Below, one piece after another: positions 1-64,000 of a stretch of 64,000 nucleotides of DNA (positions are counted from its first letter, which is position 1; each line of letters opens with the position of its first letter). The stretch is from an uncultured Gammaproteobacteria bacterium. GTDB lineage: Bacteria; Patescibacteriota; Microgenomatia; JALYQM01. The stretch spans positions 204,456 to 268,455 of the forward strand of contig CAYOFQ010000001.1 in assembly GCA_964403585.1 (NCBI GenBank), in the 5' to 3' direction. The notes below the pieces were generated by a model that saw only the letters and a list, made by a program, of their open reading frames with translations, was not told the DNA's origin and did no database searches. Position numbers and translations under genes: made by a program.

Positions 1-175
1 ACACCGAACCAATCGGAATACCTGCCCGTTTAGCAATCTCGTTAGTCGTCGCGTTATCATATCCCACTTCCGAAAAAAGTGTCGAAGCCACATCCAGAAT
101 ATGAGCTACTCTCTGGGCACTGCGTTCCTGCATTGGCTCATGACGCATCTCTTTTTGTTTTGTTGGCGTCTTCAT
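1..175 (-). CDS. TetR/AcrR family transcriptional regulator (partial; N-terminus in window, C-terminus off the edge)
   Basis: Reverse translation from ATG at 175 gives MKTPTKQKEMRHEPMQERSAQRVAHILDVASTLFSEVGYDNATTNEIAKRAGIPIGSV, a typical TetR N-terminal HTH. Confidence 0.65.
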   Translation of the reverse strand, partial: MKTPTKQKEMRHEPMQERSAQRVAHILDVASTLFSEVGYDNATTNEIAKRAGIPIGSV

Positions 176-289
176 GATCGGATTATACACCATTAATATA
201 CGAGCTTGTGCTCATAATATTCACTTATAGGATAATACTGCCATACTATCATTAAGTATCGTGATTCTGCAATTACCAACCTTTAATGA

Positions 290-295
290 TATAAT
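290..295 (+). promoter_or_regulatory. -10-like hexamer TATAAT 6 nt upstream of ATG (leaderless-type start)
   Basis: GATATAATCTCCGT-ATG with no Shine-Dalgarno sequence; the TATAATCT core also precedes the starts at 4994 and 36472. Confidence 0.35.
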
Positions 296-301
296 CTCCG
301 T

Positions 302-814
302 ATGGCTGAAGAAAAGCAACGTTATATAGTTATACCGCGTACGCTTATTTGTGTTTTTAGAAACGGAAAACTATTGCTCATGAAGTACTCGGGTAAGGGC
401 GAAAACCAAACTCAGGAGAAAGAAGATCGTAAAGATATATATAACCCGATTGGTGGACATATCGAACAAACGGAGGACATCATTGCCAGTGCCCGTCGAG
501 AGGCCGAAGAAGAAGCGGGGATAACCTTAATAGAGCCTAAAATAAAAGGCATTGTCAATGTTAACAACTTTTCAGGTAAAAACGTCATGATGTTCGTAGT
601 TACCGCAAGGACCGAGGATGAAGGACTAAAATCAACTTTAGAAGGCGAACTGGTATGGGTGGACCCTGCCACTATCGCACAGTTAAATGTTTTCAAAGAT
701 CTGAAATTAATCATCGAAAAGCTACTCGAACTCAAAGATAACCAAACCTTCGTTGGAACTTCTGTCTATGATGGCAAATTCGAATTACTGGATATACAAC
801 TCTCCACAATCTAA
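302..814 (+). CDS. NUDIX hydrolase
   Basis: Nudix box GGHIEQTEDIIASARREAEEEAGI (GX5EX7REUXEEXGU); stop overlaps the next start (ATGA). Confidence 0.75.
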   Translation: MAEEKQRYIVIPRTLICVFRNGKLLLMKYSGKGENQTQEKEDRKDIYNPIGGHIEQTEDIIASARREAEEEAGITLIEPKIKGIVNVNNFSGKNVMMFVVTARTEDEGLKSTLEGELVWVDPATIAQLNVFKDLKLIIEKLLELKDNQTFVGTSVYDGKFELLDIQLSTI

Positions 815-1962
815 TGAAATCAGCACTCTCTCCGCTCGTACGGCTCTATCTCATGAATGCGCTTGGTAAGGGTTTCTCAATCTTTTATTTCGTTCTGCTT
901 CCGGTATTTTATGCTCAAAAAATTATCGATTCGACGCAAATGGGCTATATTGGTGCGATTATGATAGCCATGCTTATTTTTGGAGCGATAACAGTTGTTC
1001 GGTGGTTACACAATATCGCAACGAAAACGTTATTGCAGGCGGCTGCTCTAAGCGGGGTGGCCAGTTCCTTTTTCCTTCTGTTTGCTTTAAATCAAAAGAG
1101 TCTGGAATTGCTGATAGCTTCCTACGCAATTATGGGGCTGGTCGTTGGAATTACCATGTCCGGAGTAAAAGCCGTTGCGGCAGAAATAACCGCCCGGGGC
1201 GACCGGTATAAGTCCCTCGCTAAACTGCATATGACCACCGATATCGTCCGCATTGGATTTCCCTTGCTGGTCTCAGGTGCCATCGTGTTGGGTTCCACCG
1301 GTGCTGCCGTTGTCCTCATCATGATTGCCGGCATTTTGTTTTTTCTGCTGACAAGCAGTCTGCCCAGAATTTCTCAGAAAATAAGCGTACCTTCAATTTC
1401 AGGCGGAAGTCTAAGGCACAACAAAGATTTCTTTTTTATGCAAGCTGTGGAATTTCTTGATTCTTTCTCCAGTTCTCAGTTATTTGTTTTTCTGCCCCTT
1501 ATATTTTTATCTAAAGGCTACTCGTTACAAAGTAGCTTATTACTCCAAACCTTTATTTTTCTGGGGTATATCAGCGGACGCTACTTTGTCAGTGTCCTTG
1601 CCAAACGGTTCTCTGGGCTGCAGGCCATCGCCTATGCGGAAATCGGCATGGTCATAAGCATTATTTTACTGCTGCTCACCAGTAATTTCTTACTCCTCTA
1701 TGTCATAACCTATTTTCTGGGCATCTTTGCGCGGGGAACATCACCGGCGATCGAAGCCCTTTCCATGGACACCCTCACCGAAAGTCAAACCAAAAAAGGG
1801 ACCGCGCTCCATATTGTTTTTGGCGACAGCGGCAGCGCACTAAGTCAACTCATTTTTGGCTTACTTATCGCCTGGTATGGAGTCAACTCACCATTTATTA
1901 TTTCAGCCGTGATCGCCGGAGTAGTTGGTGTGCTGTGTTTGAGTAGAAAAATAGTATTGTAA
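814..1962 (+). CDS. MFS transporter
   Basis: 382 aa, about 12 predicted TM helices with an MFS-like layout; translationally coupled to the upstream NUDIX gene. Confidence 0.6.
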   Translation: MKSALSPLVRLYLMNALGKGFSIFYFVLLPVFYAQKIIDSTQMGYIGAIMIAMLIFGAITVVRWLHNIATKTLLQAAALSGVASSFFLLFALNQKSLELLIASYAIMGLVVGITMSGVKAVAAEITARGDRYKSLAKLHMTTDIVRIGFPLLVSGAIVLGSTGAAVVLIMIAGILFFLLTSSLPRISQKISVPSISGGSLRHNKDFFFMQAVEFLDSFSSSQLFVFLPLIFLSKGYSLQSSLLLQTFIFLGYISGRYFVSVLAKRFSGLQAIAYAEIGMVISIILLLLTSNFLLLYVITYFLGIFARGTSPAIEALSMDTLTESQTKKGTALHIVFGDSGSALSQLIFGLLIAWYGVNSPFIISAVIAGVVGVLCLSRKIVL

Positions 1963-1991
1963 AAACCATTATTAGGACCTACAATGAAGGC

Positions 1992-2591
1992 ATGAACAAA
2001 CAAATTCTTTATACGATCGTACTTGCTTTTATTTTAAGTGCATGTACAAATTCCGCACCCACACCAACAATTCAACCTGTCGGGAGTACAACTCCACTAC
2101 CTGAGACAAAAACAAGTTCGCCGTCGGCAGATTCATCTCAAAACTGGAAAACCTATTCTTCGACTGATTATTCTGTCCAATATCCCAATGGGTGGACCGT
2201 TGAAGAAGGTACTAATGGTTTAGTGGAAATATTTAATCCGAAAACTGCGGTCGACGCAGTAGGGAACGGCGGTGGTAATCATAAAATAGAAACTGAATAC
2301 GTTAATATTACTCAAGTCAACTCGACACAAACGGTAAAGCAATATGTTGATGAAATATTAAAAACTAACCCAGCCTATATTAATGTCAGCACTGATGTAC
2401 TTCAAAGAGAGGTAATTAAAATAAATAATGTTACAGCCGAAATAATGAATGACAATGGTCAAGCTGCTGCTGCTAAAATATTGCACGTATCCAATGGAAA
2501 AAAGATGTTTATTCTCTATACATCAGATTTAGACATCCATGACCTAAATAAGAATGAGGTGAAGTTAATTAATTCGCTTAAATTTAAATAG
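1992..2591 (+). CDS. lipoprotein, unknown function (S/T/P-rich linker after lipobox)
   Basis: Signal peptide plus lipobox LSAC (MNKQILYTIVLAFILSACTNS), followed by PTPTIQPVGSTTPLPETKTSSPSADSS. Confidence 0.55.
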   Translation: MNKQILYTIVLAFILSACTNSAPTPTIQPVGSTTPLPETKTSSPSADSSQNWKTYSSTDYSVQYPNGWTVEEGTNGLVEIFNPKTAVDAVGNGGGNHKIETEYVNITQVNSTQTVKQYVDEILKTNPAYINVSTDVLQREVIKINNVTAEIMNDNGQAAAAKILHVSNGKKMFILYTSDLDIHDLNKNEVKLINSLKFK

Positions 2592-2599
2592 TCCTAACC

Positions 2600-2905
2600 T
2601 CAAACATGAGCAAACCACCAGCGGATCGAGTGCACAATGCCGCGCTTTTTATAGCTCATTCTCCAGCAGGTAATGATCACCCAGATTTTATCCGTATCAT
2701 TCCAGCGATATACCACACAAATCGTTTCATCATTCTCAGTTCGCTCGTTCTGTTCCAATCCATAAGAATATCCCCACGCTGCCTTCTTCCGGCGGTGCGG
2801 ATAATTAAAAACCGTCAGTACTTGTCGTTCAGTAAGCGCATGATAGTCCATCTTTTCTTTTGCTTTATTTGTGAACAGTACTAATGGCGGAGCAAGATAC
2901 GACAT
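2600..2905 (-). CDS. DUF4258 family protein (toxin-like small protein)
   Basis: HALTERQV...TICVVYRWNDTDKIWVIITCWR matches the DUF4258 pattern (hA..rm.eR....vVy......VITvy); start may be the internal Met near 2851. Confidence 0.4.
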   Translation of the reverse strand: MSYLAPPLVLFTNKAKEKMDYHALTERQVLTVFNYPHRRKKAAWGYSYGLEQNERTENDETICVVYRWNDTDKIWVIITCWRMSYKKRGIVHSIRWWFAHV

Positions 2906-2906
2906 A

Positions 2907-3521
2907 TTAGGTGCACGATGCCTGCGGGATCTGAATAGTTACATTTTCAAAATCCAGTGCCGTAAATAATTTGGTTAACTGTTTTTTGGCATTTTCACCC
3001 GCAACATTTAAGATATCCGATTCACACGCAGCTACCCGGATCGATTCTTCTGCCACTTGGCGGGTTTGGCCTTCCAGGTCTTTATCTCCCCGGTTAAGTA
3101 AGCCTTGTTGCCGGTCATACACGCGACTTTTCTCATTATCCAGCTTTACAAAGAAGATTTGTGGTTGTGGCAAGTTTACCGTTAAGTTTTTATCTTCTAC
3201 TTTAATAGCTGCATCTTTTATCTGAGATAAATCAACACCGGCTACTACCTCACCATGAGCGATAAATAAAATGCGATCGCCGTAGAGTAGTGTTTGCAGA
3301 GCATTACCTTCTTTTCCGCCTTCAATAATTTTTTCAATTGTAAAAGTTGCGCTCTCTAATCGGTTCAGTTCACGCATCTCCTTCACGACTGCCGTATGAT
3401 CACGATTAAAGGTATATTTGTTCCGGAGGGAAAAATATCCCAGCACTAAACTTACAATCAATGCAATGCCAAGTAATAGGATAAGCAATCTATTCATAAG
3501 GTTATAACAACAGTATAACAA
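2907..3521 (-). CDS. DUF4230 family membrane-anchored protein
   Basis: N-terminal TM helix followed by a domain resembling DUF4230 (LFIAHGEVVAGVDLSQI...FFVKLDNEKSRVYD); likely start is Met at 3497. Confidence 0.45.
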   Translation of the reverse strand: MLYCCYNLMNRLLILLLGIALIVSLVLGYFSLRNKYTFNRDHTAVVKEMRELNRLESATFTIEKIIEGGKEGNALQTLLYGDRILFIAHGEVVAGVDLSQIKDAAIKVEDKNLTVNLPQPQIFFVKLDNEKSRVYDRQQGLLNRGDKDLEGQTRQVAEESIRVAACESDILNVAGENAKKQLTKLFTALDFENVTIQIPQASCT

Positions 3522-4256
3522 TTATGATGATTTACCTGCAACTGTTTGTCGGGGGAAAAAACGTGTCTTGCCCCATTTGTAAAAATAAATACTTACGAGC
3601 AGGCAGACACTACCTAATACATATGCGGCCAGGACATCGCTTGCCCAGTGCTCACCTAAATAAATTCGTGAGGGACCGACCAGGAGTACCAGCGAAGCAA
3701 ACAAAACAAGCAACGCCGTTCGATGAAACGAATGCTTCATCAAGACATAACTTAAAAACCATAAAAATCCGAAAAATGAAGTGTATGAAACCGTGTGCAC
3801 ACTCGGGAAACTCGTATCACTCAGATGGTTGAGCACTGTTACCAGATCTTGGGAGGGGCGGGGGCGATTAATAAATTCCTTTACCAGAGCGGCAGCAGCA
3901 GCTGAACCAAAGCCACTCAAAAAAGTTACCACAGATTCCCATCGCAACCCAAGAAGAAAAACAAACAGCGATACAAAGAGAAGCATGATCGGAAATTGCG
4001 GCAAATATCCGGCCCAGCTGACTAAAGCCATCACCGGATAGAGTGGCAGTCGACGTGACTCCTGAAGTTCCTGAGTAATCATCAGATCGACGGTAAAGTA
4101 AGGGACAACACGCGCGGCTAACGCCATCACCCCAAACACAATAATCGCCAAAACAATATACCACTCAAAAACCAGCATCCGCAGATGCCGCTCTTGTGGT
4201 GAAACAATAAAGTCACGTACTTTTTGTCGGAAAACGGGAAAAAATGCCGGGTGCAT
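3522..4256 (-). CDS. PAP2 superfamily phosphatase (phosphatidic acid / undecaprenyl-diphosphate phosphatase-like)
   Basis: PAP2 motifs KEFINRPRP, SFPSVHT and SRIYLGEHWASDV in a polytopic membrane protein. Confidence 0.75.
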   Translation of the reverse strand: MHPAFFPVFRQKVRDFIVSPQERHLRMLVFEWYIVLAIIVFGVMALAARVVPYFTVDLMITQELQESRRLPLYPVMALVSWAGYLPQFPIMLLFVSLFVFLLGLRWESVVTFLSGFGSAAAAALVKEFINRPRPSQDLVTVLNHLSDTSFPSVHTVSYTSFFGFLWFLSYVLMKHSFHRTALLVLFASLVLLVGPSRIYLGEHWASDVLAAYVLGSVCLLVSIYFYKWGKTRFFPRQTVAGKSS

Positions 4257-4297
4257 ACACTTATTCTACAGGAAAAGTACGGTATAATACACCTCGT

Positions 4298-4969
4298 ATG
4301 GACGCTAAAACGATTGAGCTTGCCAAAAAAAATCTCTCCCGCGACCCGGTCATGAAAAAACTGATTGAGACTATCGAAACACCGGTTTGGTCAACAGATA
4401 ATAATCTCTTTTTCGATCTCCTTGACGCGATAATCTCTCAGCAGCTCTCGGTAAAAGCCGGAGCTACCATCCTCGGTCGTTTTATTGCACTTTTTGCTAG
4501 TTCGAAAACTACGATCGTTGAAAGCGCTCTGGGTAAAACTGCTTCCGAACCGAAAAATAAAGTTATTCTGCCGGAAGAAATTCTCGAAAAACCCGACGAA
4601 GTACTTCGTGCCGCCGGGCTTTCTAACGCTAAAGTACGCTATGTTAAAGCTCTCTCCCAGGCTATTGTCGATAAAACACTCGACTTGAAAGCAATACATT
4701 CACTATCCGACCAAGAGGTGATAACGGAATTAACGAAGGTCAAGGGAATCGGCAAGTGGACAGCCGAAATGATTCTGATCTTTTCGCTGCATCGGCCCGA
4801 CGTCTTCTCCGTTGGTGATCTCGGTCTTCGTTCGGCAGTCAGCAAATTATACGGAATCGAACGTGAGGGTCTGACAAAGATTGAAGAACTTTCCCGAAAC
4901 TGGAGCCCCTACCGTAGTGTTGCCAGCCGGTACTTGTGGCGAAGTTTAGATAATGAGCCGAAAATTTAG
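4298..4969 (+). CDS. HhH-GPD DNA glycosylase (AlkA-like 3-methyladenine DNA glycosylase II)
   Basis: Helix-hairpin-helix/GPD region VKGIGKWTAEMILIFSLHRPDVFSVGDLGLRSAV; start moved to Met 4298 (ORF track began at 4244). Confidence 0.65.
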   Translation: MDAKTIELAKKNLSRDPVMKKLIETIETPVWSTDNNLFFDLLDAIISQQLSVKAGATILGRFIALFASSKTTIVESALGKTASEPKNKVILPEEILEKPDEVLRAAGLSNAKVRYVKALSQAIVDKTLDLKAIHSLSDQEVITELTKVKGIGKWTAEMILIFSLHRPDVFSVGDLGLRSAVSKLYGIEREGLTKIEELSRNWSPYRSVASRYLWRSLDNEPKI

Positions 4970-4981
4970 CCGTATTTATGA

Positions 4982-4987
4982 TATAAT
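4982..4987 (+). promoter_or_regulatory. -10-like hexamer TATAAT 6 nt upstream of ATG 4994
   Basis: TGATATAATCTGGTA-ATG with no SD. Confidence 0.35.
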
Positions 4988-4993
4988 CTGGTA

Positions 4994-6013
4994 ATGTATA
5001 CGTATTTCTCCACATGTGTGAGCGGCACCAATCCGATTGTTGAAAAAATTCTCCGGACAAAATTAAAAGATCTCTCGGTCACGGTAAACATTGATGGATT
5101 ACTTGTCTACACCACCGAATCACTTCCCGAGGAAGTCAAACAGTTGCGCGGACTTAACAATAGCTTTCTGTTAGTTAAATTGTACAAAAATGCTCAGCCA
5201 ATAACCGCCGAAAAACTCATCAAGCAGACGTTGGGAGAACCCAAAATCCTGCAGAGCATAACTCAAAATATTTCGTCTAAACAGTTTACTTTTCGCATTG
5301 TAACGTCTGAAGAAAATCACATGGTTTCCGTAAATAATGCCCTAATTGAGCAATTGGAAGAACGTATTGGCCACCGCAGCCACCTTAAACCAAATCGACG
5401 CAATCCTCAAAATGAGATCTGGTTTTTAACCAGAAGTGAAGGCTATAGTTTTATCGGAATCAGGTTAACGCGCTCGTCTAATACCGAAAAGTCACTTGCA
5501 CAGGGAGAACTGTCACCTGAATTGGCTCATCTGCTGTGTAATATTTCCGAACCCGACAAAGATGACGTCATTCTTGACCCCTTTGCCGGTCACGGAGCCA
5601 TTCCAATTGAGCGAACTAATAGTAAATCCAAAGAAATTGTCGCAATCGAGAAAGATAAAGAGCGTGTTTCCGAATTGAAGGAAAAAGTTGCCAAACTCAA
5701 TAAGAAAATAACCATCTACCAGGGCGACGCAACCAATTTTAGTCAAATAGCCAATGAAAGTATCGATAAAATCATAACCGACCCGCCGTGGGGAGCGTAT
5801 GATACTGACTTGGATATCCCCAAATTATACGAGAAAATGCTTAAAGAATGTATCCGGGTCACTAAACCGTCGGGGATAATTGTCATCCTTACCGCTCAAA
5901 AAGAGACCCTCCTTAAAATATCCCGCAGCAGCAAGCAACTGGAGTTGATCGAGCAATATGACATTCTTGTCTCAGGCAAAAAGGCGGGAATATATAAATA
6001 TAAGAGGATTTAG
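4994..6013 (+). CDS. THUMP-domain class I SAM-dependent RNA methyltransferase (COG0116-like)
   Basis: Motif I ILDPFAGHGAIPIE and motif IV ITDPPWG (DPPW) typical of m2G/m6A methyltransferases; TATAAT 6 nt upstream of the ATG. Confidence 0.6.
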   Translation: MYTYFSTCVSGTNPIVEKILRTKLKDLSVTVNIDGLLVYTTESLPEEVKQLRGLNNSFLLVKLYKNAQPITAEKLIKQTLGEPKILQSITQNISSKQFTFRIVTSEENHMVSVNNALIEQLEERIGHRSHLKPNRRNPQNEIWFLTRSEGYSFIGIRLTRSSNTEKSLAQGELSPELAHLLCNISEPDKDDVILDPFAGHGAIPIERTNSKSKEIVAIEKDKERVSELKEKVAKLNKKITIYQGDATNFSQIANESIDKIITDPPWGAYDTDLDIPKLYEKMLKECIRVTKPSGIIVILTAQKETLLKISRSSKQLELIEQYDILVSGKKAGIYKYKRI

Positions 6014-7164
6014 TGGCGAAGTAATCGTACATACAGCATCAAGACCGTCAACAATAACAACTCTCCAATCGCCAGAGCCTGATTCGGCGCTAATGTATCG
6101 GCGAGCATCCCAAATAAGTAGGCAAATACGGCGAAAAACAAACTTGCTCCGAGGCTGTTAAGACTTCCCATCGTTGCGCGTTGTTTATCGGTAAATTCTT
6201 TTTGAAATAACGCATCCTTGGATATTGAGGTAATACCGTAGGAAAATGAAGTACTCGAGATTAACAGCGGGGATAAAATAGTCGGGAAAAGTGTCGCTAC
6301 CAGACCGGCAACCCGGGCATATATGGTCGCTCCGACCAACGATTCAAAGTGCCCAAACCGTTTCGTCACTGCACCACTTAAGCGCATGCCAATCGCTGCG
6401 CCGAAGTTCGCCAGCATTTTAGCCACACCGATTGCCCATACCGGCCACAATAACGCCACAAAAGCCGAACTGAACTGGTACATTGATTCCCCGATGCCGT
6501 AATCTAAAATCGACGCTATACTTAATAGTCTGAGCCGGTAATTTTCTTTAAATTTGCGTAGTGCTGTACTCAAATGGCTATAAATATTAGTCTCATCATT
6601 CCGGTCATATACGGTTGGCTCTCGAACCTGAAAGCTGATCAGCAGGCAAATAATCTGTGGAATAACAGACAGCCACAACACCAGCGGAAAAGAGAAATAC
6701 GCAATCACACCGCCCATTAAGGCCGATGCCGCCAGTGCAAACTGAAACATTGAATTTACTTTGCCTGAATATTCGGCATAGTCATTTTCTTGCCCGTACT
6801 CTTTGAGCGAATCATGTAAAAGCGCCTGATTATTTCCGCTGTAAAACGAACGCGCGAGACCGGCAAAGATACCCCCGATAACCAGCACCCAGAAATTAAC
6901 TCCTATCGCGAAGAATACTAAACTCAACACCGACATCACTGAACCCAGAACGAGTGTTCGCTTCCGTCCGACCATATCCGAAATAATCCCGGTAGGCAAT
7001 TCAAAGATGCTTGTTGAAAGCATCTCAACCGAGAATACCGCCAGTCCGAGTGCGTACGAATGCGTTATACCGGAAAAATAAATAATCGCCACTGGAGCAT
7101 AAGGCCGAAAGTCGGTAAAGAAATTAAACCAGGTCAGCAGTGAAATATTCTTATGAAACCGCAT
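6010..7164 (-). CDS. MFS transporter
   Basis: 384 aa polytopic membrane protein with MFS-like repeated 6+6 TM organisation. Confidence 0.55.
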   Translation of the reverse strand: MRFHKNISLLTWFNFFTDFRPYAPVAIIYFSGITHSYALGLAVFSVEMLSTSIFELPTGIISDMVGRKRTLVLGSVMSVLSLVFFAIGVNFWVLVIGGIFAGLARSFYSGNNQALLHDSLKEYGQENDYAEYSGKVNSMFQFALAASALMGGVIAYFSFPLVLWLSVIPQIICLLISFQVREPTVYDRNDETNIYSHLSTALRKFKENYRLRLLSIASILDYGIGESMYQFSSAFVALLWPVWAIGVAKMLANFGAAIGMRLSGAVTKRFGHFESLVGATIYARVAGLVATLFPTILSPLLISSTSFSYGITSISKDALFQKEFTDKQRATMGSLNSLGASLFFAVFAYLFGMLADTLAPNQALAIGELLLLTVLMLYVRLLRH

Positions 7165-7227
7165 TATTCTAAATGTACCATAGATTGCGGACTTGCCAAA
7201 TTCCTATCTTTTCGCATAATAGAAAAC

Positions 7228-8535
7228 ATGCCCCTCGAACTGAATGATCAATTCCAGTATGCCCTGGATATCATGGAAAACAGTAACAAGCACGTCTTCT
7301 TAACCGGACGCGCCGGCACCGGCAAATCTACCTTACTGACATATTTTCGGGGCACTACCCATAAAAATCATGTCGTTCTTGCTTCAACCGGAGCCGCAGC
7401 CGTCAATATTGGCGGCCAAACGATCCATTCTTTTTTTCACTTCATGCCCGATATAACCGAAGTCGAGGCCAGACGTTTAGGGCGTACCCATCAGCAAACC
7501 AAACTTATTAAAAAACTCCAGGCTATTGTGATAGATGAAGTATCGATGGTTCGCGCCGATCTTCTCGATTGTGTCGATGCATTTCTGAAAGAAGCCCGCC
7601 AAACGAGAGAGCCCTTTGGTGGCATTCAAATGATTTTTATCGGCGACATGTACCAGTTACCGCCGGTAGTTGGTAAAGACGAGGTAGAAATCTTTGCCCG
7701 GCTGTACGAATCGCCCTATTTCTTCGACTCCGAATCGTTCAAACGCATTAGCCGGTACGAGGAGTTTTATGAACACATCGAATTGCAGAAAATTTACCGG
7801 CAATCCGATCAGGATTTTATCAGCCTGTTAAATGGAATCAGGAACCGTGAGCTCCACAATACTAATTTATCGATCTTAAATGACCGGCTGCAACAGAATG
7901 TCGAAGTCCAAGCAGATTATATTTATCTGGTCACAACCAATAAACAAGCCGATGAAATCAACCGTGCCAATTTAGCTAAACTGCATACCGAAGAGCAGAT
8001 TTTTTATGGGGATATGCGTGGCGACTTTGAAAATAAAAGTCTGCCCACCGACGCAACGTTGACCCTCAAAATTGGCGCCAGGGTGATGTTTTTAAATAAT
8101 GATCCGGAGGAGCGCTGGATTAACGGCACACTGGGTGAGGTGCTCGGTTTTTACAGTGACGAAGCCAACGACAACATGCCAATTGTTGAAGTAAAAAAAG
8201 ACGATGGCCAGACAGTCGATGTCTACCCGCATACCTGGACAAATTATAAATCCAAGCTCAATGAAGAATCCGGAAAAATTGAAAAAGAAGCCGCCGGATC
8301 CTATACGCAAATCCCGTTAAAGTTAGCCTGGGCAATAACTATCCATAAAAGTCAGGGGAAAACCTTTGATAAAGTAATTATCGACATCGGTTGGGGCGCC
8401 TTTGCTTCAGGTCAAGTCTATGTCGCGCTTTCCCGCTGTAGGACGCTTGAGGGGATTATCTTAAAGAAACCTATCCAATATAAACATATTTTACTCGACG
8501 ACCGAATCAAGCGATTTTTCGCACCCAAACTGTGA
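7228..8535 (+). CDS. Pif1/RecD-like ATP-dependent DNA helicase
   Basis: Walker A GRAGTGKST; DEVSMV (Walker B); FIGDMYQLPPV; IHKSQG near the C-terminus, all characteristic of the Pif1 family. Confidence 0.7.
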   Translation: MPLELNDQFQYALDIMENSNKHVFLTGRAGTGKSTLLTYFRGTTHKNHVVLASTGAAAVNIGGQTIHSFFHFMPDITEVEARRLGRTHQQTKLIKKLQAIVIDEVSMVRADLLDCVDAFLKEARQTREPFGGIQMIFIGDMYQLPPVVGKDEVEIFARLYESPYFFDSESFKRISRYEEFYEHIELQKIYRQSDQDFISLLNGIRNRELHNTNLSILNDRLQQNVEVQADYIYLVTTNKQADEINRANLAKLHTEEQIFYGDMRGDFENKSLPTDATLTLKIGARVMFLNNDPEERWINGTLGEVLGFYSDEANDNMPIVEVKKDDGQTVDVYPHTWTNYKSKLNEESGKIEKEAAGSYTQIPLKLAWAITIHKSQGKTFDKVIIDIGWGAFASGQVYVALSRCRTLEGIILKKPIQYKHILLDDRIKRFFAPKL

Positions 8536-8536
8536 T

Positions 8537-9049
8537 ATGCAACCGACCTCCAAAAACGTACCGATGTCCTCAGCCCCATATGTCTATGATAAACAGGGCA
8601 ATATTGCCTGGGACAAAATGTGGGATTCTTTCTGTTCGCTTGCCAAAGAAGGAGGACCACCGCATCGGGGAACTGTGTTAAGCCATAAAGAATACAATTC
8701 TCAAACAGAAGAGTTCGCCAGGGCGAGTACTGAAATCCTGCGCGCCTATAAACTGCTGGTTCCATACCAAGCGGCCATTACTGACGATTACTGGGTCAAA
8801 GTCCAGCTTTATTCGCCGAATATGGCCAAATGGTTTGCCGAGATCATTAATTCTGAAAATGTTGAGTGTCGTGTAGAAAAAAGAACAATCTTTCTACCGG
8901 TCAACGATGACTTTTCCGGTAAAGAAATTAAGAATGTTGTAACCGTATTTGCGAAGGCCTTTCATTATTGGAAACTGCACCGCAGCTGGTTTGCCAAACT
9001 CGTTATTCATATCTCGGGTCAGGATTGGGAAGCCGGAATTTGGCGATAA
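8537..9049 (+). CDS. hypothetical protein
   Basis: 170 aa ORF starting 2 nt after the helicase stop; no recognisable motif. Confidence 0.3.
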   Translation: MQPTSKNVPMSSAPYVYDKQGNIAWDKMWDSFCSLAKEGGPPHRGTVLSHKEYNSQTEEFARASTEILRAYKLLVPYQAAITDDYWVKVQLYSPNMAKWFAEIINSENVECRVEKRTIFLPVNDDFSGKEIKNVVTVFAKAFHYWKLHRSWFAKLVIHISGQDWEAGIWR

Positions 9050-9090
9050 TCCCTCTTGAAACAATTCCGCTAAAATGGCATCGTAGATAC

Positions 9091-9519
9091 ATGACTATCA
9101 CCGGACTTTTGTTTATTATCGCTGCCTGGAGTATTGAGTGTTATCGCCTGGTACGGCATGATAAAAAAATAAATGAATGGTTCCTTGCCTGCTATATTAT
9201 CGGTGTATTTTTACTTGTTCTTGATGGTTTTGCCTCCGGGCCAAGTTTCACTGCCGTATTAAATCTCATCTCGTTGGGACTCTCCACATTTGTGTACGTA
9301 TATATCCTGCACAAATCCCATGAAGAAAAATCGTTATGGCATATATTTCCGTTTCATCGTAAACCAAAAAGCAAAAAATACTCTCCGGATATGGTCATGC
9401 ACTACATAATTTTGGCCTTATTAGTACTATTAATCCTTATAAGTGTTAAGCTTTTCACACCGGTGAATGCACACACCGAGCCATTCTGGCCGTTAACTGA
9501 CGCCCGTGCCGGTTATTAA
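9091..9519 (+). CDS. hypothetical membrane protein
   Basis: About 4 TM helices; start placed at Met 9091 to avoid overlap with the upstream ORF. Confidence 0.3.
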   Translation: MTITGLLFIIAAWSIECYRLVRHDKKINEWFLACYIIGVFLLVLDGFASGPSFTAVLNLISLGLSTFVYVYILHKSHEEKSLWHIFPFHRKPKSKKYSPDMVMHYIILALLVLLILISVKLFTPVNAHTEPFWPLTDARAGY

Positions 9520-9903
9520 TATCAGAACCTGTACAACGGCGAAGTATGCTACCACCGTTCCAATGAATCCGATTAACGGAATAAGCGTAAAAAAGGCTAT
9601 GTACTTCAATTTTTGTATAAGTGCGACGTACTTAGGATGAGGAAATATCCAGCTGGCAATCAATCCCAATGCTAATGATGTCATCAATGCATAGAGAAAT
9701 ACCGTCAAAATAATAAAAATAAAACTATCACCCATTGATGCAACAAATAAAATCGTTGAGAAAAAATTTGCGGCTAATCCAACCAGCCCGCAGAGAATAA
9801 AAGGTATATACCATTTAAATTTATGGAGGTAATAAATCTCCGCAATAAGTGAAGCAAAAAAAGGAAGTCCGAGCAGCGAAATTAATATGCCAATAACATC
9901 CAT
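9493..9903 (-). CDS. hypothetical membrane protein
   Basis: About 4 TM helices; start placed at Met 9903, immediately after the stop of the neighbouring gene. Confidence 0.3.
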   Translation of the reverse strand: MDVIGILISLLGLPFFASLIAEIYYLHKFKWYIPFILCGLVGLAANFFSTILFVASMGDSFIFIILTVFLYALMTSLALGLIASWIFPHPKYVALIQKLKYIAFFTLIPLIGFIGTVVAYFAVVQVLILITGTGVS

Positions 9904-9904
9904 A

Positions 9905-10414
9905 CTACTTAACAACAGTATAATGCAATTGCACCAGATCTTCCTGTAGTTGGTCAACACCTGCCAGTTTAAGTTTTATTCTGGTATCGGTTTCACTGAA
10001 AAGGGGAATACCTTTACCGAGAATAATCGGATGAACACTGATAAATACTTCGTCAATCAATTGAGCTTCCAGAAATGATGTATTGGCAATTCCGCCACCA
10101 ATAATAAGCAGCGATTCATGGCCCCGCTGCTGAAGCATCTCTACTATCTCTACCGGAGATTTATCAGTATAAATAACCTGATCTTCATCACGAACAAGCA
10201 GGGGATCATGGGTCATTACTATATTCAACGCTCCCTTATACGGGAAGTCGTCACCGGAAACCTCTTGAGTTCTTCTTCCCATCACTATCGCCCCGCACTC
10301 CTTAATAAGCCAGTTAAAATTCTCCCAGTCCGTAGCTGATACCCAGCTGGTGTCATCATCAGGCCCGGCAATAAAGCCGTCGATAGATATTGCCATATAC
10401 AAAATAACTTTCAT
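9905..10414 (-). CDS. dihydrofolate reductase family protein (RibD C-terminal domain-like)
   Basis: ILYMAISIDGFIAGPDDDTSW...IVMGRRT...LIIGGG pattern of the DHFR / RibD_C superfamily. Confidence 0.6.
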   Translation of the reverse strand: MKVILYMAISIDGFIAGPDDDTSWVSATDWENFNWLIKECGAIVMGRRTQEVSGDDFPYKGALNIVMTHDPLLVRDEDQVIYTDKSPVEIVEMLQQRGHESLLIIGGGIANTSFLEAQLIDEVFISVHPIILGKGIPLFSETDTRIKLKLAGVDQLQEDLVQLHYTVVK

Positions 10415-10415
10415 A

Positions 10416-11099
10416 TTAATTTCCTTTGAATTTGATCCCTAATTCGGGAATAACCGTATTTGCGTCTATAGTAAGTATAAACTCAATAGCCTTGGCGACC
10501 TCCTGAGTATTTAACGCATCATCCATATTTTTCTCGATTCCCATTTTCTTAAACATATGGGTCGAAAGTTTTCCTGGATAAATTCCGGTAACCCGAATAC
10601 CATATTTGGCCAACTCAGGCTCCAGTGACTTGGTAAATCCGGTTAACCCCCATTTGGTTGCATTATAAATTGAACGTTCTTTCTTTGCGTACAGGCCGGC
10701 CTGCGAGTTTATGTTAATAATTAAACCCTCTTTTTGCTGCTTCATAGTCGGTATAACTGCTTTCGTGAGAAGCATCACTCCGGTCAAATTTACCTGAACA
10801 ACCTTTGCGAGATAGTCCGCGTCGTTCTCATCCAGTTCCCCCTGGATCCATAACGCCGCATTATTAATTAAACAATCAATCCGACCGTGCTTAGAAAGTA
10901 TTTCCGTAATCGTTCGCGAAACATGTGCATAGTCGGAAACGTCACAAACGGCAAAGTCACAACCGATCTCTGCAGCTGTTTTTTTCAGTTTCTCCGGGGT
11001 AGGCGAGAGTATCACCACCGTGTACTGACCTACCAGCTGCTTGGCAATATCTTTACCTAATCCGTCGCTTCCTCCTGAAACAACAACTACTTTTTTCAT
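10416..11099 (-). CDS. SDR family oxidoreductase
   Basis: N-terminal VVVSGGSDGLGKDIA Rossmann motif; NNAA and YxxxK-type catalytic region. Confidence 0.65.
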   Translation of the reverse strand: MKKVVVVSGGSDGLGKDIAKQLVGQYTVVILSPTPEKLKKTAAEIGCDFAVCDVSDYAHVSRTITEILSKHGRIDCLINNAALWIQGELDENDADYLAKVVQVNLTGVMLLTKAVIPTMKQQKEGLIININSQAGLYAKKERSIYNATKWGLTGFTKSLEPELAKYGIRVTGIYPGKLSTHMFKKMGIEKNMDDALNTQEVAKAIEFILTIDANTVIPELGIKFKGN

Positions 11100-11101
11100 G
11101 A

Positions 11102-11545
11102 TTACTTACCTTCCTGCATTTTCAAAAAATCGCTAAGGATTGTCGCATGGTCGAACGCAAGCTCTTTAGGTAATTCGTCCCTCGCAAAAAATCTAAATTC
11201 CTCGGCATCGTCACCTGCCACTGGTTCACCTTCCACCTCAACAGCAAAGGCAAAATTAACCGCCTGCTTGGGGTGACGGTTGGGGTCAGTATAATAGTTA
11301 ATAAATTTGATCGACGTAACAGTCAAACCAAGCTCTTCTTTTACTTCCCGAATAGCAGCCTGTTCAGCCGTTTCGTCCCAATCAATATGACCTCCACACA
11401 GCGCCCAGTAATTTTTAAACGGCTCAGCGCCGCACTTAATAAGTAATATCTTGTTATCTTTTACCATCACCGCATCAACGGTAATCGCTCGATTGGCATA
11501 TCTTCCACACTCCGGACACGGAGTACTGGTATCTAACTGCAACAT
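11102..11545 (-). CDS. NUDIX hydrolase with N-terminal zinc ribbon
   Basis: CPECGRY zinc ribbon then Nudix box GGHIDWDETAEQAAIREVKEELGL; start set at ATG 11545, which has an AAAGGA RBS (the ORF track began at a TTG). Confidence 0.7.
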   Translation of the reverse strand: MLQLDTSTPCPECGRYANRAITVDAVMVKDNKILLIKCGAEPFKNYWALCGGHIDWDETAEQAAIREVKEELGLTVTSIKFINYYTDPNRHPKQAVNFAFAVEVEGEPVAGDDAEEFRFFARDELPKELAFDHATILSDFLKMQEGK

Positions 11546-11556
11546 ACAAATTCCTT

Positions 11557-12009
11557 TCAAAGAATATATTCCTGACGCGAGTCTTCTGGAAAATTTACTT
11601 CATCGAATAATACAATTAAGCGGGGTTTTAATTTGTAACAAACATGGCCGTCAGTTCCATCAAGAATTTCATCAACCCGGTCTTTACTCATTCCGTAGCG
11701 CTCTGCATAACTCGACATACCAATTTCTGCTGAAACACGCGAAGATAGTTCATACGCATCACCTTCAAGTTGCAATCCCCGGACCGGACCTCCTGGCGTA
11801 TGAGGTAAAACGACCGTCCCGGCCACACTTCCGTTCGCTCGAACTTCCATCGAATGGCACCGTGAGGGGAGAGAAATCCAATACAGATTCAAATCTGAGT
11901 CATAGGCAAAATAGACAGAGCACGCCCAGGGCTGGTTATCTTTAACAGTCGCAATTTGCAGCAGCCGTGCTTCCTTAAGATAATCTTCAATTAATGCACG
12001 CAGTTCCAT
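11557..12009 (-). CDS. pyridoxamine 5'-phosphate oxidase family protein (FMN-binding split barrel)
   Basis: 150 aa; LLQIATVKDNQPWACSVYFAYD is typical of the PNPOx-like family. Confidence 0.55.
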   Translation of the reverse strand: MELRALIEDYLKEARLLQIATVKDNQPWACSVYFAYDSDLNLYWISLPSRCHSMEVRANGSVAGTVVLPHTPGGPVRGLQLEGDAYELSSRVSAEIGMSSYAERYGMSKDRVDEILDGTDGHVCYKLKPRLIVLFDEVNFPEDSRQEYIL

Positions 12010-12137
12010 AAACCTCCTGGTTATTTCTCCTCTTTTGTTTCTAGATAATGCCGTAAATAATTTGCTTCTGAACTCGGTTGTAATGTCTTGTAAAGGACAT
12101 AATCATCAATTCCAAAATAACCGTCCGGCATCTGACC

Positions 12138-12551
12138 TCACACGGTAAATCCCCGGTGGGAATAAAATTCCAGGTTGTTTTCAGTTGTCCAAAGCAGCAG
12201 TTTATGTCCACCATCCTCAAGCACGGATTTCTCCCAGGCTGAAAGCAAAGCAGTGCCAATACCTTGACCATGGTAATCCTTATCCACTGCAAACCAGTTC
12301 GCAAACGCCACACCACCATAGTGCCTATTAATCATCAAATAGCCAATCAATTTCGTATCATCAAAAGCCAGGAAAATCTGCATCCGGCGGGCAATACCTT
12401 TCTCCAAGTTCTCCCGCGAATAATCCTGTTCAACAAAATATGAAAGCGAGTTATGTGAATAGTGCGAAAACTGTGAACGTAACGAACTTTCAAAAAAAGG
12501 AACAAAAATATCCAAATCCTCAATCGTTGCAAGCCGAATTAATGGAGTCAT
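12138..12551 (-). CDS. GNAT family N-acetyltransferase (ends at an in-frame TGA; reading frame continues to 12021)
   Basis: GNAT motif A HGQGIGTALL; the same frame after TGA at 12136-12138 encodes a further 38 protein-like codons (GQMPDGYFGIDDYVLYKTL...). Confidence 0.55.
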   Translation of the reverse strand: MTPLIRLATIEDLDIFVPFFESSLRSQFSHYSHNSLSYFVEQDYSRENLEKGIARRMQIFLAFDDTKLIGYLMINRHYGGVAFANWFAVDKDYHGQGIGTALLSAWEKSVLEDGGHKLLLWTTENNLEFYSHRGFTV

Positions 12552-12874
12552 TCCAGCTCTCCTTTCAACCAGTCATAATATTTTTGGGTCACATGCGCTG
12601 TAGGTATAGCAATAATACAGGGGGTATCATACGAATGAATCTGAAGAACCTCTCTCTCAAGAGCTTCATACTTAGACTCGATTGTCTTTGCAATCAGGGT
12701 AACCTCTTTACTTTCATCAATTGTCCCGGATTTGGGTGGCCAATAAAACATCGGCTGCATGTCAGGATAGATATTCACACAAGCACAAACCCGCTTTTCC
12801 ATGAGATGGCGACCAATTTTCTTGGCCTCATCAAGAGAGTCACAGGTAATATATACTAAGAGTAAGTCCGACAT
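12548..12874 (-). CDS. cutA: divalent-cation tolerance protein CutA
   Basis: LLLVYITCDSLDEAKKIGRHLMEKRVCACVN...HSYDTPCIIAIP matches the CutA1 family closely; start at Met 12874 with a GGAGA RBS. Confidence 0.7.
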   Translation of the reverse strand: MSDLLLVYITCDSLDEAKKIGRHLMEKRVCACVNIYPDMQPMFYWPPKSGTIDESKEVTLIAKTIESKYEALEREVLQIHSYDTPCIIAIPTAHVTQKYYDWLKGELE

Positions 12875-12881
12875 GGTTCTC

Positions 12882-13862
12882 CTAAGCGTAAAAGTTTCTC
12901 TCCCAGGCATGCTCTTTAAGCTTTTCAATTAATTCTGCAGGCAATCGCGGCTTTTCAGTGAGCGCAATATTTTCTTGAACATGGTTCGTTTTTCGCATTC
13001 CGGGAATCACGGTCGATACTTCCTTAAAGTAGAGAATATACCGCAGCGCCAATTCCGGAAGGGATGTAATGTCCCCGGAAACAAACTGCTGCAACCGCTG
13101 CACTCGAGCATCCAATTCCAGTAACCGTTCAGGGGTAAAATAGTCATTACGGAAATCACCATCATCAAAAGTCGTAGTGGCATTTAAATTTCCCGTCAGA
13201 CCGCCTTCATCCAACGGAACCCGTGCTATAACACCAATATTATTGGCTTTGGCAAATGGAAAAAATTCAGTCACCGGAGATTGATGAAAAATATTAAATA
13301 TCGTTTGTACAACCGAGATCAGACCGGCTTTACAGGCTTCAATACAATTAGTCGGTTCGTGATTATTCGTGGAGATGCCCCAGAACTTAACTTTTCCTTG
13401 TTTCGTTAAAGCTTGAATCGTTTCTTTCCACTCGTCGCTTTCCTCAACCCAGTCATCCTGCCACACATGAAATTGCATGATGTCCAGATATTCTACATCT
13501 AAAGTTTTAAGGCTCTCTTCAACCAGCGAGACAATATGCTCTTTGGGAAAAACTTCTTCTATTGAAACACCTTTTCGTGCCGGCCACTGCCAGTTTTTGG
13601 GATTAATCTTCGAAGCGATAACTAAATCTGTCTGTGGACGCTGCTTAATTATTTCACCAATCCATTTTTCAGATAATCCGTCACCATATGAACGGGCGGT
13701 ATCAATAAAATTAACTCCACTATCGATCGCCGTAAGTAATGATCGCTCACTCTCTTCCCGCGTTGCCCCAACCCAGCAATCGGAATCATTGGCAAATTGC
13801 CAGGTGCCATAACCAACCTCTGAAATTTTTAGTTCTGTTTTACCGAGAGTTCTGTATTTCAT
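12882..13862 (-). CDS. aldo/keto reductase
   Basis: LGKTELKISEVGYGTWQF...FIDTARSYGDGLSEKWIGE is a typical AKR N-terminus. Confidence 0.75.
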   Translation of the reverse strand: MKYRTLGKTELKISEVGYGTWQFANDSDCWVGATREESERSLLTAIDSGVNFIDTARSYGDGLSEKWIGEIIKQRPQTDLVIASKINPKNWQWPARKGVSIEEVFPKEHIVSLVEESLKTLDVEYLDIMQFHVWQDDWVEESDEWKETIQALTKQGKVKFWGISTNNHEPTNCIEACKAGLISVVQTIFNIFHQSPVTEFFPFAKANNIGVIARVPLDEGGLTGNLNATTTFDDGDFRNDYFTPERLLELDARVQRLQQFVSGDITSLPELALRYILYFKEVSTVIPGMRKTNHVQENIALTEKPRLPAELIEKLKEHAWERNFYA

Positions 13863-13902
13863 GTACCAATAATACTATAATCTTTTCTACCGGTACAGAT
13901 CG

Positions 13903-14793
13903 TTAATGGAATTGTTTTATACGCTGTATAGCTTTAGGAAGATCGGGAAGTAAATCACTTGCCACAACTCCGGTATCACCAACCTGTTCTTCAATCAAAC
14001 CGGCTGCTTCACCGTGGACATATACACCAACACACGAAGCGTCAAAAGGAGATAATCTCTGTGCTACAAAGCCTGCAATTGCTCCGCTCAAAACATCACC
14101 GGTACCGGCAGTTGCCAGTACTGCCGTTGCAAAAGGACTTTCAGCGATCTTCCCGTCCGGCGCTGCAATCAATGTGTGCGCGCCCTTCAAAACCACCGTC
14201 TGATGCGAAATCTTAACCAGGGTCTTCGCAAAATCAGAACGGCCTTTCTGAATTTCCGCTGCAGTAACTCCCAATAATCTACCCATCTCAGCAGGGTGTG
14301 GTGTCAAAATAGCCTTACCTTCAGGAATTTGCCAGACGTCGTCCAATTGCGAAATAATGGTTAAGGCATCGGCATCCAATATCACGGTTCCGGCAAAACC
14401 GCCGGCACGAAAATATTCTAAAAGTCCGGAGATCAGTGGTTTAACCGAATCTTTCAGCGAAAGACCGGGACCAATCAGGACGACATCATATTCGGGAATT
14501 TTTTCTATCAGTGGCTGCAAGGCTTGAGCAGAAAAAGCCCCGTCAGAGTCAGGTAACCGCACAAAAGTTGTTTCAGTGAGTTTGATGGCTAAAATAGCAT
14601 AAATACTCTCGGGGACTGCCAAAGTAACCAGGCCAGCACCCACGTGTTGTGCTGCCGAAGCTGCCAGATACGCTGCACCAATATACTGTTCCGATCCCGC
14701 GATCACCAGTACTTTACCGAACGTACCCTTATGCGCATCATTGGGACGGTGGGGGAGCAGTGAAACAATTTTCTCCGAGTTCAGAGTATCCAT
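13903..14793 (-). CDS. nnrD: ADP-dependent NAD(P)H-hydrate dehydratase (YjeF C-terminal / Nnr family)
   Basis: KGTFGKVLVIAGSEQYIGAAYLAASAA...GTGDVLSG are carbohydrate-kinase-like Nnr motifs. Confidence 0.7.
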   Translation of the reverse strand: MDTLNSEKIVSLLPHRPNDAHKGTFGKVLVIAGSEQYIGAAYLAASAAQHVGAGLVTLAVPESIYAILAIKLTETTFVRLPDSDGAFSAQALQPLIEKIPEYDVVLIGPGLSLKDSVKPLISGLLEYFRAGGFAGTVILDADALTIISQLDDVWQIPEGKAILTPHPAEMGRLLGVTAAEIQKGRSDFAKTLVKISHQTVVLKGAHTLIAAPDGKIAESPFATAVLATAGTGDVLSGAIAGFVAQRLSPFDASCVGVYVHGEAAGLIEEQVGDTGVVASDLLPDLPKAIQRIKQFH

Positions 14794-14827
14794 CTAAGAA
14801 GTATCATACACTATCGTGCTTTTTACG

Positions 14828-15079
14828 TTAATCCTTCCAGTTCCACCATTTTAATAGTTCGGTATCATGCGTTTGATTTGATGCAAAATAAACCGCACAG
14901 CGAAACGTGTACAGCATACACCGGTCAACCCTAATTCCTTGCAGGGCACACAACCGTTCATACATAGCTTCCGGATCTTCATTTTTCAAATCGGCAACAG
15001 TACGATAGCCAAGATTTTCCAGATCCTTTGCTACAGCTTTACCAACACCGGGAATAATTTCAAAAGGGGATTTAGACAT
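14828..15079 (-). CDS. helix-hairpin-helix domain protein (Cdd1/pathogenicity-locus-like)
   Basis: IPGVGKAVAKDLENLGYRTVADL is a HhH motif in an 83 aa protein. Confidence 0.45.
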   Translation of the reverse strand: MSKSPFEIIPGVGKAVAKDLENLGYRTVADLKNEDPEAMYERLCALQGIRVDRCMLYTFRCAVYFASNQTHDTELLKWWNWKD

Positions 15080-15080
15080 A

Positions 15081-15821
15081 CTATTTTAGAGTAAACCCCG
15101 CATCGACATAGATAACTTGTCCGGTCATCGCGTCGTTTTTTGCCAAGAAAACAAAAGCATCCGCAATTTCATCTTCGGTTACCCAACGCTTCAGGTAAGT
15201 TTGCTCAAGGAAAGTTTTATTCTGCTCGTCAGAAAAATTGTCATAATTTCTGGTTTTTACAAAACCAGGTGCAACTGCATTTACTTGAATTTTGGGCGCA
15301 ACCATCTTAGCCAGTGTTTTAGTAAAGCTATTGAGTCCTGCTTTAGATGACGCATAAACAACCGATCTGCCACCATGTTCAGCGCCACGAATCGAGCTTG
15401 TATTTAAGATTTTTCCGTATCCTTGTTTCTGCATATATCGCAATGCAATTTGAGAACACAACATCGGACCAATAAGATCAGTATGGACCAATTCAACTAT
15501 TTGCTCATAAGAGGCATCAGGATACGGAACTTTGTCATTAGGAATCGCCGCATTATTTATTAATATATCCACAGTATTATATTTTTTTTCAACCTCATCA
15601 AATAAAAGTCTAATTTGTTCAGGGTTGGAAACGTCTGCCTGAACAAGAAGCGCTTCTCCGCCCATTTCTTTGATCTTTGCCACAGTATCCTCACCCCCGG
15701 CTTTATTCACATTGTAATTTACCACAATCTTTGATCCTTCTTGAGCAAATCGTAACGCTGTGGCTTTGCCAATTCCACTTGAAGATCCGGTAATCACAAC
15801 AACTTTATTTCGTAAATCCAT
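15081..15821 (-). CDS. SDR family oxidoreductase (FabG-like)
   Basis: VVVITGSSSGIGKA; NNAA; S...YxxxK catalytic pattern (YASSKAG). Confidence 0.7.
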   Translation of the reverse strand: MDLRNKVVVITGSSSGIGKATALRFAQEGSKIVVNYNVNKAGGEDTVAKIKEMGGEALLVQADVSNPEQIRLLFDEVEKKYNTVDILINNAAIPNDKVPYPDASYEQIVELVHTDLIGPMLCSQIALRYMQKQGYGKILNTSSIRGAEHGGRSVVYASSKAGLNSFTKTLAKMVAPKIQVNAVAPGFVKTRNYDNFSDEQNKTFLEQTYLKRWVTEDEIADAFVFLAKNDAMTGQVIYVDAGFTLK

Positions 15822-15822
15822 A

Positions 15823-16518
15823 CTATATCCCTTCTATTGAATAAGTAACTCCAGCTTTTTGGAACAATTCTACATGACTTTTAGCTAAAACGCGAACCTC
15901 TACGTATGCTGCAGTATGACCGCCTTCTTGTAATACGGATAAAAGCCGCAACGTCCGGGGGGTAAGTTTTTTCTCTAAAATCGCCGCCACCGCAGTGCTA
16001 TGCGAACCTAAATCCACTCCGTAGGACAAAACAAAATGATTCCCCTCCACGATATCGATAAACTTAGCGACCAGGTATTCAAGTTTAGTCATCTCCGCAA
16101 GCGGTTGTTCAAATGCATCAAAGACGGTTAAATAGTTTTCCTGAATTCCTTTAGGCAGACAATCAGTCAACATTCTAATCTCTTCATGTTCCAGTAAATG
16201 TTTATCTGTTCCTAACCCCTGCAACTGCTGGTAGCTCGACACATCACCGGTAATTGTTTCACCAAGATCATGCACCCAAAAAATTTGATTTAACTCATCA
16301 GTATCGACTAAAGCTGCGAGTGCTGGACAAATTGCCCGCATCTGCATCCACATGCCAATACACGCCCATACATGCCCGACAATCGACTCACGCTTACCAC
16401 CTTGTTCGGCGGCCAGCATATAGGGCGTATCACCACACCGGTATTGCCAGTTTCCCGGAAAGGTTCTGGTCATAAACTCGAACATACCATCAATATCCGC
16501 TCGGAGGTCTGAGATCAT
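15823..16518 (-). CDS. HD-domain phosphohydrolase (YfbR-like)
   Basis: H...HD...D metal-binding pattern (HVWACIGMW...VHDLGETITGD). Confidence 0.5.
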   Translation of the reverse strand: MISDLRADIDGMFEFMTRTFPGNWQYRCGDTPYMLAAEQGGKRESIVGHVWACIGMWMQMRAICPALAALVDTDELNQIFWVHDLGETITGDVSSYQQLQGLGTDKHLLEHEEIRMLTDCLPKGIQENYLTVFDAFEQPLAEMTKLEYLVAKFIDIVEGNHFVLSYGVDLGSHSTAVAAILEKKLTPRTLRLLSVLQEGGHTAAYVEVRVLAKSHVELFQKAGVTYSIEGI

Positions 16519-17033
16519 AACATCATTTCCATCATTATTTCATCGTAATATGTTCCATCAACAAATAAATCACCGTGCGAAACCCCGATCATTTGAAAAC
16601 CCATTTTCTTATATAACTCATAGGCGCTTATCTGTTCAGGAACCACTTCTATCTTAATTTTCTTAATCCCGGTATGTTCTCTGGCCATACGCAAAATTTC
16701 TTCCACTAATTTACGTCCCAGGCCTTGCCCGCGGTACTTTGGATCAACATACGTTCCCCACACATGTGCAACATGACGCATCTTCGCATGCTGCATATAC
16801 TGAACGCCCACCAGACCAACTAATTTAGTTCCATTCCGCGCCACTACCATCTCTCCGACTTGAGATAAAAGACTCCCTTCGATCCGTTTCTTCCATTTTT
16901 CTTCAGGAACCTGTAATTCGTCTTCGTACGTTGCCAGAAAAGCCGTAGGGGAGTCTTGCAGAGATAAGAGCCGTAAATCCCGGAACGCTTCCCATTCATC
17001 CATTGTTGGTTTAGAAATTTGAATATTGCTCAC
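16515..17033 (-). CDS. GNAT family N-acetyltransferase
   Basis: Motif A RGQGLGRKLV; probable GTG start at 17033 with a GGAGG RBS (alternative starts are ATG 17003 or 17078). Confidence 0.65.
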   Translation of the reverse strand: MSNIQISKPTMDEWEAFRDLRLLSLQDSPTAFLATYEDELQVPEEKWKKRIEGSLLSQVGEMVVARNGTKLVGLVGVQYMQHAKMRHVAHVWGTYVDPKYRGQGLGRKLVEEILRMAREHTGIKKIKIEVVPEQISAYELYKKMGFQMIGVSHGDLFVDGTYYDEIMMEMML

Positions 17034-17106
17034 GTAAAGTACCTCCAATATCATTAATTCTAACGCAAGTAGTATCAAATAAAAATAACTGTTAAAATCA
17101 CTGCAT

Positions 17107-17820
17107 ATGGCACGAGATGTTCAGACAGAAATCCTTGCTAAATTGTACGGGGCTCCCGGACTACGCTACAGTGAAGCCCATCCTGAAGATGTCGAAAACG
17201 ATTTATATAACTATCATCTTCAGTCGCTGGTTAAAAAAGGCTTAATCGAAAAAAAAGACCAAATCTACTCACTTACATTTGATGGCCTTCAGCACATTGT
17301 CAAAAACAAACCGATAAACTTATCGGGAACTAAAGCCGACCTATTTAAAGTGAATGTTCTAACCCTCGTTTTGAAAGAAGAAAAGAATACAAAATATATT
17401 GTAAACCAGAGACGGAAAATGCATCCATTCTATGGCGATCAGGCAGTATTGGGAGGGATGGTCAAAAACGGTGAACCCATTGTGAGCGCAGCCAGCAGAA
17501 AACTTCAGGAAGAGTCCGGTTTGATAGCGGATTTTTCATTAGTTGGCGTCATAAGAGGCGTCTTTATTCATGAAGGTGAGATCCTTCAAGATATTCTCTT
17601 TCATGTATGTGTTGCTGAAGAATTCACGGGAGAGTTAGTTTCTGAAAATGAGTTTGGATCAAATTTTTGGGTTACTCTGGATCAGGCAATTGAAAGTGAG
17701 CATCATTCAAGAGCAGCACTCCTGCCTCTAATCGAATTGTATAGGCAGCTAAAGGCAAACACAGTTTCGCAAATACCGTTCTTCTACTTCGATCTTGAGC
17801 TCAAAGTCGATCATTTATAG
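17107..17820 (+). CDS. NUDIX hydrolase with N-terminal winged-helix-like region
   Basis: Nudix box GGMVKNGEPIVSAASRKLQEESGL; TAAAAT -10-like hexamer 8 nt upstream of the ATG. Confidence 0.6.
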   Translation: MARDVQTEILAKLYGAPGLRYSEAHPEDVENDLYNYHLQSLVKKGLIEKKDQIYSLTFDGLQHIVKNKPINLSGTKADLFKVNVLTLVLKEEKNTKYIVNQRRKMHPFYGDQAVLGGMVKNGEPIVSAASRKLQEESGLIADFSLVGVIRGVFIHEGEILQDILFHVCVAEEFTGELVSENEFGSNFWVTLDQAIESEHHSRAALLPLIELYRQLKANTVSQIPFFYFDLELKVDHL

Positions 17821-17864
17821 TACCGAGTGGGCCTTCACTAGATTTCCTCCATTTATAAGCTAAA

Positions 17865-18494
17865 ATGTCACTATATGTTAATATCAATGAAAATGTAGCT
17901 CAAACCAGGCGGAGTTATGAGCAAATATACACTCAATACGCCGAAAATAATAAAATGAATGAAGTTATTCAGGCCAACCTGGATAAGTTCATCGCTCACC
18001 TAAAAGGCCAACGGGTCCTCGATGTCGGGTGCGCTCAAGGGCGGGAATCACTGTATTTAAGAGAAAAAGGACTTGAAGTTAGCGGGTGTGACCTCACGCC
18101 TGAATTTATTGAGCTGGCAAAGAAAAACTGTCCGAAAGGGGAGTTCAGGGTTGCCGATATGCGGGATTTACCATACGACCCAAACCAATTTGATGGAGTA
18201 TGGGCTTCAGCTTCATATTTACATGTTCCCAAATCCGACGGACTGAGAACCCTTCAGGGCTTTAATACCGTCCTAGGTTCACAGGGACTCTTATATCTTT
18301 CGGTTATGGAAGGAGAACATGACGCTCTACGCGAAAATAAACAAATGAACTGGCCTGCACGACATTTTGCAGACTATAAACTCGACGAGCTCACTAATCT
18401 TCTTAACCGGTCAGGATTTCGAGTCATCGAGAATAATTCAGTACAGACCTCGTGGGGTCCAACCTTTTTACACATGTTCGCACGAAAGGAGTAA
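17865..18494 (+). CDS. class I SAM-dependent methyltransferase
   Basis: Motif I VLDVGCAQGRES followed by a methyltransferase type 11/12-like core. Confidence 0.65.
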   Translation: MSLYVNINENVAQTRRSYEQIYTQYAENNKMNEVIQANLDKFIAHLKGQRVLDVGCAQGRESLYLREKGLEVSGCDLTPEFIELAKKNCPKGEFRVADMRDLPYDPNQFDGVWASASYLHVPKSDGLRTLQGFNTVLGSQGLLYLSVMEGEHDALRENKQMNWPARHFADYKLDELTNLLNRSGFRVIENNSVQTSWGPTFLHMFARKE

Positions 18495-18496
18495 CT

Positions 18497-18913
18497 ATGG
18501 ATATTGTACTGCAGGTCGGAGTAAAGGCATTACTTAAAAATAAGGAGGGTAAGTATCTTTTATTAAAACGCTCGAAAGACAAATACAAAGAAGTTCACAA
18601 CCTCTGGGATATCCCCGGCGGACGCATCGATCCGGGTACGCCCCTCATGGAGAACCTGAAGAGAGAAATCCTGGAAGAAACACAGCTAAGCTTAATTGAT
18701 CAGCCACGCTTGGTTGCTGCTCAAGATATTTTAAAAGTGCCTGCACGGCATGTCGTCCGGCTTACGTATGTAGGCACCATTGATGGAGATCCTCAATTGG
18801 ATCAGCAAGAGCACGTTGATTACAAATGGGTTACTGTTGGCGAACTTAAAACCATTGAAGGGCTAGATTCGTACATAACTGAGGTTATAAATTCTGGTAT
18901 ACTGGAGTCATGA
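18497..18913 (+). CDS. NUDIX hydrolase
   Basis: Nudix box GGRIDPGTPLMENLKREILEETQL; start at Met 18497 with an AAGGAG RBS. Confidence 0.7.
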   Translation: MDIVLQVGVKALLKNKEGKYLLLKRSKDKYKEVHNLWDIPGGRIDPGTPLMENLKREILEETQLSLIDQPRLVAAQDILKVPARHVVRLTYVGTIDGDPQLDQQEHVDYKWVTVGELKTIEGLDSYITEVINSGILES

Positions 18914-19377
18914 TTGAACTAAACTCCCCCGCACCTGAATTCAATTTGCCTGACCAGGACAACAAGGAGCACAAACTTTCAGACTACCGGGGCAAGTGGG
19001 TTGTCGTATATTTCTACCCTAAAGACGATACCCCCGGATGCACCACCGAAGCCTGTTCGTTCAGAGATGACTATCAGGAACTGGAAAAGAACAACGTTCA
19101 GATACTGGGAATTTCGAAAGATTCGGTAAAATCTCATAAAAAATTTGCCGAAAAGTTTAACCTAAATTTTCCGCTGCTCTCCGATCCGGAAAAAACAACC
19201 ATCCATGCCTATAATTCCTGGGGAGAGAAAAAATTCATGGGACGGGTATTCGAAGGTATTCTTCGTAACACGTTTTTAATTAATCCGGAAGGCCAGGTCG
19301 CCAAAATCTATGAAAAAGTAACACCCAAAGGTCATTCAGCACAAATCCTTAGAGATGTTCGTGAATTGCAATCATAA
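18910..19377 (+). CDS. bcp: thiol peroxidase Bcp (peroxiredoxin)
   Basis: YFYPKDDTPGCTTEACSFRD is the peroxiredoxin active site with the peroxidatic Cys. Confidence 0.8.
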   Translation: MIELNSPAPEFNLPDQDNKEHKLSDYRGKWVVVYFYPKDDTPGCTTEACSFRDDYQELEKNNVQILGISKDSVKSHKKFAEKFNLNFPLLSDPEKTTIHAYNSWGEKKFMGRVFEGILRNTFLINPEGQVAKIYEKVTPKGHSAQILRDVRELQS

Positions 19378-19524
19378 CTGCTACAATGGCACTATGGATC
19401 TGGATTACAAAAATCCCTATTCGCGTAAATGGAAAAAGTTTAAGCCAACCCCTTTCTTGGTCCATCCAGTCAGCATAAATCCGGATATATTTCTCACTTC
19501 GGCGACAAAATCCGCATCACTTCC

Positions 19525-19869
19525 GTGATTATTACATTTATTGGATTGTACGTATTATATTTTGCGATCCAAACGATATCCTTCTATGCACACTTTACCG
19601 ACGGCTGCTCCAAATCCTGGCACTATTACATTAACTACATTGCTTTTTACTGTCGCAGCGACGAAGCTCCCTTTGAAACTGCGTTCCTCAGATTTCTATG
19701 CGTTGGTGCAGCGCTAATCATACTGTACTCGTTTATCGCGGTAATGCTCCGGCTGGAAGCTAAATACAAAATTCCACTCCCGCGCTGGATGGCAATACTA
19801 TTCTTTCTGATTGTTCCGTTTATATTTCTTGCATTTGTTTACGGAGGGTATTTGTTTGTGACCAGATAA
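19525..19869 (+). CDS. hypothetical small membrane protein
   Basis: GTG start; 3 predicted TM helices; no motif. Confidence 0.3.
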   Translation: MIITFIGLYVLYFAIQTISFYAHFTDGCSKSWHYYINYIAFYCRSDEAPFETAFLRFLCVGAALIILYSFIAVMLRLEAKYKIPLPRWMAILFFLIVPFIFLAFVYGGYLFVTR

Positions 19870-19898
19870 TGTAGAATAATTTGGTATAATTGCCGCAT

Positions 19899-20360
19899 AT
19901 GAAATATAACCCACCTGAAGTAGGAGAAATCGAACTTAATACCATTATTCTTGACCTGAATGGTACTTTAGCCGTAAACGGAGCTATTGTTGAAGGAGCC
20001 GAAGACCGGATTATTCAGCTTAGGGAAAAAGGCTATCAAATCGTGCTCTTTACCGGAGACCAGCGGGGCAATGCAGCTCAGTTGGCTGAAAAAATCGGGG
20101 TTGAAGTTAAAAAAGCCGGAAAATCCGAAGAAAAAGAAAAACTTACATTAGAACTCGACGTAAACAAGACCGTTGCTATCGGAAATGCCAGGATAGATAT
20201 CGGCACATTCAAGCACACCAAGTTGCGCATCGCCACCTTACAGGCGGAAGGCATTCATACGGGAATCCTGCCGTATGTAGACATTATTGTACCTTCAATT
20301 AACGATGCCTTGGATTTATTACTCAACGAAAATACATTTAACGCCACAATGCGGAGATAA
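19899..20360 (+). CDS. HAD superfamily hydrolase (soluble P-type-ATPase-like, COG4087-like)
   Basis: Motif I-like ILDLNGTL and motif IV-like AIGNARID; extended -10 TGGTATAAT 8 nt upstream of the ATG. Confidence 0.45.
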   Translation: MKYNPPEVGEIELNTIILDLNGTLAVNGAIVEGAEDRIIQLREKGYQIVLFTGDQRGNAAQLAEKIGVEVKKAGKSEEKEKLTLELDVNKTVAIGNARIDIGTFKHTKLRIATLQAEGIHTGILPYVDIIVPSINDALDLLLNENTFNATMRR

Positions 20361-20362
20361 CT

Positions 20363-21283
20363 ATGAATAAAAAGCGAATTATCACAGCCGGCCACCTCTG
20401 GAACGATATTGACGCCTATGCCAGCGCGATAGCATATCAAGAACTCTGTGAACTACTAAATATTGAGGCCGAAGTAGTTCTTTCTGGACCAATGAACGAA
20501 AGTGTTACCAAATCGGTAAAAACTATCAAAGCAGACTATAAAACCGAGCTGGTAGGGAATCCTGAAGATTTTGAGTACGTCATGGTTGACCTCTCTGATC
20601 CTGGACATTTCTCTAAGTTCGTCATTGAAGATCGGGTAATCGAACTCTACGACCACCACTGGGGATTTCAGGATCACTGGAGACAAAAGTTAGGGGACCA
20701 AGCCAAGATCCAGGTAGTCGGCGCTTGCGCTACCTTAATCTGGGAAGAATTTAAGCAGGCTGGAGTGCAAGACAAAATTTCTAAAGAGTCCGCGCTGCTC
20801 CTGTACACAGCTATTATTTCCAATACCTTGAACCTGCACGCGGATATAACCCAGGATTCCGACCGTCTGGCGATTAAAGAATTACACCATTACGCACAAA
20901 TACCTGAAAAATGGATCGAAACCTATTATGAAGAAGCGTCCGCGTCTGTTTTTAGTGAACCGGAAAAAGCCATGAAAAACGATACTAAGATCCTTAAAGG
21001 TGGGGACGATGAGTACGGCATAACCCAAATAGAGCTATGGGAAAGCCAGCCATTTATTAATGAACACCTCGGTCTTATCAAGAAAGTACTGTCTTCCTTG
21101 AATACTCAACACACCTTTTTTACTTCTCCCAATATTGCCCACAATTTTAACTACATCATCACCGAAGACGAGTTTGTAAAAAATAAGCTGACCGAGAGAA
21201 TTCAAGCAGAATTTAACGGCGAGATTGGCAAAACCAAACGACTCTGGTTACGAAAAGAGATTATTAAAGCCCTCGCGGAATGA
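20363..21283 (+). CDS. DHH family phosphoesterase (NrnA-like)
   Basis: DHH motif ELYDHHWG and DHH/DHHA1-like organisation. Confidence 0.6.
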   Translation: MNKKRIITAGHLWNDIDAYASAIAYQELCELLNIEAEVVLSGPMNESVTKSVKTIKADYKTELVGNPEDFEYVMVDLSDPGHFSKFVIEDRVIELYDHHWGFQDHWRQKLGDQAKIQVVGACATLIWEEFKQAGVQDKISKESALLLYTAIISNTLNLHADITQDSDRLAIKELHHYAQIPEKWIETYYEEASASVFSEPEKAMKNDTKILKGGDDEYGITQIELWESQPFINEHLGLIKKVLSSLNTQHTFFTSPNIAHNFNYIITEDEFVKNKLTERIQAEFNGEIGKTKRLWLRKEIIKALAE

Positions 21284-21299
21284 TATACTTACCCCAGAT

Positions 21300-22961
21300 A
21301 TGAACAAATGGCTGATCGCAATACTCTTTCTCGCTGCCGCGTTTCGCCTTGTTCTAATCGGCGACCACATGGGCGCCTTATACGGAGATGAAATCTCTAT
21401 CGGTTATAATGCCTATTCAATACTCAAAACAGGCCAGGACGAGTTCGGCCGGTTTTTGCCGCTTCAATTTGAGTCCTGGGGTGACCAGAAAAACCCCGTC
21501 TACATTTATACCGTCGTGCCGTTTGAAATTGTCTTCGGTCTCAATGCCTGTGCGGTACGCCTCCCCTCGGCGCTCAGCGGCATCCTCGCCATTTGGCTAA
21601 CCTATTTGCTGGTTAGAAAATTATCCCGATTTTTCGAAGACTCACCGCAAAACCGGAATAAGAGTGAACAGGTAGCATTAATTGCAGCCCTGCTTCTGGC
21701 GGTATCCCCCTGGCATGTCCATATCAGCCGGGGAGGATACGAGGCAAATATGGCACTAACGCTTGGGCTGTCTGGAGCGTATTTTCTGTTAGCGTGGCTG
21801 CAGGACAGAAAGTGGAAATATTTCCTGCTCTCAATTGGAGCATTCGTGCTCTCCATGTACACCTATTACACAACTAAATTATTTGTCCCGCTGCTCATTA
21901 TGTTACTGTGGAGCTGGGGCTATTGGATGACCCGGGAAAAGAATGCGCGAAAATTTCTTCATTTTGCCGCCCGCTATATAATCTTATTCGTTATTTTGTG
22001 TCTTCCAATTCTGTATTTAGCGCTCTTCTCCAATGGTCAGGCCCGTTTCGCTACCATTAATATTTTTTCCAACCCGCAAGTTGCCAAAGACGTCGATGTG
22101 ATGCGCAGCCCTTCAATGCTTTCACCAAGTCTTACTGAGATACTTGTGAACAAGCCATACGTCTGGTTCCGGGATTTTCTGCAGTATTATTCGGATAATC
22201 TTTCACCTTCTTTCTGGTTCGTCAACGGAGATAGCTCTTTGAGATATAGTATTGGCAATCACGGGATGTTGTATTTAATTGAAGCTCCATTTTTTCTGGT
22301 TGGATTTCTGTTTATGTTTCAGCGCAACCGGAAACTATGGATTCTACTGCTGGGGTGGATGCTATTGGCTCCGTTACCGACAGCTCTGGTGGGTAAAGCA
22401 TATGGTCTACGCAGTTTGGCACTGCTGCCGATTCCCATGATTTTTTCAGCCTACGGCTTTGTGACACTAAACGAATATATTAAAACCTACTATTCATACC
22501 GTATTGTGCGCATATTCTCGGTAATCGTCGCGTTCATTTTAATCGGATCGGTAAGCAATTGGCTGGTCCGGTACGCATATATTTATTCATCGTATGGGTA
22601 CTACTGGTATGACGGCATGACCAAAGATGCCATTTCCTATGCGCTGCAGCAGAGCCCTCGGTATAACCATGTCTTCATCTCCCGGTATTACGGAAAGACC
22701 GAAATGTACTATGCCTTTTATACCAGAATGAACCCCGAAGAATACCGCCGTTGCTCGCAGCATAAAGTGACCTATGAAGGCGAAGAAATGATACAATGTG
22801 GCAAATACATCTTTGGAGATATGGATACCAAAAACCGGGTTATAGATGACCTCCACCTTCCATCAAATTCACTCGTCATCGACGCCCCGGACGGTACTAG
22901 AGGTTCGGATTCCATACTGGCCCGAGACGATCAAAGAGAGTTGTTTAAAATAATAAAATGA
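21300..22961 (+). CDS. GT-C glycosyltransferase, PMT/ArnT-like (GT39/GT83-type, PMT_2); paralog A
   Basis: Polytopic membrane protein; first-loop DE motif YGDEISIGYNAYSIL; conserved PWH (SPWHVHISRGGYEAN) and C-terminal periplasmic domain shared with paralogs; stop overlaps the next start. Confidence 0.7.
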   Translation: MNKWLIAILFLAAAFRLVLIGDHMGALYGDEISIGYNAYSILKTGQDEFGRFLPLQFESWGDQKNPVYIYTVVPFEIVFGLNACAVRLPSALSGILAIWLTYLLVRKLSRFFEDSPQNRNKSEQVALIAALLLAVSPWHVHISRGGYEANMALTLGLSGAYFLLAWLQDRKWKYFLLSIGAFVLSMYTYYTTKLFVPLLIMLLWSWGYWMTREKNARKFLHFAARYIILFVILCLPILYLALFSNGQARFATINIFSNPQVAKDVDVMRSPSMLSPSLTEILVNKPYVWFRDFLQYYSDNLSPSFWFVNGDSSLRYSIGNHGMLYLIEAPFFLVGFLFMFQRNRKLWILLLGWMLLAPLPTALVGKAYGLRSLALLPIPMIFSAYGFVTLNEYIKTYYSYRIVRIFSVIVAFILIGSVSNWLVRYAYIYSSYGYYWYDGMTKDAISYALQQSPRYNHVFISRYYGKTEMYYAFYTRMNPEEYRRCSQHKVTYEGEEMIQCGKYIFGDMDTKNRVIDDLHLPSNSLVIDAPDGTRGSDSILARDDQRELFKIIK

Positions 22962-24739
22962 AAAAAATACTATTAGTCGGCACTATTCTCATCGGATTTA
23001 TACTTCGTTTTTACCAGTTGGGATCTATTCCGCCTTCCTTATATTGGGATGAAGTCGCCCTTGGGTACAATGCTTTTTCCATTGCCGAGACAGCTAAAGA
23101 TGAAGAGGGGAGATTTCTTCCCTTAAATTATTTCCGCTCATTCGGAGATTTTAAGCCGCCGGTATATATTTATGCAGCTGTTCCCATGATTAAATTTTTT
23201 GGATTAAGCGAATGGACGACCAGATTTCCGTCCGCGTTTTTTGGTTCTCTTTCAGTCGTGTTGTGCTATCTCATCACCCGACAGCTGCTCAAGCGGCTTT
23301 CGAGTAATGAATCTACGTTTCTCAACCAATCCCGAATCGAATGGATTTCACTCGCAGTAACTGTGCTTATGGCCATTTCACCGTGGCACACCCAAATTTC
23401 GCGGGTTGCCTATGAAGCCAATGTTGCGTTATTCCTCATCCTGCTAGGCGTATATTTATTTTTTCATGCCTTGGAAAATCAGTCACGTAAAACACTCTTG
23501 TTAACTCTCGCGGGACTCTCCTTTGTCTTAACGTTCTATACCTTCAACTCTAACCGTGTTTTTACACCTTTGTTGGTAGCATTATTAGCCATACTCTATC
23601 GTAAGCAATTATTCCCGACACAAAAAGCAATTCGTCAGGTACTGGTAGCGACACTTATCGGCTTAGCCGTATTGTTGCCGCTGCTTCCACACCTCGCCTC
23701 AAGTGAGGGCCGCCTGAGATACAAAGAAGTAAACATCTTTTCGGATGCTAAACCGGTCGAGGTTTCTAATCAACGCATCTCCCGGTTAGGAGATACCTGG
23801 TGGGCAAATATTCTCAATAATCGCCGGATTATTTATGCCCAGAATTGGTTTGACGGATATTTCAGACACTTCTCCGGTAAATTCCTATTCATTTCCGGTG
23901 ATGTTAATCCACGCTTTTCGCTGCAGGATGTCGGAGAGCTCTATCTCATCGAGTTGCCGTTTCTGATCATCGGTTTGTACCTATTTGCTTCCCGCCACAA
24001 AACCGAGCATCTCTTTGTCCTCGGCTGGATGCTGCTGGCACCAATTCCTGCTGCCTTTGCCCGCGAAACACCACATGCGCTTCGCACCCTCAACATTTTG
24101 CCGACTTTTCAGATCCTCGAAGCCTACGCCTTTATCTATGTTGTCTACCGGTTATATAAATATCAGTTTAAACAGATTCGTTTGCCGGCCATCTCAGTTA
24201 TTGCGCTGACCGTGCTATTCCTGTTTTTCAATATGTATTACTATTTGCATAATTATTACGTTCACTACCCTCGCTGGACTTCCCAGGAGTGGCAATATGG
24301 ATATAAACAGGTCATCAATGAAGTCGCCAAAGTCCAGGATCAATACGACCGGATTATTATTACCGACGGACTGGGACGGCCATATATTGAAACCGCGTTC
24401 TATCTTAAGTACCCGCCCGCTCAATTTCAGAAGGAACGCCGCCAGCACACCGATGCGACCGGTTTTGGGTTTGTTGAAGTCGATGGGTTTAATAAATATG
24501 AATTCCGCGGAATAGACTGGAAAAAAGAGATACCCAAACAGCAGGAAAGGGAGCGAGTCTTGTTGGTGGGAACACCGGCTGAACTTTCCAAACAGAAATA
24601 TTTCAAAAAAATTGTTCCCCGTTTAAACGGAGAAACCGTCTTTATCTTAAGTGATATCCCCTCAGGCATCGATGCATTAATCGAACTGGGGTTTTTAGAT
24701 GAAAACGGCAACCCGATCATTAAAGACGAAGCCCGGTAA
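22958..24739 (+). CDS. GT-C glycosyltransferase, PMT/ArnT-like; paralog B
   Basis: LYWDEVALGYNAFSIA, SPWHTQISRVAYEANVALF, LYLIELPFLIIGLYLF, LGWMLLAPIPAA and a YGYK C-terminal domain. Confidence 0.7.
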   Translation: MKKILLVGTILIGFILRFYQLGSIPPSLYWDEVALGYNAFSIAETAKDEEGRFLPLNYFRSFGDFKPPVYIYAAVPMIKFFGLSEWTTRFPSAFFGSLSVVLCYLITRQLLKRLSSNESTFLNQSRIEWISLAVTVLMAISPWHTQISRVAYEANVALFLILLGVYLFFHALENQSRKTLLLTLAGLSFVLTFYTFNSNRVFTPLLVALLAILYRKQLFPTQKAIRQVLVATLIGLAVLLPLLPHLASSEGRLRYKEVNIFSDAKPVEVSNQRISRLGDTWWANILNNRRIIYAQNWFDGYFRHFSGKFLFISGDVNPRFSLQDVGELYLIELPFLIIGLYLFASRHKTEHLFVLGWMLLAPIPAAFARETPHALRTLNILPTFQILEAYAFIYVVYRLYKYQFKQIRLPAISVIALTVLFLFFNMYYYLHNYYVHYPRWTSQEWQYGYKQVINEVAKVQDQYDRIIITDGLGRPYIETAFYLKYPPAQFQKERRQHTDATGFGFVEVDGFNKYEFRGIDWKKEIPKQQERERVLLVGTPAELSKQKYFKKIVPRLNGETVFILSDIPSGIDALIELGFLDENGNPIIKDEAR

Positions 24740-24743
24740 CGTT

Positions 24744-26465
24744 ATGCGAAGTAAATTATTACTACTGACTATTTTAAGCGCCGCACTTCTTCGTTTCGTG
24801 GGGTTGGGACACAATCCACCGGCATTAAATTGGGATGAGGTTGCTATTGGGTGGAATGCCTATTCTATACTCGAAACGGGAAAAGATGAGTATGGAGCTG
24901 TTTTTCCACTAACATTCCGCTCTTTTGACGATTACAAATCACCACTGTATATTTACCTCACTTCAGTAGCAATAATGCTGTTTGGTAAGACCGAATTTGC
25001 CATTCGTTTTACTTCTGCTTTTTTCGGCACGCTAACCGTTATTATTTTTTACTTTTTCACCAAGCGCTTACTTAAGACAGCCTCCACCGACCCAATCTGG
25101 CAAAACCGCATCGCCAATGTCGCTCTCTTTGGAACCGGCATTATGGCTATTTCGCCCTGGCATGTTCACTTCTCTCGTGTTGCTTTTGAAGCAAATATCG
25201 CCCTGTTTTTTGAAATACTCGGCACACTATTATTCTTACGTTGGGTTGAACGGCGAAAATATTCGACCATCATCTTTTCCGTTCTTGCCTACGCCGCCGC
25301 GCTGTATTCATATGCCAGTGCCCGCTTAATTATTGCTCTACTACTCGTGGGTTACGGAATCTACTTTCATAAAGTTTTATTCAAAGCCAAAAAGCAGGTT
25401 AGTCTGGCCATTATCTGTGCGTTAATTGTAAGCATCCCGCTGATCATGCAAATGTACCAGGGGGTCGGATTTGCCCGCTTTAATGCCACAACTATCCTCG
25501 GCAAAAATGTCATCGAAATCTTTACCCGCAACGATACCTTAGCTAAAGAAGACTTTGACGCCGGAAATGGCTGGCTCAGTTCCAAAGTGCACAATTTTCG
25601 CATTCCAATCGCTACCAATGTGATTCAAAATTATCTCTACCATTATAATTACGGCTTCTTATTTAATTCTGCCGACCTGCCCCGCCACCAGATTCCCGGC
25701 TTTGGATTATTGTATCTATGGCAACTCCCGTTAATCGCCATCGGAGCAGTCTTTTTAATTAAAAACAGGAAACAGATCAATGCCGTTCTTCCCTTGTGGT
25801 GGCTGTTTATTGCACCCATTCCGGCTGCTTTGACATGGCAGGTACCGCACGCCATTCGTGCATTGGCTATGCTACCCATCTTCAGTGTTTTAAGTGGACT
25901 TGGGTTGTGGGCATTCTTCAAATGGATGCAAAAAATCGACCTTCGTGCGTATACCAGACCAATGGCCACTACTACCCTGGAAAAAATGCAAAATCTATTT
26001 CACTGGATTTGGCCGAAAACAACCTATCTTCTAACCATGTTTCTCATGTCTATCTCTGCCGTCCAAATGGTCGTTAGTTACCATGTTCTGCTGCCCGCCG
26101 AATTTAGTCCGTACTGGCTGTACGGCAGAAAAGAAATGGTTAGCCAGGTGGAAAACAGAAAAAATAATTTCGATCACGTTGTTGTATCTCTATCTTTGGA
26201 TTGGGCATATCTCTGGTTCTTGTGGTACGGAAATTATGATCCGCAATGGTATTTAAACCAGGGGGGAACGGTCAGCGGAAGTTTTGAGGAATCACAAAAC
26301 ACGGTTGGAAAAATCCAATTCTTTAACTTTGATTATTTTAAGCTGAAACAAACACCAAACATTCTCATGATCGGATCACCCAAGGATTTCCCCGGCGGAA
26401 TCATTCCTGATCAACAGATTCTGGATCTTTCGGGGAAACCGATCATCTATATCGTTAAATCATGA
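24744..26465 (+). CDS. GT-C glycosyltransferase, PMT/ArnT-like; paralog C
   Basis: LNWDEVAIGWNAYSIL, SPWHVHFSRVAFEANIALF, LYLWQLPLIAIGAVFL and LWWLFIAPIPAALTWQVPHAIRAL. Confidence 0.7.
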   Translation: MRSKLLLLTILSAALLRFVGLGHNPPALNWDEVAIGWNAYSILETGKDEYGAVFPLTFRSFDDYKSPLYIYLTSVAIMLFGKTEFAIRFTSAFFGTLTVIIFYFFTKRLLKTASTDPIWQNRIANVALFGTGIMAISPWHVHFSRVAFEANIALFFEILGTLLFLRWVERRKYSTIIFSVLAYAAALYSYASARLIIALLLVGYGIYFHKVLFKAKKQVSLAIICALIVSIPLIMQMYQGVGFARFNATTILGKNVIEIFTRNDTLAKEDFDAGNGWLSSKVHNFRIPIATNVIQNYLYHYNYGFLFNSADLPRHQIPGFGLLYLWQLPLIAIGAVFLIKNRKQINAVLPLWWLFIAPIPAALTWQVPHAIRALAMLPIFSVLSGLGLWAFFKWMQKIDLRAYTRPMATTTLEKMQNLFHWIWPKTTYLLTMFLMSISAVQMVVSYHVLLPAEFSPYWLYGRKEMVSQVENRKNNFDHVVVSLSLDWAYLWFLWYGNYDPQWYLNQGGTVSGSFEESQNTVGKIQFFNFDYFKLKQTPNILMIGSPKDFPGGIIPDQQILDLSGKPIIYIVKS

Positions 26466-27266
26466 CGCTAAAACCTGCTCTTTTGCCCACTGCAGACTTT
26501 CCCAGTGTTTAGCCGGAATTCGTTCATGAGGGACATGGGACCACATCGCCAGTGAAGCCGCGAACTGGTCTTTAAACGCCCGCAGACAAATACTTTTATA
26601 AAACGCATCAATCGGCACTTGCTTTAGTTCATTGGTATAGAGCGTATACTGCCGCTCCATATAGTTGGAAATATCATCCGGAAAATAATAGTTTGGATCA
26701 TACGCAGGAGACACTGACCACTTACTCAGAAAATGGTACGTTCCCAGATTCCCGTCAACAATATCCAGAACCCGGGCAATATACGCGATCGGCAGAATAA
26801 CACATTCAGGGTCACCGTCTTTGTTCTCCAATACTGCTTTAGCTTTATTGAATTGTGAATAAAGGACATAGTCTTCCGCATCAAACATCCGCTGCGCTAC
26901 CATGTTCTCGTTAACTTCAATTTCCAGATCCGCATTATGATCAATCCCTTTATCCACGGCCGGAATATCCAGCGTCTCAATTTCCGGGAGATCATGTAAC
27001 CACAACATTCGCACCAGCATCTCTTTGTCGTCTTCTTCAATGTACAAAGATTCGGCCCACCGCACCAACCGGTGCAGATGCGCTAGGTCATTATCCGTAA
27101 TAAGATCGGGTGGATACCGGTTACTTTTGCCTCGTACAATCGATGCTGTCTGTTTAACCAGATCCTCCAAATCTTCAGGAACTTCAACAGGAATACCCAG
27201 TTTATCCCGGTAAAGGTAGGTAAACACAAATGGTTCGTACACCAGTTCGTTTTCAGGCATACACAA
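26460..27266 (-). CDS. hypothetical protein, possible HD-domain hydrolase
   Basis: HRLVRWAESL...LWLHDLPEIETLD resembles an H..HD..D metal-binding arrangement. Confidence 0.35.
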   Translation of the reverse strand: MCMPENELVYEPFVFTYLYRDKLGIPVEVPEDLEDLVKQTASIVRGKSNRYPPDLITDNDLAHLHRLVRWAESLYIEEDDKEMLVRMLWLHDLPEIETLDIPAVDKGIDHNADLEIEVNENMVAQRMFDAEDYVLYSQFNKAKAVLENKDGDPECVILPIAYIARVLDIVDGNLGTYHFLSKWSVSPAYDPNYYFPDDISNYMERQYTLYTNELKQVPIDAFYKSICLRAFKDQFAASLAMWSHVPHERIPAKHWESLQWAKEQVLAS

Positions 27267-27322
27267 AGTATATCATTTTAAGCGCATTTACCCGCACCGA
27301 GTTACAGTGTAAAATTCTTCAT

Positions 27323-27835
27323 ATGTCTGAACTGGAAATCGAAGTAACGTATCTGGCCAAATATCTTCCTCCCGGGCTGGAAGAAAGTCCGCATAGTGAA
27401 ATCTACGACAAACTTCTTACCAATGATCCGGTCTCACGAATCCGTTTACGGCAGCAAGATGATACCTACAACCTCACCAAGAAAACCAAACCCGACAGTG
27501 AAGATGCCTCTACTCATATCGAACAAACTATAGAGCTCAGTCAGACCGAATTTGAACTAATGAAAACATTACCCGGACTGGAGTTACATAAGACCAGGTA
27601 TTTTTATGATTACAACGGCCTAAAAATGGAGGTCGATGTCTTTCAGGATAATTTCGAAGGACTGGTAACCGTGGAATGTGAATTTCCCACCAGGCGCGAA
27701 AAAGATACTTTTGTGATGCCGGATTTTTGTTTAGTCGATGTAACACAGGAAAAATTTATCAGTTTTGCCTACGGAACAACCTATGAAGATTTTCAGGACG
27801 TCCTCAATAAATACAGCTATGTTCGTCTCTGTTAA
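27323..27835 (+). CDS. CYTH domain protein (triphosphate tunnel metalloenzyme / CyaB-like)
   Basis: N-terminal ELEIEVTYL resembles the CYTH EXEXK motif; about 170 aa. Confidence 0.45.
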   Translation: MSELEIEVTYLAKYLPPGLEESPHSEIYDKLLTNDPVSRIRLRQQDDTYNLTKKTKPDSEDASTHIEQTIELSQTEFELMKTLPGLELHKTRYFYDYNGLKMEVDVFQDNFEGLVTVECEFPTRREKDTFVMPDFCLVDVTQEKFISFAYGTTYEDFQDVLNKYSYVRLC

Positions 27836-29505
27836 ATAGATTCGTTACACGGCGCAATCAGCGGCAACTCGGGAGTTATTTCATACACATATCCCATTTC
27901 ATGAACTCCATTGGTAGATTTGGCTACAAATACCGGCCTAACAGTTTCCAGTTTTTTGTCACTCACATATACCAGTAACTTGCCACTCTCGCGAGCCAGA
28001 CAAACCAGGTCTTTCGGTTCTACATGTCCAACCTGCACAGACCCTAAACGCTGTGCATGCCTGAAGCCAATTTCATCCGCCGGAAGATACCTGGTCTCCC
28101 GTTGAAAAGTTTCCGGGTCGGTCTTCATATAAAATGCATAGAACATCAGCGGGTCCGAGAAGAACGGTTCGATCTGCATCGCAGTAGTTGAATCATATTT
28201 CTGCAGATAACCGGCCAACTGCCGAACATGCGAGTTATACAATATTTCATATTTAGTCGTATGAATGGTAAAAAAGTTTACATAAAACATATACGATTGA
28301 ACTCCCACTCCAGCCGCCACCACTAATGCTCCCAGGTACAGCCTCTTTCTCGGCAGCAAAGTGAATACATATTCAAACCCAAACGCTACGACAATAAACA
28401 GAAAAACAAACGAGGCCGATACCCGCATTTTATTCACATCTCCCGCCAGGATTGAAGGGATAGGCGTCGTAAATAGTGCGACAAGAACAACTAAAAATGC
28501 TACAGCATTCGTTCGCCGGTTCTTTAACAGATAATATAGTCCCGCCGCAAAGAAGGGGAGGGTAATTAGATAGAATTGCCCAAAGTCGGGAATCGAGTAC
28601 GCCAGCTGTTCCTTATCTCCACGACTAAACAAATATTCCGGTGAATACAATCCAATCAGGCGTTGTGTCAGTATCTGCCCGTACACCAGCACTTTATTTG
28701 CCGAAACGGCACACAGCTTCGGATGTAAATACAAACCGCAGTAATTACGTTCTTCAGTTATTTTCATTAATGGACCGGGATCATTGGCAAAACCAACCTG
28801 CTTGAGCCGGGATGTTCCAACGTTCCCTGCCAGTAACAACGGCACAATTAAAACCGCAGCCACCACACTCATCATTCCAATCTGCTTTAAATTTACTGCT
28901 TTCCGGTAATACAAAACGGCCAGAACCACCGGGAAAAAGAGTAACGTTACAAAACGATACGCCACATACGAATACCACGACAACAAAGCACTAACTGCAG
29001 TCAGTACCCAAAATAGCGTTCGTTTTGTTCCAATAGCCTTCAGTAAAAAAAGCACAGATAAGGCAAAAAACAACAGGCCAAGTGTCGACTCACGCCCCAG
29101 CCTGGCCATAAAAAAACTAAACGGACTTATCGCCATAATCAAAGTAGCTACCAGAGACACTCGTTTGGATATTCGTAGTTCACGCAGAATAAAATAATAT
29201 ACAGGCACCAGTGCCAATGCAGCTAACGCCGCCGGCATACGCGCAACCGCGGTCGTTAATCCAAATAGTGCAATTAACGGTACCATTGTATAGACATACA
29301 GCGGCATCTTTTGATCACCGTACGACTCGAAAACCAGAGGAAGAAATTTCCCGTGCTCATCATGTCCCGTTAACAACACCGAGTAGGCACTATATGCAAA
29401 CGCCGGCTCATCCACCAGCATGCCGTTAGGGGCAGAACCAAGGTTATAAAAATACACAAAACCCACCAGGAGAATGAGTATCATGAGCACGAGTGTACTT
29501 TTCAT
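27832..29505 (-). CDS. GT-C glycosyltransferase, PMT/ArnT-like; paralog D
   Basis: GMLVDEPAFAYSAYSVL, SPFSFFMARLGRESTLGLLFFAL, FYLITLPFFAAGLYYL; start at Met 29505. Confidence 0.65.
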   Translation of the reverse strand: MKSTLVLMILILLVGFVYFYNLGSAPNGMLVDEPAFAYSAYSVLLTGHDEHGKFLPLVFESYGDQKMPLYVYTMVPLIALFGLTTAVARMPAALAALALVPVYYFILRELRISKRVSLVATLIMAISPFSFFMARLGRESTLGLLFFALSVLFLLKAIGTKRTLFWVLTAVSALLSWYSYVAYRFVTLLFFPVVLAVLYYRKAVNLKQIGMMSVVAAVLIVPLLLAGNVGTSRLKQVGFANDPGPLMKITEERNYCGLYLHPKLCAVSANKVLVYGQILTQRLIGLYSPEYLFSRGDKEQLAYSIPDFGQFYLITLPFFAAGLYYLLKNRRTNAVAFLVVLVALFTTPIPSILAGDVNKMRVSASFVFLFIVVAFGFEYVFTLLPRKRLYLGALVVAAGVGVQSYMFYVNFFTIHTTKYEILYNSHVRQLAGYLQKYDSTTAMQIEPFFSDPLMFYAFYMKTDPETFQRETRYLPADEIGFRHAQRLGSVQVGHVEPKDLVCLARESGKLLVYVSDKKLETVRPVFVAKSTNGVHEMGYVYEITPELPLIAPCNESI

Positions 29506-29548
29506 TTTGTTGTGTATATACTGAGATAGAAAACTAGGACAATTATAT

Positions 29549-31279
29549 ATGCAACTCAAAAAAATAGGAATTATCGCCGTTTTTCTTTGTCTTATTATTG
29601 GTCTTTACCTCAGATTTTACAAGCTTACAACTGTTCCGGATATGCATTTAGACGAAATGTCGTTTGCCTATACTTCTTATTCGTATATAAAAACCGGGCT
29701 TGATGAATTTGGAAAACCTCCCGGAATTGTTTTTGAATCATTAGGCGATTACAAACTGGCACCATTTGCATTCGCAACTATGCCATTTGCTGCGATATCC
29801 GGGCTCGAGCCAATAACGGTACGATTGCCGTCTGCTTTATTCGGGTTAGGCACGGTGCTCTGTTTATACTTACTGGTAAATAGGCTCTATAAAAACAAAG
29901 CACTCGCTATCACAAGCGCATTGCTGTTGTTACTATCCCCCTGGCATATACTTTTCTCCAGAACAGGCAACGAAGCTTCACTGCAACTTTTCAGTATCAT
30001 TGCCGGAATGTACCTGTGGGCGTTATTCAGAAGCACTGAAAAGAAAAAATATCTCTTTTTATCCATACCGTTATTCTTAATCGGATTATATTCGTATTAT
30101 TCATCATTCGTATTCCTTCCTGCCTTTCTGCTGTTCCTGCCGTTGTTTAATAACAGAGGATCCCGCATCGTACACGCTCTACCCTTTGTAGTTATATCGC
30201 TACTTTTTCTCTTATTCTTTTTAACTCAGCCGACCCAGCGCGTAGGCCAAACCAGTTTTTTTAAGCATGGAGAAGTAGAGGCGTTGGTTACCGAAAGTCA
30301 TAGTGAAGAGAATGGTACGTTGCCGTTACCGATCGTCAGACTAATCCACAATAAATTCACTGTTGGCACGCAGTTATTGATTCGCAATTATTTCCAGCAC
30401 TACACCTACAACTTCCTTTTTCTTGAAGGCGATCCCTCATATGGAAGATACTCGTTACCGTTCCAGGGGCCGCTATACATTTGGATGCTTCCGTTCCTGG
30501 TCATCGGCGTAGGTATAGCATCACATAAAATGATCGTGAACAAACAGTGAATTTACGGATTAATGGTACTCTGGATGGCCATAGGTTTTTTGCCCGATTC
30601 CCTCTCATTCGAAATTTATATTCAGCGAACCTTACTGGTATTACCGGCGTTAGTATTTTTCACTGCTTTGGGGCTCATTTCTACCTACACGTACCTTGTC
30701 AAAAATTTTCCTAAATTTAATCCACAACCAATTTTATATATACTTAGCGCCGGAGTAATGATTGTTTCGCTGGTGCTTTTTTGGGACGCCTATTTTATCC
30801 ACCAGCGGATCCACCAGCCATGGCATCGGCAGGGGTGGGCACATGAATTTATAACAACGTTAAATCAGTTGGCTCCACAATATCCTCAAACAGTCATTGC
30901 CCGGGATTCACATATCCTGTACCTGTTTAATGAAAAGGTTGAGCCTCAGGAAGCACAGCAATTGCTTCGAGGAAATATTTCATCCAACGGCAGTTTCAAC
31001 TCTTTGACTAAATACAAGGACTATTTATTTATGCCAAATGATTGCCCGCTCGCCGGCAAATTAGATGTTCTTTATGTTTGCAACGGCGAAAAAATTCCAT
31101 TCAATAGCAAGGTACAAGCAGTTATCCGCTACCCGAGCAACGTACCGGCAAAAATCTTCATTACCTTTACTGAGCCAACTGCTGAGAACAGCCTAACCAA
31201 GGGTGACCGAATCAGTATTATGGAGGATACGATTAAAGATCCTAAAATCTTATCGGACGAGTATCCCGGTTACTGGTAA
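29549..31279 (+). pseudogene. GT-C glycosyltransferase, PMT/ArnT-like; paralog E interrupted by in-frame TGA at 30548-30550
   Basis: ORFs 29549-30550 and 30563-31279 are in the same frame; the sequence across the TGA (HKMIVNKQ*IYGLMVLWMAIGFLPDS) aligns with conserved KNRKQINAVLPLWWLFIAPIPAA of paralog C. Confidence 0.6.
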
Positions 31280-32836
31280 TTATTTAAATCGTTCCTCAAC
31301 CAATAATTTTCTGAAATTTTTTCGCGCTGTGGTCGGCCGTACTTGTAACCGCTGTATTCTCGAAAAGTCATTATTTAAGCCACCAACTAATCCTTCAAAC
31401 GGCTCGTAAATCGAAAAGTGTCTATCGCTATACTTCTCTGTCTGCGGCAATAGATCTCCCCCGGCCCGTCCGTCCTGATTAGCTCCATAAAACTCCGGCA
31501 CATAGCCATACGTCTTTTTACCATACCAGCTATACAAATACGCCCAGGTAGTATTAATTTCATACGGATTGGTATACGTCGAGAAAGTAAACGGCTGTTT
31601 GTTTGCTTGCTGGTACGTATAATCTATCAGCGCCAGTTGATCGCGCAACGTCGCCTCTTTCTGTATCACAAATATGCTCACTCCTTCGGCTTTGCGCAAC
31701 AGGAGGAATTGCACGTTAATATAGAGCAAAACGCTCAGTAGCGCCACAGTAATTATCCGTCCGGCTACACTCTGCCAGATTGTCACTAATGCAAAACTCA
31801 CCACGATATATACAAGCAGGGAAACGCCCAACAGTGAATGACTCTCACTGCGAGGTTGTAGCAGTTCCACTACCAGCGGTGAAAGCATAATTATCGCCAC
31901 AAAATACTTCGCCTGTTTTGCTGCATACCAAAGAAACGCACCAAGGCTGATGAGAAACAATGCAGCGGCAAAAATCTGGTAAATATCCCAGGGAAGCAGG
32001 GGGAGCGAAATTAGTTCATAGTACACTCGTGAAATAACTTTAAGTTTATCCGCCCAAAACAAACTCCGTTCCGAAAAATCCTGTAAATCCCGACCGGAAA
32101 ATAATCCGCTGCGTAATATCCGCACTTCAGTCAAAATCATTGTCGCAATAGTTAATACATAAAACACGACACCGAGTAGCACCGGCCACGAGGGAACAGG
32201 GAATTCTTTTCTGCGCCGTAAAATAATCACGGCCCCAACAAACATTGCTACCCACAAATAAACAGTATAGAGAAATGCCTGATTCGCCAACCCTAAGAAC
32301 AAAAACAGGAGCGGGATACGATTGTATGCCTGTTCAAAAACCACCCGCCAGTACAGATAGAAAAACACGCTCAAAATAATGGGCACTAACGCCGGATTGG
32401 AAATCCACACACCTGCGTGCACCGGTTGTCCAAATACCGCAAACATAAAGCTTGCCAGAATGCCTACCAGTGTACGTCCGGTAATTTTCTGCGCCAGAAG
32501 AAACACTGGAATGACGGTTAGCGAATTCAGAAAGCTTAACGCTACCGCCACCCAATACGGACTGCCTCCAAAGAGGGTATACAATAACCCGATCAGGTAA
32601 TAATAAAACACCCCATGATACAAAATATCATTCGAGCCGCTCGCCGATGGCCCTTGTATCTTTATGTCACCTTTTTCAAAAATACTTCGCGAAACCGCCG
32701 CGTCCCGCGCTTGATCATAAAAGAAATGCACATCATTATTGGAGATAACCGCCAAACGCACTGCAAAAGCCAAAACCACTAAAGCAATAATAAGTAAGCG
32801 GGTATTAGAGCGAGATATCTTGACCATTTTTTCCAT
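31280..32836 (-). CDS. GT-C-like polytopic membrane protein, divergent subfamily (FFYDQARD loop motif); paralog H
   Basis: About 13 TM helices; N-terminal loop FFYDQARDAAVSRSIFEKGDIKIQGP is paralogous to FLFDQGRDMLDVKEIVVGHHPTLIGP of the 34942 gene. Confidence 0.45.
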   Translation of the reverse strand: MEKMVKISRSNTRLLIIALVVLAFAVRLAVISNNDVHFFYDQARDAAVSRSIFEKGDIKIQGPSASGSNDILYHGVFYYYLIGLLYTLFGGSPYWVAVALSFLNSLTVIPVFLLAQKITGRTLVGILASFMFAVFGQPVHAGVWISNPALVPIILSVFFYLYWRVVFEQAYNRIPLLFLFLGLANQAFLYTVYLWVAMFVGAVIILRRRKEFPVPSWPVLLGVVFYVLTIATMILTEVRILRSGLFSGRDLQDFSERSLFWADKLKVISRVYYELISLPLLPWDIYQIFAAALFLISLGAFLWYAAKQAKYFVAIIMLSPLVVELLQPRSESHSLLGVSLLVYIVVSFALVTIWQSVAGRIITVALLSVLLYINVQFLLLRKAEGVSIFVIQKEATLRDQLALIDYTYQQANKQPFTFSTYTNPYEINTTWAYLYSWYGKKTYGYVPEFYGANQDGRAGGDLLPQTEKYSDRHFSIYEPFEGLVGGLNNDFSRIQRLQVRPTTARKNFRKLLVEERFK

Positions 32837-34874
32837 CCTTAGTGAGGATCGTCCGCTTTAAAGCGCCTTGTTTATCCAGCAAAATAATTGTTCCTCCACT
32901 GTACCCGGCCAGCTGCGCATCATACTGTTTCTCCAGACCCTGTACTCCGTGGTAGTTATAACTACTATAAATCCGTGTACAGCACTCTGTATACGCAGTA
33001 TTAGTGATATGGGTATAGTCGGAGTTGGAATAAATGCGTGCAGGATAAGGAGTAACATAAACACCTTTATACGAAAGTAATTCTTTCTGATCTTCGGCTT
33101 TCAGGTCCTGCCACGTTGTCATCAGCATTGTCGGAACACCCGTTAAACGATTCTGCACATAATAGTCATGAATAACAACCGCCGTAAACCCGGTGAACCG
33201 TTCCAGAACATGCAGCAATTTTTCTTCCTGCTGTACCTCAATTTCATCCGGTCGCACGGAAATAGCAAATCCCTGTTTGTCTTGCACAAGCACATGTCCG
33301 CCTTGCGTAATTGTTCCACGTTTCCCTAAAACCAGTGAAGTTTTAACGGTATCTTCCGGGGAAAAATCCGCCAGTAATAACCCCCAGTTCCATTCCACGC
33401 CCCAGCGGTTATGCACTCGTTTCAGCTGTAACTCTTTCGTTTCGGTAAATGATCCCAAATCCTGCGTATGATACGTCAATTCAACGTTTACTTTCCCGTT
33501 ATCTCCCGCAAATTCCCGTGACACCTCTTTAAATGAAATTGCCCTGACACCGGCATTAAATAAGGCGGTCTTGGCAATTGTCTGAAACATCTCCCGTTCT
33601 GTCGCCTGCACGCTTGAACGGGTTGTGTTTTCCTGGTACACATCAGAGAAAAATTGCTTTGAAAAATTCGTATAATATCCGGCTAATACCGAATCCGGCT
33701 TAGCTGTTAAAAAGCTTGGGGCATACAACAGTAAAATAATAATCGCCATAACAGCCACAGTTCCCGGACCTTGAACCCGACGATAGCCTAATGAAAACTT
33801 GGCAACCAGTAAATAAATAAACGGCAGTACCAGCAATAAGTAGCGGCTGTAAAACGGAATGCGCATGTACATAATAATCGACGCAATTAGGATGAGTGCC
33901 ATTCCTCGCCACACCAGAGTTTCCTTTTTCGAATACAGCACATATACCGCCACGCCTAAGCCGATCGCGCCCAATATCGGCCACAAGTACGTCCACTCAA
34001 TTACCGTTTCCAGGTTACCGGAGTTAACATTCGGCACCTTACCGGTAAATAATGATTGAAGTACTCCCAGCGGATGCAAAGGCAGTTTTGAAATAAGATA
34101 AATCGTCGCGATATATTTATGGAATTTAACCAGTTCAAGTATGCTGTGACCGAGCATAAAATAGCGGGCATACACCAGCAGAACCGCTACACCAAAACCG
34201 GCATAGTAGGCAAAAACCTCTTTCCACCAGCGTTTTTTTACCAAATAAGCTGTCTCCAACAACACCAGGACTGGAAATAATGTCTGCATTTTCGTTTCAA
34301 AGAATAAACACACCGCCGCACCACTCAGCACCGCCAGCCATAATCGCCTTCGTTCACTTTCCACCAGATACACAAAAGCAGACAAGTTCAACAGCAGGAA
34401 AAACAACTGGTAAATATCCAGCCAGGATTTCCAAAGTTGGGAAAAGAACAGGGGATCAAGATAAAACAGTGTCGTCACCAGCAATGCCGCCGACCTGTTT
34501 TTCAAAAGCTTTACACCTAATAAGTACAAACACACTAACGACCCAACACCAGCCAAAAAGGCCATCCACGCCACATTCCCGAACCACTTAATTGAAAAAC
34601 CAACCAGATACAGCGCCGCCGGTGGCTTATCTGTAATCACCAGCGACGGATCATCCCCCTGACTCAAACGGTACCCGGCATGGGCATACAACGCGTCATC
34701 ACCAATCGGGCGCTGGGATAACCGCAGTTGCCACTGCGAATGATCATAGCGATCCTTCCAGTACGCCACATCATACTTTTCACTAAAAGAGGTCCAATTA
34801 TAGGAAAAAATCAAATACGTCTGTATTACCAGCATTACTATACAGAAATAGGGAAGGAGTTTTGCTATTTTCAT
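32805..34874 (-). CDS. GT-C glycosyltransferase (PMT/ArnT-like, DD motif) fused to C-terminal PBP-dimerisation-like domain; paralog F
   Basis: N-terminal membrane domain with IGDDALYAHAGYRL; the C-terminal ~270 aa soluble domain ends with GLEKQYDAQLAGYSGGTIILLDKQGALKRTIL, which resembles the G.EK.YD..L.G..G......D..G signature of the PBP2/FtsI dimerisation domain. Confidence 0.5.
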   Translation of the reverse strand: MKIAKLLPYFCIVMLVIQTYLIFSYNWTSFSEKYDVAYWKDRYDHSQWQLRLSQRPIGDDALYAHAGYRLSQGDDPSLVITDKPPAALYLVGFSIKWFGNVAWMAFLAGVGSLVCLYLLGVKLLKNRSAALLVTTLFYLDPLFFSQLWKSWLDIYQLFFLLLNLSAFVYLVESERRRLWLAVLSGAAVCLFFETKMQTLFPVLVLLETAYLVKKRWWKEVFAYYAGFGVAVLLVYARYFMLGHSILELVKFHKYIATIYLISKLPLHPLGVLQSLFTGKVPNVNSGNLETVIEWTYLWPILGAIGLGVAVYVLYSKKETLVWRGMALILIASIIMYMRIPFYSRYLLLVLPFIYLLVAKFSLGYRRVQGPGTVAVMAIIILLLYAPSFLTAKPDSVLAGYYTNFSKQFFSDVYQENTTRSSVQATEREMFQTIAKTALFNAGVRAISFKEVSREFAGDNGKVNVELTYHTQDLGSFTETKELQLKRVHNRWGVEWNWGLLLADFSPEDTVKTSLVLGKRGTITQGGHVLVQDKQGFAISVRPDEIEVQQEEKLLHVLERFTGFTAVVIHDYYVQNRLTGVPTMLMTTWQDLKAEDQKELLSYKGVYVTPYPARIYSNSDYTHITNTAYTECCTRIYSSYNYHGVQGLEKQYDAQLAGYSGGTIILLDKQGALKRTILTKDGKNGQDISL

Positions 34875-34941
34875 AACTACCTAAGAATAGTACCATTATA
34901 CACAAGTACAGCCTAGGTACTGCCCAAAACGTTGAGAGTAT

Positions 34942-36444
34942 ATGAAAAAAATACTGCAATTCTGCATAAATGAATTCCGGCAGCACAAGCTGGATTATCT
35001 GCTCATACTGCTCATCGTACTCACCTCAGCCTTCTTCCGTTTTAAACCGCTTTTTACCGGAGATTTTGTGTTTCTTTTTGACCAGGGCCGCGACATGCTC
35101 GACGTCAAAGAGATCGTTGTCGGTCATCATCCAACACTTATTGGACCATTCACTGGTATGAAAGGGTTATTCCAGAGCCCGATGCATTATTACCTGTTAG
35201 CCATTCCTTTCATACTCACCGGAGGTCACCCGGCGGGAGGCATCGCCTTTACCATTATCACGTTTTTGGTTGGCATAACCCTGGCCTATGTTTTGGGTAA
35301 ACGCATGTACGGACGCCTTTTTGGACTATTTTTCGCCCTCATTTTTGCTTTTGCCCAAGGCTCAATGAGCAATTCCGCTAATTTCTGGAATCCTAACTGG
35401 ATCCCGCCGCTCATGGTGCCCTATTTATATTCGTTGTATCGCAGCAGAAAAGACCTTCGCTGGTTGCTCGCCGTCAGTTTTCTCGTAGGGTTGATGTCCC
35501 AGTTCGAAGCCGCCTTTGGCGTCATGCTGCTTATTTCAACCCTGTTGTTTTTACTCGTCTCATATCCGAAAGTATTCATCTCCAAATGGTTTTATCTCTC
35601 CGGCATCGCCTTTGCGATCAATTTTATACCGCAGGTCCTTTTTGACATCCGCCATGAGTACATGATGACCAATACCTTAGTCAATTTAATCACCGGTCGA
35701 ACCGAATCCTTGGGTATACCAATCCCATTCGATGTCCGCTTCTGGTACCGCATCGATGAAGTAACCAAAGCCACCATTTTTACAATACTCTACGATCGAA
35801 CACTCGCCCTGACAACACTTATCCCGATTCTTGGCACCCTCATAATTGCCGTTAGGAAAAAAGACTGGTCGACCATCAAAGCCCAACTGTTCTTTGCCGG
35901 CATTCCCTTCTGTTTGTTCCTCGTTTTCCTGGCCTTTCCACTTCCCGCCTGGGCGTGGTACTGGACGGGTCTACAAGTTTGCTACTATGCCCTAGTTGCG
36001 TATTCCTGTGCCTATCTTTGGCACTTCCATAAATTCGCCAAAGTTCTCGACGCCCTATTGCTCGCTCTCTGGGTAGGCTTGGCCACCTTCCCGGCCTTTA
36101 TTCCTTCCAACATGCCCGAAGAACCGGGAACCTTCAAAACCCAAGTTAAAATTATGGACGATATCTACGCCGATGCCGCCGGAGAACCGTTTGGTGTTTT
36201 TGTTTACACTCCTCCCATTTATGACTTCGCGTTCAAGTATTTGTTCTGGTGGCGGGGCATCACTAAATACAATTATGTTCCAACCGACTCCAAAGACGGC
36301 ACGTTCTATTTAATCATTGAACCCAACAAAGACAATCCACTCGCCATCGACGGTTGGAAAAAGACAGTCATTAAAGAAGGACAAACCGTCTGGACCAAAA
36401 AATATCCGGGAGATATTGAGGTAGAGAAGAGACAGGGGAAATAA
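34942..36444 (+). CDS. GT-C-like polytopic membrane protein, divergent subfamily (FLFDQGRD loop motif); paralog I
   Basis: About 12 TM helices plus a C-terminal soluble domain; paralogous to 31280-32836. Confidence 0.45.
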   Translation: MKKILQFCINEFRQHKLDYLLILLIVLTSAFFRFKPLFTGDFVFLFDQGRDMLDVKEIVVGHHPTLIGPFTGMKGLFQSPMHYYLLAIPFILTGGHPAGGIAFTIITFLVGITLAYVLGKRMYGRLFGLFFALIFAFAQGSMSNSANFWNPNWIPPLMVPYLYSLYRSRKDLRWLLAVSFLVGLMSQFEAAFGVMLLISTLLFLLVSYPKVFISKWFYLSGIAFAINFIPQVLFDIRHEYMMTNTLVNLITGRTESLGIPIPFDVRFWYRIDEVTKATIFTILYDRTLALTTLIPILGTLIIAVRKKDWSTIKAQLFFAGIPFCLFLVFLAFPLPAWAWYWTGLQVCYYALVAYSCAYLWHFHKFAKVLDALLLALWVGLATFPAFIPSNMPEEPGTFKTQVKIMDDIYADAAGEPFGVFVYTPPIYDFAFKYLFWWRGITKYNYVPTDSKDGTFYLIIEPNKDNPLAIDGWKKTVIKEGQTVWTKKYPGDIEVEKRQGK

Positions 36445-36458
36445 TAAATTTAGTAAGG

Positions 36459-36464
36459 TATAAT
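36459..36464 (+). promoter_or_regulatory. -10-like hexamer TATAAT 7 nt upstream of GTG 36472
   Basis: GGTATAATCTCCACA-GTG with no SD. Confidence 0.3.
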
Positions 36465-36471
36465 CTCCACA

Positions 36472-38103
36472 GTGAAGAAATTTCTATTCTGCACCATTCT
36501 TATACTCGCAATTGCACTCAGGTTCTACAAACTTGGCGTCGTACCCGGCTCACTCGATTGGGACGAAGTCTCCCTTGGTTACAATGCCTATTCATTATTA
36601 CTCAACGGCACCGACGAATACGGCAATACCTGGCCCTTATCCATTCGCTCATTCAATGACTACAAACCGCCTGCCTATGCCTATTTGGACATCATCCCGA
36701 CTGCCATTTTCGGTTTGAATGAATTTGGCACCCGCTTTCCGGCAGCGTTCTTTGGTTCACTCGCAGTGATTGGGGTATATTTTCTCACCAGAGAATTATT
36801 TCGCAATGAATCCAAACTCCCGCTTATCGCCATGTTTATTTTCGCCATCTCACCCTGGCACTTACAGTTCTCCCGCGCGGCCTTTGAAGGCAACATCGCC
36901 GTTTTCTTTGTAATTTGGGGAATGTATTTTCTCCTACGCTGGTTTCGCAATAACAAGCTGTATGAACTATTACTTGCCGCCGGACTGTTCGCCGGATCAC
37001 TCTACGCCTACCACGCCGCCCGCCTGATCGTTCCGTTGTTACTCTTCGGCGTAGCACTGAGGTACCGAAAGCACTTTTTAGCCCGAAAGCAATCCGTACT
37101 TACCGCGGCCGCCCTCGGTATAATTTTAGTTCTTCCAGTTGGTCTCACCTTAATTCGCGGCAGTGCCTCTGAACGGTTCTCTTCAGTCAGCATTTTTAGT
37201 CCGACGACCGAAATTCTTCGTCCGCTGGAATATGAACGCGAAGACAAAGCCACGGTGAACTGGAATTCCTGGTTACACAACCGCCGAATCGAATACGTCA
37301 AGGAATTTGTCGAAGGCTATGTTAATCATTTCAGTCCGGTGGCGATGTTCATGAAGGGCGACGTTGTCGAACGGCACCATGCTCCCGACATGGGATTATT
37401 TTATGTTATTGAATTACCGTTTATTCTAATCGGCATCTTTACCCTTATTGAAAAGAGATTTAATTATAAATTCCTGTTCTTCTACTGGGCGGCCATTGCA
37501 CCGCTACCTGCGGCTATCTCAACCGGCACGCCCCACGCCATTCGCAGCATTTTATATTTACCGCTCCCGCATATCGCCATCGCAGTGGGAATTTTCCAAA
37601 CGTATCAATTCATGACACAATATTTTAAGCAACCTAAATTCAACACCAGAACTCCCGCTATAACCATCGGAATTATCTTCGCGCTCTATCTCGGCAACTT
37701 TGCCTATTATCTCAATCAATATTATGGACATATGAACGTTGAGTATGCCGAATACTGGCAGTACGGCTACAAGGATTTAGTCGAGTATCTCCGACCAATT
37801 GAAGGTAAGTACGACAAGATCGTCGTAACTCCTGCCTACGATCAGCCCTATATTTACTTCCTCTATTACAAACAATACGATCCCCGGGTTTGGATTAATA
37901 ATGGTGAATTTAATAAAGGTTTCGATAAATACGAATTCCGCAAAATGGACTGGTATCAGGATCGCAAATTGCATAACACCCTATTAATAGGGGATAAGCT
38001 GGAAATTCCGGAGGGCGAAGCCGGAACCATTAAAGTGTTGCGCTATCCCGAAGGAACCAAAGGAAACCGGGACATTTTCAGGATCATTCCCTCGCAATAT
38101 TAA
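36472..38103 (+). CDS. GT-C glycosyltransferase, PMT/ArnT-like; paralog G
   Basis: GTG start; LDWDEVSLGYNAYSLL, SPWHLQFSRAAFEGNIAVF, FYVIELPFILIGIFTL, YWAAIAPLPAAISTGTPHAIRSI and YGYK C-terminal domain; TATAAT 7 nt upstream. Confidence 0.7.
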   Translation: MKKFLFCTILILAIALRFYKLGVVPGSLDWDEVSLGYNAYSLLLNGTDEYGNTWPLSIRSFNDYKPPAYAYLDIIPTAIFGLNEFGTRFPAAFFGSLAVIGVYFLTRELFRNESKLPLIAMFIFAISPWHLQFSRAAFEGNIAVFFVIWGMYFLLRWFRNNKLYELLLAAGLFAGSLYAYHAARLIVPLLLFGVALRYRKHFLARKQSVLTAAALGIILVLPVGLTLIRGSASERFSSVSIFSPTTEILRPLEYEREDKATVNWNSWLHNRRIEYVKEFVEGYVNHFSPVAMFMKGDVVERHHAPDMGLFYVIELPFILIGIFTLIEKRFNYKFLFFYWAAIAPLPAAISTGTPHAIRSILYLPLPHIAIAVGIFQTYQFMTQYFKQPKFNTRTPAITIGIIFALYLGNFAYYLNQYYGHMNVEYAEYWQYGYKDLVEYLRPIEGKYDKIVVTPAYDQPYIYFLYYKQYDPRVWINNGEFNKGFDKYEFRKMDWYQDRKLHNTLLIGDKLEIPEGEAGTIKVLRYPEGTKGNRDIFRIIPSQY

Positions 38104-38148
38104 GTGGTTTTTGTTAGTATATAAAAGCAATTAGTAGGATCAAAAAAT

Positions 38149-39660
38149 ATGGAACAAAAAACAGACGTACTCATACTCGGAGCCGGTGTTGCGGGGCTTG
38201 CTGCCGGCCACGAATTAACTAAAAAATCAGAGAAAAAGGTAACTATTGTCGAAAAGAATCCGTACGTCGGAGGTTTAGCCGTAACACTTAAAAAAAACGG
38301 CTTTGCCTTCGATTCCGGTCCCCACCGCTGGTTCACCAAGTCCGATGAAATTAATCAGTGGCTCAGAGACCTGCTAAAAGACGAATTAGTCGATGTCAAT
38401 CGCTTAACCCGTATCTATTATAAAGGCAAATACTATTATTATCCTTTAAAACCCATGAATGCCCTGAAAAATCTCGGTATTTTTAATGCACTCTGGGCAG
38501 TATCTTCGTATGTCTGGGTTCGTATTAAGTTAAAAACCGGACTCCGCAAAAAAGAAGTCAACAACATCGCCGACGCGTACATCAACCAGTTCGGATACAA
38601 ACTCTATTATGAATTCTTTCATTTTTATACTGAAAAATTATGGGGAAGAAAAACTACCGAGCTTTCCGGCGATTGGGCTTCCCAGCGTTCCAAAGGCCTT
38701 TCCATCTGGTCGGCGGTCAAAGACTCACTCGTAAAATCCAAAAATGTGATTAGTTTAATAGATAAATTCATGTATCCGAAATCCGGATTTGGCCGTATCG
38801 CTGAAAAAATGGAAGAAGATATTTTGGCCAAGCCGCAAAACAGCATCTCTCTTTCACAGGATGTTACCAAAATTGAATGGACCGAAGTGAATGGCGAGAA
38901 ACGCATTGTCGCAATAACCGTCACACCGACTGCTAAAGATCAAATTCATGACAAAGATATCACCATCAGTAATAAAGAGTTAAAAGAACCGTTGGCTGCC
39001 CAAGGTAGTGAAACCCGCATTGAAGCCGAGAGTGTCATCTCCAGTATGCCGATTACCGAACTGATTATCCGCATGGACCCGCCGGCACCCAAAGAAGTTG
39101 CCGATGCCGCCCACGGATTATCCTTCCGCGATGAGGTTCAGGTGACACTTATGATCAACAAAGCGCACTTTACTCCGGATAACTGGGTATATACCCAGGA
39201 TTCCAAACTCATTTTCGTGCGTTTAATGGAAATGGATTCCTGGACCGAGGGACTTTCGGCCGAAGGCACAACTTCCATAGTTTTTGAGTTAGCCTGTCAG
39301 GAGGGCGATGAGACCTGGAATAAGAGTGACGCAGAGTTAGCGGAAATGGTCGCCACAAACTACATCAACGAGTTCCATTATTTTGAAAAAGAAAATATTG
39401 TCGGTTCGTATGTTCACCGGGTCCCCAAGGAATATCCGGTCTATGACATTGGCTATAAAGAAAAAGTGGTGACCTTGAAGAATTATTTAAAAACATTTAA
39501 GAACCTGCAAATCATCGGACGCAACGGAACATTCAAATATAATAATTCTGATCACTCCATTCAGATGGGCTTGTATGCCGCTCGTAATTTAATGGGAGAA
39601 AATTACGATTTGGAAAATATAAATACCGACCGTGCGTATCAGGAGATCAAAAAAGTCTAA
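38149..39660 (+). CDS. FAD-dependent oxidoreductase (Rossmann GxGxxG; amine oxidase / protoporphyrinogen oxidase / Glf-like)
   Basis: DVLILGAGVAGLAAG...VTIVEKNPYVGGLAVT...FDSGPHRWF is an N-terminal FAD-binding fold. Confidence 0.6.
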   Translation: MEQKTDVLILGAGVAGLAAGHELTKKSEKKVTIVEKNPYVGGLAVTLKKNGFAFDSGPHRWFTKSDEINQWLRDLLKDELVDVNRLTRIYYKGKYYYYPLKPMNALKNLGIFNALWAVSSYVWVRIKLKTGLRKKEVNNIADAYINQFGYKLYYEFFHFYTEKLWGRKTTELSGDWASQRSKGLSIWSAVKDSLVKSKNVISLIDKFMYPKSGFGRIAEKMEEDILAKPQNSISLSQDVTKIEWTEVNGEKRIVAITVTPTAKDQIHDKDITISNKELKEPLAAQGSETRIEAESVISSMPITELIIRMDPPAPKEVADAAHGLSFRDEVQVTLMINKAHFTPDNWVYTQDSKLIFVRLMEMDSWTEGLSAEGTTSIVFELACQEGDETWNKSDAELAEMVATNYINEFHYFEKENIVGSYVHRVPKEYPVYDIGYKEKVVTLKNYLKTFKNLQIIGRNGTFKYNNSDHSIQMGLYAARNLMGENYDLENINTDRAYQEIKKV

Positions 39661-39732
39661 TCATTGATAACTAAAAAAAATGCTGTTATAGTAACATCAA
39701 CGTATTATTAGTCCTACCTACGAGGAACTTGT

Positions 39733-40398
39733 ATGAAAAAAATTGCCATGACTGCAATTGCAGTATTACTCCTTACCGCCTGTACTCAAAAGACAGCTAT
39801 GAATCCTACCGCTGCCGACGAGAGTATGGCTAAAAGACCGGAAGTTACTACGACCGCAGCTCCAACCGAAGAGCCGGAAGAAGACAACAGCAATAAAGAA
39901 AGCTCCAATGGTGCGATGTTGCGTGACGGATCATATCAGTTCAAACTCGCTTCTTTGAAAAACTCAGGCCGCGAAGGGTGGGCATATATTAAAGACGATG
40001 GCGGACGCGTAAAGGTAACTTTGAACATGCTTGAAAGCCGCACAGCTACCGCTACTGCGCAACCTGCACATATTCATGTCGGAATGTGTCCGGAACCGGG
40101 TGGAGTTAAATATGTGCTCGGCAACGTTGTTAATGGTAAATCCGAAACACTCTTGCCGCCAGGCATAACACTTGCATCAATTATGACCTTGGCAGAAGGA
40201 ACCGATGGTCTTTCTATCAATGTTCACGCCTCAACAACCGACACGAAGACCTATGTTGCCTGCGGTGACTTAAAATTCAAAAAAGGTCAAGCTATGAACG
40301 ATGGTAAAGCCAGTGGTTCTCCAAAGCCATCACATACCGGCAAAGCTTCACCTTCAACAACAGTTCGAGCCTCTCAAACACCAACAGTTCGTCCATAG
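39733..40398 (+). CDS. lipoprotein with CHRD-like domain
   Basis: Lipobox LLTACTQK; HIH motif AHIHVGMCPEPGGVKYVLGNV resembles the CHRD domain signature; S/T/P-rich tails. Confidence 0.4.
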   Translation: MKKIAMTAIAVLLLTACTQKTAMNPTAADESMAKRPEVTTTAAPTEEPEEDNSNKESSNGAMLRDGSYQFKLASLKNSGREGWAYIKDDGGRVKVTLNMLESRTATATAQPAHIHVGMCPEPGGVKYVLGNVVNGKSETLLPPGITLASIMTLAEGTDGLSINVHASTTDTKTYVACGDLKFKKGQAMNDGKASGSPKPSHTGKASPSTTVRASQTPTVRP

Positions 40399-40444
40399 GC
40401 TACTTCAGTAGCTCAATAAGCAAACTGTATCAACAGAAAAAGGA

Positions 40445-40478
40445 AAAGCTCTTTAGCAATAAAGAGCTTTTTTTGTTG
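40445..40478 (+). terminator. rho-independent terminator
   Basis: Stem AAAGCTCTTT/AAAGAGCTTT with loop AGCAAT, followed by TTTTTTGTTG. Confidence 0.6.
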
Positions 40479-40524
40479 AAGCCGGCATAGTTTCTTGCTA
40501 TAGTAAAAGGGGAAGGATCCGATC

Positions 40525-41022
40525 ATGAAGAAGGGGATACTAATTATCGCAAGTCTGCTTGCATTAACGGCGTGCACCGGTAAGCAAGCCACACCATTAC
40601 CAGCTAATCCGACGACACTGAATAATCTTGGCAAGGTTTCACCTGTAGCGCAGGTAACCCCCGAAGATTTAATTCCCAAAAAGTTACCGCTAACATTCAA
40701 ACTCGAAGCTCAAAATAATTCCAATCAAAATGGCACGATAACCTTTGAAGAAATCGACGGAAAAGTTAATTACAAAATAAGTCTGGAAAACGCCTCCGGC
40801 GAGCAGGTACATATTCATAACGGTTCCTGCCCCACACCGGGAACAGTTCGCTACACGCTAAACTCGCTAACCAATGGAAAAGCTGAAGGGACACTTTCCG
40901 GCCGTATCAATTTAAGTGTCCTAAAAGATATGGGCCAAATGGCGGTCGACGCACACAAACCGAATCAAAAAACCACCGTCTCTTGTGGTAATGTCGACTG
41001 GAAAACCGCGATTAAAGGATAA
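40525..41022 (+). CDS. lipoprotein with CHRD-like domain (paralog of 39733-40398)
   Basis: Lipobox LALTACTGK; VHIHNGSCPTPGTVRYTLNSLTNGKAEGTL is paralogous to the HIH region of the upstream lipoprotein. Confidence 0.4.
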   Translation: MKKGILIIASLLALTACTGKQATPLPANPTTLNNLGKVSPVAQVTPEDLIPKKLPLTFKLEAQNNSNQNGTITFEEIDGKVNYKISLENASGEQVHIHNGSCPTPGTVRYTLNSLTNGKAEGTLSGRINLSVLKDMGQMAVDAHKPNQKTTVSCGNVDWKTAIKG

Positions 41023-41026
41023 AACG

Positions 41027-41098
41027 TACCCTCGGTAGGAATCGAACCTGCATCAACAGCTTAGGACGCCGCTGCTCTATCCGTTGAGCTACGAGGGC
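41027..41098 (-). tRNA. tRNA-Arg (anticodon CCU)
   Basis: Manual fold on the minus strand. It has a 7-bp acceptor, U8, D-arm GCTC/AACGGATA/GAGC, anticodon loop GTCCTAA (CCT) and T-arm GCAGG-TTCGATT-CCTAC, which is close to E. coli argW. CCA is not encoded. There is one T-stem mismatch and a G1-U72 wobble. Confidence 0.6.
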
Positions 41099-41724
41099 TT
41101 AAATAACTCTGATGAACGTATTCGTATCGCAGTTAGCTTTTTTAACAAAGGAGATCCTTTTAGAACCCGAACTCTGCACATACCATAAGGAAGTTTACCA
41201 CTTTTCTTACCTAACTTTACTTCTATTTTTGAAAATTTTTCTGGTGATACCCCTGTGATGGAAGACCAGAAAGCGATACATGATTCTTGATTCAAATCTT
41301 CAAAAACTCGAATACTAACTCGTATTCTATCATATGTAACCCCAAATACCTCTTGAATTCCAGTAATAAATACTTTGATCATGTTAGGGTCGCTATTCAT
41401 GAAATTTAAATCCTTTTTATTTCCCTCCGCCCAATAGAGTGCACTAAGGAAAATAAGTTTTCCTGTTAAGTCCAGATGAGAAATTACCGTTTCGGCTTCT
41501 TGTTTTGCCTTTAATTCGTCTTCCATCTTGCGTCTAATACTCCCGCCTCTTTTTTTATTCCATAGTTCTCTATATTCAGGTAAAATTTCCACACCTTTTA
41601 TATACCTAAAGACCGTTCCATGCCCAATACCTAGTTCTTTCTTTATTTCAGGTAGACTAAACCCTTTTGATCGCATATCTTTGATTTTTTCAATGACATT
41701 CTGATTGAGTTTTTGCTTTCCCAT
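41089..41724 (-). CDS. HTH-domain protein with LAGLIDADG-like endonuclease domain (putative homing-endonuclease-like)
   Basis: Resolvase-type HTH (GFSLPEIKKELGIGHGTVFRYIKG) then LSALYWAEG (LAGLIDADG-like with an acidic residue at position 8); 3' end overlaps the tRNA 5' end by about 10 nt; likely start at Met 41724. Confidence 0.35.
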   Translation of the reverse strand: MGKQKLNQNVIEKIKDMRSKGFSLPEIKKELGIGHGTVFRYIKGVEILPEYRELWNKKRGGSIRRKMEDELKAKQEAETVISHLDLTGKLIFLSALYWAEGNKKDLNFMNSDPNMIKVFITGIQEVFGVTYDRIRVSIRVFEDLNQESCIAFWSSITGVSPEKFSKIEVKLGKKSGKLPYGMCRVRVLKGSPLLKKLTAIRIRSSELFKPS

Positions 41725-41866
41725 AATACCAGAATAATAAATGGAAATAATAATAGCAATACTTAACAAGGACGCATTATCCATTAAAAAACTTGCTCTA
41801 AGAAAAAGTTAATGATATCATTGATATACTGTCTAATTACAACAATAGTATAAAAAAGGAGTTTAT

Positions 41867-42409
41867 ATGGCATCATTAACCACACTCAACGACCTCTTCT
41901 TGGAAGAATTACGGGATATCTACAGTGCTGAAACACAAATTCTTGAAGCGCTGCCTAAAATGGCTGAAAAAGCTACCACCGAAGAATTACGAGATGCCTT
42001 TGAAGAGCATCTCGAACAAACCAAAGAGCATGTAACCCGCCTTGAACAAATTTTTACCGATCTTGACCAAAGCCCAAAGGGCAAAACATGTAAAGGAATG
42101 CAGGGCGCGATCGAAGAAGGAGCCGAAATACTCAAAATGGACGGGAATCCCAGTGTTATCGACGCGGCCCTTATCGGTGCAGCTCAGCGAGTCGAACATT
42201 ATGAAATTGCCGCTTACGGAACAGCTGCCACGCATGCCGAACAGCTGGGATTGGATGATGCGAAAGATTTACTTGGTGAAACTCTCGATGAAGAGAAAGA
42301 AACCGACGAGAAGTTAACTGATATCGCCGAGTCCGCGGTTATTGAAGAAGAGATGGAAGAGGGTGCTGCTGAAGCTGATGATGACGAAGACGAAAACCAG
42401 ACCGAATAG
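41867..42409 (+). CDS. DUF892 family ferritin-like protein (YciE/YciF-like)
   Basis: LFLEELRDIYSAETQILEALPKMAEKATTEELRDAFEEHLEQTKEHVTRLEQIF matches the DUF892 consensus; acidic C-terminal tail; AAAGGAG RBS. Confidence 0.7.
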   Translation: MASLTTLNDLFLEELRDIYSAETQILEALPKMAEKATTEELRDAFEEHLEQTKEHVTRLEQIFTDLDQSPKGKTCKGMQGAIEEGAEILKMDGNPSVIDAALIGAAQRVEHYEIAAYGTAATHAEQLGLDDAKDLLGETLDEEKETDEKLTDIAESAVIEEEMEEGAAEADDDEDENQTE

Positions 42410-43342
42410 TTACGCTTTTTGTCGCATCTCCCAGTACTTCACATAGCTCGAAGCAATATGTAAGGCAGAATAAATGGCCCACACCAGCCCCGGGAAACCG
42501 TCCTTGTATCCGCCATGGCGGAAATACAGCGAGAGAAATGTGATTTTGGGAGCGATAACCATATAGTAAAAATGCGAGAAGAATGATATTCCCGGGGCTT
42601 TTGAATCGGGGCCAAGTAACCCAGACATACCGCTCTTACCGACATTTGCTAACCACTGCTTGGCTTGCAATGAAGTATAAAAATTCGACCGAGTTAAGTA
42701 ACGCTCAAATGCAGGATCTGCCATATGAATAAGATCATGAGAAAGAAACGAAACCTGCCCGTCAATCACCATTTGGTCATGCACATCTTTCAGACCGTAT
42801 TTCGCTCGACCGCGTCGAACTAAACGAATCGTCCCATCCGGATACACGCCACCATGCATGAGATATTTTCCGAGAAAGTAATTCTTGCGGGGCATAAAAA
42901 AAGCCGCAATCGGTCCGTCTTCAGTACCGATATGCCCCTCGCGGGCAATCAGAAGTTCCATATGTCGCTTTAATAGCTCATATCTCGTCGCATCAACATC
43001 ATGATTCTCAAGCTCTTTCTCTGAACTCTCCACAATCTTACGAATTTCCTGGCCCAGTTCGGGAGTTACCCGCTCATCCGCATCCAACTGTAAAATCCAT
43101 TCTCCACTTGAAGCATCCAGGGATTTTTGCTTATTAATATGGAAAACAGGAGGATTATCCGTTTCAATGACCTTCGCTCCGAAAGTTTTAGCTATCTCCA
43201 CAGTCGTATCCGAGCTCCCACCATCAACAATCACTATCTCATCGGCAATAGCCTTAACCGAGTCCAAACAATCCTTCAGATTGCTTTCCTCATTAAAAAC
43301 AGCCAGCGCCACAGTTAATTTGACCGGTTTAGTATCTGTCAT
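42410..43342 (-). CDS. glycosyltransferase family 2
   Basis: LTVALAVFNEESNL...IVIVDGGSSDTT...LQLDADE are GT2 DXD-type motifs. Confidence 0.7.
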   Translation of the reverse strand: MTDTKPVKLTVALAVFNEESNLKDCLDSVKAIADEIVIVDGGSSDTTVEIAKTFGAKVIETDNPPVFHINKQKSLDASSGEWILQLDADERVTPELGQEIRKIVESSEKELENHDVDATRYELLKRHMELLIAREGHIGTEDGPIAAFFMPRKNYFLGKYLMHGGVYPDGTIRLVRRGRAKYGLKDVHDQMVIDGQVSFLSHDLIHMADPAFERYLTRSNFYTSLQAKQWLANVGKSGMSGLLGPDSKAPGISFFSHFYYMVIAPKITFLSLYFRHGGYKDGFPGLVWAIYSALHIASSYVKYWEMRQKA

Positions 43343-43613
43343 AGCACAAAAATTGTACCACCTCTCAGCAATTATGTATAATAACCGAAAGAAGCGAAAC
43401 TTGTTCGCTTTTGCGCAGCTTTCTCAAACTTGTCACTAGCTGCGCAGATGAACTTTTTACGCAGCGAGGACTTCCGCTGGAGGTCGCTGTTTAGAAATAA
43501 GCGACCGAAACTATTATTATGTGCGAGTGAGTGAGCTAAAAGTCATTTAAGGAGCACGGACTGAGCATCCGCAGCAAGTAAAAAGGCATCAATCTAGCGG
43601 CAAAAAATATTTT

Positions 43614-44675
43614 ATGAAAATAGCCATCGACACCTCCCCCTTACACAACCTCAACGCCGCCCGCGGTGTCGGCATGTACACCCGGCAGCTCGTCGAAGGG
43701 CTGTCCAAACTAACCGACGGAAACGAGTACCTGCTGGTAAAAGATGAAGTCGAACTTCAAAAAATAAAACCGGATCTCATCCATTATCCTTTTTTCGACC
43801 TCTTCTTCCGCACCCTGCCTAAAAGAGGGGATCTACCGGTCGTAGTTACCGTGCACGACGTGACGCCATTGGTACTACCCGACCTGTTCCCGCCCGGAAT
43901 TCGGGGGAAAATTAAGCTCTATCTGCAAAAAAAGAATTTACAATCGGTGGACAAAATCATTACCGACTCCCAGTGCTCCAAAAAAGACATTGCCCGGTAT
44001 TTGGATATCCCGTTGGATAAGATTGAAACCGTTTATCTGGCTTGCGATCCGGTCTACCAGCGGGAAACAGACGCTCAAAAGCTGACCGATATCAAAACGA
44101 AGTACAATCTCCCGGAAAAATATATTGTGCGGGTAGGCGATATCAACAAACATAAAAACTTTCATGCCCTGTTTGACGCGTTAACCAGAACCGACCCGGA
44201 TATTCACCTGGTGCTTGTCGGCAAAGCGCTCGGCGAGGACGCACCCATGATCGCCGAACTGCAGGAGATAGTCGAAGATATTCAAAACTTCAGTTTACAA
44301 AAACGGGTTCACAGGCTGGGCTTTGTACCCACTGAAGATATGTCAGCCATCTATACTGCAGCCCGGGCAACTATGCATAATTCATTGTATGAAGGATTTG
44401 GGTTAACTGCTCTAGAGTCCCTGCATTGTGGCACGCCTGTGATTGCCGGGGATACCGGAAGCCAGCCGGAAATTGTCGGTAACGCCGGATTACTCGTCAA
44501 TCCTTACGACGTAAACGAAACAGCCGGTGCTATTGAAGAAATATTTGCGTTTGACGAAGCAGTCTATAAAACATTACAAGAAAAAAGCATACAGCAAGCT
44601 AAAAAATTCTCGCTTGAAAAAATGACTCAGGAAACAGTCGATGTCTATGAATCTCTCCAAAGAAACCGTAATTAA
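43614..44675 (+). CDS. glycosyltransferase family 4
   Basis: EX7E region EGFGLTALESLHCGTPVIAGDTGSQPEIV. Confidence 0.7.
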   Translation: MKIAIDTSPLHNLNAARGVGMYTRQLVEGLSKLTDGNEYLLVKDEVELQKIKPDLIHYPFFDLFFRTLPKRGDLPVVVTVHDVTPLVLPDLFPPGIRGKIKLYLQKKNLQSVDKIITDSQCSKKDIARYLDIPLDKIETVYLACDPVYQRETDAQKLTDIKTKYNLPEKYIVRVGDINKHKNFHALFDALTRTDPDIHLVLVGKALGEDAPMIAELQEIVEDIQNFSLQKRVHRLGFVPTEDMSAIYTAARATMHNSLYEGFGLTALESLHCGTPVIAGDTGSQPEIVGNAGLLVNPYDVNETAGAIEEIFAFDEAVYKTLQEKSIQQAKKFSLEKMTQETVDVYESLQRNRN

Positions 44676-45999
44676 AATTGTCAAACATCCATTTTTTCAG
44701 GGAAGCGCCATTGCTTTTGTCGGATCTTTTGGCGTCAATGCCTTGAGCTATCTGTACAACGTCGTCATCGGTCGAATGCTGGGCGTTGTCGGATACGGTG
44801 AATATTTATCGTTGGTTTCAATTTTATATATCGCTTCTGTGCCATCAAATGTTTTGGGCACTGTCGTAACTAAATATACTGCAATTTTCTCTTCCCATAA
44901 TGAAAATCTGAAGATAAAATCCATGCTTATTAAGATGACTCAGTATTCGTTCATTTTTTCCCTGGCATTTATTCTCATTCTGACTCTATTTCAGAATCAA
45001 ATTATAGCGCAGCTAAAACTAAACCAGTTTTTATCATTGTTTTTAATTGGCCTTATATACACCTTTTCGTTTCCGCAGACAATTTTAAACGGGGCTTTTA
45101 CCGGCTTACAAAAGTTCGTCGCGGCCAGTGTCTATGGAGCAATACTGGTGTCGGTACGAATTATCTTAGCGGTACTTTTTATACTCCTCGGGCTCTATGT
45201 CAATGGAATTCTCTACAGCATGATTCTTTCCGCCATCATGGTCGTTCTTTTATCCTGGATCTCAATCTCCAATAGCATCGACGGAACAAAATTTTCCGTA
45301 CAGCAAAGTCTGCTGCAAGTCGGAGAATTTATCAAAGGAATAATAACGTTTTCACCACAAGCCACGCAGGGACTGATGCTTAATAAGGAATTACTCACCT
45401 TTGCAATGTTCACTGCCTTCAATAACTGGGGACTGGGTAGTTTAGTGCAAACAGACATTATCCTGGCTAAGGCATTTTTAAGCCCATACGATGCCGGGTT
45501 GTACTCTTCACTCGCAATTACCTGCAAAGTTATTCCGTTTTTTACACAACCCCTGGTCATAGTTATGTTCCCGCAAATTGTCCAGCGGGTTGCACAGAAA
45601 AAAAACTTCATGCCGTTATTTGCGGCCGTACTCGGAGTTGTAACACTAGGTGCCGGTTTCGTTACCGCAATATATATATTCTTCCCCCAATTGGTCATTA
45701 CCTTACTGTTCGGAAAAAAATTTCTGGAAGCTGCACCGTATATTGGAATCTTTAGTCTTGCTCAAATGGCCTATGCCATTCTTAACGTCTTCTCTTTCTT
45801 TTTCCTTTCCATCGGGAAAAATAAAACTGCGTCGTTGGTGCTGATTGCTGCAGTAATTCAGGCAATCGGTATTCAACTATTCCATAGTTCCTTAACTCAA
45901 ATTATTATGGTATCAATAGTAGTGATAGGTGGCTGCGTTGCGCTCTATGCGGCGCTAACACTGCAATTCTATTTCAAAACACAAACGCAAAAAGTATGA
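44641..45999 (+). CDS. MOP/PST-family flippase (Wzx-like polysaccharide biosynthesis protein)
   Basis: 452 aa with about 12-14 TM helices and a Wzx/MurJ-like layout; sits between glycosyltransferase genes with overlapping start/stop. Confidence 0.55.
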   Translation: MSMNLSKETVIKIVKHPFFQGSAIAFVGSFGVNALSYLYNVVIGRMLGVVGYGEYLSLVSILYIASVPSNVLGTVVTKYTAIFSSHNENLKIKSMLIKMTQYSFIFSLAFILILTLFQNQIIAQLKLNQFLSLFLIGLIYTFSFPQTILNGAFTGLQKFVAASVYGAILVSVRIILAVLFILLGLYVNGILYSMILSAIMVVLLSWISISNSIDGTKFSVQQSLLQVGEFIKGIITFSPQATQGLMLNKELLTFAMFTAFNNWGLGSLVQTDIILAKAFLSPYDAGLYSSLAITCKVIPFFTQPLVIVMFPQIVQRVAQKKNFMPLFAAVLGVVTLGAGFVTAIYIFFPQLVITLLFGKKFLEAAPYIGIFSLAQMAYAILNVFSFFFLSIGKNKTASLVLIAAVIQAIGIQLFHSSLTQIIMVSIVVIGGCVALYAALTLQFYFKTQTQKV

Positions 46000-46772
46000 A
46001 AATTTCTGTAATTATTCCCGCCTACAGACAACAAAAGACCATCATCGAAGACATGGGACACGTGCAGGATGTCCTTGAGCAGTTGCGTTACGACTACGAA
46101 ATGATTATCGTAAACGACGGAAGTCCGGACAAAACGTATGAGAAATTACAGGAATTCCACGACGAATATGCTAAACCGAAATCAAAAGTAAAAATTCTCA
46201 CGTATAGTAAAAATAGGGGAAAAGGGTACGCGGTACGCTATGGCATTTCTAAAGCCACCGGAGAATATATCGCGTTTATTGACTCGGGAATGGATTTAAA
46301 TCCCAACGGCCTATCCATGTTAATCGAACACCTCGAATGGTATAAAGCGGATATTGTAGTCGGATCCAAAAGACACCCCGCGTCGAAAGTAGAGTACCCG
46401 TTCCTACGCCGCGCCTACAGTTTTGGCTATCAGATGATGTGTGCCATACTTTTTGGGTTGAATGTAAAAGATACCCAGACCGGAATGAAAATTTTCAAAA
46501 GAGAAGTACTTGAGCGGGTTATGCCCCGCATGCTCATCAAAGCCTTTGCTTTTGACATTGAAATGCTCGCTGTAGCTCATCACCTGGGATTCACAAAGAT
46601 CTATGAGGCTCCTGTCGAGTTGCGCCACGATTTCACTAACACCAGTATTAATAAAAAAGTCGTGTTCAATATGCTCTGGGATACGGTTGCAGTGTTTTAT
46701 CGCATGCATATACTGCATTATTACGACGAAAGTAATAAAGAAAACTGGTTACAAAACCAGTTTGAAGAATAA
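45996..46772 (+). CDS. glycosyltransferase family 2, polyprenol-phosphate sugar synthase-like (DPM1/GtrB/ArnC-like)
   Basis: ISVIIPAYRQQKTI...IIVNDGSPDKT...FIDSGMD in a compact 258 aa soluble GT2. Confidence 0.65.
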   Translation: MKISVIIPAYRQQKTIIEDMGHVQDVLEQLRYDYEMIIVNDGSPDKTYEKLQEFHDEYAKPKSKVKILTYSKNRGKGYAVRYGISKATGEYIAFIDSGMDLNPNGLSMLIEHLEWYKADIVVGSKRHPASKVEYPFLRRAYSFGYQMMCAILFGLNVKDTQTGMKIFKREVLERVMPRMLIKAFAFDIEMLAVAHHLGFTKIYEAPVELRHDFTNTSINKKVVFNMLWDTVAVFYRMHILHYYDESNKENWLQNQFEE

Positions 46773-46773
46773 T

Positions 46774-47889
46774 ATGAACATTCTCTGGTTATCATGGAAA
46801 GATCCTACTCACCACGACGCCGGCGGCGCTGAAATTTCGGGTGAACAGCACGCTATTGCCTGGACCAGAGCCGGTCACCATGTCCACTGGGTAAGCATTA
46901 ATTATCCGGGCAGTCAGTCTACGGTAGTCAAAGATGGCGTCGAGTACGAACACGTCGGCCAAAAATGGATGTGGTTTCTGGGGCTTATTCATCTTTTTTT
47001 CTGGTTTAAATGGGTAACACACTGGAAGAATCGGTATGACCTGATTGTGGATGAAATACACGGGCCACCACTCCTGACGCCATTATATATTCGAAAACCC
47101 AAACTGGTAATTATTCACGAAGTGGCGGGAGATATCTGGAAAAAAACAGTGCCGTTCCCGATAAGCTGGATAATGCAATATTGTGTCGAGCCGCTTTTCT
47201 TTAAAGCGTACACAGATGTTCCCATCATCGCCGGTGCACAAACGACAATTGACGACCTTAAAAAAATAGGCATACCTGAGCAAAATATTCATTTCATCCC
47301 GTACGGGGTTACTATCCCGCAACAGAAGCAAACCTTTCCGAAGGAAACACAACCTACGCTTGTATTCCTCAGCCAGCTCCGTCCGATGAAAGGCTTTGAT
47401 CGTGTCTACGAGGGATTTAAAAAAATACAGCAAACTATTCCTGATGTTAAGTTATGGGTGGTAGGCGACGATAGTCTTCCGTATGGCCAGGAAATGAGAC
47501 AAAAAGTACTTTCAGAGCAAAAAAATGAGAACGTAACATTTTTTGGGAAAGTAAGTCAGGAGAAAAAATTCGAGTTGTTACAGCGTGCCCACGTTTTAGT
47601 GCACGGTTCATATAAAGAGGGCTGGGGGCTGGTGGTTATCGAAGCCAACGCAGTAGGCACTCCATCGGTTGTGTATGACGCTGCCGGGCTGCGCAACAGT
47701 GTGCACCACGCAGTCACCGGGTACATTGCCAAAAATACCGAGGAGTTCGCTCAGTATGGTATACTGCTCCTCGGTAATCAAACCACTTATGAGCAATTTC
47801 AACAGCACGCGAAAGAGTGGAGTGCTCAGTTCTCCTGGGAATCTGCCACCAGAGCTTCGCTCGAATGTATTGCCCAAATCACCAACTAA
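46774..47889 (+). CDS. glycosyltransferase family 4
   Basis: EGWGLVVIEANAVGTPSVVYDAAGLRNSV EX7E motif; start at Met 46774, 2 nt after the upstream stop. Confidence 0.65.
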   Translation: MNILWLSWKDPTHHDAGGAEISGEQHAIAWTRAGHHVHWVSINYPGSQSTVVKDGVEYEHVGQKWMWFLGLIHLFFWFKWVTHWKNRYDLIVDEIHGPPLLTPLYIRKPKLVIIHEVAGDIWKKTVPFPISWIMQYCVEPLFFKAYTDVPIIAGAQTTIDDLKKIGIPEQNIHFIPYGVTIPQQKQTFPKETQPTLVFLSQLRPMKGFDRVYEGFKKIQQTIPDVKLWVVGDDSLPYGQEMRQKVLSEQKNENVTFFGKVSQEKKFELLQRAHVLVHGSYKEGWGLVVIEANAVGTPSVVYDAAGLRNSVHHAVTGYIAKNTEEFAQYGILLLGNQTTYEQFQQHAKEWSAQFSWESATRASLECIAQITN

Positions 47890-47952
47890 CTATTCCATCT
47901 TTTCAAAAAAATATAGTATGCTATTTCTACAAGTATAGGCTATAGAACCACT

Positions 47953-50844
47953 ATGTTATTTAAACTTCGCGCATATAAGCACTATTTGTTTATTGTCCTC
48001 GCACTGGTCATGATGGGAGGATCTACACCGGCATCAGCCCAGGGGTCAATGACTGCTGAAAACCACGGTGAAGTCCGGATGTTTACGACCGTCCGCATCT
48101 TAAAAAACAATGCTCCGTTGCCAAAAGCCGATGTGGCTTTTGCCAATCAAAGCCGCACTACCGATCAACAGGGCTTTGCGACATTTGAAGACATTCATAC
48201 GGGGCAGTATCCGGTTAAGGTTTACTATAATGGCATTACCTATGATAACTCAATCAAAGTTCAAAATGCGCCATTAACAATTGATGTGTCCAAGAACGGT
48301 CCGTTTTCCCTGGATTCCGGACTGATGATGTTGTCTATACTTATCGCGGCTGCATTAATCATCGCTCTGGCAATTTATAACAATAATCAGGCCAAGCGTG
48401 CGAGTATTCAACCACAAACCAGCACCCGCAAATTAGCCTTTGGTGCACTGGTTTTTGTCCTGGTCTTAGCATTCATCATTACTATTGCAACGTACCAGAA
48501 CAACATCATCGCCGCATTATTTAATGCCAATAATGCCAATCAATCACTCGCCGCTGAACTGGACACAATTCCCAAGCCAACCAACGTTAAAATCTATGGC
48601 GATGACCGGGTGGCAACCGTAACCTGGACACCCGTGTCCGGTAGCAATGTGGTTGGATACGTTGTCAAATGGGGCAAAGAGAGTATTGGATCCTTTACCG
48701 ATATGAAACAAACGATCCACCCGATCACGCAAATCCAGCCACTGGAAAATGGCGTTAAATACATCGTCCAGGTCCAGTCGGTGCAAGGCAGCTATACCTA
48801 CAAACCAACCAGTAGTGAGCAGGGAGGCAATGATAAATTCGCTACTGCTAACGGCAACGTTTCCTTGCCGGTTGTCGCTAGCGTTATACCGACCAGTCAA
48901 CGCGTCGATTCTATGCGCAAAAGGCTCACCGGATTTTTTGACGATATGAACATCTCTGCCGGCGGTTTTGATGAAACGAAATGGAACCATGCCGTCAATG
49001 CCTGCGTCGCCGTTGGAGAGGACGGACAGTTTATAAATAGCCAACTACACGGACATAATATGACAGCCTCCGGGTTTTGTGACCGGGGTGGTACCGTATC
49101 GCGGGCGCGGGGAGTATTCGACATCACCGGACGCACCGAAGCCGATCCTGGAGTAATTGAATTTGATATCGACGGTGTATCACAACCGCGCGATGTCTGG
49201 TACATCGACCTTATTCCGACCGATGCCCGCAAAAACGGCATCCCGGTTGACGTAACCAGTCACAATGACCTTTTTGACGCCGATAGCGCCGATCCCGGGA
49301 GAATGATTCGTATCGCGCAATTACAAAACGGCACCGCCTCGTTAAATTTTCATTACTTTGGAGTAACTAATCAACCGGGGTCATTTGGATCGGCCAATCT
49401 CAATGTTAATATGGCGACTAAAACTCCCGGTTATGAATTTATGTCACCGGTAAACTTTCCCGTAGATACCGTTATTCCGAACGTCCGCCGGCACTGGAGA
49501 ATTGAATATTCACCAACCAAGTTAAAGGTATATATCGATGCCGTTAAAGTTGGCGAAGGAACAGTTCCGTCACTATTTGCCACTATTAAAAAATATCATG
49601 TACATTCAACACTTTTCTCGTACAATACGGGTAAACAATTCGACACGGTCGGCCCAACCACATCAATGTTGCACTGGGATAATTTTGGATTCAACGGCCC
49701 GGCACCAACGCTCGTTACTCACAATTATCTTGATGGTGGACCAACCGGCACAACGCCATTATTGGCCAGAGGAACCAAATCTGCACCCATCCCAACCGGC
49801 AACCGGACAACCAAAATTCCAATCCCTGATCCGATCGGAACTCCGGTAGGTAAAGTCCGCTTAATGTATACAGCACAACCATTCGGCTATAGTTATTATT
49901 ACTGGAATGTAAATAATTCAATTACGGTGAATGGTAAAAAATACAGTGTGCCGGATCCCCAACAGAATATACAGACGAGCGTATCTAAGGATAACGTCTC
50001 CATGACTAATATTCCGCACGCCACCGGTATTTATATTGAACCTGCCGACATCAAACAGGGGATGAATGAAATATCCTTCAACCTTAACACCGATATTCTA
50101 AACGTTCATCTCGAAGTGGACTATGAAAATAACAACGCACCGAACTATACGCAACCCAAAGATGTTTTTGCGAACTTCACCGGCTACGTTACACCACCGA
50201 TGAATGCTAACGATGCCTACTGGTTTGTTGAGCAAAAGATGGGCTTAGAAAATTTAGCAAACCCCGGAGCCTCACTGCCTCCAACTCCATCAACGACACC
50301 TGCCGCATCAGGCACTCCTCAGGCGACTCAGACACCAAGTCCATCTCCAAGCAGAACTCCGAGCCCAATACCGGCTACAGACACGCCTGCTCCAATAGTA
50401 GCTTCAACCCCAACACCTTCACCACTCTCCAGCAGTAGCACTGGGTCTGTCCTGACTATTTATGCTGCCGGAACTCCGGCTCGCGGAATCTATCCAACCT
50501 TAGTATTGAATATTAATAACAATGGTACGCGGACCAACGTTGCAACCTTTACCAACGTCAACGGCAATCCGAATTCCGGTCAATTCAACACCTTTACTTA
50601 TAAATCAAATACAGAACTCGTACCAGGCCAGATCCGGGTACGATTTACCAACGATTATTACAATCCCCAAACCGGTGAAGATCGTAATGTCCGGATTAAC
50701 AAGATCAGTATCGACGGTCAGGAGTATCTTAGCTCTACGCCTTCAGTTTATTCAACCGGTACCTGGGCGGCTTCCAACGGGTGTGCAGCCGGATATAAGC
50801 AGTCGGATTGGCTGATGTGTAACGGGTACTTTCAGTATAAGTAG
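47953..50844 (+). CDS. large cell-surface protein (signal peptide, CarboxypepD_reg-like domain, 2 TM segments, FN3 domain, Pro/Thr/Ser-rich linker, C-terminal CBM-like domain)
   Basis: Signal peptide MLFKLRAYKHYLFIVLALVMMGGSTPASAQGS; FN3 region PTNVKIYGDDRVATVTWTPVSGSNVVGYVVKW; low-complexity PPTPSTTPAASGTPQATQTPSPSPSRTPSPIPATDTPAPIVASTPTPSP; C-terminal beta-sandwich-like GQIRVRFTNDYYN...RNVRINKISIDGQEY. Confidence 0.55.
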   Translation: MLFKLRAYKHYLFIVLALVMMGGSTPASAQGSMTAENHGEVRMFTTVRILKNNAPLPKADVAFANQSRTTDQQGFATFEDIHTGQYPVKVYYNGITYDNSIKVQNAPLTIDVSKNGPFSLDSGLMMLSILIAAALIIALAIYNNNQAKRASIQPQTSTRKLAFGALVFVLVLAFIITIATYQNNIIAALFNANNANQSLAAELDTIPKPTNVKIYGDDRVATVTWTPVSGSNVVGYVVKWGKESIGSFTDMKQTIHPITQIQPLENGVKYIVQVQSVQGSYTYKPTSSEQGGNDKFATANGNVSLPVVASVIPTSQRVDSMRKRLTGFFDDMNISAGGFDETKWNHAVNACVAVGEDGQFINSQLHGHNMTASGFCDRGGTVSRARGVFDITGRTEADPGVIEFDIDGVSQPRDVWYIDLIPTDARKNGIPVDVTSHNDLFDADSADPGRMIRIAQLQNGTASLNFHYFGVTNQPGSFGSANLNVNMATKTPGYEFMSPVNFPVDTVIPNVRRHWRIEYSPTKLKVYIDAVKVGEGTVPSLFATIKKYHVHSTLFSYNTGKQFDTVGPTTSMLHWDNFGFNGPAPTLVTHNYLDGGPTGTTPLLARGTKSAPIPTGNRTTKIPIPDPIGTPVGKVRLMYTAQPFGYSYYYWNVNNSITVNGKKYSVPDPQQNIQTSVSKDNVSMTNIPHATGIYIEPADIKQGMNEISFNLNTDILNVHLEVDYENNNAPNYTQPKDVFANFTGYVTPPMNANDAYWFVEQKMGLENLANPGASLPPTPSTTPAASGTPQATQTPSPSPSRTPSPIPATDTPAPIVASTPTPSPLSSSSTGSVLTIYAAGTPARGIYPTLVLNINNNGTRTNVATFTNVNGNPNSGQFNTFTYKSNTELVPGQIRVRFTNDYYNPQTGEDRNVRINKISIDGQEYLSSTPSVYSTGTWAASNGCAAGYKQSDWLMCNGYFQYK

Positions 50845-50846
50845 TG

Positions 50847-51605
50847 TTATAACTTTCCCTTTTTACTCCAGTAGTGGGTATGAGCAAGCGAGAATGCACC
50901 GTCAACGGTGAGTGTTTGACCAGTTATATATTTAGCCTTATCACTGGCCAGGAAGACCATCGCTTCACCAATATCTTGGGGTGTTCCCAAATGCCCAACC
51001 GGCACGTGCGCAGACTTTCTATCCTGCAGTGCCCAGATATCTATTGCTCCTGGTGCCACTGCATTCACACGGATACCGAATTCAGCCAATTCTAGAGCAG
51101 TCTCCCGGACAAACATTTCTAATGCGGCCTTAGAAGAAGAATATGCCGGACGCATCATTGTAATTCGTGCATGCGTGGAAGACGTAAACAGAATCGATCC
51201 GGGTTTCTTGCGGGCAATCATTTCCCGCGCTGTTCGCTGCGAAAGAAAATACGGCCCAAGCACATTAGTCAGAAAAATCTTTTGCACATCGGAATAGGTA
51301 GCATCAAGGAGCGACGTATCCTGAAAATACCCGGCATTATTAACGAGAATATCCAGTGACGAGTATTTCTCCAGGATCCGGTCAACCAGCAGATCATTTT
51401 GTTCCTGGGAACTGATATCGGATTTCATTGCCACACAATCGAGTCCCTGTTTAATAAATTCACGCTCTGTTTTAAGCAGGTTTTCAGAGTCAATGTCACA
51501 TAAAACTACGGTTGCCCCGGCCTGAGCCATTTCCAGCGCAATGCCACGTCCAATTCCTTTCGCCGCACCGGTAATCAGAGCTATTTTTTGTGCAAGTTCT
51601 TTCAT
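50847..51605 (-). CDS. SDR family oxidoreductase
   Basis: IALITGAAKGIGRGIA Rossmann motif; NNAG; YSSSKAA catalytic motif. Confidence 0.7.
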   Translation of the reverse strand: MKELAQKIALITGAAKGIGRGIALEMAQAGATVVLCDIDSENLLKTEREFIKQGLDCVAMKSDISSQEQNDLLVDRILEKYSSLDILVNNAGYFQDTSLLDATYSDVQKIFLTNVLGPYFLSQRTAREMIARKKPGSILFTSSTHARITMMRPAYSSSKAALEMFVRETALELAEFGIRVNAVAPGAIDIWALQDRKSAHVPVGHLGTPQDIGEAMVFLASDKAKYITGQTLTVDGAFSLAHTHYWSKKGKL

Positions 51606-51652
51606 AAAGTCATTCTAACACATACATAGCAACAATGATAAAATAATAGCCA

Positions 51653-52699
51653 ATGATGACCTTTTCCATAATCATTCCCACACTCAATGCCAAACGAACA
51701 CTGGAAGAATGCCTGCAGCATCTTACTCAACAGAACTATCCGAAAGAACAATTTGAAATAATTAGCGCCGACGGCGGATCAACCGACGGAACTTTAGAAA
51801 TATTGCAAAAATATAATGTCAAAATTATCTCCAATCCGCTAAAGACCGGCGAGGCGGGTAAAATGGCCGGATTAAAGGCTGCGCAAGGGAAGTTCGTCGT
51901 TTTTCTCGATTCTGACAACATTTTAGTTGACCGGGATTGGCTAACTAAAATCGAAAAACCGTTTGAAGATCCGGATATTGTAGCATCCGAGTCACTTTAT
52001 TTTGTGTGCCGGAAAACAGACAACGCTCTAACCAGATACTTCGCTCACTTAGGTATGGGCGATCCAATTAATCTTTTTTTAAAAAACTACGACCATATTT
52101 CTGCCATTACCAACACCTGGACATCACTGAATATCCCTGCGGAACAGAAATCCGGGTATCTGAAAATACAATTAATTAAAGATCAGCCACTTCCTACAGT
52201 TGGGGCTAACGGTTTTGCGGTCCGTCGGGACTTACTTGCTCCGCTATTAAAGGATGATTATCTTTTTGACGTTGATGTAATTAAATTACTCATGAATACA
52301 AACAATAAATCATGTGTCATGGCCAAAGTGGACACCGGACTGGTGCACTTGTTTTCACCAGACATCAAAACATTTATCCGCAAACAACAACGAAGAATAC
52401 GTGATTATTTATATTATCAGGCCAAAAACTTACGGGTTTCCCAGCCAACCAATAATATTCTCATGCGCGTACTGTATCCGGGAGGTCCAACCTTTACCTG
52501 GTTGTTGGTTTTCATGGCTGCCTGCATTACCGTAATTCCGCTTATTGTACAGGCACTTATCGGTTTTGTGCGCAAACCGGATTGGGTATGGATACTGCAT
52601 CCATTGCTGTGCGAAATAACGCTCTTTGTGTATACAACCGAGCGGCTTAAAAGTTTTTTCAAAAAAGGCATTTATGATCGGTCAAAATGGAGTCAGTGA
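51653..52699 (+). CDS. glycosyltransferase family 2 with C-terminal TM region
   Basis: FSIIIPTLNAKRTL...IISADGGSTDGT...VVFLDSDN GT2 motifs; hydrophobic C-terminus. Confidence 0.65.
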   Translation: MMTFSIIIPTLNAKRTLEECLQHLTQQNYPKEQFEIISADGGSTDGTLEILQKYNVKIISNPLKTGEAGKMAGLKAAQGKFVVFLDSDNILVDRDWLTKIEKPFEDPDIVASESLYFVCRKTDNALTRYFAHLGMGDPINLFLKNYDHISAITNTWTSLNIPAEQKSGYLKIQLIKDQPLPTVGANGFAVRRDLLAPLLKDDYLFDVDVIKLLMNTNNKSCVMAKVDTGLVHLFSPDIKTFIRKQQRRIRDYLYYQAKNLRVSQPTNNILMRVLYPGGPTFTWLLVFMAACITVIPLIVQALIGFVRKPDWVWILHPLLCEITLFVYTTERLKSFFKKGIYDRSKWSQ

Positions 52700-52733
52700 A
52701 GTAATTCTATAATTGTCTGCCAAAGGAGTTCAA

Positions 52734-53459
52734 ATGTTTAGTTACGAACAAGTATTCAAAAATAAACAACGTGTTGTTTTCTTTATGGCGCACCCCGACG
52801 ATGTTGTGGTATTTTACGGGGCACTGATCAATAAACTCCGCCGGGACAAAAAAGACGTCTACGTGGTAACCGTAACCAATGGCGCCCGTGGCAGCCGCGA
52901 TAACGAAGTTACCGAAAACGATTTGGCTAAGGAGCGAATCGAAGAAGAAGTCAGCGCACTTGAATATCTCAACGTTCCCAAAGAGAACTTTATCTGCTTA
53001 AATTTCAAAGACGGCGAAGTCGAAAGCAATTACGCTCTCATTGGGGAAATCGCCCGGTATATCCGTAAATATAAAGCTGATGTTGTGTGTACACACGAAC
53101 CAACAATCATATACACCGAGACATACGCCAAGGACGGTTTCTTTGTCCAACACCGTGACCATCGGAAAGTTGCCGAAGCCGTAGTCGATGCGGCGTATCC
53201 GTTCTCGCGTGACCGGTCCTTTTTCCCGGAACACGCCAAAGAGGGAATTGAGCCGCATACAGTTATGGACATCATTATGACTGATGAAGCGGGGAGTAAC
53301 TTCGAAATTGACTACACCGACGATGTTGAAACCAAGCGCCGGGCACTTCTATTACATAAAAGCCAAATGAATGAAGAGTTTGTGAATGAAGTGCTTGATG
53401 CAGTAAAATTTGAAGATCGCTATCTGGAAAAATATTATTACGTTAATCTTTTATGGTAA
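52734..53459 (+). CDS. PIG-L/LmbE family N-acetylglucosaminyl deacetylase
   Basis: VVFFMAHPDDVVVFYGALI is the metal-binding HPDD motif of PIG-L/MshB/BshB-like deacetylases; AAAGGAG RBS. Confidence 0.7.
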   Translation: MFSYEQVFKNKQRVVFFMAHPDDVVVFYGALINKLRRDKKDVYVVTVTNGARGSRDNEVTENDLAKERIEEEVSALEYLNVPKENFICLNFKDGEVESNYALIGEIARYIRKYKADVVCTHEPTIIYTETYAKDGFFVQHRDHRKVAEAVVDAAYPFSRDRSFFPEHAKEGIEPHTVMDIIMTDEAGSNFEIDYTDDVETKRRALLLHKSQMNEEFVNEVLDAVKFEDRYLEKYYYVNLLW

Positions 53460-53464
53460 TAACT

Positions 53465-53836
53465 ATGTCAAACAATAATAAAATCTCTACCGGGAATGCC
53501 TTAGTAGAAGGACAGGATCGACGAGGCTGGTATGTTGGAGCTTTCATTGAGCCTGAGGGAGCACTACAGCACAACGCCGATGTCGAAATCAAATGGGGAA
53601 TACACCCCAAAGATGAGCAGCGCTCGAGCAAGGCCGGAGAAGGCAATGCGACCACAATGTCGGTTCTTATTAGAGGAAAGTTTGGGATTACCTTTAAAGA
53701 TCAGGAAGAAATTGTACTGGAAAAAGAAGGCGATTATGCCATTTGGAATCCTAATATCCCGCATGAAACTATAGCCTATGACAATTCGGTAATTTTAACA
53801 GTTCGGTGGCCGTCACTTTCAGCCGCAAAAAACTAA
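53465..53836 (+). CDS. small cupin-like protein
   Basis: 123 aa, beta-rich sequence with H..H/E pattern; weak assignment. Confidence 0.3.
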   Translation: MSNNNKISTGNALVEGQDRRGWYVGAFIEPEGALQHNADVEIKWGIHPKDEQRSSKAGEGNATTMSVLIRGKFGITFKDQEEIVLEKEGDYAIWNPNIPHETIAYDNSVILTVRWPSLSAAKN

Positions 53837-53837
53837 T

Positions 53838-54704
53838 ATGACCTGGTTTCTACTTGCCATCTGCTCAGTCTTTGCACTCGCTCTTGGTGAGCTCATGCAG
53901 CAGCACCTCCTGCATTTTAAGAATCAGTTCAGCGAACGCACCAGTGCCGTGTTAACGTTTCTTTTTCAGTCACTACTTACCGCACCGGTCATTCTGTTTA
54001 GCCCTTTAAGAAGCCAACTCTTCGCTCTGTTCCAGCCGGGTCTGTTTCCGCGCGTTTTGATTGTAACCTTTATCGCGTCTATCGCCATGATTTTTTATCT
54101 GCGAAGTTTTAAGGTTAAAAATATCAGCATCTCGGCTATTTTCGTATCGTTTTCCACCGTTATCTCTACCAGTTTGGGAATCATCTTCTTTCACGAAAGT
54201 TTGGATCCCCCCAAGTTTCTTGGGATAGGGCTCATATTAGGAGCAATTATCAGTCTCAATCTAAAAAATATCCATTTGGAAAAAAATCATTTCTATGGAC
54301 TGCTAGCCGGAATAATGTTCGGTGTAACATACTCTCTGGATAAAAGTATTCTTATAACCGGAATCCACCCGCTTATCTATGTTTTCTGGGCATTTATGTT
54401 AGTTCCTGTATTCGGGTTCCTTTTTAGCATCAAGGAAGTTATAACTAATCTGCAGGGGAAGAAATTAACTGACTTTAAATCTATCTACATCTCCGGATTC
54501 GGCTATTTTATCTACAATCTCTGTACGTTTTTCGCCTATCGGCTGGGGGGAGAGGTTGGTCGAATTGATGCCATTAATAACTCCCAAATTTTTCTTATCA
54601 TTCTCTTTGAATACTTCATCCTGAAGCATCAGGATGCCTTGCTCAGAAAAATTGTTACCGCCGCCATCGCCTACACCGGAGTCGTTATTTTAGGGCTAAC
54701 CTAA
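53838..54704 (+). CDS. DMT superfamily (EamA-like) transporter
   Basis: 288 aa with 10 predicted TM helices in a 5+5 arrangement. Confidence 0.5.
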   Translation: MTWFLLAICSVFALALGELMQQHLLHFKNQFSERTSAVLTFLFQSLLTAPVILFSPLRSQLFALFQPGLFPRVLIVTFIASIAMIFYLRSFKVKNISISAIFVSFSTVISTSLGIIFFHESLDPPKFLGIGLILGAIISLNLKNIHLEKNHFYGLLAGIMFGVTYSLDKSILITGIHPLIYVFWAFMLVPVFGFLFSIKEVITNLQGKKLTDFKSIYISGFGYFIYNLCTFFAYRLGGEVGRIDAINNSQIFLIILFEYFILKHQDALLRKIVTAAIAYTGVVILGLT

Positions 54705-55433
54705 GTCCGAGAGATAAATAGTATCGCCCACCTTCACTGTACCTTCAAGAACAATACTGCAGTAAATACCAAAATTCTTGCCATGCTCCCTCACTAACGT
54801 TTTAAGAATTTCCGGATTCATTTCTCCTGTTTTGGGGTCCATATTAATCGTGGTACAGCGCTTATCTAATTTAACTGCCACGATGCGGGCACTGTCTTCA
54901 CGATCACCAAATGTCAAAATTTTTCCGAGCCATGATTCTTCTTCATACGGCGCATTAGATGCGGTTTCAACCAGAATATTCATCCGAAATCGTCTCGGAT
55001 CAACCGGCGCACTCAGTTTAGAACTTAATTCATTCAGTGAACCAAGGCTCAACAGGGACACCGGCATGCTATGGTAACCCCCACGCCCCATCCGCACGAC
55101 AGTAAGTTTGCGGCCGGATTTTTCCGAAATTTCGTGCAGCAATTCTTGACTGTCTGCGGGGTAATCATTGCCTTTCGGTGTCCGTACACGCAGTTCGGAA
55201 GTTTTTGGATCTTCAGGAGAAACCAGATACGGAGCATAGCCAAGTAGTCCGGGGTACTTAATCGTATCCAAGAACGTCGGGGTTTCATTTGTATCCAGAA
55301 TATCAAATTTACGGGTGCGGTCTCCGAGTACGGATACCGACTTTAATACAATCTCCGGTAGCTCCACCCCTTGCATGCCCTTAAAAGGATAGATAGTTGT
55401 CTGGGTAACAGTCCCTGCGGCTACTCGTGACAT
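54696..55433 (-). CDS. MOSC domain protein (YcbX-like)
   Basis: MOSC N-terminal beta-barrel-like IYPFKGMQGVELPEI and MOSC-like RFRMNILV...RCTTINMDPKTGE. Confidence 0.5.
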   Translation of the reverse strand: MSRVAAGTVTQTTIYPFKGMQGVELPEIVLKSVSVLGDRTRKFDILDTNETPTFLDTIKYPGLLGYAPYLVSPEDPKTSELRVRTPKGNDYPADSQELLHEISEKSGRKLTVVRMGRGGYHSMPVSLLSLGSLNELSSKLSAPVDPRRFRMNILVETASNAPYEEESWLGKILTFGDREDSARIVAVKLDKRCTTINMDPKTGEMNPEILKTLVREHGKNFGIYCSIVLEGTVKVGDTIYLSDLG

Positions 55434-55469
55434 GCTAAGAGTATACACTATAGCTGGTATAATAGGGGT

Positions 55470-56330
55470 ATGAACAAGTCTCAATTTTCTGAATTAACCG
55501 TCGGTCCGGTAGAATTAAACATCAATAACAGCGAGGTAATGAAAAAATTTTATACGCATATCCTGGGTTTTACGGTTCTCAGTGAAGATGGGAGCACGAT
55601 AAAATTAGGGAAAAATTCAATACACTTGCTGACCTTCCATCAAAATAAAACGCTAAAATCGGCGCATCCGACCGAAGCCGGCCTCTATCACTTTGCCATT
55701 CTATACGCCTCACGGGCAGAATTAGCACGAACTATTCAAAACGTCTTAAAAAATGCCCCACATCATTTTTCGGGATCGGGTGACCACCTCGTTTCCGAGG
55801 CTTTTTATTTTTATGACCCTGAAGGAAATGGCATTGAATTATATTTCGACCGGGATCGCTCAAAATGGCAATGGGAAAATAATCAGGTCAAAATGGCCGC
55901 GCTATACATTGACCCGGCCGAATATATCCATGCCAATATGGTCGTTGAGGACCAAAACACCACTGTCAAAATGGGCCACATCCACTTAAAAGTAGGTGAT
56001 ATTAAAAAAGCCAAAGCATTTTATGTAGATATTGTGGGCTTTGAAGTAACAGCACAGTTACCGGGAGCACTATTCATCTCAGTTGGAGGATATCATCACC
56101 ACATTGGCTTAAATACCTGGGAAAGCTATGCAGCTGAAGAACGTAATGAAACCTTAGGCTTAAAAAGCTATGACCTGATTATTCCCAATCAGACCGAGAT
56201 CGACCAGCTGATTGAGAGATTAAAAATAAATAAGATACCTTTTTCTACCGAAGACAAGTATATTACTTTTTACGATCCCTGGAAAAATCAAATACGAATT
56301 AAAGCCAATGAAAAAAATCGTAATTCCTAA
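55470..56330 (+). CDS. VOC family protein (two glyoxalase/bleomycin-resistance/dioxygenase domains)
   Basis: Two repeats of the paired beta-alpha-beta-beta-beta module (FYTHILGFTV...; FYVDIVGFEV...) with His/Glu metal ligands. Confidence 0.6.
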   Translation: MNKSQFSELTVGPVELNINNSEVMKKFYTHILGFTVLSEDGSTIKLGKNSIHLLTFHQNKTLKSAHPTEAGLYHFAILYASRAELARTIQNVLKNAPHHFSGSGDHLVSEAFYFYDPEGNGIELYFDRDRSKWQWENNQVKMAALYIDPAEYIHANMVVEDQNTTVKMGHIHLKVGDIKKAKAFYVDIVGFEVTAQLPGALFISVGGYHHHIGLNTWESYAAEERNETLGLKSYDLIIPNQTEIDQLIERLKINKIPFSTEDKYITFYDPWKNQIRIKANEKNRNS

Positions 56331-56363
56331 GCTCAGGCACGCCACTTTTTACTATACAAACAA

Positions 56364-57479
56364 ATGCTCCTGCCACCACAGTCAATCAATAAGGAGAATG
56401 GCGTAGAACGGGTATTTAACACCTTACGCCTTATCCAATACGATCCGTTAAATCCCTGTGGGCGCAATACCGACCTCGTTTTACAAGTCAGGATCAAGGA
56501 TTATCATCCGGACGAATATTATCACTGGTTATATGACGAGAAAAAAGGAATTGAATGCTACGATAAGGAGCTCTGTATTATTCCTGTTGAAGATTTTCCT
56601 TTAATAACTCACCGTCAGCAACATACACAAAAACACCCATATTGGCAGCCATTCCTAAAAAAATATCAGGCTGAAATTGAAGAAATTTTAAAGTACATCA
56701 ATACTAATGGACCGGTAACATCAGCAGATATCGATAATAAAAAAAGAATCGCAGGGAACTGGAGCGAAAATGCATCCGTGGGAAGAGTAGCTCTGGATAT
56801 GCTCTGGAGAATGGGGCGACTCACTATTGTTAAAAGAGAAAAAGGACGGAAATATTATGACCTTATCTCTCATGCCTACAACACTGCACCTTCATCCGGA
56901 AAAACCGCACTGGCGTATGAGCATATTCTCCGACGGGTAAACAGCGTCGGTCTGTTACGGAAGTCGGGAACAGATGAAGGGTGGCAGGGATTGCGACCGA
57001 CCAAAGACAAAACTAATTTGGTGAATCAGCTTCTCAAAGAGGAACAGCTTCTGGAAGTGGTGATCGAAGAATCTAAAACGCAGTATATTGCCCTGGCTGA
57101 AGATCAACACGTACTCGAATCGTCACTAAATAAACACATGCAGCAGAAAAAAATGGTCTTCCTCGCACCACTGGATAATCTAATCTGGGATCGGGGTATG
57201 ATTCACGATTTGTTTGGTTTTTTTTACCGTTGGGAAGTGTATACACCTCTCGCCAAACGGCAATACGGGTATTACGTACTACCAATCCTATTCGGCGATC
57301 GTCTCATCGGTCGTATCGAGCCGGTTTTAACAAAAAACAAGCATTTAGAGATCAAAGGTTTCTGGCGCGAGGAATCCGAGAGGTGGGAAGAGCCGGAATA
57401 TGCTGCGCTGGAGAAAGCGCTTCATGCATTTAAAAAATATCTCCGTGCCCAAGATATAATTAATCCACCTCACCGGTAA
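56364..57479 (+). CDS. winged-helix DNA-binding protein of the YcaQ/AlkZ-like family (putative DNA glycosylase)
   Basis: Length and motif pattern (…QYDPLNP…, LLKEEQLLEVVIE…YVLPILFGDRLIGRIEP) resemble the HTH_42/YcaQ family; N-terminus appears shortened. Confidence 0.45.
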   Translation: MLLPPQSINKENGVERVFNTLRLIQYDPLNPCGRNTDLVLQVRIKDYHPDEYYHWLYDEKKGIECYDKELCIIPVEDFPLITHRQQHTQKHPYWQPFLKKYQAEIEEILKYINTNGPVTSADIDNKKRIAGNWSENASVGRVALDMLWRMGRLTIVKREKGRKYYDLISHAYNTAPSSGKTALAYEHILRRVNSVGLLRKSGTDEGWQGLRPTKDKTNLVNQLLKEEQLLEVVIEESKTQYIALAEDQHVLESSLNKHMQQKKMVFLAPLDNLIWDRGMIHDLFGFFYRWEVYTPLAKRQYGYYVLPILFGDRLIGRIEPVLTKNKHLEIKGFWREESERWEEPEYAALEKALHAFKKYLRAQDIINPPHR

Positions 57480-57495
57480 TACTTGCCTAGTCTGC

Positions 57496-57501
57496 TATAA
57501 T
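57496..57501 (+). promoter_or_regulatory. -10-like hexamer TATAAT 6 nt upstream of ATG 57508
   Basis: GCTATAATCAAAAC-ATG with no SD. Confidence 0.3.
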
Positions 57502-57507
57502 CAAAAC

Positions 57508-57954
57508 ATGAGCGAAAACTACATATATAAGTTTGATTTAGATAGTGCTAAAGAGGCCTTCCGTCAGGGCAAGCTCTTTGATTGGGCCCTGGAGTATCTC
57601 CGTTCTGAAGGGTGGCACGAAGTTCTGGCCAATCAGTTAATTGAAAAAAGACCACCAATAATTGAATTTACCGAGTATCCGCTTAATAATCTTAATCGAA
57701 CCATGGGACCCGAAAACTCCATGCCTGTCCAGGAAAAAATGGATCTGTGGGAAAAGCGTGTTAATTACCTGGTCGAAAAAATCAAACAAGGCCGCGAACT
57801 TCCGCCGCTAATTGTGACAGATTTCGGCGCAGATCTGGAAATAGCCGACGGCAGCCACCGCCAGGAAGCATATATTCGTTCCGGCATTGCTAAATACTGG
57901 ACCATTTTCTTCTTTACCAAACCGGAGAGTAAAAGACTTTTGACCGGTGTATAG
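57508..57954 (+). CDS. ParB/Srx-like nuclease-domain protein
   Basis: LEIADGSHRQEA matches the ParB N-terminal domain DGxHR motif; TATAAT 6 nt upstream of the ATG. Confidence 0.4.
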   Translation: MSENYIYKFDLDSAKEAFRQGKLFDWALEYLRSEGWHEVLANQLIEKRPPIIEFTEYPLNNLNRTMGPENSMPVQEKMDLWEKRVNYLVEKIKQGRELPPLIVTDFGADLEIADGSHRQEAYIRSGIAKYWTIFFFTKPESKRLLTGV

Positions 57955-57959
57955 ACATA

Positions 57960-58529
57960 ATGCCTGCTTTATGGCATAATCCGCTGCACATGTCTTTTGA
58001 AACATCCGCACGAAGCACCATAGCCTATCTCGATGCTCGCTTACAACGATCCCGACTACGGACTGAGTCCTTAGCTGCACGGCTCAGAACCGGCGACAAC
58101 CAACGCCGGACCGCCGAACTGGGTCGAGATGAATCTTCAGTTCAGTTCTTACTTGGACTTATTGAACCTACTACAAGACCACGAACCGTTGAAGCAATGC
58201 CCACAACGAATACTAATGCCGTCGAGACTGTCGTGCTTTCTGAACAGGGGACAGAACTTGCCGAACTGAGCCAGGCTTTTTTTCAGCAATACGAAGTATG
58301 GCTGAATCTGAATAATCAAAACGGTGAATTATTTCGAAAAGTCCAGGGTGCAGTTGCACAGCATTCAAGTATCAGTGCCAAAGTTGAAGGCGGCCTGGTT
58401 GAGCTTTCCTGGGATTTTGAAAAAGCCAGACGCTGGACCGGAATTATTGCCCTGGCCAGTGCCTTAGCAATGGTCGCAGCATACGGGGCGGTTGAGTCAA
58501 CTATGTCGGAAAAGCCGCCAACTCGGTAG
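57960..58529 (+). CDS. hypothetical protein (Ala/Arg-rich, GC-richer than surroundings, C-terminal TM helix)
   Basis: 189 aa ORF; composition is distinct from neighbours; no recognisable motif; a long antisense ORF (58316-58624) also exists. Confidence 0.25.
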   Translation: MPALWHNPLHMSFETSARSTIAYLDARLQRSRLRTESLAARLRTGDNQRRTAELGRDESSVQFLLGLIEPTTRPRTVEAMPTTNTNAVETVVLSEQGTELAELSQAFFQQYEVWLNLNNQNGELFRKVQGAVAQHSSISAKVEGGLVELSWDFEKARRWTGIIALASALAMVAAYGAVESTMSEKPPTR

Positions 58530-58561
58530 CCGCGCGGCAACGCTAGTGATAGAATAATTGC

Positions 58562-59719
58562 ATGGCCGACGTCCTGATACTTACTCCGTTCTTCTCTCCA
58601 AACGTCGGCGGTGTTGAGACCCATCTCGACGATCTTGTCGACGTACTAAAAGATAAAAATTTTAAATCCTACGTCCTGACGTATCAACCGCTCATGCTCA
58701 CAGTTAAAGCGCCCCGCATCGAAAAAAGAGGAAATACCGAAATTCATCGCATCGAATGGATTCGAAGCCTTTTTTATAAAGTCGAACCATATCCGGTGTT
58801 GGATTTCCTGTATTTAACGCCGCGGTTATTATGGGCGACCTTTTTCTTTCTCCTTTTTCATCCGCACGTTAAAGTAATTCACGCCCAGGGAATCAATGCC
58901 GCTTTTATAGCAGTACTACTCAAACCTGTCTTTCATACCCGGGTTATCATTAGTACCCATGCACTCTACGAATTTAATACTGAATCACTGTTTTCTAGAA
59001 TTACCCGCTGGACATTCAACCGGGCAGATAAAATTCTTTCCTTACTGAATCGCTCCAAACAGGAATTAATAAAATTAGGTGTAACGGAAGAAAAGATCGA
59101 ACCCTACTATCATTGGGTAGATCAGAAAATATTTATTCCTGCGGATAAGCCATCCGCGAAGGTAGCCTTACATTGGGAGGAAAACAAAATTCACGTTCTG
59201 TTTGTCGGGAGAATCTTCGAAAAGAAGGGGATAAATGAACTTCTTGAGGCAGCACAACTGCTAAATCAGCGCGATAATTTCGCCGCACTAATACACATTG
59301 TAGGAACAGGGCCGCTTGAAGACAAAGTTAAAAAAGCAGCCCGGGAGAATCCGCAACTGGATTTTATCGGCAGGGTCAACAATACCGATCTTCCCCAATA
59401 TCTTCAGGCTGCCGATATTTTTATCTTACCCTCAACCCATGAGGAAGGCGCAGGCCGGGTGATCATGGAAGCCTTATCTTGTGGTACACCCGTAATCGGT
59501 GCCAATCGGGGCGGGATTCCGGAAGTTATGGATTCTTCGGTAGGTGAACTAATCAAGGTAACTCCAGGTGAAATCATACATGCTATTCAAACAGTTATAC
59601 AAAGAATTAGCACAAAAGAACTAACGGGCGAAAAGTGCCGTGACTATGCTGAACAGAAATTTAGCAAACAAAATGCCGAGCAAATAATTGCAACGTATCA
59701 GGAACCTAAATTCGCATGA
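58562..59719 (+). CDS. glycosyltransferase family 4
   Basis: EGAGRVIMEALSCGTPVIGANRGGIPEVM EX7E motif. Confidence 0.7.
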   Translation: MADVLILTPFFSPNVGGVETHLDDLVDVLKDKNFKSYVLTYQPLMLTVKAPRIEKRGNTEIHRIEWIRSLFYKVEPYPVLDFLYLTPRLLWATFFFLLFHPHVKVIHAQGINAAFIAVLLKPVFHTRVIISTHALYEFNTESLFSRITRWTFNRADKILSLLNRSKQELIKLGVTEEKIEPYYHWVDQKIFIPADKPSAKVALHWEENKIHVLFVGRIFEKKGINELLEAAQLLNQRDNFAALIHIVGTGPLEDKVKKAARENPQLDFIGRVNNTDLPQYLQAADIFILPSTHEEGAGRVIMEALSCGTPVIGANRGGIPEVMDSSVGELIKVTPGEIIHAIQTVIQRISTKELTGEKCRDYAEQKFSKQNAEQIIATYQEPKFA

Positions 59720-61671
59720 AAAAAAAGATCATCCTAGCCTTAATATTCTTTTGGGTATTTCCCGGAAATTCTTTAGCCGCAGAATTACCAACTGTCACCA
59801 TTGTAAATCCAATTCGCGGGCCGCAATTAGGACTCGAAAAGCAGGATTTGGTTGCCAGTTTAAAATCACAATGGCAAAATACCCGGGATGCATCCGCTTC
59901 TGCTACCTGGCTATGGCAATTTTCAGCACTCGAAAACGAAGCAATGATGCAAATTGCCAAGCAGGAAATGATATCCCAGGAACATGGGGTGTTTCTGGAG
60001 ATCGATCGTAATACCGCTGAAAAATCCGGTCTGGGGTATAAGGGCCGCAACCAATGGTACCATTCCGACGGATTACTGCTGGTATCCTACGATCCAGGCG
60101 AACGCCGTAAAATTATCGATACAACCTTTACTAAGTTTAAGCAGGTATTTGGTTACTATCCATCATCAGTCGGCGCGTGGTGGGTTGGCGCCGAAGCAAT
60201 CGGGTACATGAAACAAAAATACGGTGTAAATGCAGTACTGCAATGTGCAGATCAGTTCGCCACTGATGCTTACTCTATTTGGGGTACACCGTGGAGTATT
60301 CCGTATCTTTCCCGTCACGACAATGCCGCCGTCCCTGCAGCTAAATCGGATGATGGGAGTGGAGCAGTTGTCATGCAATGGGCGCCTCGTGACCCTAATC
60401 GCGCCTATGGCGACTCTGTTACGCACAGCACCTACAGCATGCAGGATCTGTCTACCAAAAGCTATGATCTGCGGTATGTAGAATATCTGCAAAATATTTT
60501 TCTCAAAAAATCCGGGGATCAGGTTGTATTTGGTTTGGAAGGCGGGCTCATGCCTGAAGGGTACCAGAGTTATGGTGAGCAAGTCCGGCAAACTAAAACG
60601 TGGGAGACTCAAAACAAACTTAAAATTCAAACCATGCAACAATACGCCGAAGACTTTCTCGGTTCCGGAAAAGTCCTCCCCCCCACCAGCTATTTCCTGG
60701 CTAAGGATTACGAAAATAATAACCAGGCATTCTGGTACAATTCCCCGCAATATCGGTTAGGACTCCAAAAAGTCGGTAAGAAAATTCATTTAATAGACGT
60801 GCGCAATTATTCTAATACCTTTGAAGAAGATTTTAACGTTGTACCCAATGTCGAAAAACTGTTACGAATTGAAACGCGATCTATAATAGATTCGGTCAGG
60901 TTTCCTGATCACAAGCGCGACATTGCCGAGTCGGAGTTACCGCTAGAATTAGAATCACAGGAGGGCACACTCCTTCTCAGAACCGGATCGCAAGTAATAG
61001 GAAAACTTACGGAGAATTCAGCTACTGTGGGTGGAGTAGGGTATACATTTCTACTTGACCAGTCCAAAAATGAGATAGAGTCATTGCGTAAGGAAGCCTG
61101 GTGGTTAATGAAGCAAGCAGACTGGGAACACGATTACGGGCAATGGAAAGAAATGATCCTCACGAATAAAAAAGCCGCCACTAAGCTTGTCTTAATACTG
61201 TATCTCGCAGCCGGCGTACTCACAACAATCATTGTGCTTTCTCATCAAAATAATACCCGGCTGGCGACACTAATATTCTTAGTAAGCGTAATGATTCCTA
61301 CCTGGCAGGTGTATGCGTACGTGATGAAGCCGATCAACGTTATCCTCACTGAGTATGAATCTCAGGCGCTCCGGGCGGCTGTCAATACTGAGAAAAATAT
61401 CGCCTATCTGGAACCAGAACCGGGACTGGATTTCCGCGGTACCCGTCCGTTTCTCTACGATAAACCGGCTTTAGCCGAAAAACTAACCAAAAGGAAGTGG
61501 ACTTACCAGAGACGAAACGAGGGGACTCCGCTCGACATGTCATTACCTAATAATACGGTACTGATTGTCCCGCGGTATACCGGTCAGGATCTCTATCAGG
61601 AAGAATTGCCCAAATTCGGGCTCAGAAAAATCTATGATAACGCCCAGATAGTGCTGTACACAAATAATTAG
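59716..61671 (+). CDS. secreted/membrane-anchored protein of unknown function (signal peptide, large extracytoplasmic domain, 2 TM helices near C-terminus)
   Basis: Signal peptide MKKKIILALIFFWVFPGNSLAAE; TM segments LVLILYLAAGVLTTIIVL and ATLIFLVSVMIPTWQVYAYV; possibly carbohydrate-active, but no firm motif. Confidence 0.35.
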   Translation: MKKKIILALIFFWVFPGNSLAAELPTVTIVNPIRGPQLGLEKQDLVASLKSQWQNTRDASASATWLWQFSALENEAMMQIAKQEMISQEHGVFLEIDRNTAEKSGLGYKGRNQWYHSDGLLLVSYDPGERRKIIDTTFTKFKQVFGYYPSSVGAWWVGAEAIGYMKQKYGVNAVLQCADQFATDAYSIWGTPWSIPYLSRHDNAAVPAAKSDDGSGAVVMQWAPRDPNRAYGDSVTHSTYSMQDLSTKSYDLRYVEYLQNIFLKKSGDQVVFGLEGGLMPEGYQSYGEQVRQTKTWETQNKLKIQTMQQYAEDFLGSGKVLPPTSYFLAKDYENNNQAFWYNSPQYRLGLQKVGKKIHLIDVRNYSNTFEEDFNVVPNVEKLLRIETRSIIDSVRFPDHKRDIAESELPLELESQEGTLLLRTGSQVIGKLTENSATVGGVGYTFLLDQSKNEIESLRKEAWWLMKQADWEHDYGQWKEMILTNKKAATKLVLILYLAAGVLTTIIVLSHQNNTRLATLIFLVSVMIPTWQVYAYVMKPINVILTEYESQALRAAVNTEKNIAYLEPEPGLDFRGTRPFLYDKPALAEKLTKRKWTYQRRNEGTPLDMSLPNNTVLIVPRYTGQDLYQEELPKFGLRKIYDNAQIVLYTNN

Positions 61672-61721
61672 TGCGTGCTGCGTATTGCTTTTATAAACTC
61701 ACTTAGGTACAAATACGTAGT

Positions 61722-62252
61722 ATGATCAACGCGTATATCCGGGAACTGCTAAGTAGACTCTCACTACCTGCTGAAAATAATGTTCTGCAAATAACTCATA
61801 CGAGCGAAGAACCGAATAAAATTACGGGAGCAATTCAGCAGTCAGATACTGATGTAAGCACTATGCATCAAATGACTTTTCCTGCCAACGCTTTCGATGC
61901 GATAGTGATATATCAGGCACTGGAGTATACCTTACTGGAAAATAAGTCACTGGGCGAAATCTACCGGGTACTGAAACCGGATGGTAAAGGAGTTATTGTT
62001 GTTTCGAATAGAAATTTTCCGCTACTGTACGATCCTGTCGGTTGGTTTACACAAAACATACTTCGCGCACCTCTCCGTTCAAGCCGAGCCTGGAAAGGCA
62101 AGCACCGGTTATATCACGTTGACGATATCCGAAAAAAACTGGAGGCACACAGGTTGAGGGTTACAGAAATCCAGGCAATCTCATCTTCTGGGAAAGTACG
62201 TGAACTCTCAGAACCGTCAGAATTAATCGTTGCCTTAGTCCAAAAAAATTAA
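61722..62252 (+). CDS. methyltransferase type 11-like protein (motif I apparently degenerate)
   Basis: Post-I methyltransferase region FDAIVIYQALEYT...YRVLKPDGKGVIVV, but no clear GxGxG. Confidence 0.4.
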   Translation: MINAYIRELLSRLSLPAENNVLQITHTSEEPNKITGAIQQSDTDVSTMHQMTFPANAFDAIVIYQALEYTLLENKSLGEIYRVLKPDGKGVIVVSNRNFPLLYDPVGWFTQNILRAPLRSSRAWKGKHRLYHVDDIRKKLEAHRLRVTEIQAISSSGKVRELSEPSELIVALVQKN

Positions 62253-63748
62253 TGCTTTAATGAAACTAATTTTATGTCTCCCGAAGTGAACACCACATCC
62301 TCCGGTCGCAATTTTAGTTCGGAGAGCGTCGCGAAACTCTCCTTTACCAGGACATGTGTCAAAGAATATTTTTCCGCCAGCTCTGCAATCGGCACACGAA
62401 GAATCGGGTATACTTCCGTTACCCGCATAAGTCCGGGATTATCTGCATTTACAAATACTTGCGCTTTCGTATGATAAATCGTCATTGTTGTATTTTGGTG
62501 CGGAATACACAAGATTCGGGGAGTATCTGGCATTTTATTAATATACTCAAATATATTGACCAAATCTCCGGTAATACTGCGGTTACGATCTTTAATCACT
62601 CCTTTAATCTGAATGAAAAGAATCAACAGTAAATTGCCGACTAATAGCAGACCCAGGACAATCAGGGTCAGGGTTTTATATGGTCCTTTGATCAGTTCAA
62701 AAACTAAATACGCGGCTAACACACTGGATGGAACAGTAGCCATTTCCATATAGCGCTGCCCTTCACCGATGGGCATCAGATACTTAATTTTCAATACGAC
62801 TACACCAAAGAAATAAAAGAATAAAATCCATACCGCGAACATATATAAAATCGGTGGTACCGTCAGCCAGTTAAAGTAAGCGGCAATTATAAGGGCAAAA
62901 CCGCTCAAACTCCACGGATTAAGTCCAAAAACGGCAATTGGTGAAAATACCGAAAGGAAGGTATAAACCCGTCCAACCCAATCGGTCTCGGTATTTTTCT
63001 TAACAATCCCGCGCACCTGATGGGCAAATCGGTAGTCAAGGTTTTTTATCCAAAAATAGATATTAAATAAATGTCCTTTGAGCACCCGGATATAGTACCC
63101 ACGGGTAATAAGGAGGGCCAACGCAAATCCGAGAAAAAAGCTCTGCATGAATAGCGCAGTATTAAGATAAAACGTGAAGAATATAGCAATAAACAGAAAC
63201 GACTGGATCGCAAACCTATGGGTTAAGAAAAGCAGTGTCGTAAAAAATACCCCCGCGACATAAAACCAGATATTTCCGTAGTTTATATACATCAGCAAGG
63301 GAATAGTAGCTAAGCTGAAATTCAAATATCCAAGCGACCGCGGGGTAAGATAACTATTTTCCAAAGCAATCATCGGTGTGAGCATATAGATCGCTTGGGC
63401 CAGTAGCGACAAGTAAACATTATTGGTTAAGGTATACGCAACAAAATACACCAGCACTACCTGTAATGAATCAATAAACGGACAAATAAATCCCTGGATT
63501 TTGAGCAAGCGGTCTTTAGGAACAAAAGACAACACCGTCGGGAAAAAAGGCGGATAGTCAAAATAACCGTCAATAATAAATTGTCCGGTTAATTTTTCGC
63601 GCGGAATCCGGTGATTATTCTTGCGGATATGATCGGTTTCCAGAAGCCGAGTCCAGACGTCGACGCCAAACAACTTATTAAAGAGACGGGGATACGACTG
63701 GAGGATAAAATTTAGTACAGGAACAAGAAAGGGTAAAAGCACGTACAT
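62249..63748 (-). CDS. polytopic membrane protein with C-terminal soluble domain (possible GT-C-like / polymer-assembly protein)
   Basis: About 12 TM helices plus a ~110 aa C-terminal domain; adjacent to epimerase and GT4 genes. Confidence 0.3.
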   Translation of the reverse strand: MYVLLPFLVPVLNFILQSYPRLFNKLFGVDVWTRLLETDHIRKNNHRIPREKLTGQFIIDGYFDYPPFFPTVLSFVPKDRLLKIQGFICPFIDSLQVVLVYFVAYTLTNNVYLSLLAQAIYMLTPMIALENSYLTPRSLGYLNFSLATIPLLMYINYGNIWFYVAGVFFTTLLFLTHRFAIQSFLFIAIFFTFYLNTALFMQSFFLGFALALLITRGYYIRVLKGHLFNIYFWIKNLDYRFAHQVRGIVKKNTETDWVGRVYTFLSVFSPIAVFGLNPWSLSGFALIIAAYFNWLTVPPILYMFAVWILFFYFFGVVVLKIKYLMPIGEGQRYMEMATVPSSVLAAYLVFELIKGPYKTLTLIVLGLLLVGNLLLILFIQIKGVIKDRNRSITGDLVNIFEYINKMPDTPRILCIPHQNTTMTIYHTKAQVFVNADNPGLMRVTEVYPILRVPIAELAEKYSLTHVLVKESFATLSELKLRPEDVVFTSGDIKLVSLKH

Positions 63749-63795
63749 ATAGTACGAATTATATTCTATTTCCTACGACATGCAACAATCGTAAT

Positions 63796-64000
63796 TATTT
63801 GTATGCTTCTTTCCAGTTATATTTATCAACCAAGGCAAGTATTTCTTTAATACCTTCTTCAATTGAGTATTTTGGCTCATACCCGAGTAACTTCTGAGCC
63901 TTGGAAATATCAAGTGCTCCACGGAATACCTGCTGGCTGGTCGGTTCGCGTACTTCATACGTAAACGACGGAAACGCTGTTTTCAGAATTTCAGCGAAAT
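63796..64000 (-). CDS. NAD-dependent epimerase/dehydratase (C-terminal fragment; N-terminus beyond window end)
   Basis: Reverse translation ...FAEILKTAFPSFTYEVREPTSQQVFRGALDISKAQKLLGYEPKYSIEEGIKEILALVDKYNWKEAYK* matches C-termini of UDP-sugar 4-epimerases/dehydratases. Confidence 0.6.

Follow-up and report, generated by a model that had tools for sequence, protein, structure and literature searches.

An open reading frame at positions 47953 to 50844 (+ strand) of the window, by which we mean the whole stretch of 64,000 nt that was analysed, encodes a protein of 963 aa, exactly as long and exactly where the original prediction had placed it. Its modules follow each other in the order signal peptide, weak CarboxypepD_reg-like sandwich, two transmembrane (TM) segments, FN3 domain, middle region, linker and CBM60. 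These features, together with two gene clusters upstream, are:

21225..38103, mixed strands: cluster of GT-C (PMT/PMT_2) paralogues, hypothetical glycosylating enzymes (Pfam)
43614..47889, + strand: co-directional run of GT4 (43614-44675), Wzx-like flippase (44647-45999), GT2 (45996-46772) and GT4 (46774-47889)
47953..48039, + strand: signal peptide, aa 1-29, predicted cleavage between ASA and QG (read off the sequence)
48070..48288, + strand: prealbumin/CarboxypepD_reg-like small beta-sandwich, aa ~40-112, predicted to be extracytoplasmic (PF13620 below cut-off)
48313..48495, + strand: TM hairpin, with TM1 at aa ~121-143, a basic, predicted cytoplasmic loop at aa 144-158 and TM2 at aa ~159-181 (hydropathy)
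48574..48867, + strand: FN3 domain, aa ~208-305 (Pfam fn3, beta-sandwich in the model, family profile against the PDB)
48868..49752, + strand: predicted GH16-fold beta-jelly roll of an uncharacterised family, aa ~306-600 (AlphaFold and Foldseek)
49753..50268, + strand: second core part, a beta-sandwich at aa ~610-730 and short helices ending in FVEQxMGL (model and alignments)
50269..50448, + strand: Pro/Thr/Ser low-complexity linker, aa 773-832 (composition), a candidate O-glycosylation region
50449..50844, + strand: CBM60, aa 833-963, and stop codon (Pfam PF16841)

The N terminus, MLFKLRAYKHYLFIVLALVMMGGSTPASA followed by QG after the predicted cleavage site, reads as a typical Sec signal peptide with an n/h/c layout, that is, a basic n-region, a hydrophobic core of 13 aa and an AxA site. 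The two TM segments reach Kyte-Doolittle maxima of 2.79 and 2.94 (averaged over 19 aa), and the loop between them, NNNQAKRASIQPQTSTRK, is basic, with K/R present. Both the signal peptide and the TM segments had been anticipated. Taken together, the signal peptide and the TM pair with its basic loop suggest a topology in which the hairpin would hold the protein in the cytoplasmic membrane and all the soluble domains would be outside the cell. We infer that this is a modular, extracytoplasmic protein, anchored in the membrane at the cell surface. Two to three hydrophobic segments are likewise found N-terminal of the core in 31 relatives. The small sandwich that precedes the hairpin had also been proposed, and here the outcome was mixed: CarboxypepD_reg is matched at E values of 4e-6 to 4e-7 in five relatives (Pfam), but in the 963-aa protein the PF13620 match (E 0.0013) has 19.5 bits against a Pfam cut-off of 32.3. 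The sandwich is also weakly similar to anchor proteins that adjoin the Saccharibacterial relatives. The FN3 domain of the original prediction could be confirmed by a Pfam fn3 match at aa 208-285 (28.3 bits against a cut-off of 25), by the beta-sandwich seen in the predicted model (model strands 21-114) and by the family profile, which matches the FN3 domains of titin and fibronectin among PDB sequences.

The middle domain, which the original prediction had left unidentified, tells most about the protein. The structural models indicate with high confidence a GH16-fold beta-jelly roll followed by a beta-sandwich. The stretch of aa 190-776 was modelled with a pLDDT of 92.9, and the jelly roll alone with a pLDDT of 94 and a pTM of 0.92 (AlphaFold). 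When the jelly-roll domain alone was compared with the PDB (Foldseek), the best ~33 matches were all to GH16 enzymes, at E values to 1.6e-9, TM scores of 0.55-0.69 and about 11% identity, and these ranked above lectins and lyases. At the sequence level the core had no match in Pfam and NCBIfam, Glyco_hydro_16 being absent even at E up to 1. A search of PDB sequences with the family profile gave matches confined to the FN3 and dockerin parts and retrieved no GH16 catalytic domain.

Conservation within the jelly roll was scored on 115 sequences, 26-79% identical to the query, and some 30 polar or aromatic residues (Arg, His, Asp, Tyr, Lys and Asn) are kept in at least 90% of them. The near-invariant residues are FFDDF328-332, WN344-345, Q364, H366, H368, R378, R384, R386, D405, D407, G408, R413, WY416-417, D419, D433, R453, N510, R512, Y557, K561, HWDNFGF574-580 and Y592. 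The conserved positions alternate on at least six strands, which indicates, from alignment and model, that they line one conserved face of a sheet. The second core part has motifs of its own (IPIPD, ARLMFT, VNG, NVHxExDY and YTQP in alignments A1 and A2). Glutamate is missing from the conserved set: no glutamate of the jelly roll reaches 90% conservation among the 115 sequences, and the one in IEFDIDG varies in distant members of the family. An hhalign comparison with Bacillus lichenase (the lichenase query being identical to 3o5s) placed the E-I-D-I-E strand of GH16 on M-I-R-I-A; the alignment is topologically coherent, but at a probability of 4.5% is to be taken as a topological hint only. 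Since the catalytic glutamates of GH16 are not conserved, the known GH16 mechanism is absent, and a canonical GH16 hydrolase was ruled out because no catalytic Glu (nucleophile or acid/base) of the E-x-D-x(-x)-E type is conserved.

What remains of the likeness to GH16 (laminarinases, lichenases and carrageenases, represented by ZgLamA, 4bpz, and Bacillus lichenase, 1gbg/3o5s) is the beta-jelly-roll fold, the frequent modular association with CBMs and two sequence echoes, the N-terminal FFDDFN..DExKWN of the core for FFDPFN..FW in GH16 and its central RRHWxIExSPxKIKxFIDG for HTYxxxWxPxxIxWYVDG. The core differs from these enzymes in its low identity (~11%), in the lack of a Glyco_hydro_16 match, in having another sequence in place of the ExDx(x)E strand and in a conserved set with many Arg, His, Tyr and Lys residues. 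The family to which the window protein belongs always has an additional beta-sandwich on the C-terminal side and, in most cases, an FN3 domain on the N-terminal side. A PL7-like lyase was also considered. It was prompted by the QxHxH and YxxxK motifs found in the core (115-sequence conservation); the PL7 signature consists, in this order, of R(S/T)EL(R), Q(I/V)H and YFKAG(V/I)YxQ. The fold ranking gave no support, as alginate lyases appeared only in the multi-domain Foldseek search, at ranks 10 and 14 with rmsd values of 19-20 and poor superposition, and were absent from the 50 best matches of the search with the jelly roll alone.

The core family is rare (151 representatives at 50% identity in 1.84 billion clusters), is represented neither by a Pfam model nor by a related sequence in the PDB, and is spread over many phyla. 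Episymbiotic Saccharibacteria have several copies, and members also occur in Bdellovibrionia, Myxococcales, Lysobacterales and Saprospiraceae. The non-catalytic modules joined to the core are swappable; among 94 scanned members they were CBM60, CBM4_9, PA14, malectin, FN3, Ig-like, dockerin and a T9SS tail. The core was the sole candidate catalytic module in 92 of the 94 and nowhere served as an accessory to a recognised hydrolase or lyase domain for glycans; an SGNH esterase is present in addition in two members, an arrangement that may be analogous to that of multi-catalytic CAZymes. Surface display is a conserved theme. Dockerins were found in 17/45 and 5/49 members of the two scanned sets, and the Saccharibacterial members carry two dockerin repeats at the C terminus, the next gene encoding a signal peptide, a cohesin and a TM anchor; cohesin genes adjoin the core gene in five Saccharibacteria loci. 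This pairing of a dockerin with a membrane-anchored cohesin, with the core displayed at the surface, recalls cellulosome-type display, from which the window protein differs in that it would be anchored by its own N-terminal TM hairpin; it has no dockerin recognisable by Pfam. Our search of the literature on cohesins and dockerins in Saccharibacteria found nothing specific.

Most likely, FN3, jelly roll and beta-sandwich form a glycan-acting enzyme (a hydrolase, lyase or transglycosylase). Arguing for this are the fold ranking topped by GH16, the ~30 conserved residues, the logic of a sole catalytic module, the surface display, a genuine CBM60 and a linker located at the same junction in 54/130 relatives (the last two are described below). 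These three parts are the conserved functional unit, and catalysis would depend on non-canonical residues, the candidates being D405/D407, H366/H368, R384/R386, Y557/K561 and the HWDNFGF strand.

The main rival to an enzyme is a lectin or adhesin, in which the core would be a non-catalytic lectin-type module binding a glycan on a host, a prey cell or a particle, with CBM60, PA14 or malectin adding avidity and the linker acting as a stalk. The Foldseek matches do include the Aap/SasG A-domains, a legume lectin (the Ulex lectin), LamG, a phage receptor-binding domain and Rv0315. The staphylococcal L-type lectin A-domains of Aap/SasG and the pseudo-glucanase Rv0315 share with the core a concanavalin-like fold, a place among surface proteins and the lack of GH16 catalytic residues, but they rank below GH16, have no sequence similarity to the core and are not associated with CBMs or dockerins. 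The absence of a conserved jelly-roll Glu counts against an enzyme and in favour of a lectin. Legume lectins have metal-dependent sugar sites with Asp/Asn/His, and the conserved Asp, Asn and His of the core could equally make up a site of this kind. The distribution of the family, with its multiple copies in episymbiotic Saccharibacteria and its presence in the four other groups named above, and its common Ig-like and FN3 stalk modules would also suit an adhesin. On the other hand, every lectin was outranked by GH16 enzymes in the domain-only search, some 30 near-invariant polar residues across phyla are more than a lectin site usually needs, it is typically enzymes that have CBMs, dockerins and T9SS tails appended, and the core is never the accessory of a recognised glycoside hydrolase or lyase. 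We consider the adhesin doubtful.

The C-terminal module, for which a beta-sandwich of carbohydrate-binding-module type had been proposed, is by its profile matches a genuine CBM60: PF16841 is matched at aa 834-934 with 59 bits (cut-off 28.2, E 6.7e-16) over positions 2-90 of the 91 in the profile (Pfam), and the solved modules 2xfd and 2xhh at E 3-4e-7 over aa 883-962, including a C-terminal WLxCNGY. It thus resembles the known vCBM60 both end to end in the Pfam model and in the solved modules, and differs from 2xfd/2xhh in being joined to an uncharacterised core instead of a xylanase, in a Patescibacteria-like genome. CBM60 is known from enzymes acting on plant-type glycans, and the property to be expected of such a module is calcium-dependent binding of xylan, galactan or glucan.

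The low-complexity linker of about 60 residues that had been described in front of this module is located at aa 773-832 (50269-50448). P, T and S make up 42 of its 60 residues (70%, namely 16 P, 12 T and 14 S) vs 16% window-wide, with a binomial p of 3e-20 (7e-16 when corrected for all windows). The absence of a DNA tandem repeat ruled out an origin by tandem repetition. Of the 130 relatives with extra modules, 54 (~40%), from many phyla, have a stretch with at least 60% P/T/S in the corresponding place, and the linker, as judged from these relatives, is a generic connector. The succession of catalytic module, linker and CBM is standard in modular CAZymes. By the same logic the tract would work as a flexible and extended tether, the CBM60 gripping a polysaccharide on which the core acts. 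That the 963-aa protein as a whole is such a surface-displayed, glycan-acting enzyme, tethered by its P/T/S linker to a CBM60, we regard as about an even chance.

The gene lies 63 bp after the GT4/Wzx/GT2/GT4 run and is the last of these co-directional genes; neither a + strand terminator nor a consensus promoter was found in the 63-bp gap, and it is possibly co-transcribed with the run. Downstream there is a convergent SDR gene, and then GT2, PIG-L and EamA. The layout agrees with the proposed position between a donor-synthesis operon and GT2/PIG-L genes, but the role in donor synthesis is conjectural, given that PgfS, ArnC, PpgS and AglJ, the best matches of the GT2 at 45996-46772, score no more than 69 bits against NCBIfam cut-offs of 325-529. 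In analogy to the XTH and Crh transglycosylases within GH16, one could think of the protein as the extracellular processing step of this pathway: a GH16-like transglycosylase, or a trimming enzyme, for remodelling or attachment of the surface polysaccharide that the cell itself makes. Its position at the end of the run, with the short gap and no + strand terminator, would fit, and so would a membrane anchor that keeps the protein at the site of polymer export. The neighbourhood was compared over 80 loci, and the glycosyltransferase arrangement is kept in one related genome, L002; it is missing from the other 79 loci. Since L002 is so closely related (its flanking genes are 65-85% identical to those of the window), its synteny carries little weight. 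Over the 80 loci there was no recurrent neighbour partner, save the cohesins of the five Saccharibacteria loci and, as generic neighbours, response regulators or RmlB-like genes, which ruled out the glycosyltransferase context as what defines the function of the family. There is likewise no conserved operon partner pointing to a substrate for an enzyme. With a CBM60 that would be expected on enzymes aimed at plant-type glycans, a part in the cell's own polysaccharide pathway appears improbable.

The original prediction saw in the linker a candidate acceptor of O-glycosylation. Here one or more of the clustered GT-C (PMT-like) enzymes would draw on a polyprenyl-phosphate sugar donor, the product of the neighbouring GT2, to glycosylate Ser/Thr of the linker and of lipoprotein tethers. 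The linker offers 26 Ser/Thr in its 60 residues and is placed outside the cell by the signal peptide and the TM topology, and the three most P/T/S-rich tracts among the ORFs of the window are all in predicted exported proteins. In the lipoprotein at 1992-2591 a tract with 60% P/T/S directly follows the lipobox, as had been claimed; in that at 39733-40398 the stretch after the lipobox is modest (~36%, counted from the sequence), and its richest tract (40%) is C-terminal. Seven GT-C genes with PMT or PMT_2 matches (Pfam) are found 10-27 kb upstream, six of the seven paralogues having a DE motif after TM1, and a GT2 that resembles polyprenyl-phosphate-sugar synthases is two genes upstream. The DE motif also occurs in ArnT-type enzymes.

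There are precedents for such a modification. GT39 O-glycosylates Pro/Thr/Ser linkers in Cellulomonas, in a GH6-linker-CBM2 architecture (PMC11727336), and in C. bescii the glycosylation of linkers is GT39-dependent, with the GT39 gene near the substrate gene (PMC6151902). Cellulomonas fimi CenA/Celf_3184, C. flavigena Cfla_1896 and C. bescii CelA resemble the window protein in combining a core, an S/T/P linker of 60-70 aa and a CBM; GT39-type genes are found in their genomes, to which the PMT/PMT_2-type paralogues of the window may correspond. They differ in that they have known GH modules, are secreted instead of TM-anchored and have been demonstrated to be glycosylated, the core of the window protein being uncharacterised.

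Nothing specific ties this linker to these enzymes. The tract is of the kind used by GT39 and probably extracytoplasmic, but it is generic across the phyla of the family, its glycosyltransferase linkage is seen only in the sister genome L002, the GT-C genes are 10-27 kb distant in mixed orientation, and the similarity of the GT2 amounts to 69 bits against a cut-off of 500. The GT-C paralogues reached no curated NCBIfam model. Their relatives, in Patescibacteria, are named GT39 or phospholipid carrier-dependent GT, and their profile matched, among the solved GT-C enzymes in the PDB, only ArnT, a lipid-acceptor enzyme, and not Pmt1/2; single-sequence PDB searches with two of the paralogues gave no match. 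As these labelled GT-C relatives come from Patescibacteria, the 'Gammaproteobacteria' label of L002 is regarded as doubtful. With no curated model and ArnT as the sole PDB profile match, a protein acceptor cannot be deduced for them, nor can they be assigned to GT39. A literature search on protein glycosylation in Patescibacteria found nothing specific. We put forward O-glycosylation of the linker by a GT-C paralogue tentatively, at somewhat less than even chances; if it takes place, it would make the linker stiffer and protect it from proteases. The question deserves attention, as these lineages have many GT-C paralogues for which no acceptor is known. The 963-aa protein could reasonably serve, like the lipoproteins nearby, as a reporter in a test of GT-C acceptors, no more.

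Patescibacteria combine tiny genomes with a cell surface that is poorly understood, and few of their large surface proteins have a functional assignment. In the boldest reading, which we think unlikely, the core would represent a new family of carbohydrate-active enzymes with a GH16-type fold and glutamate-free catalysis (perhaps hydrolysis by Asp/His or lysis of an anionic polymer by Tyr/His/Arg), which Patescibacteria would display through a fused TM anchor or a cohesin-dockerin pair for the processing of glycans from hosts, prey or detritus; among protein substrates of their expanded GT-C repertoire, the linker would be the first to be identified. The core family could be modelled with high confidence despite having no Pfam model or solved relative. 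The cohesin-dockerin gene pairs of Saccharibacteria would constitute a simple and testable system of surface display. If the core is an enzyme, it would add a new CAZy-type family with a non-canonical active site and would indicate which polymers Patescibacteria process at their surface.

The open reading frame at positions 47953-50844 (+ strand) is real and encodes a protein of 963 aa, whose description in the original prediction has been confirmed overall. Hydropathy and reading of the sequence gave an N terminus organized like a cleavable signal peptide (ending ASA|QG), and hydropathy also revealed two strong transmembrane (TM) segments (aa ~121-143 and ~159-181) separated by a basic loop. 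In Pfam, an FN3 domain was identified at aa 208-285 (28.3 bits, cut-off 25) and the CBM-like C terminus turned out to be a full-length CBM60 (aa 834-934, 59 bits, cut-off 28.2). Among solved modules it matches 2xfd and 2xhh (E ~3e-7), and by sequence it is a CBM60 member. The proposed CarboxypepD_reg-like sandwich was matched at aa 51-103, although only below threshold (19.5 bits, cut-off 32.3). If the signal peptide and the two TM segments are correct, the small sandwich at the N terminus and the C-terminal 780 aa would both be extracellular, with the TM hairpin as holder. The whole protein follows the catalytic module, linker and CBM logic of modular CAZymes, from which its direct anchoring by a TM hairpin is an unusual departure.

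The large middle domain predicted between FN3 and linker does exist, and its annotation gave no Pfam match and a GH16-type fold in the structural model. The family that it defines is rare, with 45 homologues in a word-indexed search and 151 (E up to 0.001) when HMMER was run exhaustively over 1.84 billion cluster representatives. The conserved unit consists of the FN3 domain plus ~470 aa, the latter being the part that Pfam leaves blank. The AlphaFold model of aa 190-776 was very confident (pLDDT 92.9, pTM 0.92) and contained the FN3 domain, a beta-jelly roll, a further beta-sandwich and short helices; GH16 laminarinases and lichenases ranked top when it was compared to the PDB with Foldseek. 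With the jelly roll modelled alone (aa 305-600, alignment of 115 sequences, pLDDT 94), the first ~33 Foldseek matches in the PDB were all GH16 enzymes (E down to 1.6e-9, TM 0.55-0.69, ~11% identity) and lectins ranked below them.

At the sequence level no tie of the core to the PDB was found, the family profile matching FN3 and dockerin chains only. The hhalign comparison of the core with the lichenase of Bacillus subtilis (the sequence used is identical to 3o5s) reached a probability of only 4.5%. This alignment is topologically coherent, with FFDDFN..DExKWN opposite FFDPFN..FWQ and RRHWxIExSPTKIKxFIDG opposite YHTYAFDWQPNSIKWYVDG, and in it the GH16 catalytic E-I-D-I-E strand lands on M-I-R-I-A. 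Among 115 sequences (26-79% identity to the query), conservation of at least 90% is seen for R317, FFDDF328-332, WN344-345, N362, Q364, H366, H368, R378, R384, R386, D405, D407, G408, R413, WY416-417, D419, D433, R453, N510, R512, Y557, K561, HWDNFGF574-580 and Y592; no glutamate reaches this level. An E-F-D-I-D-G strand approximates ExDxE in close relatives, and hydrophobic residues replace its Glu in distant members. Conservation and model together place the conserved residues in alternation along at least six strands, as would be expected of one sheet face. Despite the GH16-type scaffold, the catalytic motif and sequence membership both fail, and the core should therefore not be filed as GH16. 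The family resembles a strongly diverged branch of the GH16-type fold, one whose conserved surface differs.

We have scanned 94 family members with Pfam, and 92 of them have only non-catalytic modules beside the core. These companions comprise FN3, Big_7, Big_13, Big_3_3, dockerin, PA14, CBM60, CBM4_9, malectin, GLEYA, CHRD, CarboxypepD_reg and a T9SS sorting tail. The other two are giant proteins with an added SGNH/GDSL esterase. Both giants (P0127, with 2228 aa, and one other) also carry BNR/sortilin-like repeats, Ig domains and a purple-acid-phosphatase N-terminal domain, and only in these two does a known catalytic domain accompany the core. A conserved core to which P/T linkers attach exchangeable CBMs, dockerins or secretion tails is the hallmark of a catalytic module, which the number of invariant polar residues also fits; on these grounds the chances that the core is an enzyme appear evenly balanced. 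That it is instead a lectin or adhesin seems rather unlikely to us, a reading favored by the missing GH16 catalytic machinery and by the fact that lectins have the same fold.

The distribution of the putative enzyme was examined in one genome per species. The 130 loci found belong to Saccharibacteria (several copies per genome), Dojkabacteria, Roizmanbacteria, Chloroflexia, Saprospiraceae, Lysobacterales, Bdellovibrionia, Myxococcales, Planctomycetota, Verrucomicrobiota and one Cellvibrionaceae isolate. At four Saccharibacteria loci (L007, L008, L010 and L016) the family protein has two dockerin repeats at its end. Directly after it lies a gene for a protein with signal peptide, cohesin domain and TM segment, often with a CarboxypepD_reg-like domain as well. 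The same anchor gene is present at a fifth locus, L011.

Dockerin/anchor loci
9842-17280, locus L007
9887-14990, locus L008
8759-13727, locus L010
1420-5429, locus L016
35-832, locus L011

Cohesin PF00963 scored 27.4, 24.2 and 22.2 bits in the anchor genes (cut-off 24.1) and was not detected in those of L008 and L016. The dockerin members and cohesin genes look like minimal enzyme-dockerin/cohesin-anchor pairs for surface display, of which no published description was found in the literature searched. About 30 relatives have, like the protein of the window, a CarboxypepD_reg-like sandwich and TM hairpin at their own N terminus, and the N-terminal module of the window protein shows weak pairwise similarity to one anchor protein (24.6% over 134 aa). 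Since this protein carries its own predicted anchor and the dockerin members have a cohesin-anchor gene beside them, cell-surface display of the core would be the common theme, achieved in the former through fusion and in the latter through pairing of cohesin and dockerin. One Saccharibacteria MAG, CAZJWS01, has at least five family copies on different contigs (L013, L015, L016, L024 and L034), and tandem pairs of copies occur at several loci (L007, L010). The multiple copies suggest a lineage-specific expansion of the family in Saccharibacteria.

The Pro/Thr/Ser linker is also real (aa 773-832, window positions 50269-50448): 42 of its 60 residues are P, T or S, including 26 Ser/Thr, against 16% in all ORFs of the window (p 3e-20; corrected 7e-16). 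No DNA tandem repeat encoding it was found. The three richest 40-aa stretches among all these ORFs are the linker and two lipoproteins, in which S/T/P-rich tracts had been placed just after the lipobox; this holds for the one at 1992-2591 (60% directly there), whereas the one at 39733-40398 is only moderately rich there and peaks (40%) toward its C terminus. Because 54 of the 130 relatives extending past the core have a 30-aa stretch with at least 60% P/T/S, which in the members inspected begins directly after the core end (...FVEQxMGL), the tract is a generic inter-module tether of the family in many phyla.

The original prediction took this linker for a candidate substrate of PMT-type enzymes. 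O-glycosylation of such linkers is established in Cellulomonas, where a GH6-linker-CBM2 enzyme receives up to 65 hexoses from a GT39 (PMC11727336), and in Caldicellulosiruptor bescii, where the multi-domain enzymes are no longer glycosylated once a single GT39 gene near celA is deleted (PMC6151902). By analogy the idea is therefore reasonable, if not new in kind; we consider it plausible but generic and not specifically supported by the GT-C and GT2 comparisons below, and glycosylation of the linker in vivo as possible though somewhat doubtful.

The density of GT-C paralogues is exceptional, with seven genes matching PMT or PMT_2 in Pfam within 21225-38103. Six have a DE motif just after TM1 and the other (34942-36444) has FDQ instead; a second motif, (G/A)xDE(Y/F/E/H)G, ~17 residues past the first DE, is common to all the paralogues. 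Relatives carry the names 'glycosyltransferase family 39 protein' or 'phospholipid carrier-dependent glycosyltransferase', and the labelled ones are Patescibacteria (e.g., Gottesmanbacteria, Levybacteria), which makes a genome of Patescibacteria/CPR type the most likely source of the window. No curated NCBIfam model was reached, the best matches being Agl23-like (up to 45 bits, cut-off 126) and ArnT (19 bits). Two single sequences had no match in the PDB, where a 38-sequence profile found only ArnT 5ezm (E 0.003) and not Pmt1/2. The GT2 at 45996-46772 resembles PgfS, ArnC, PpgS and AglJ at no more than 69 bits (cut-offs 325-529 bits). The GT-C acceptor could be protein, lipid or polysaccharide. 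Within this region, 31280-32836 is GT-C-like with YDQ instead of DE. A 333-aa ORF (29549-30550, +) corresponds to the N-terminal half of a PMT/PMT_2 GT-C, DE motif included, and after a gap of 12 bp comes a 238-aa membrane ORF (30563-31279, +) lacking Pfam matches; either a frameshift or stop may have divided one GT-C gene, or the enzyme may consist of two parts. Inside the cluster, a 689-aa protein (32805-34874, -) shows an unusual fusion of ~8 predicted TM segments in the N-terminal 400 aa to a C-terminal PBP_dimer domain (PF03717, E 7e-12), with no transpeptidase domain detected.

Gene calls and Pfam bear out the location of the gene between an upstream glycosyltransferase run and downstream GT2/PIG-L genes (boundaries follow the gene calls of the identical public contig). 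Upstream, GT4, Wzx-like, GT2 and GT4 genes run in the same direction as this gene and stop 63 bp before it; downstream come an SDR in convergent orientation and, after it, GT2, PIG-L, a small unknown gene and EamA. No + strand terminator or consensus promoter was found in the 63-bp gap, so that co-transcription with the upstream run is possible. The longest-ORF reading 46603-47889 (428 aa) masks a separate 258-aa GT2 gene at 45996-46772 (+); according to the called genes, the true GT4 start is 46774 (371 aa). Glycan biosynthesis as a context of the whole family is ruled out, since the 80 loci kept have no recurrent neighbour family and the glycosyltransferase neighbours recur only in L002, a close relative with flanking genes 65-85% identical to those of the window. 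L002 (CAZHTP010000003.1) is the closest genome, with the protein 65% identical and synteny over ~18 kb; its 'uncultured Gammaproteobacteria' label is probably wrong, gene content and labelled GT-C relatives pointing to Patescibacteria.

Other features of the window
41026-41098, - strand, tRNA-Arg(CCT) between two lipoprotein genes and gene 41089-41784, with a 10-base overlap with the 3' end of the latter
59716-61671, + strand, 651-aa protein conserved in L002, with signal peptide and two TM segments toward the C terminus
62249-63748, - strand, 499-aa multi-TM protein

The last two, which have no Pfam match, border another GT4 (58562-59719) and may be part of the envelope-glycan theme.

More interesting than the glycosylation idea is the uncharacterised, confidently modelled GH16-fold family to which this protein belongs, together with its two modes of surface display.
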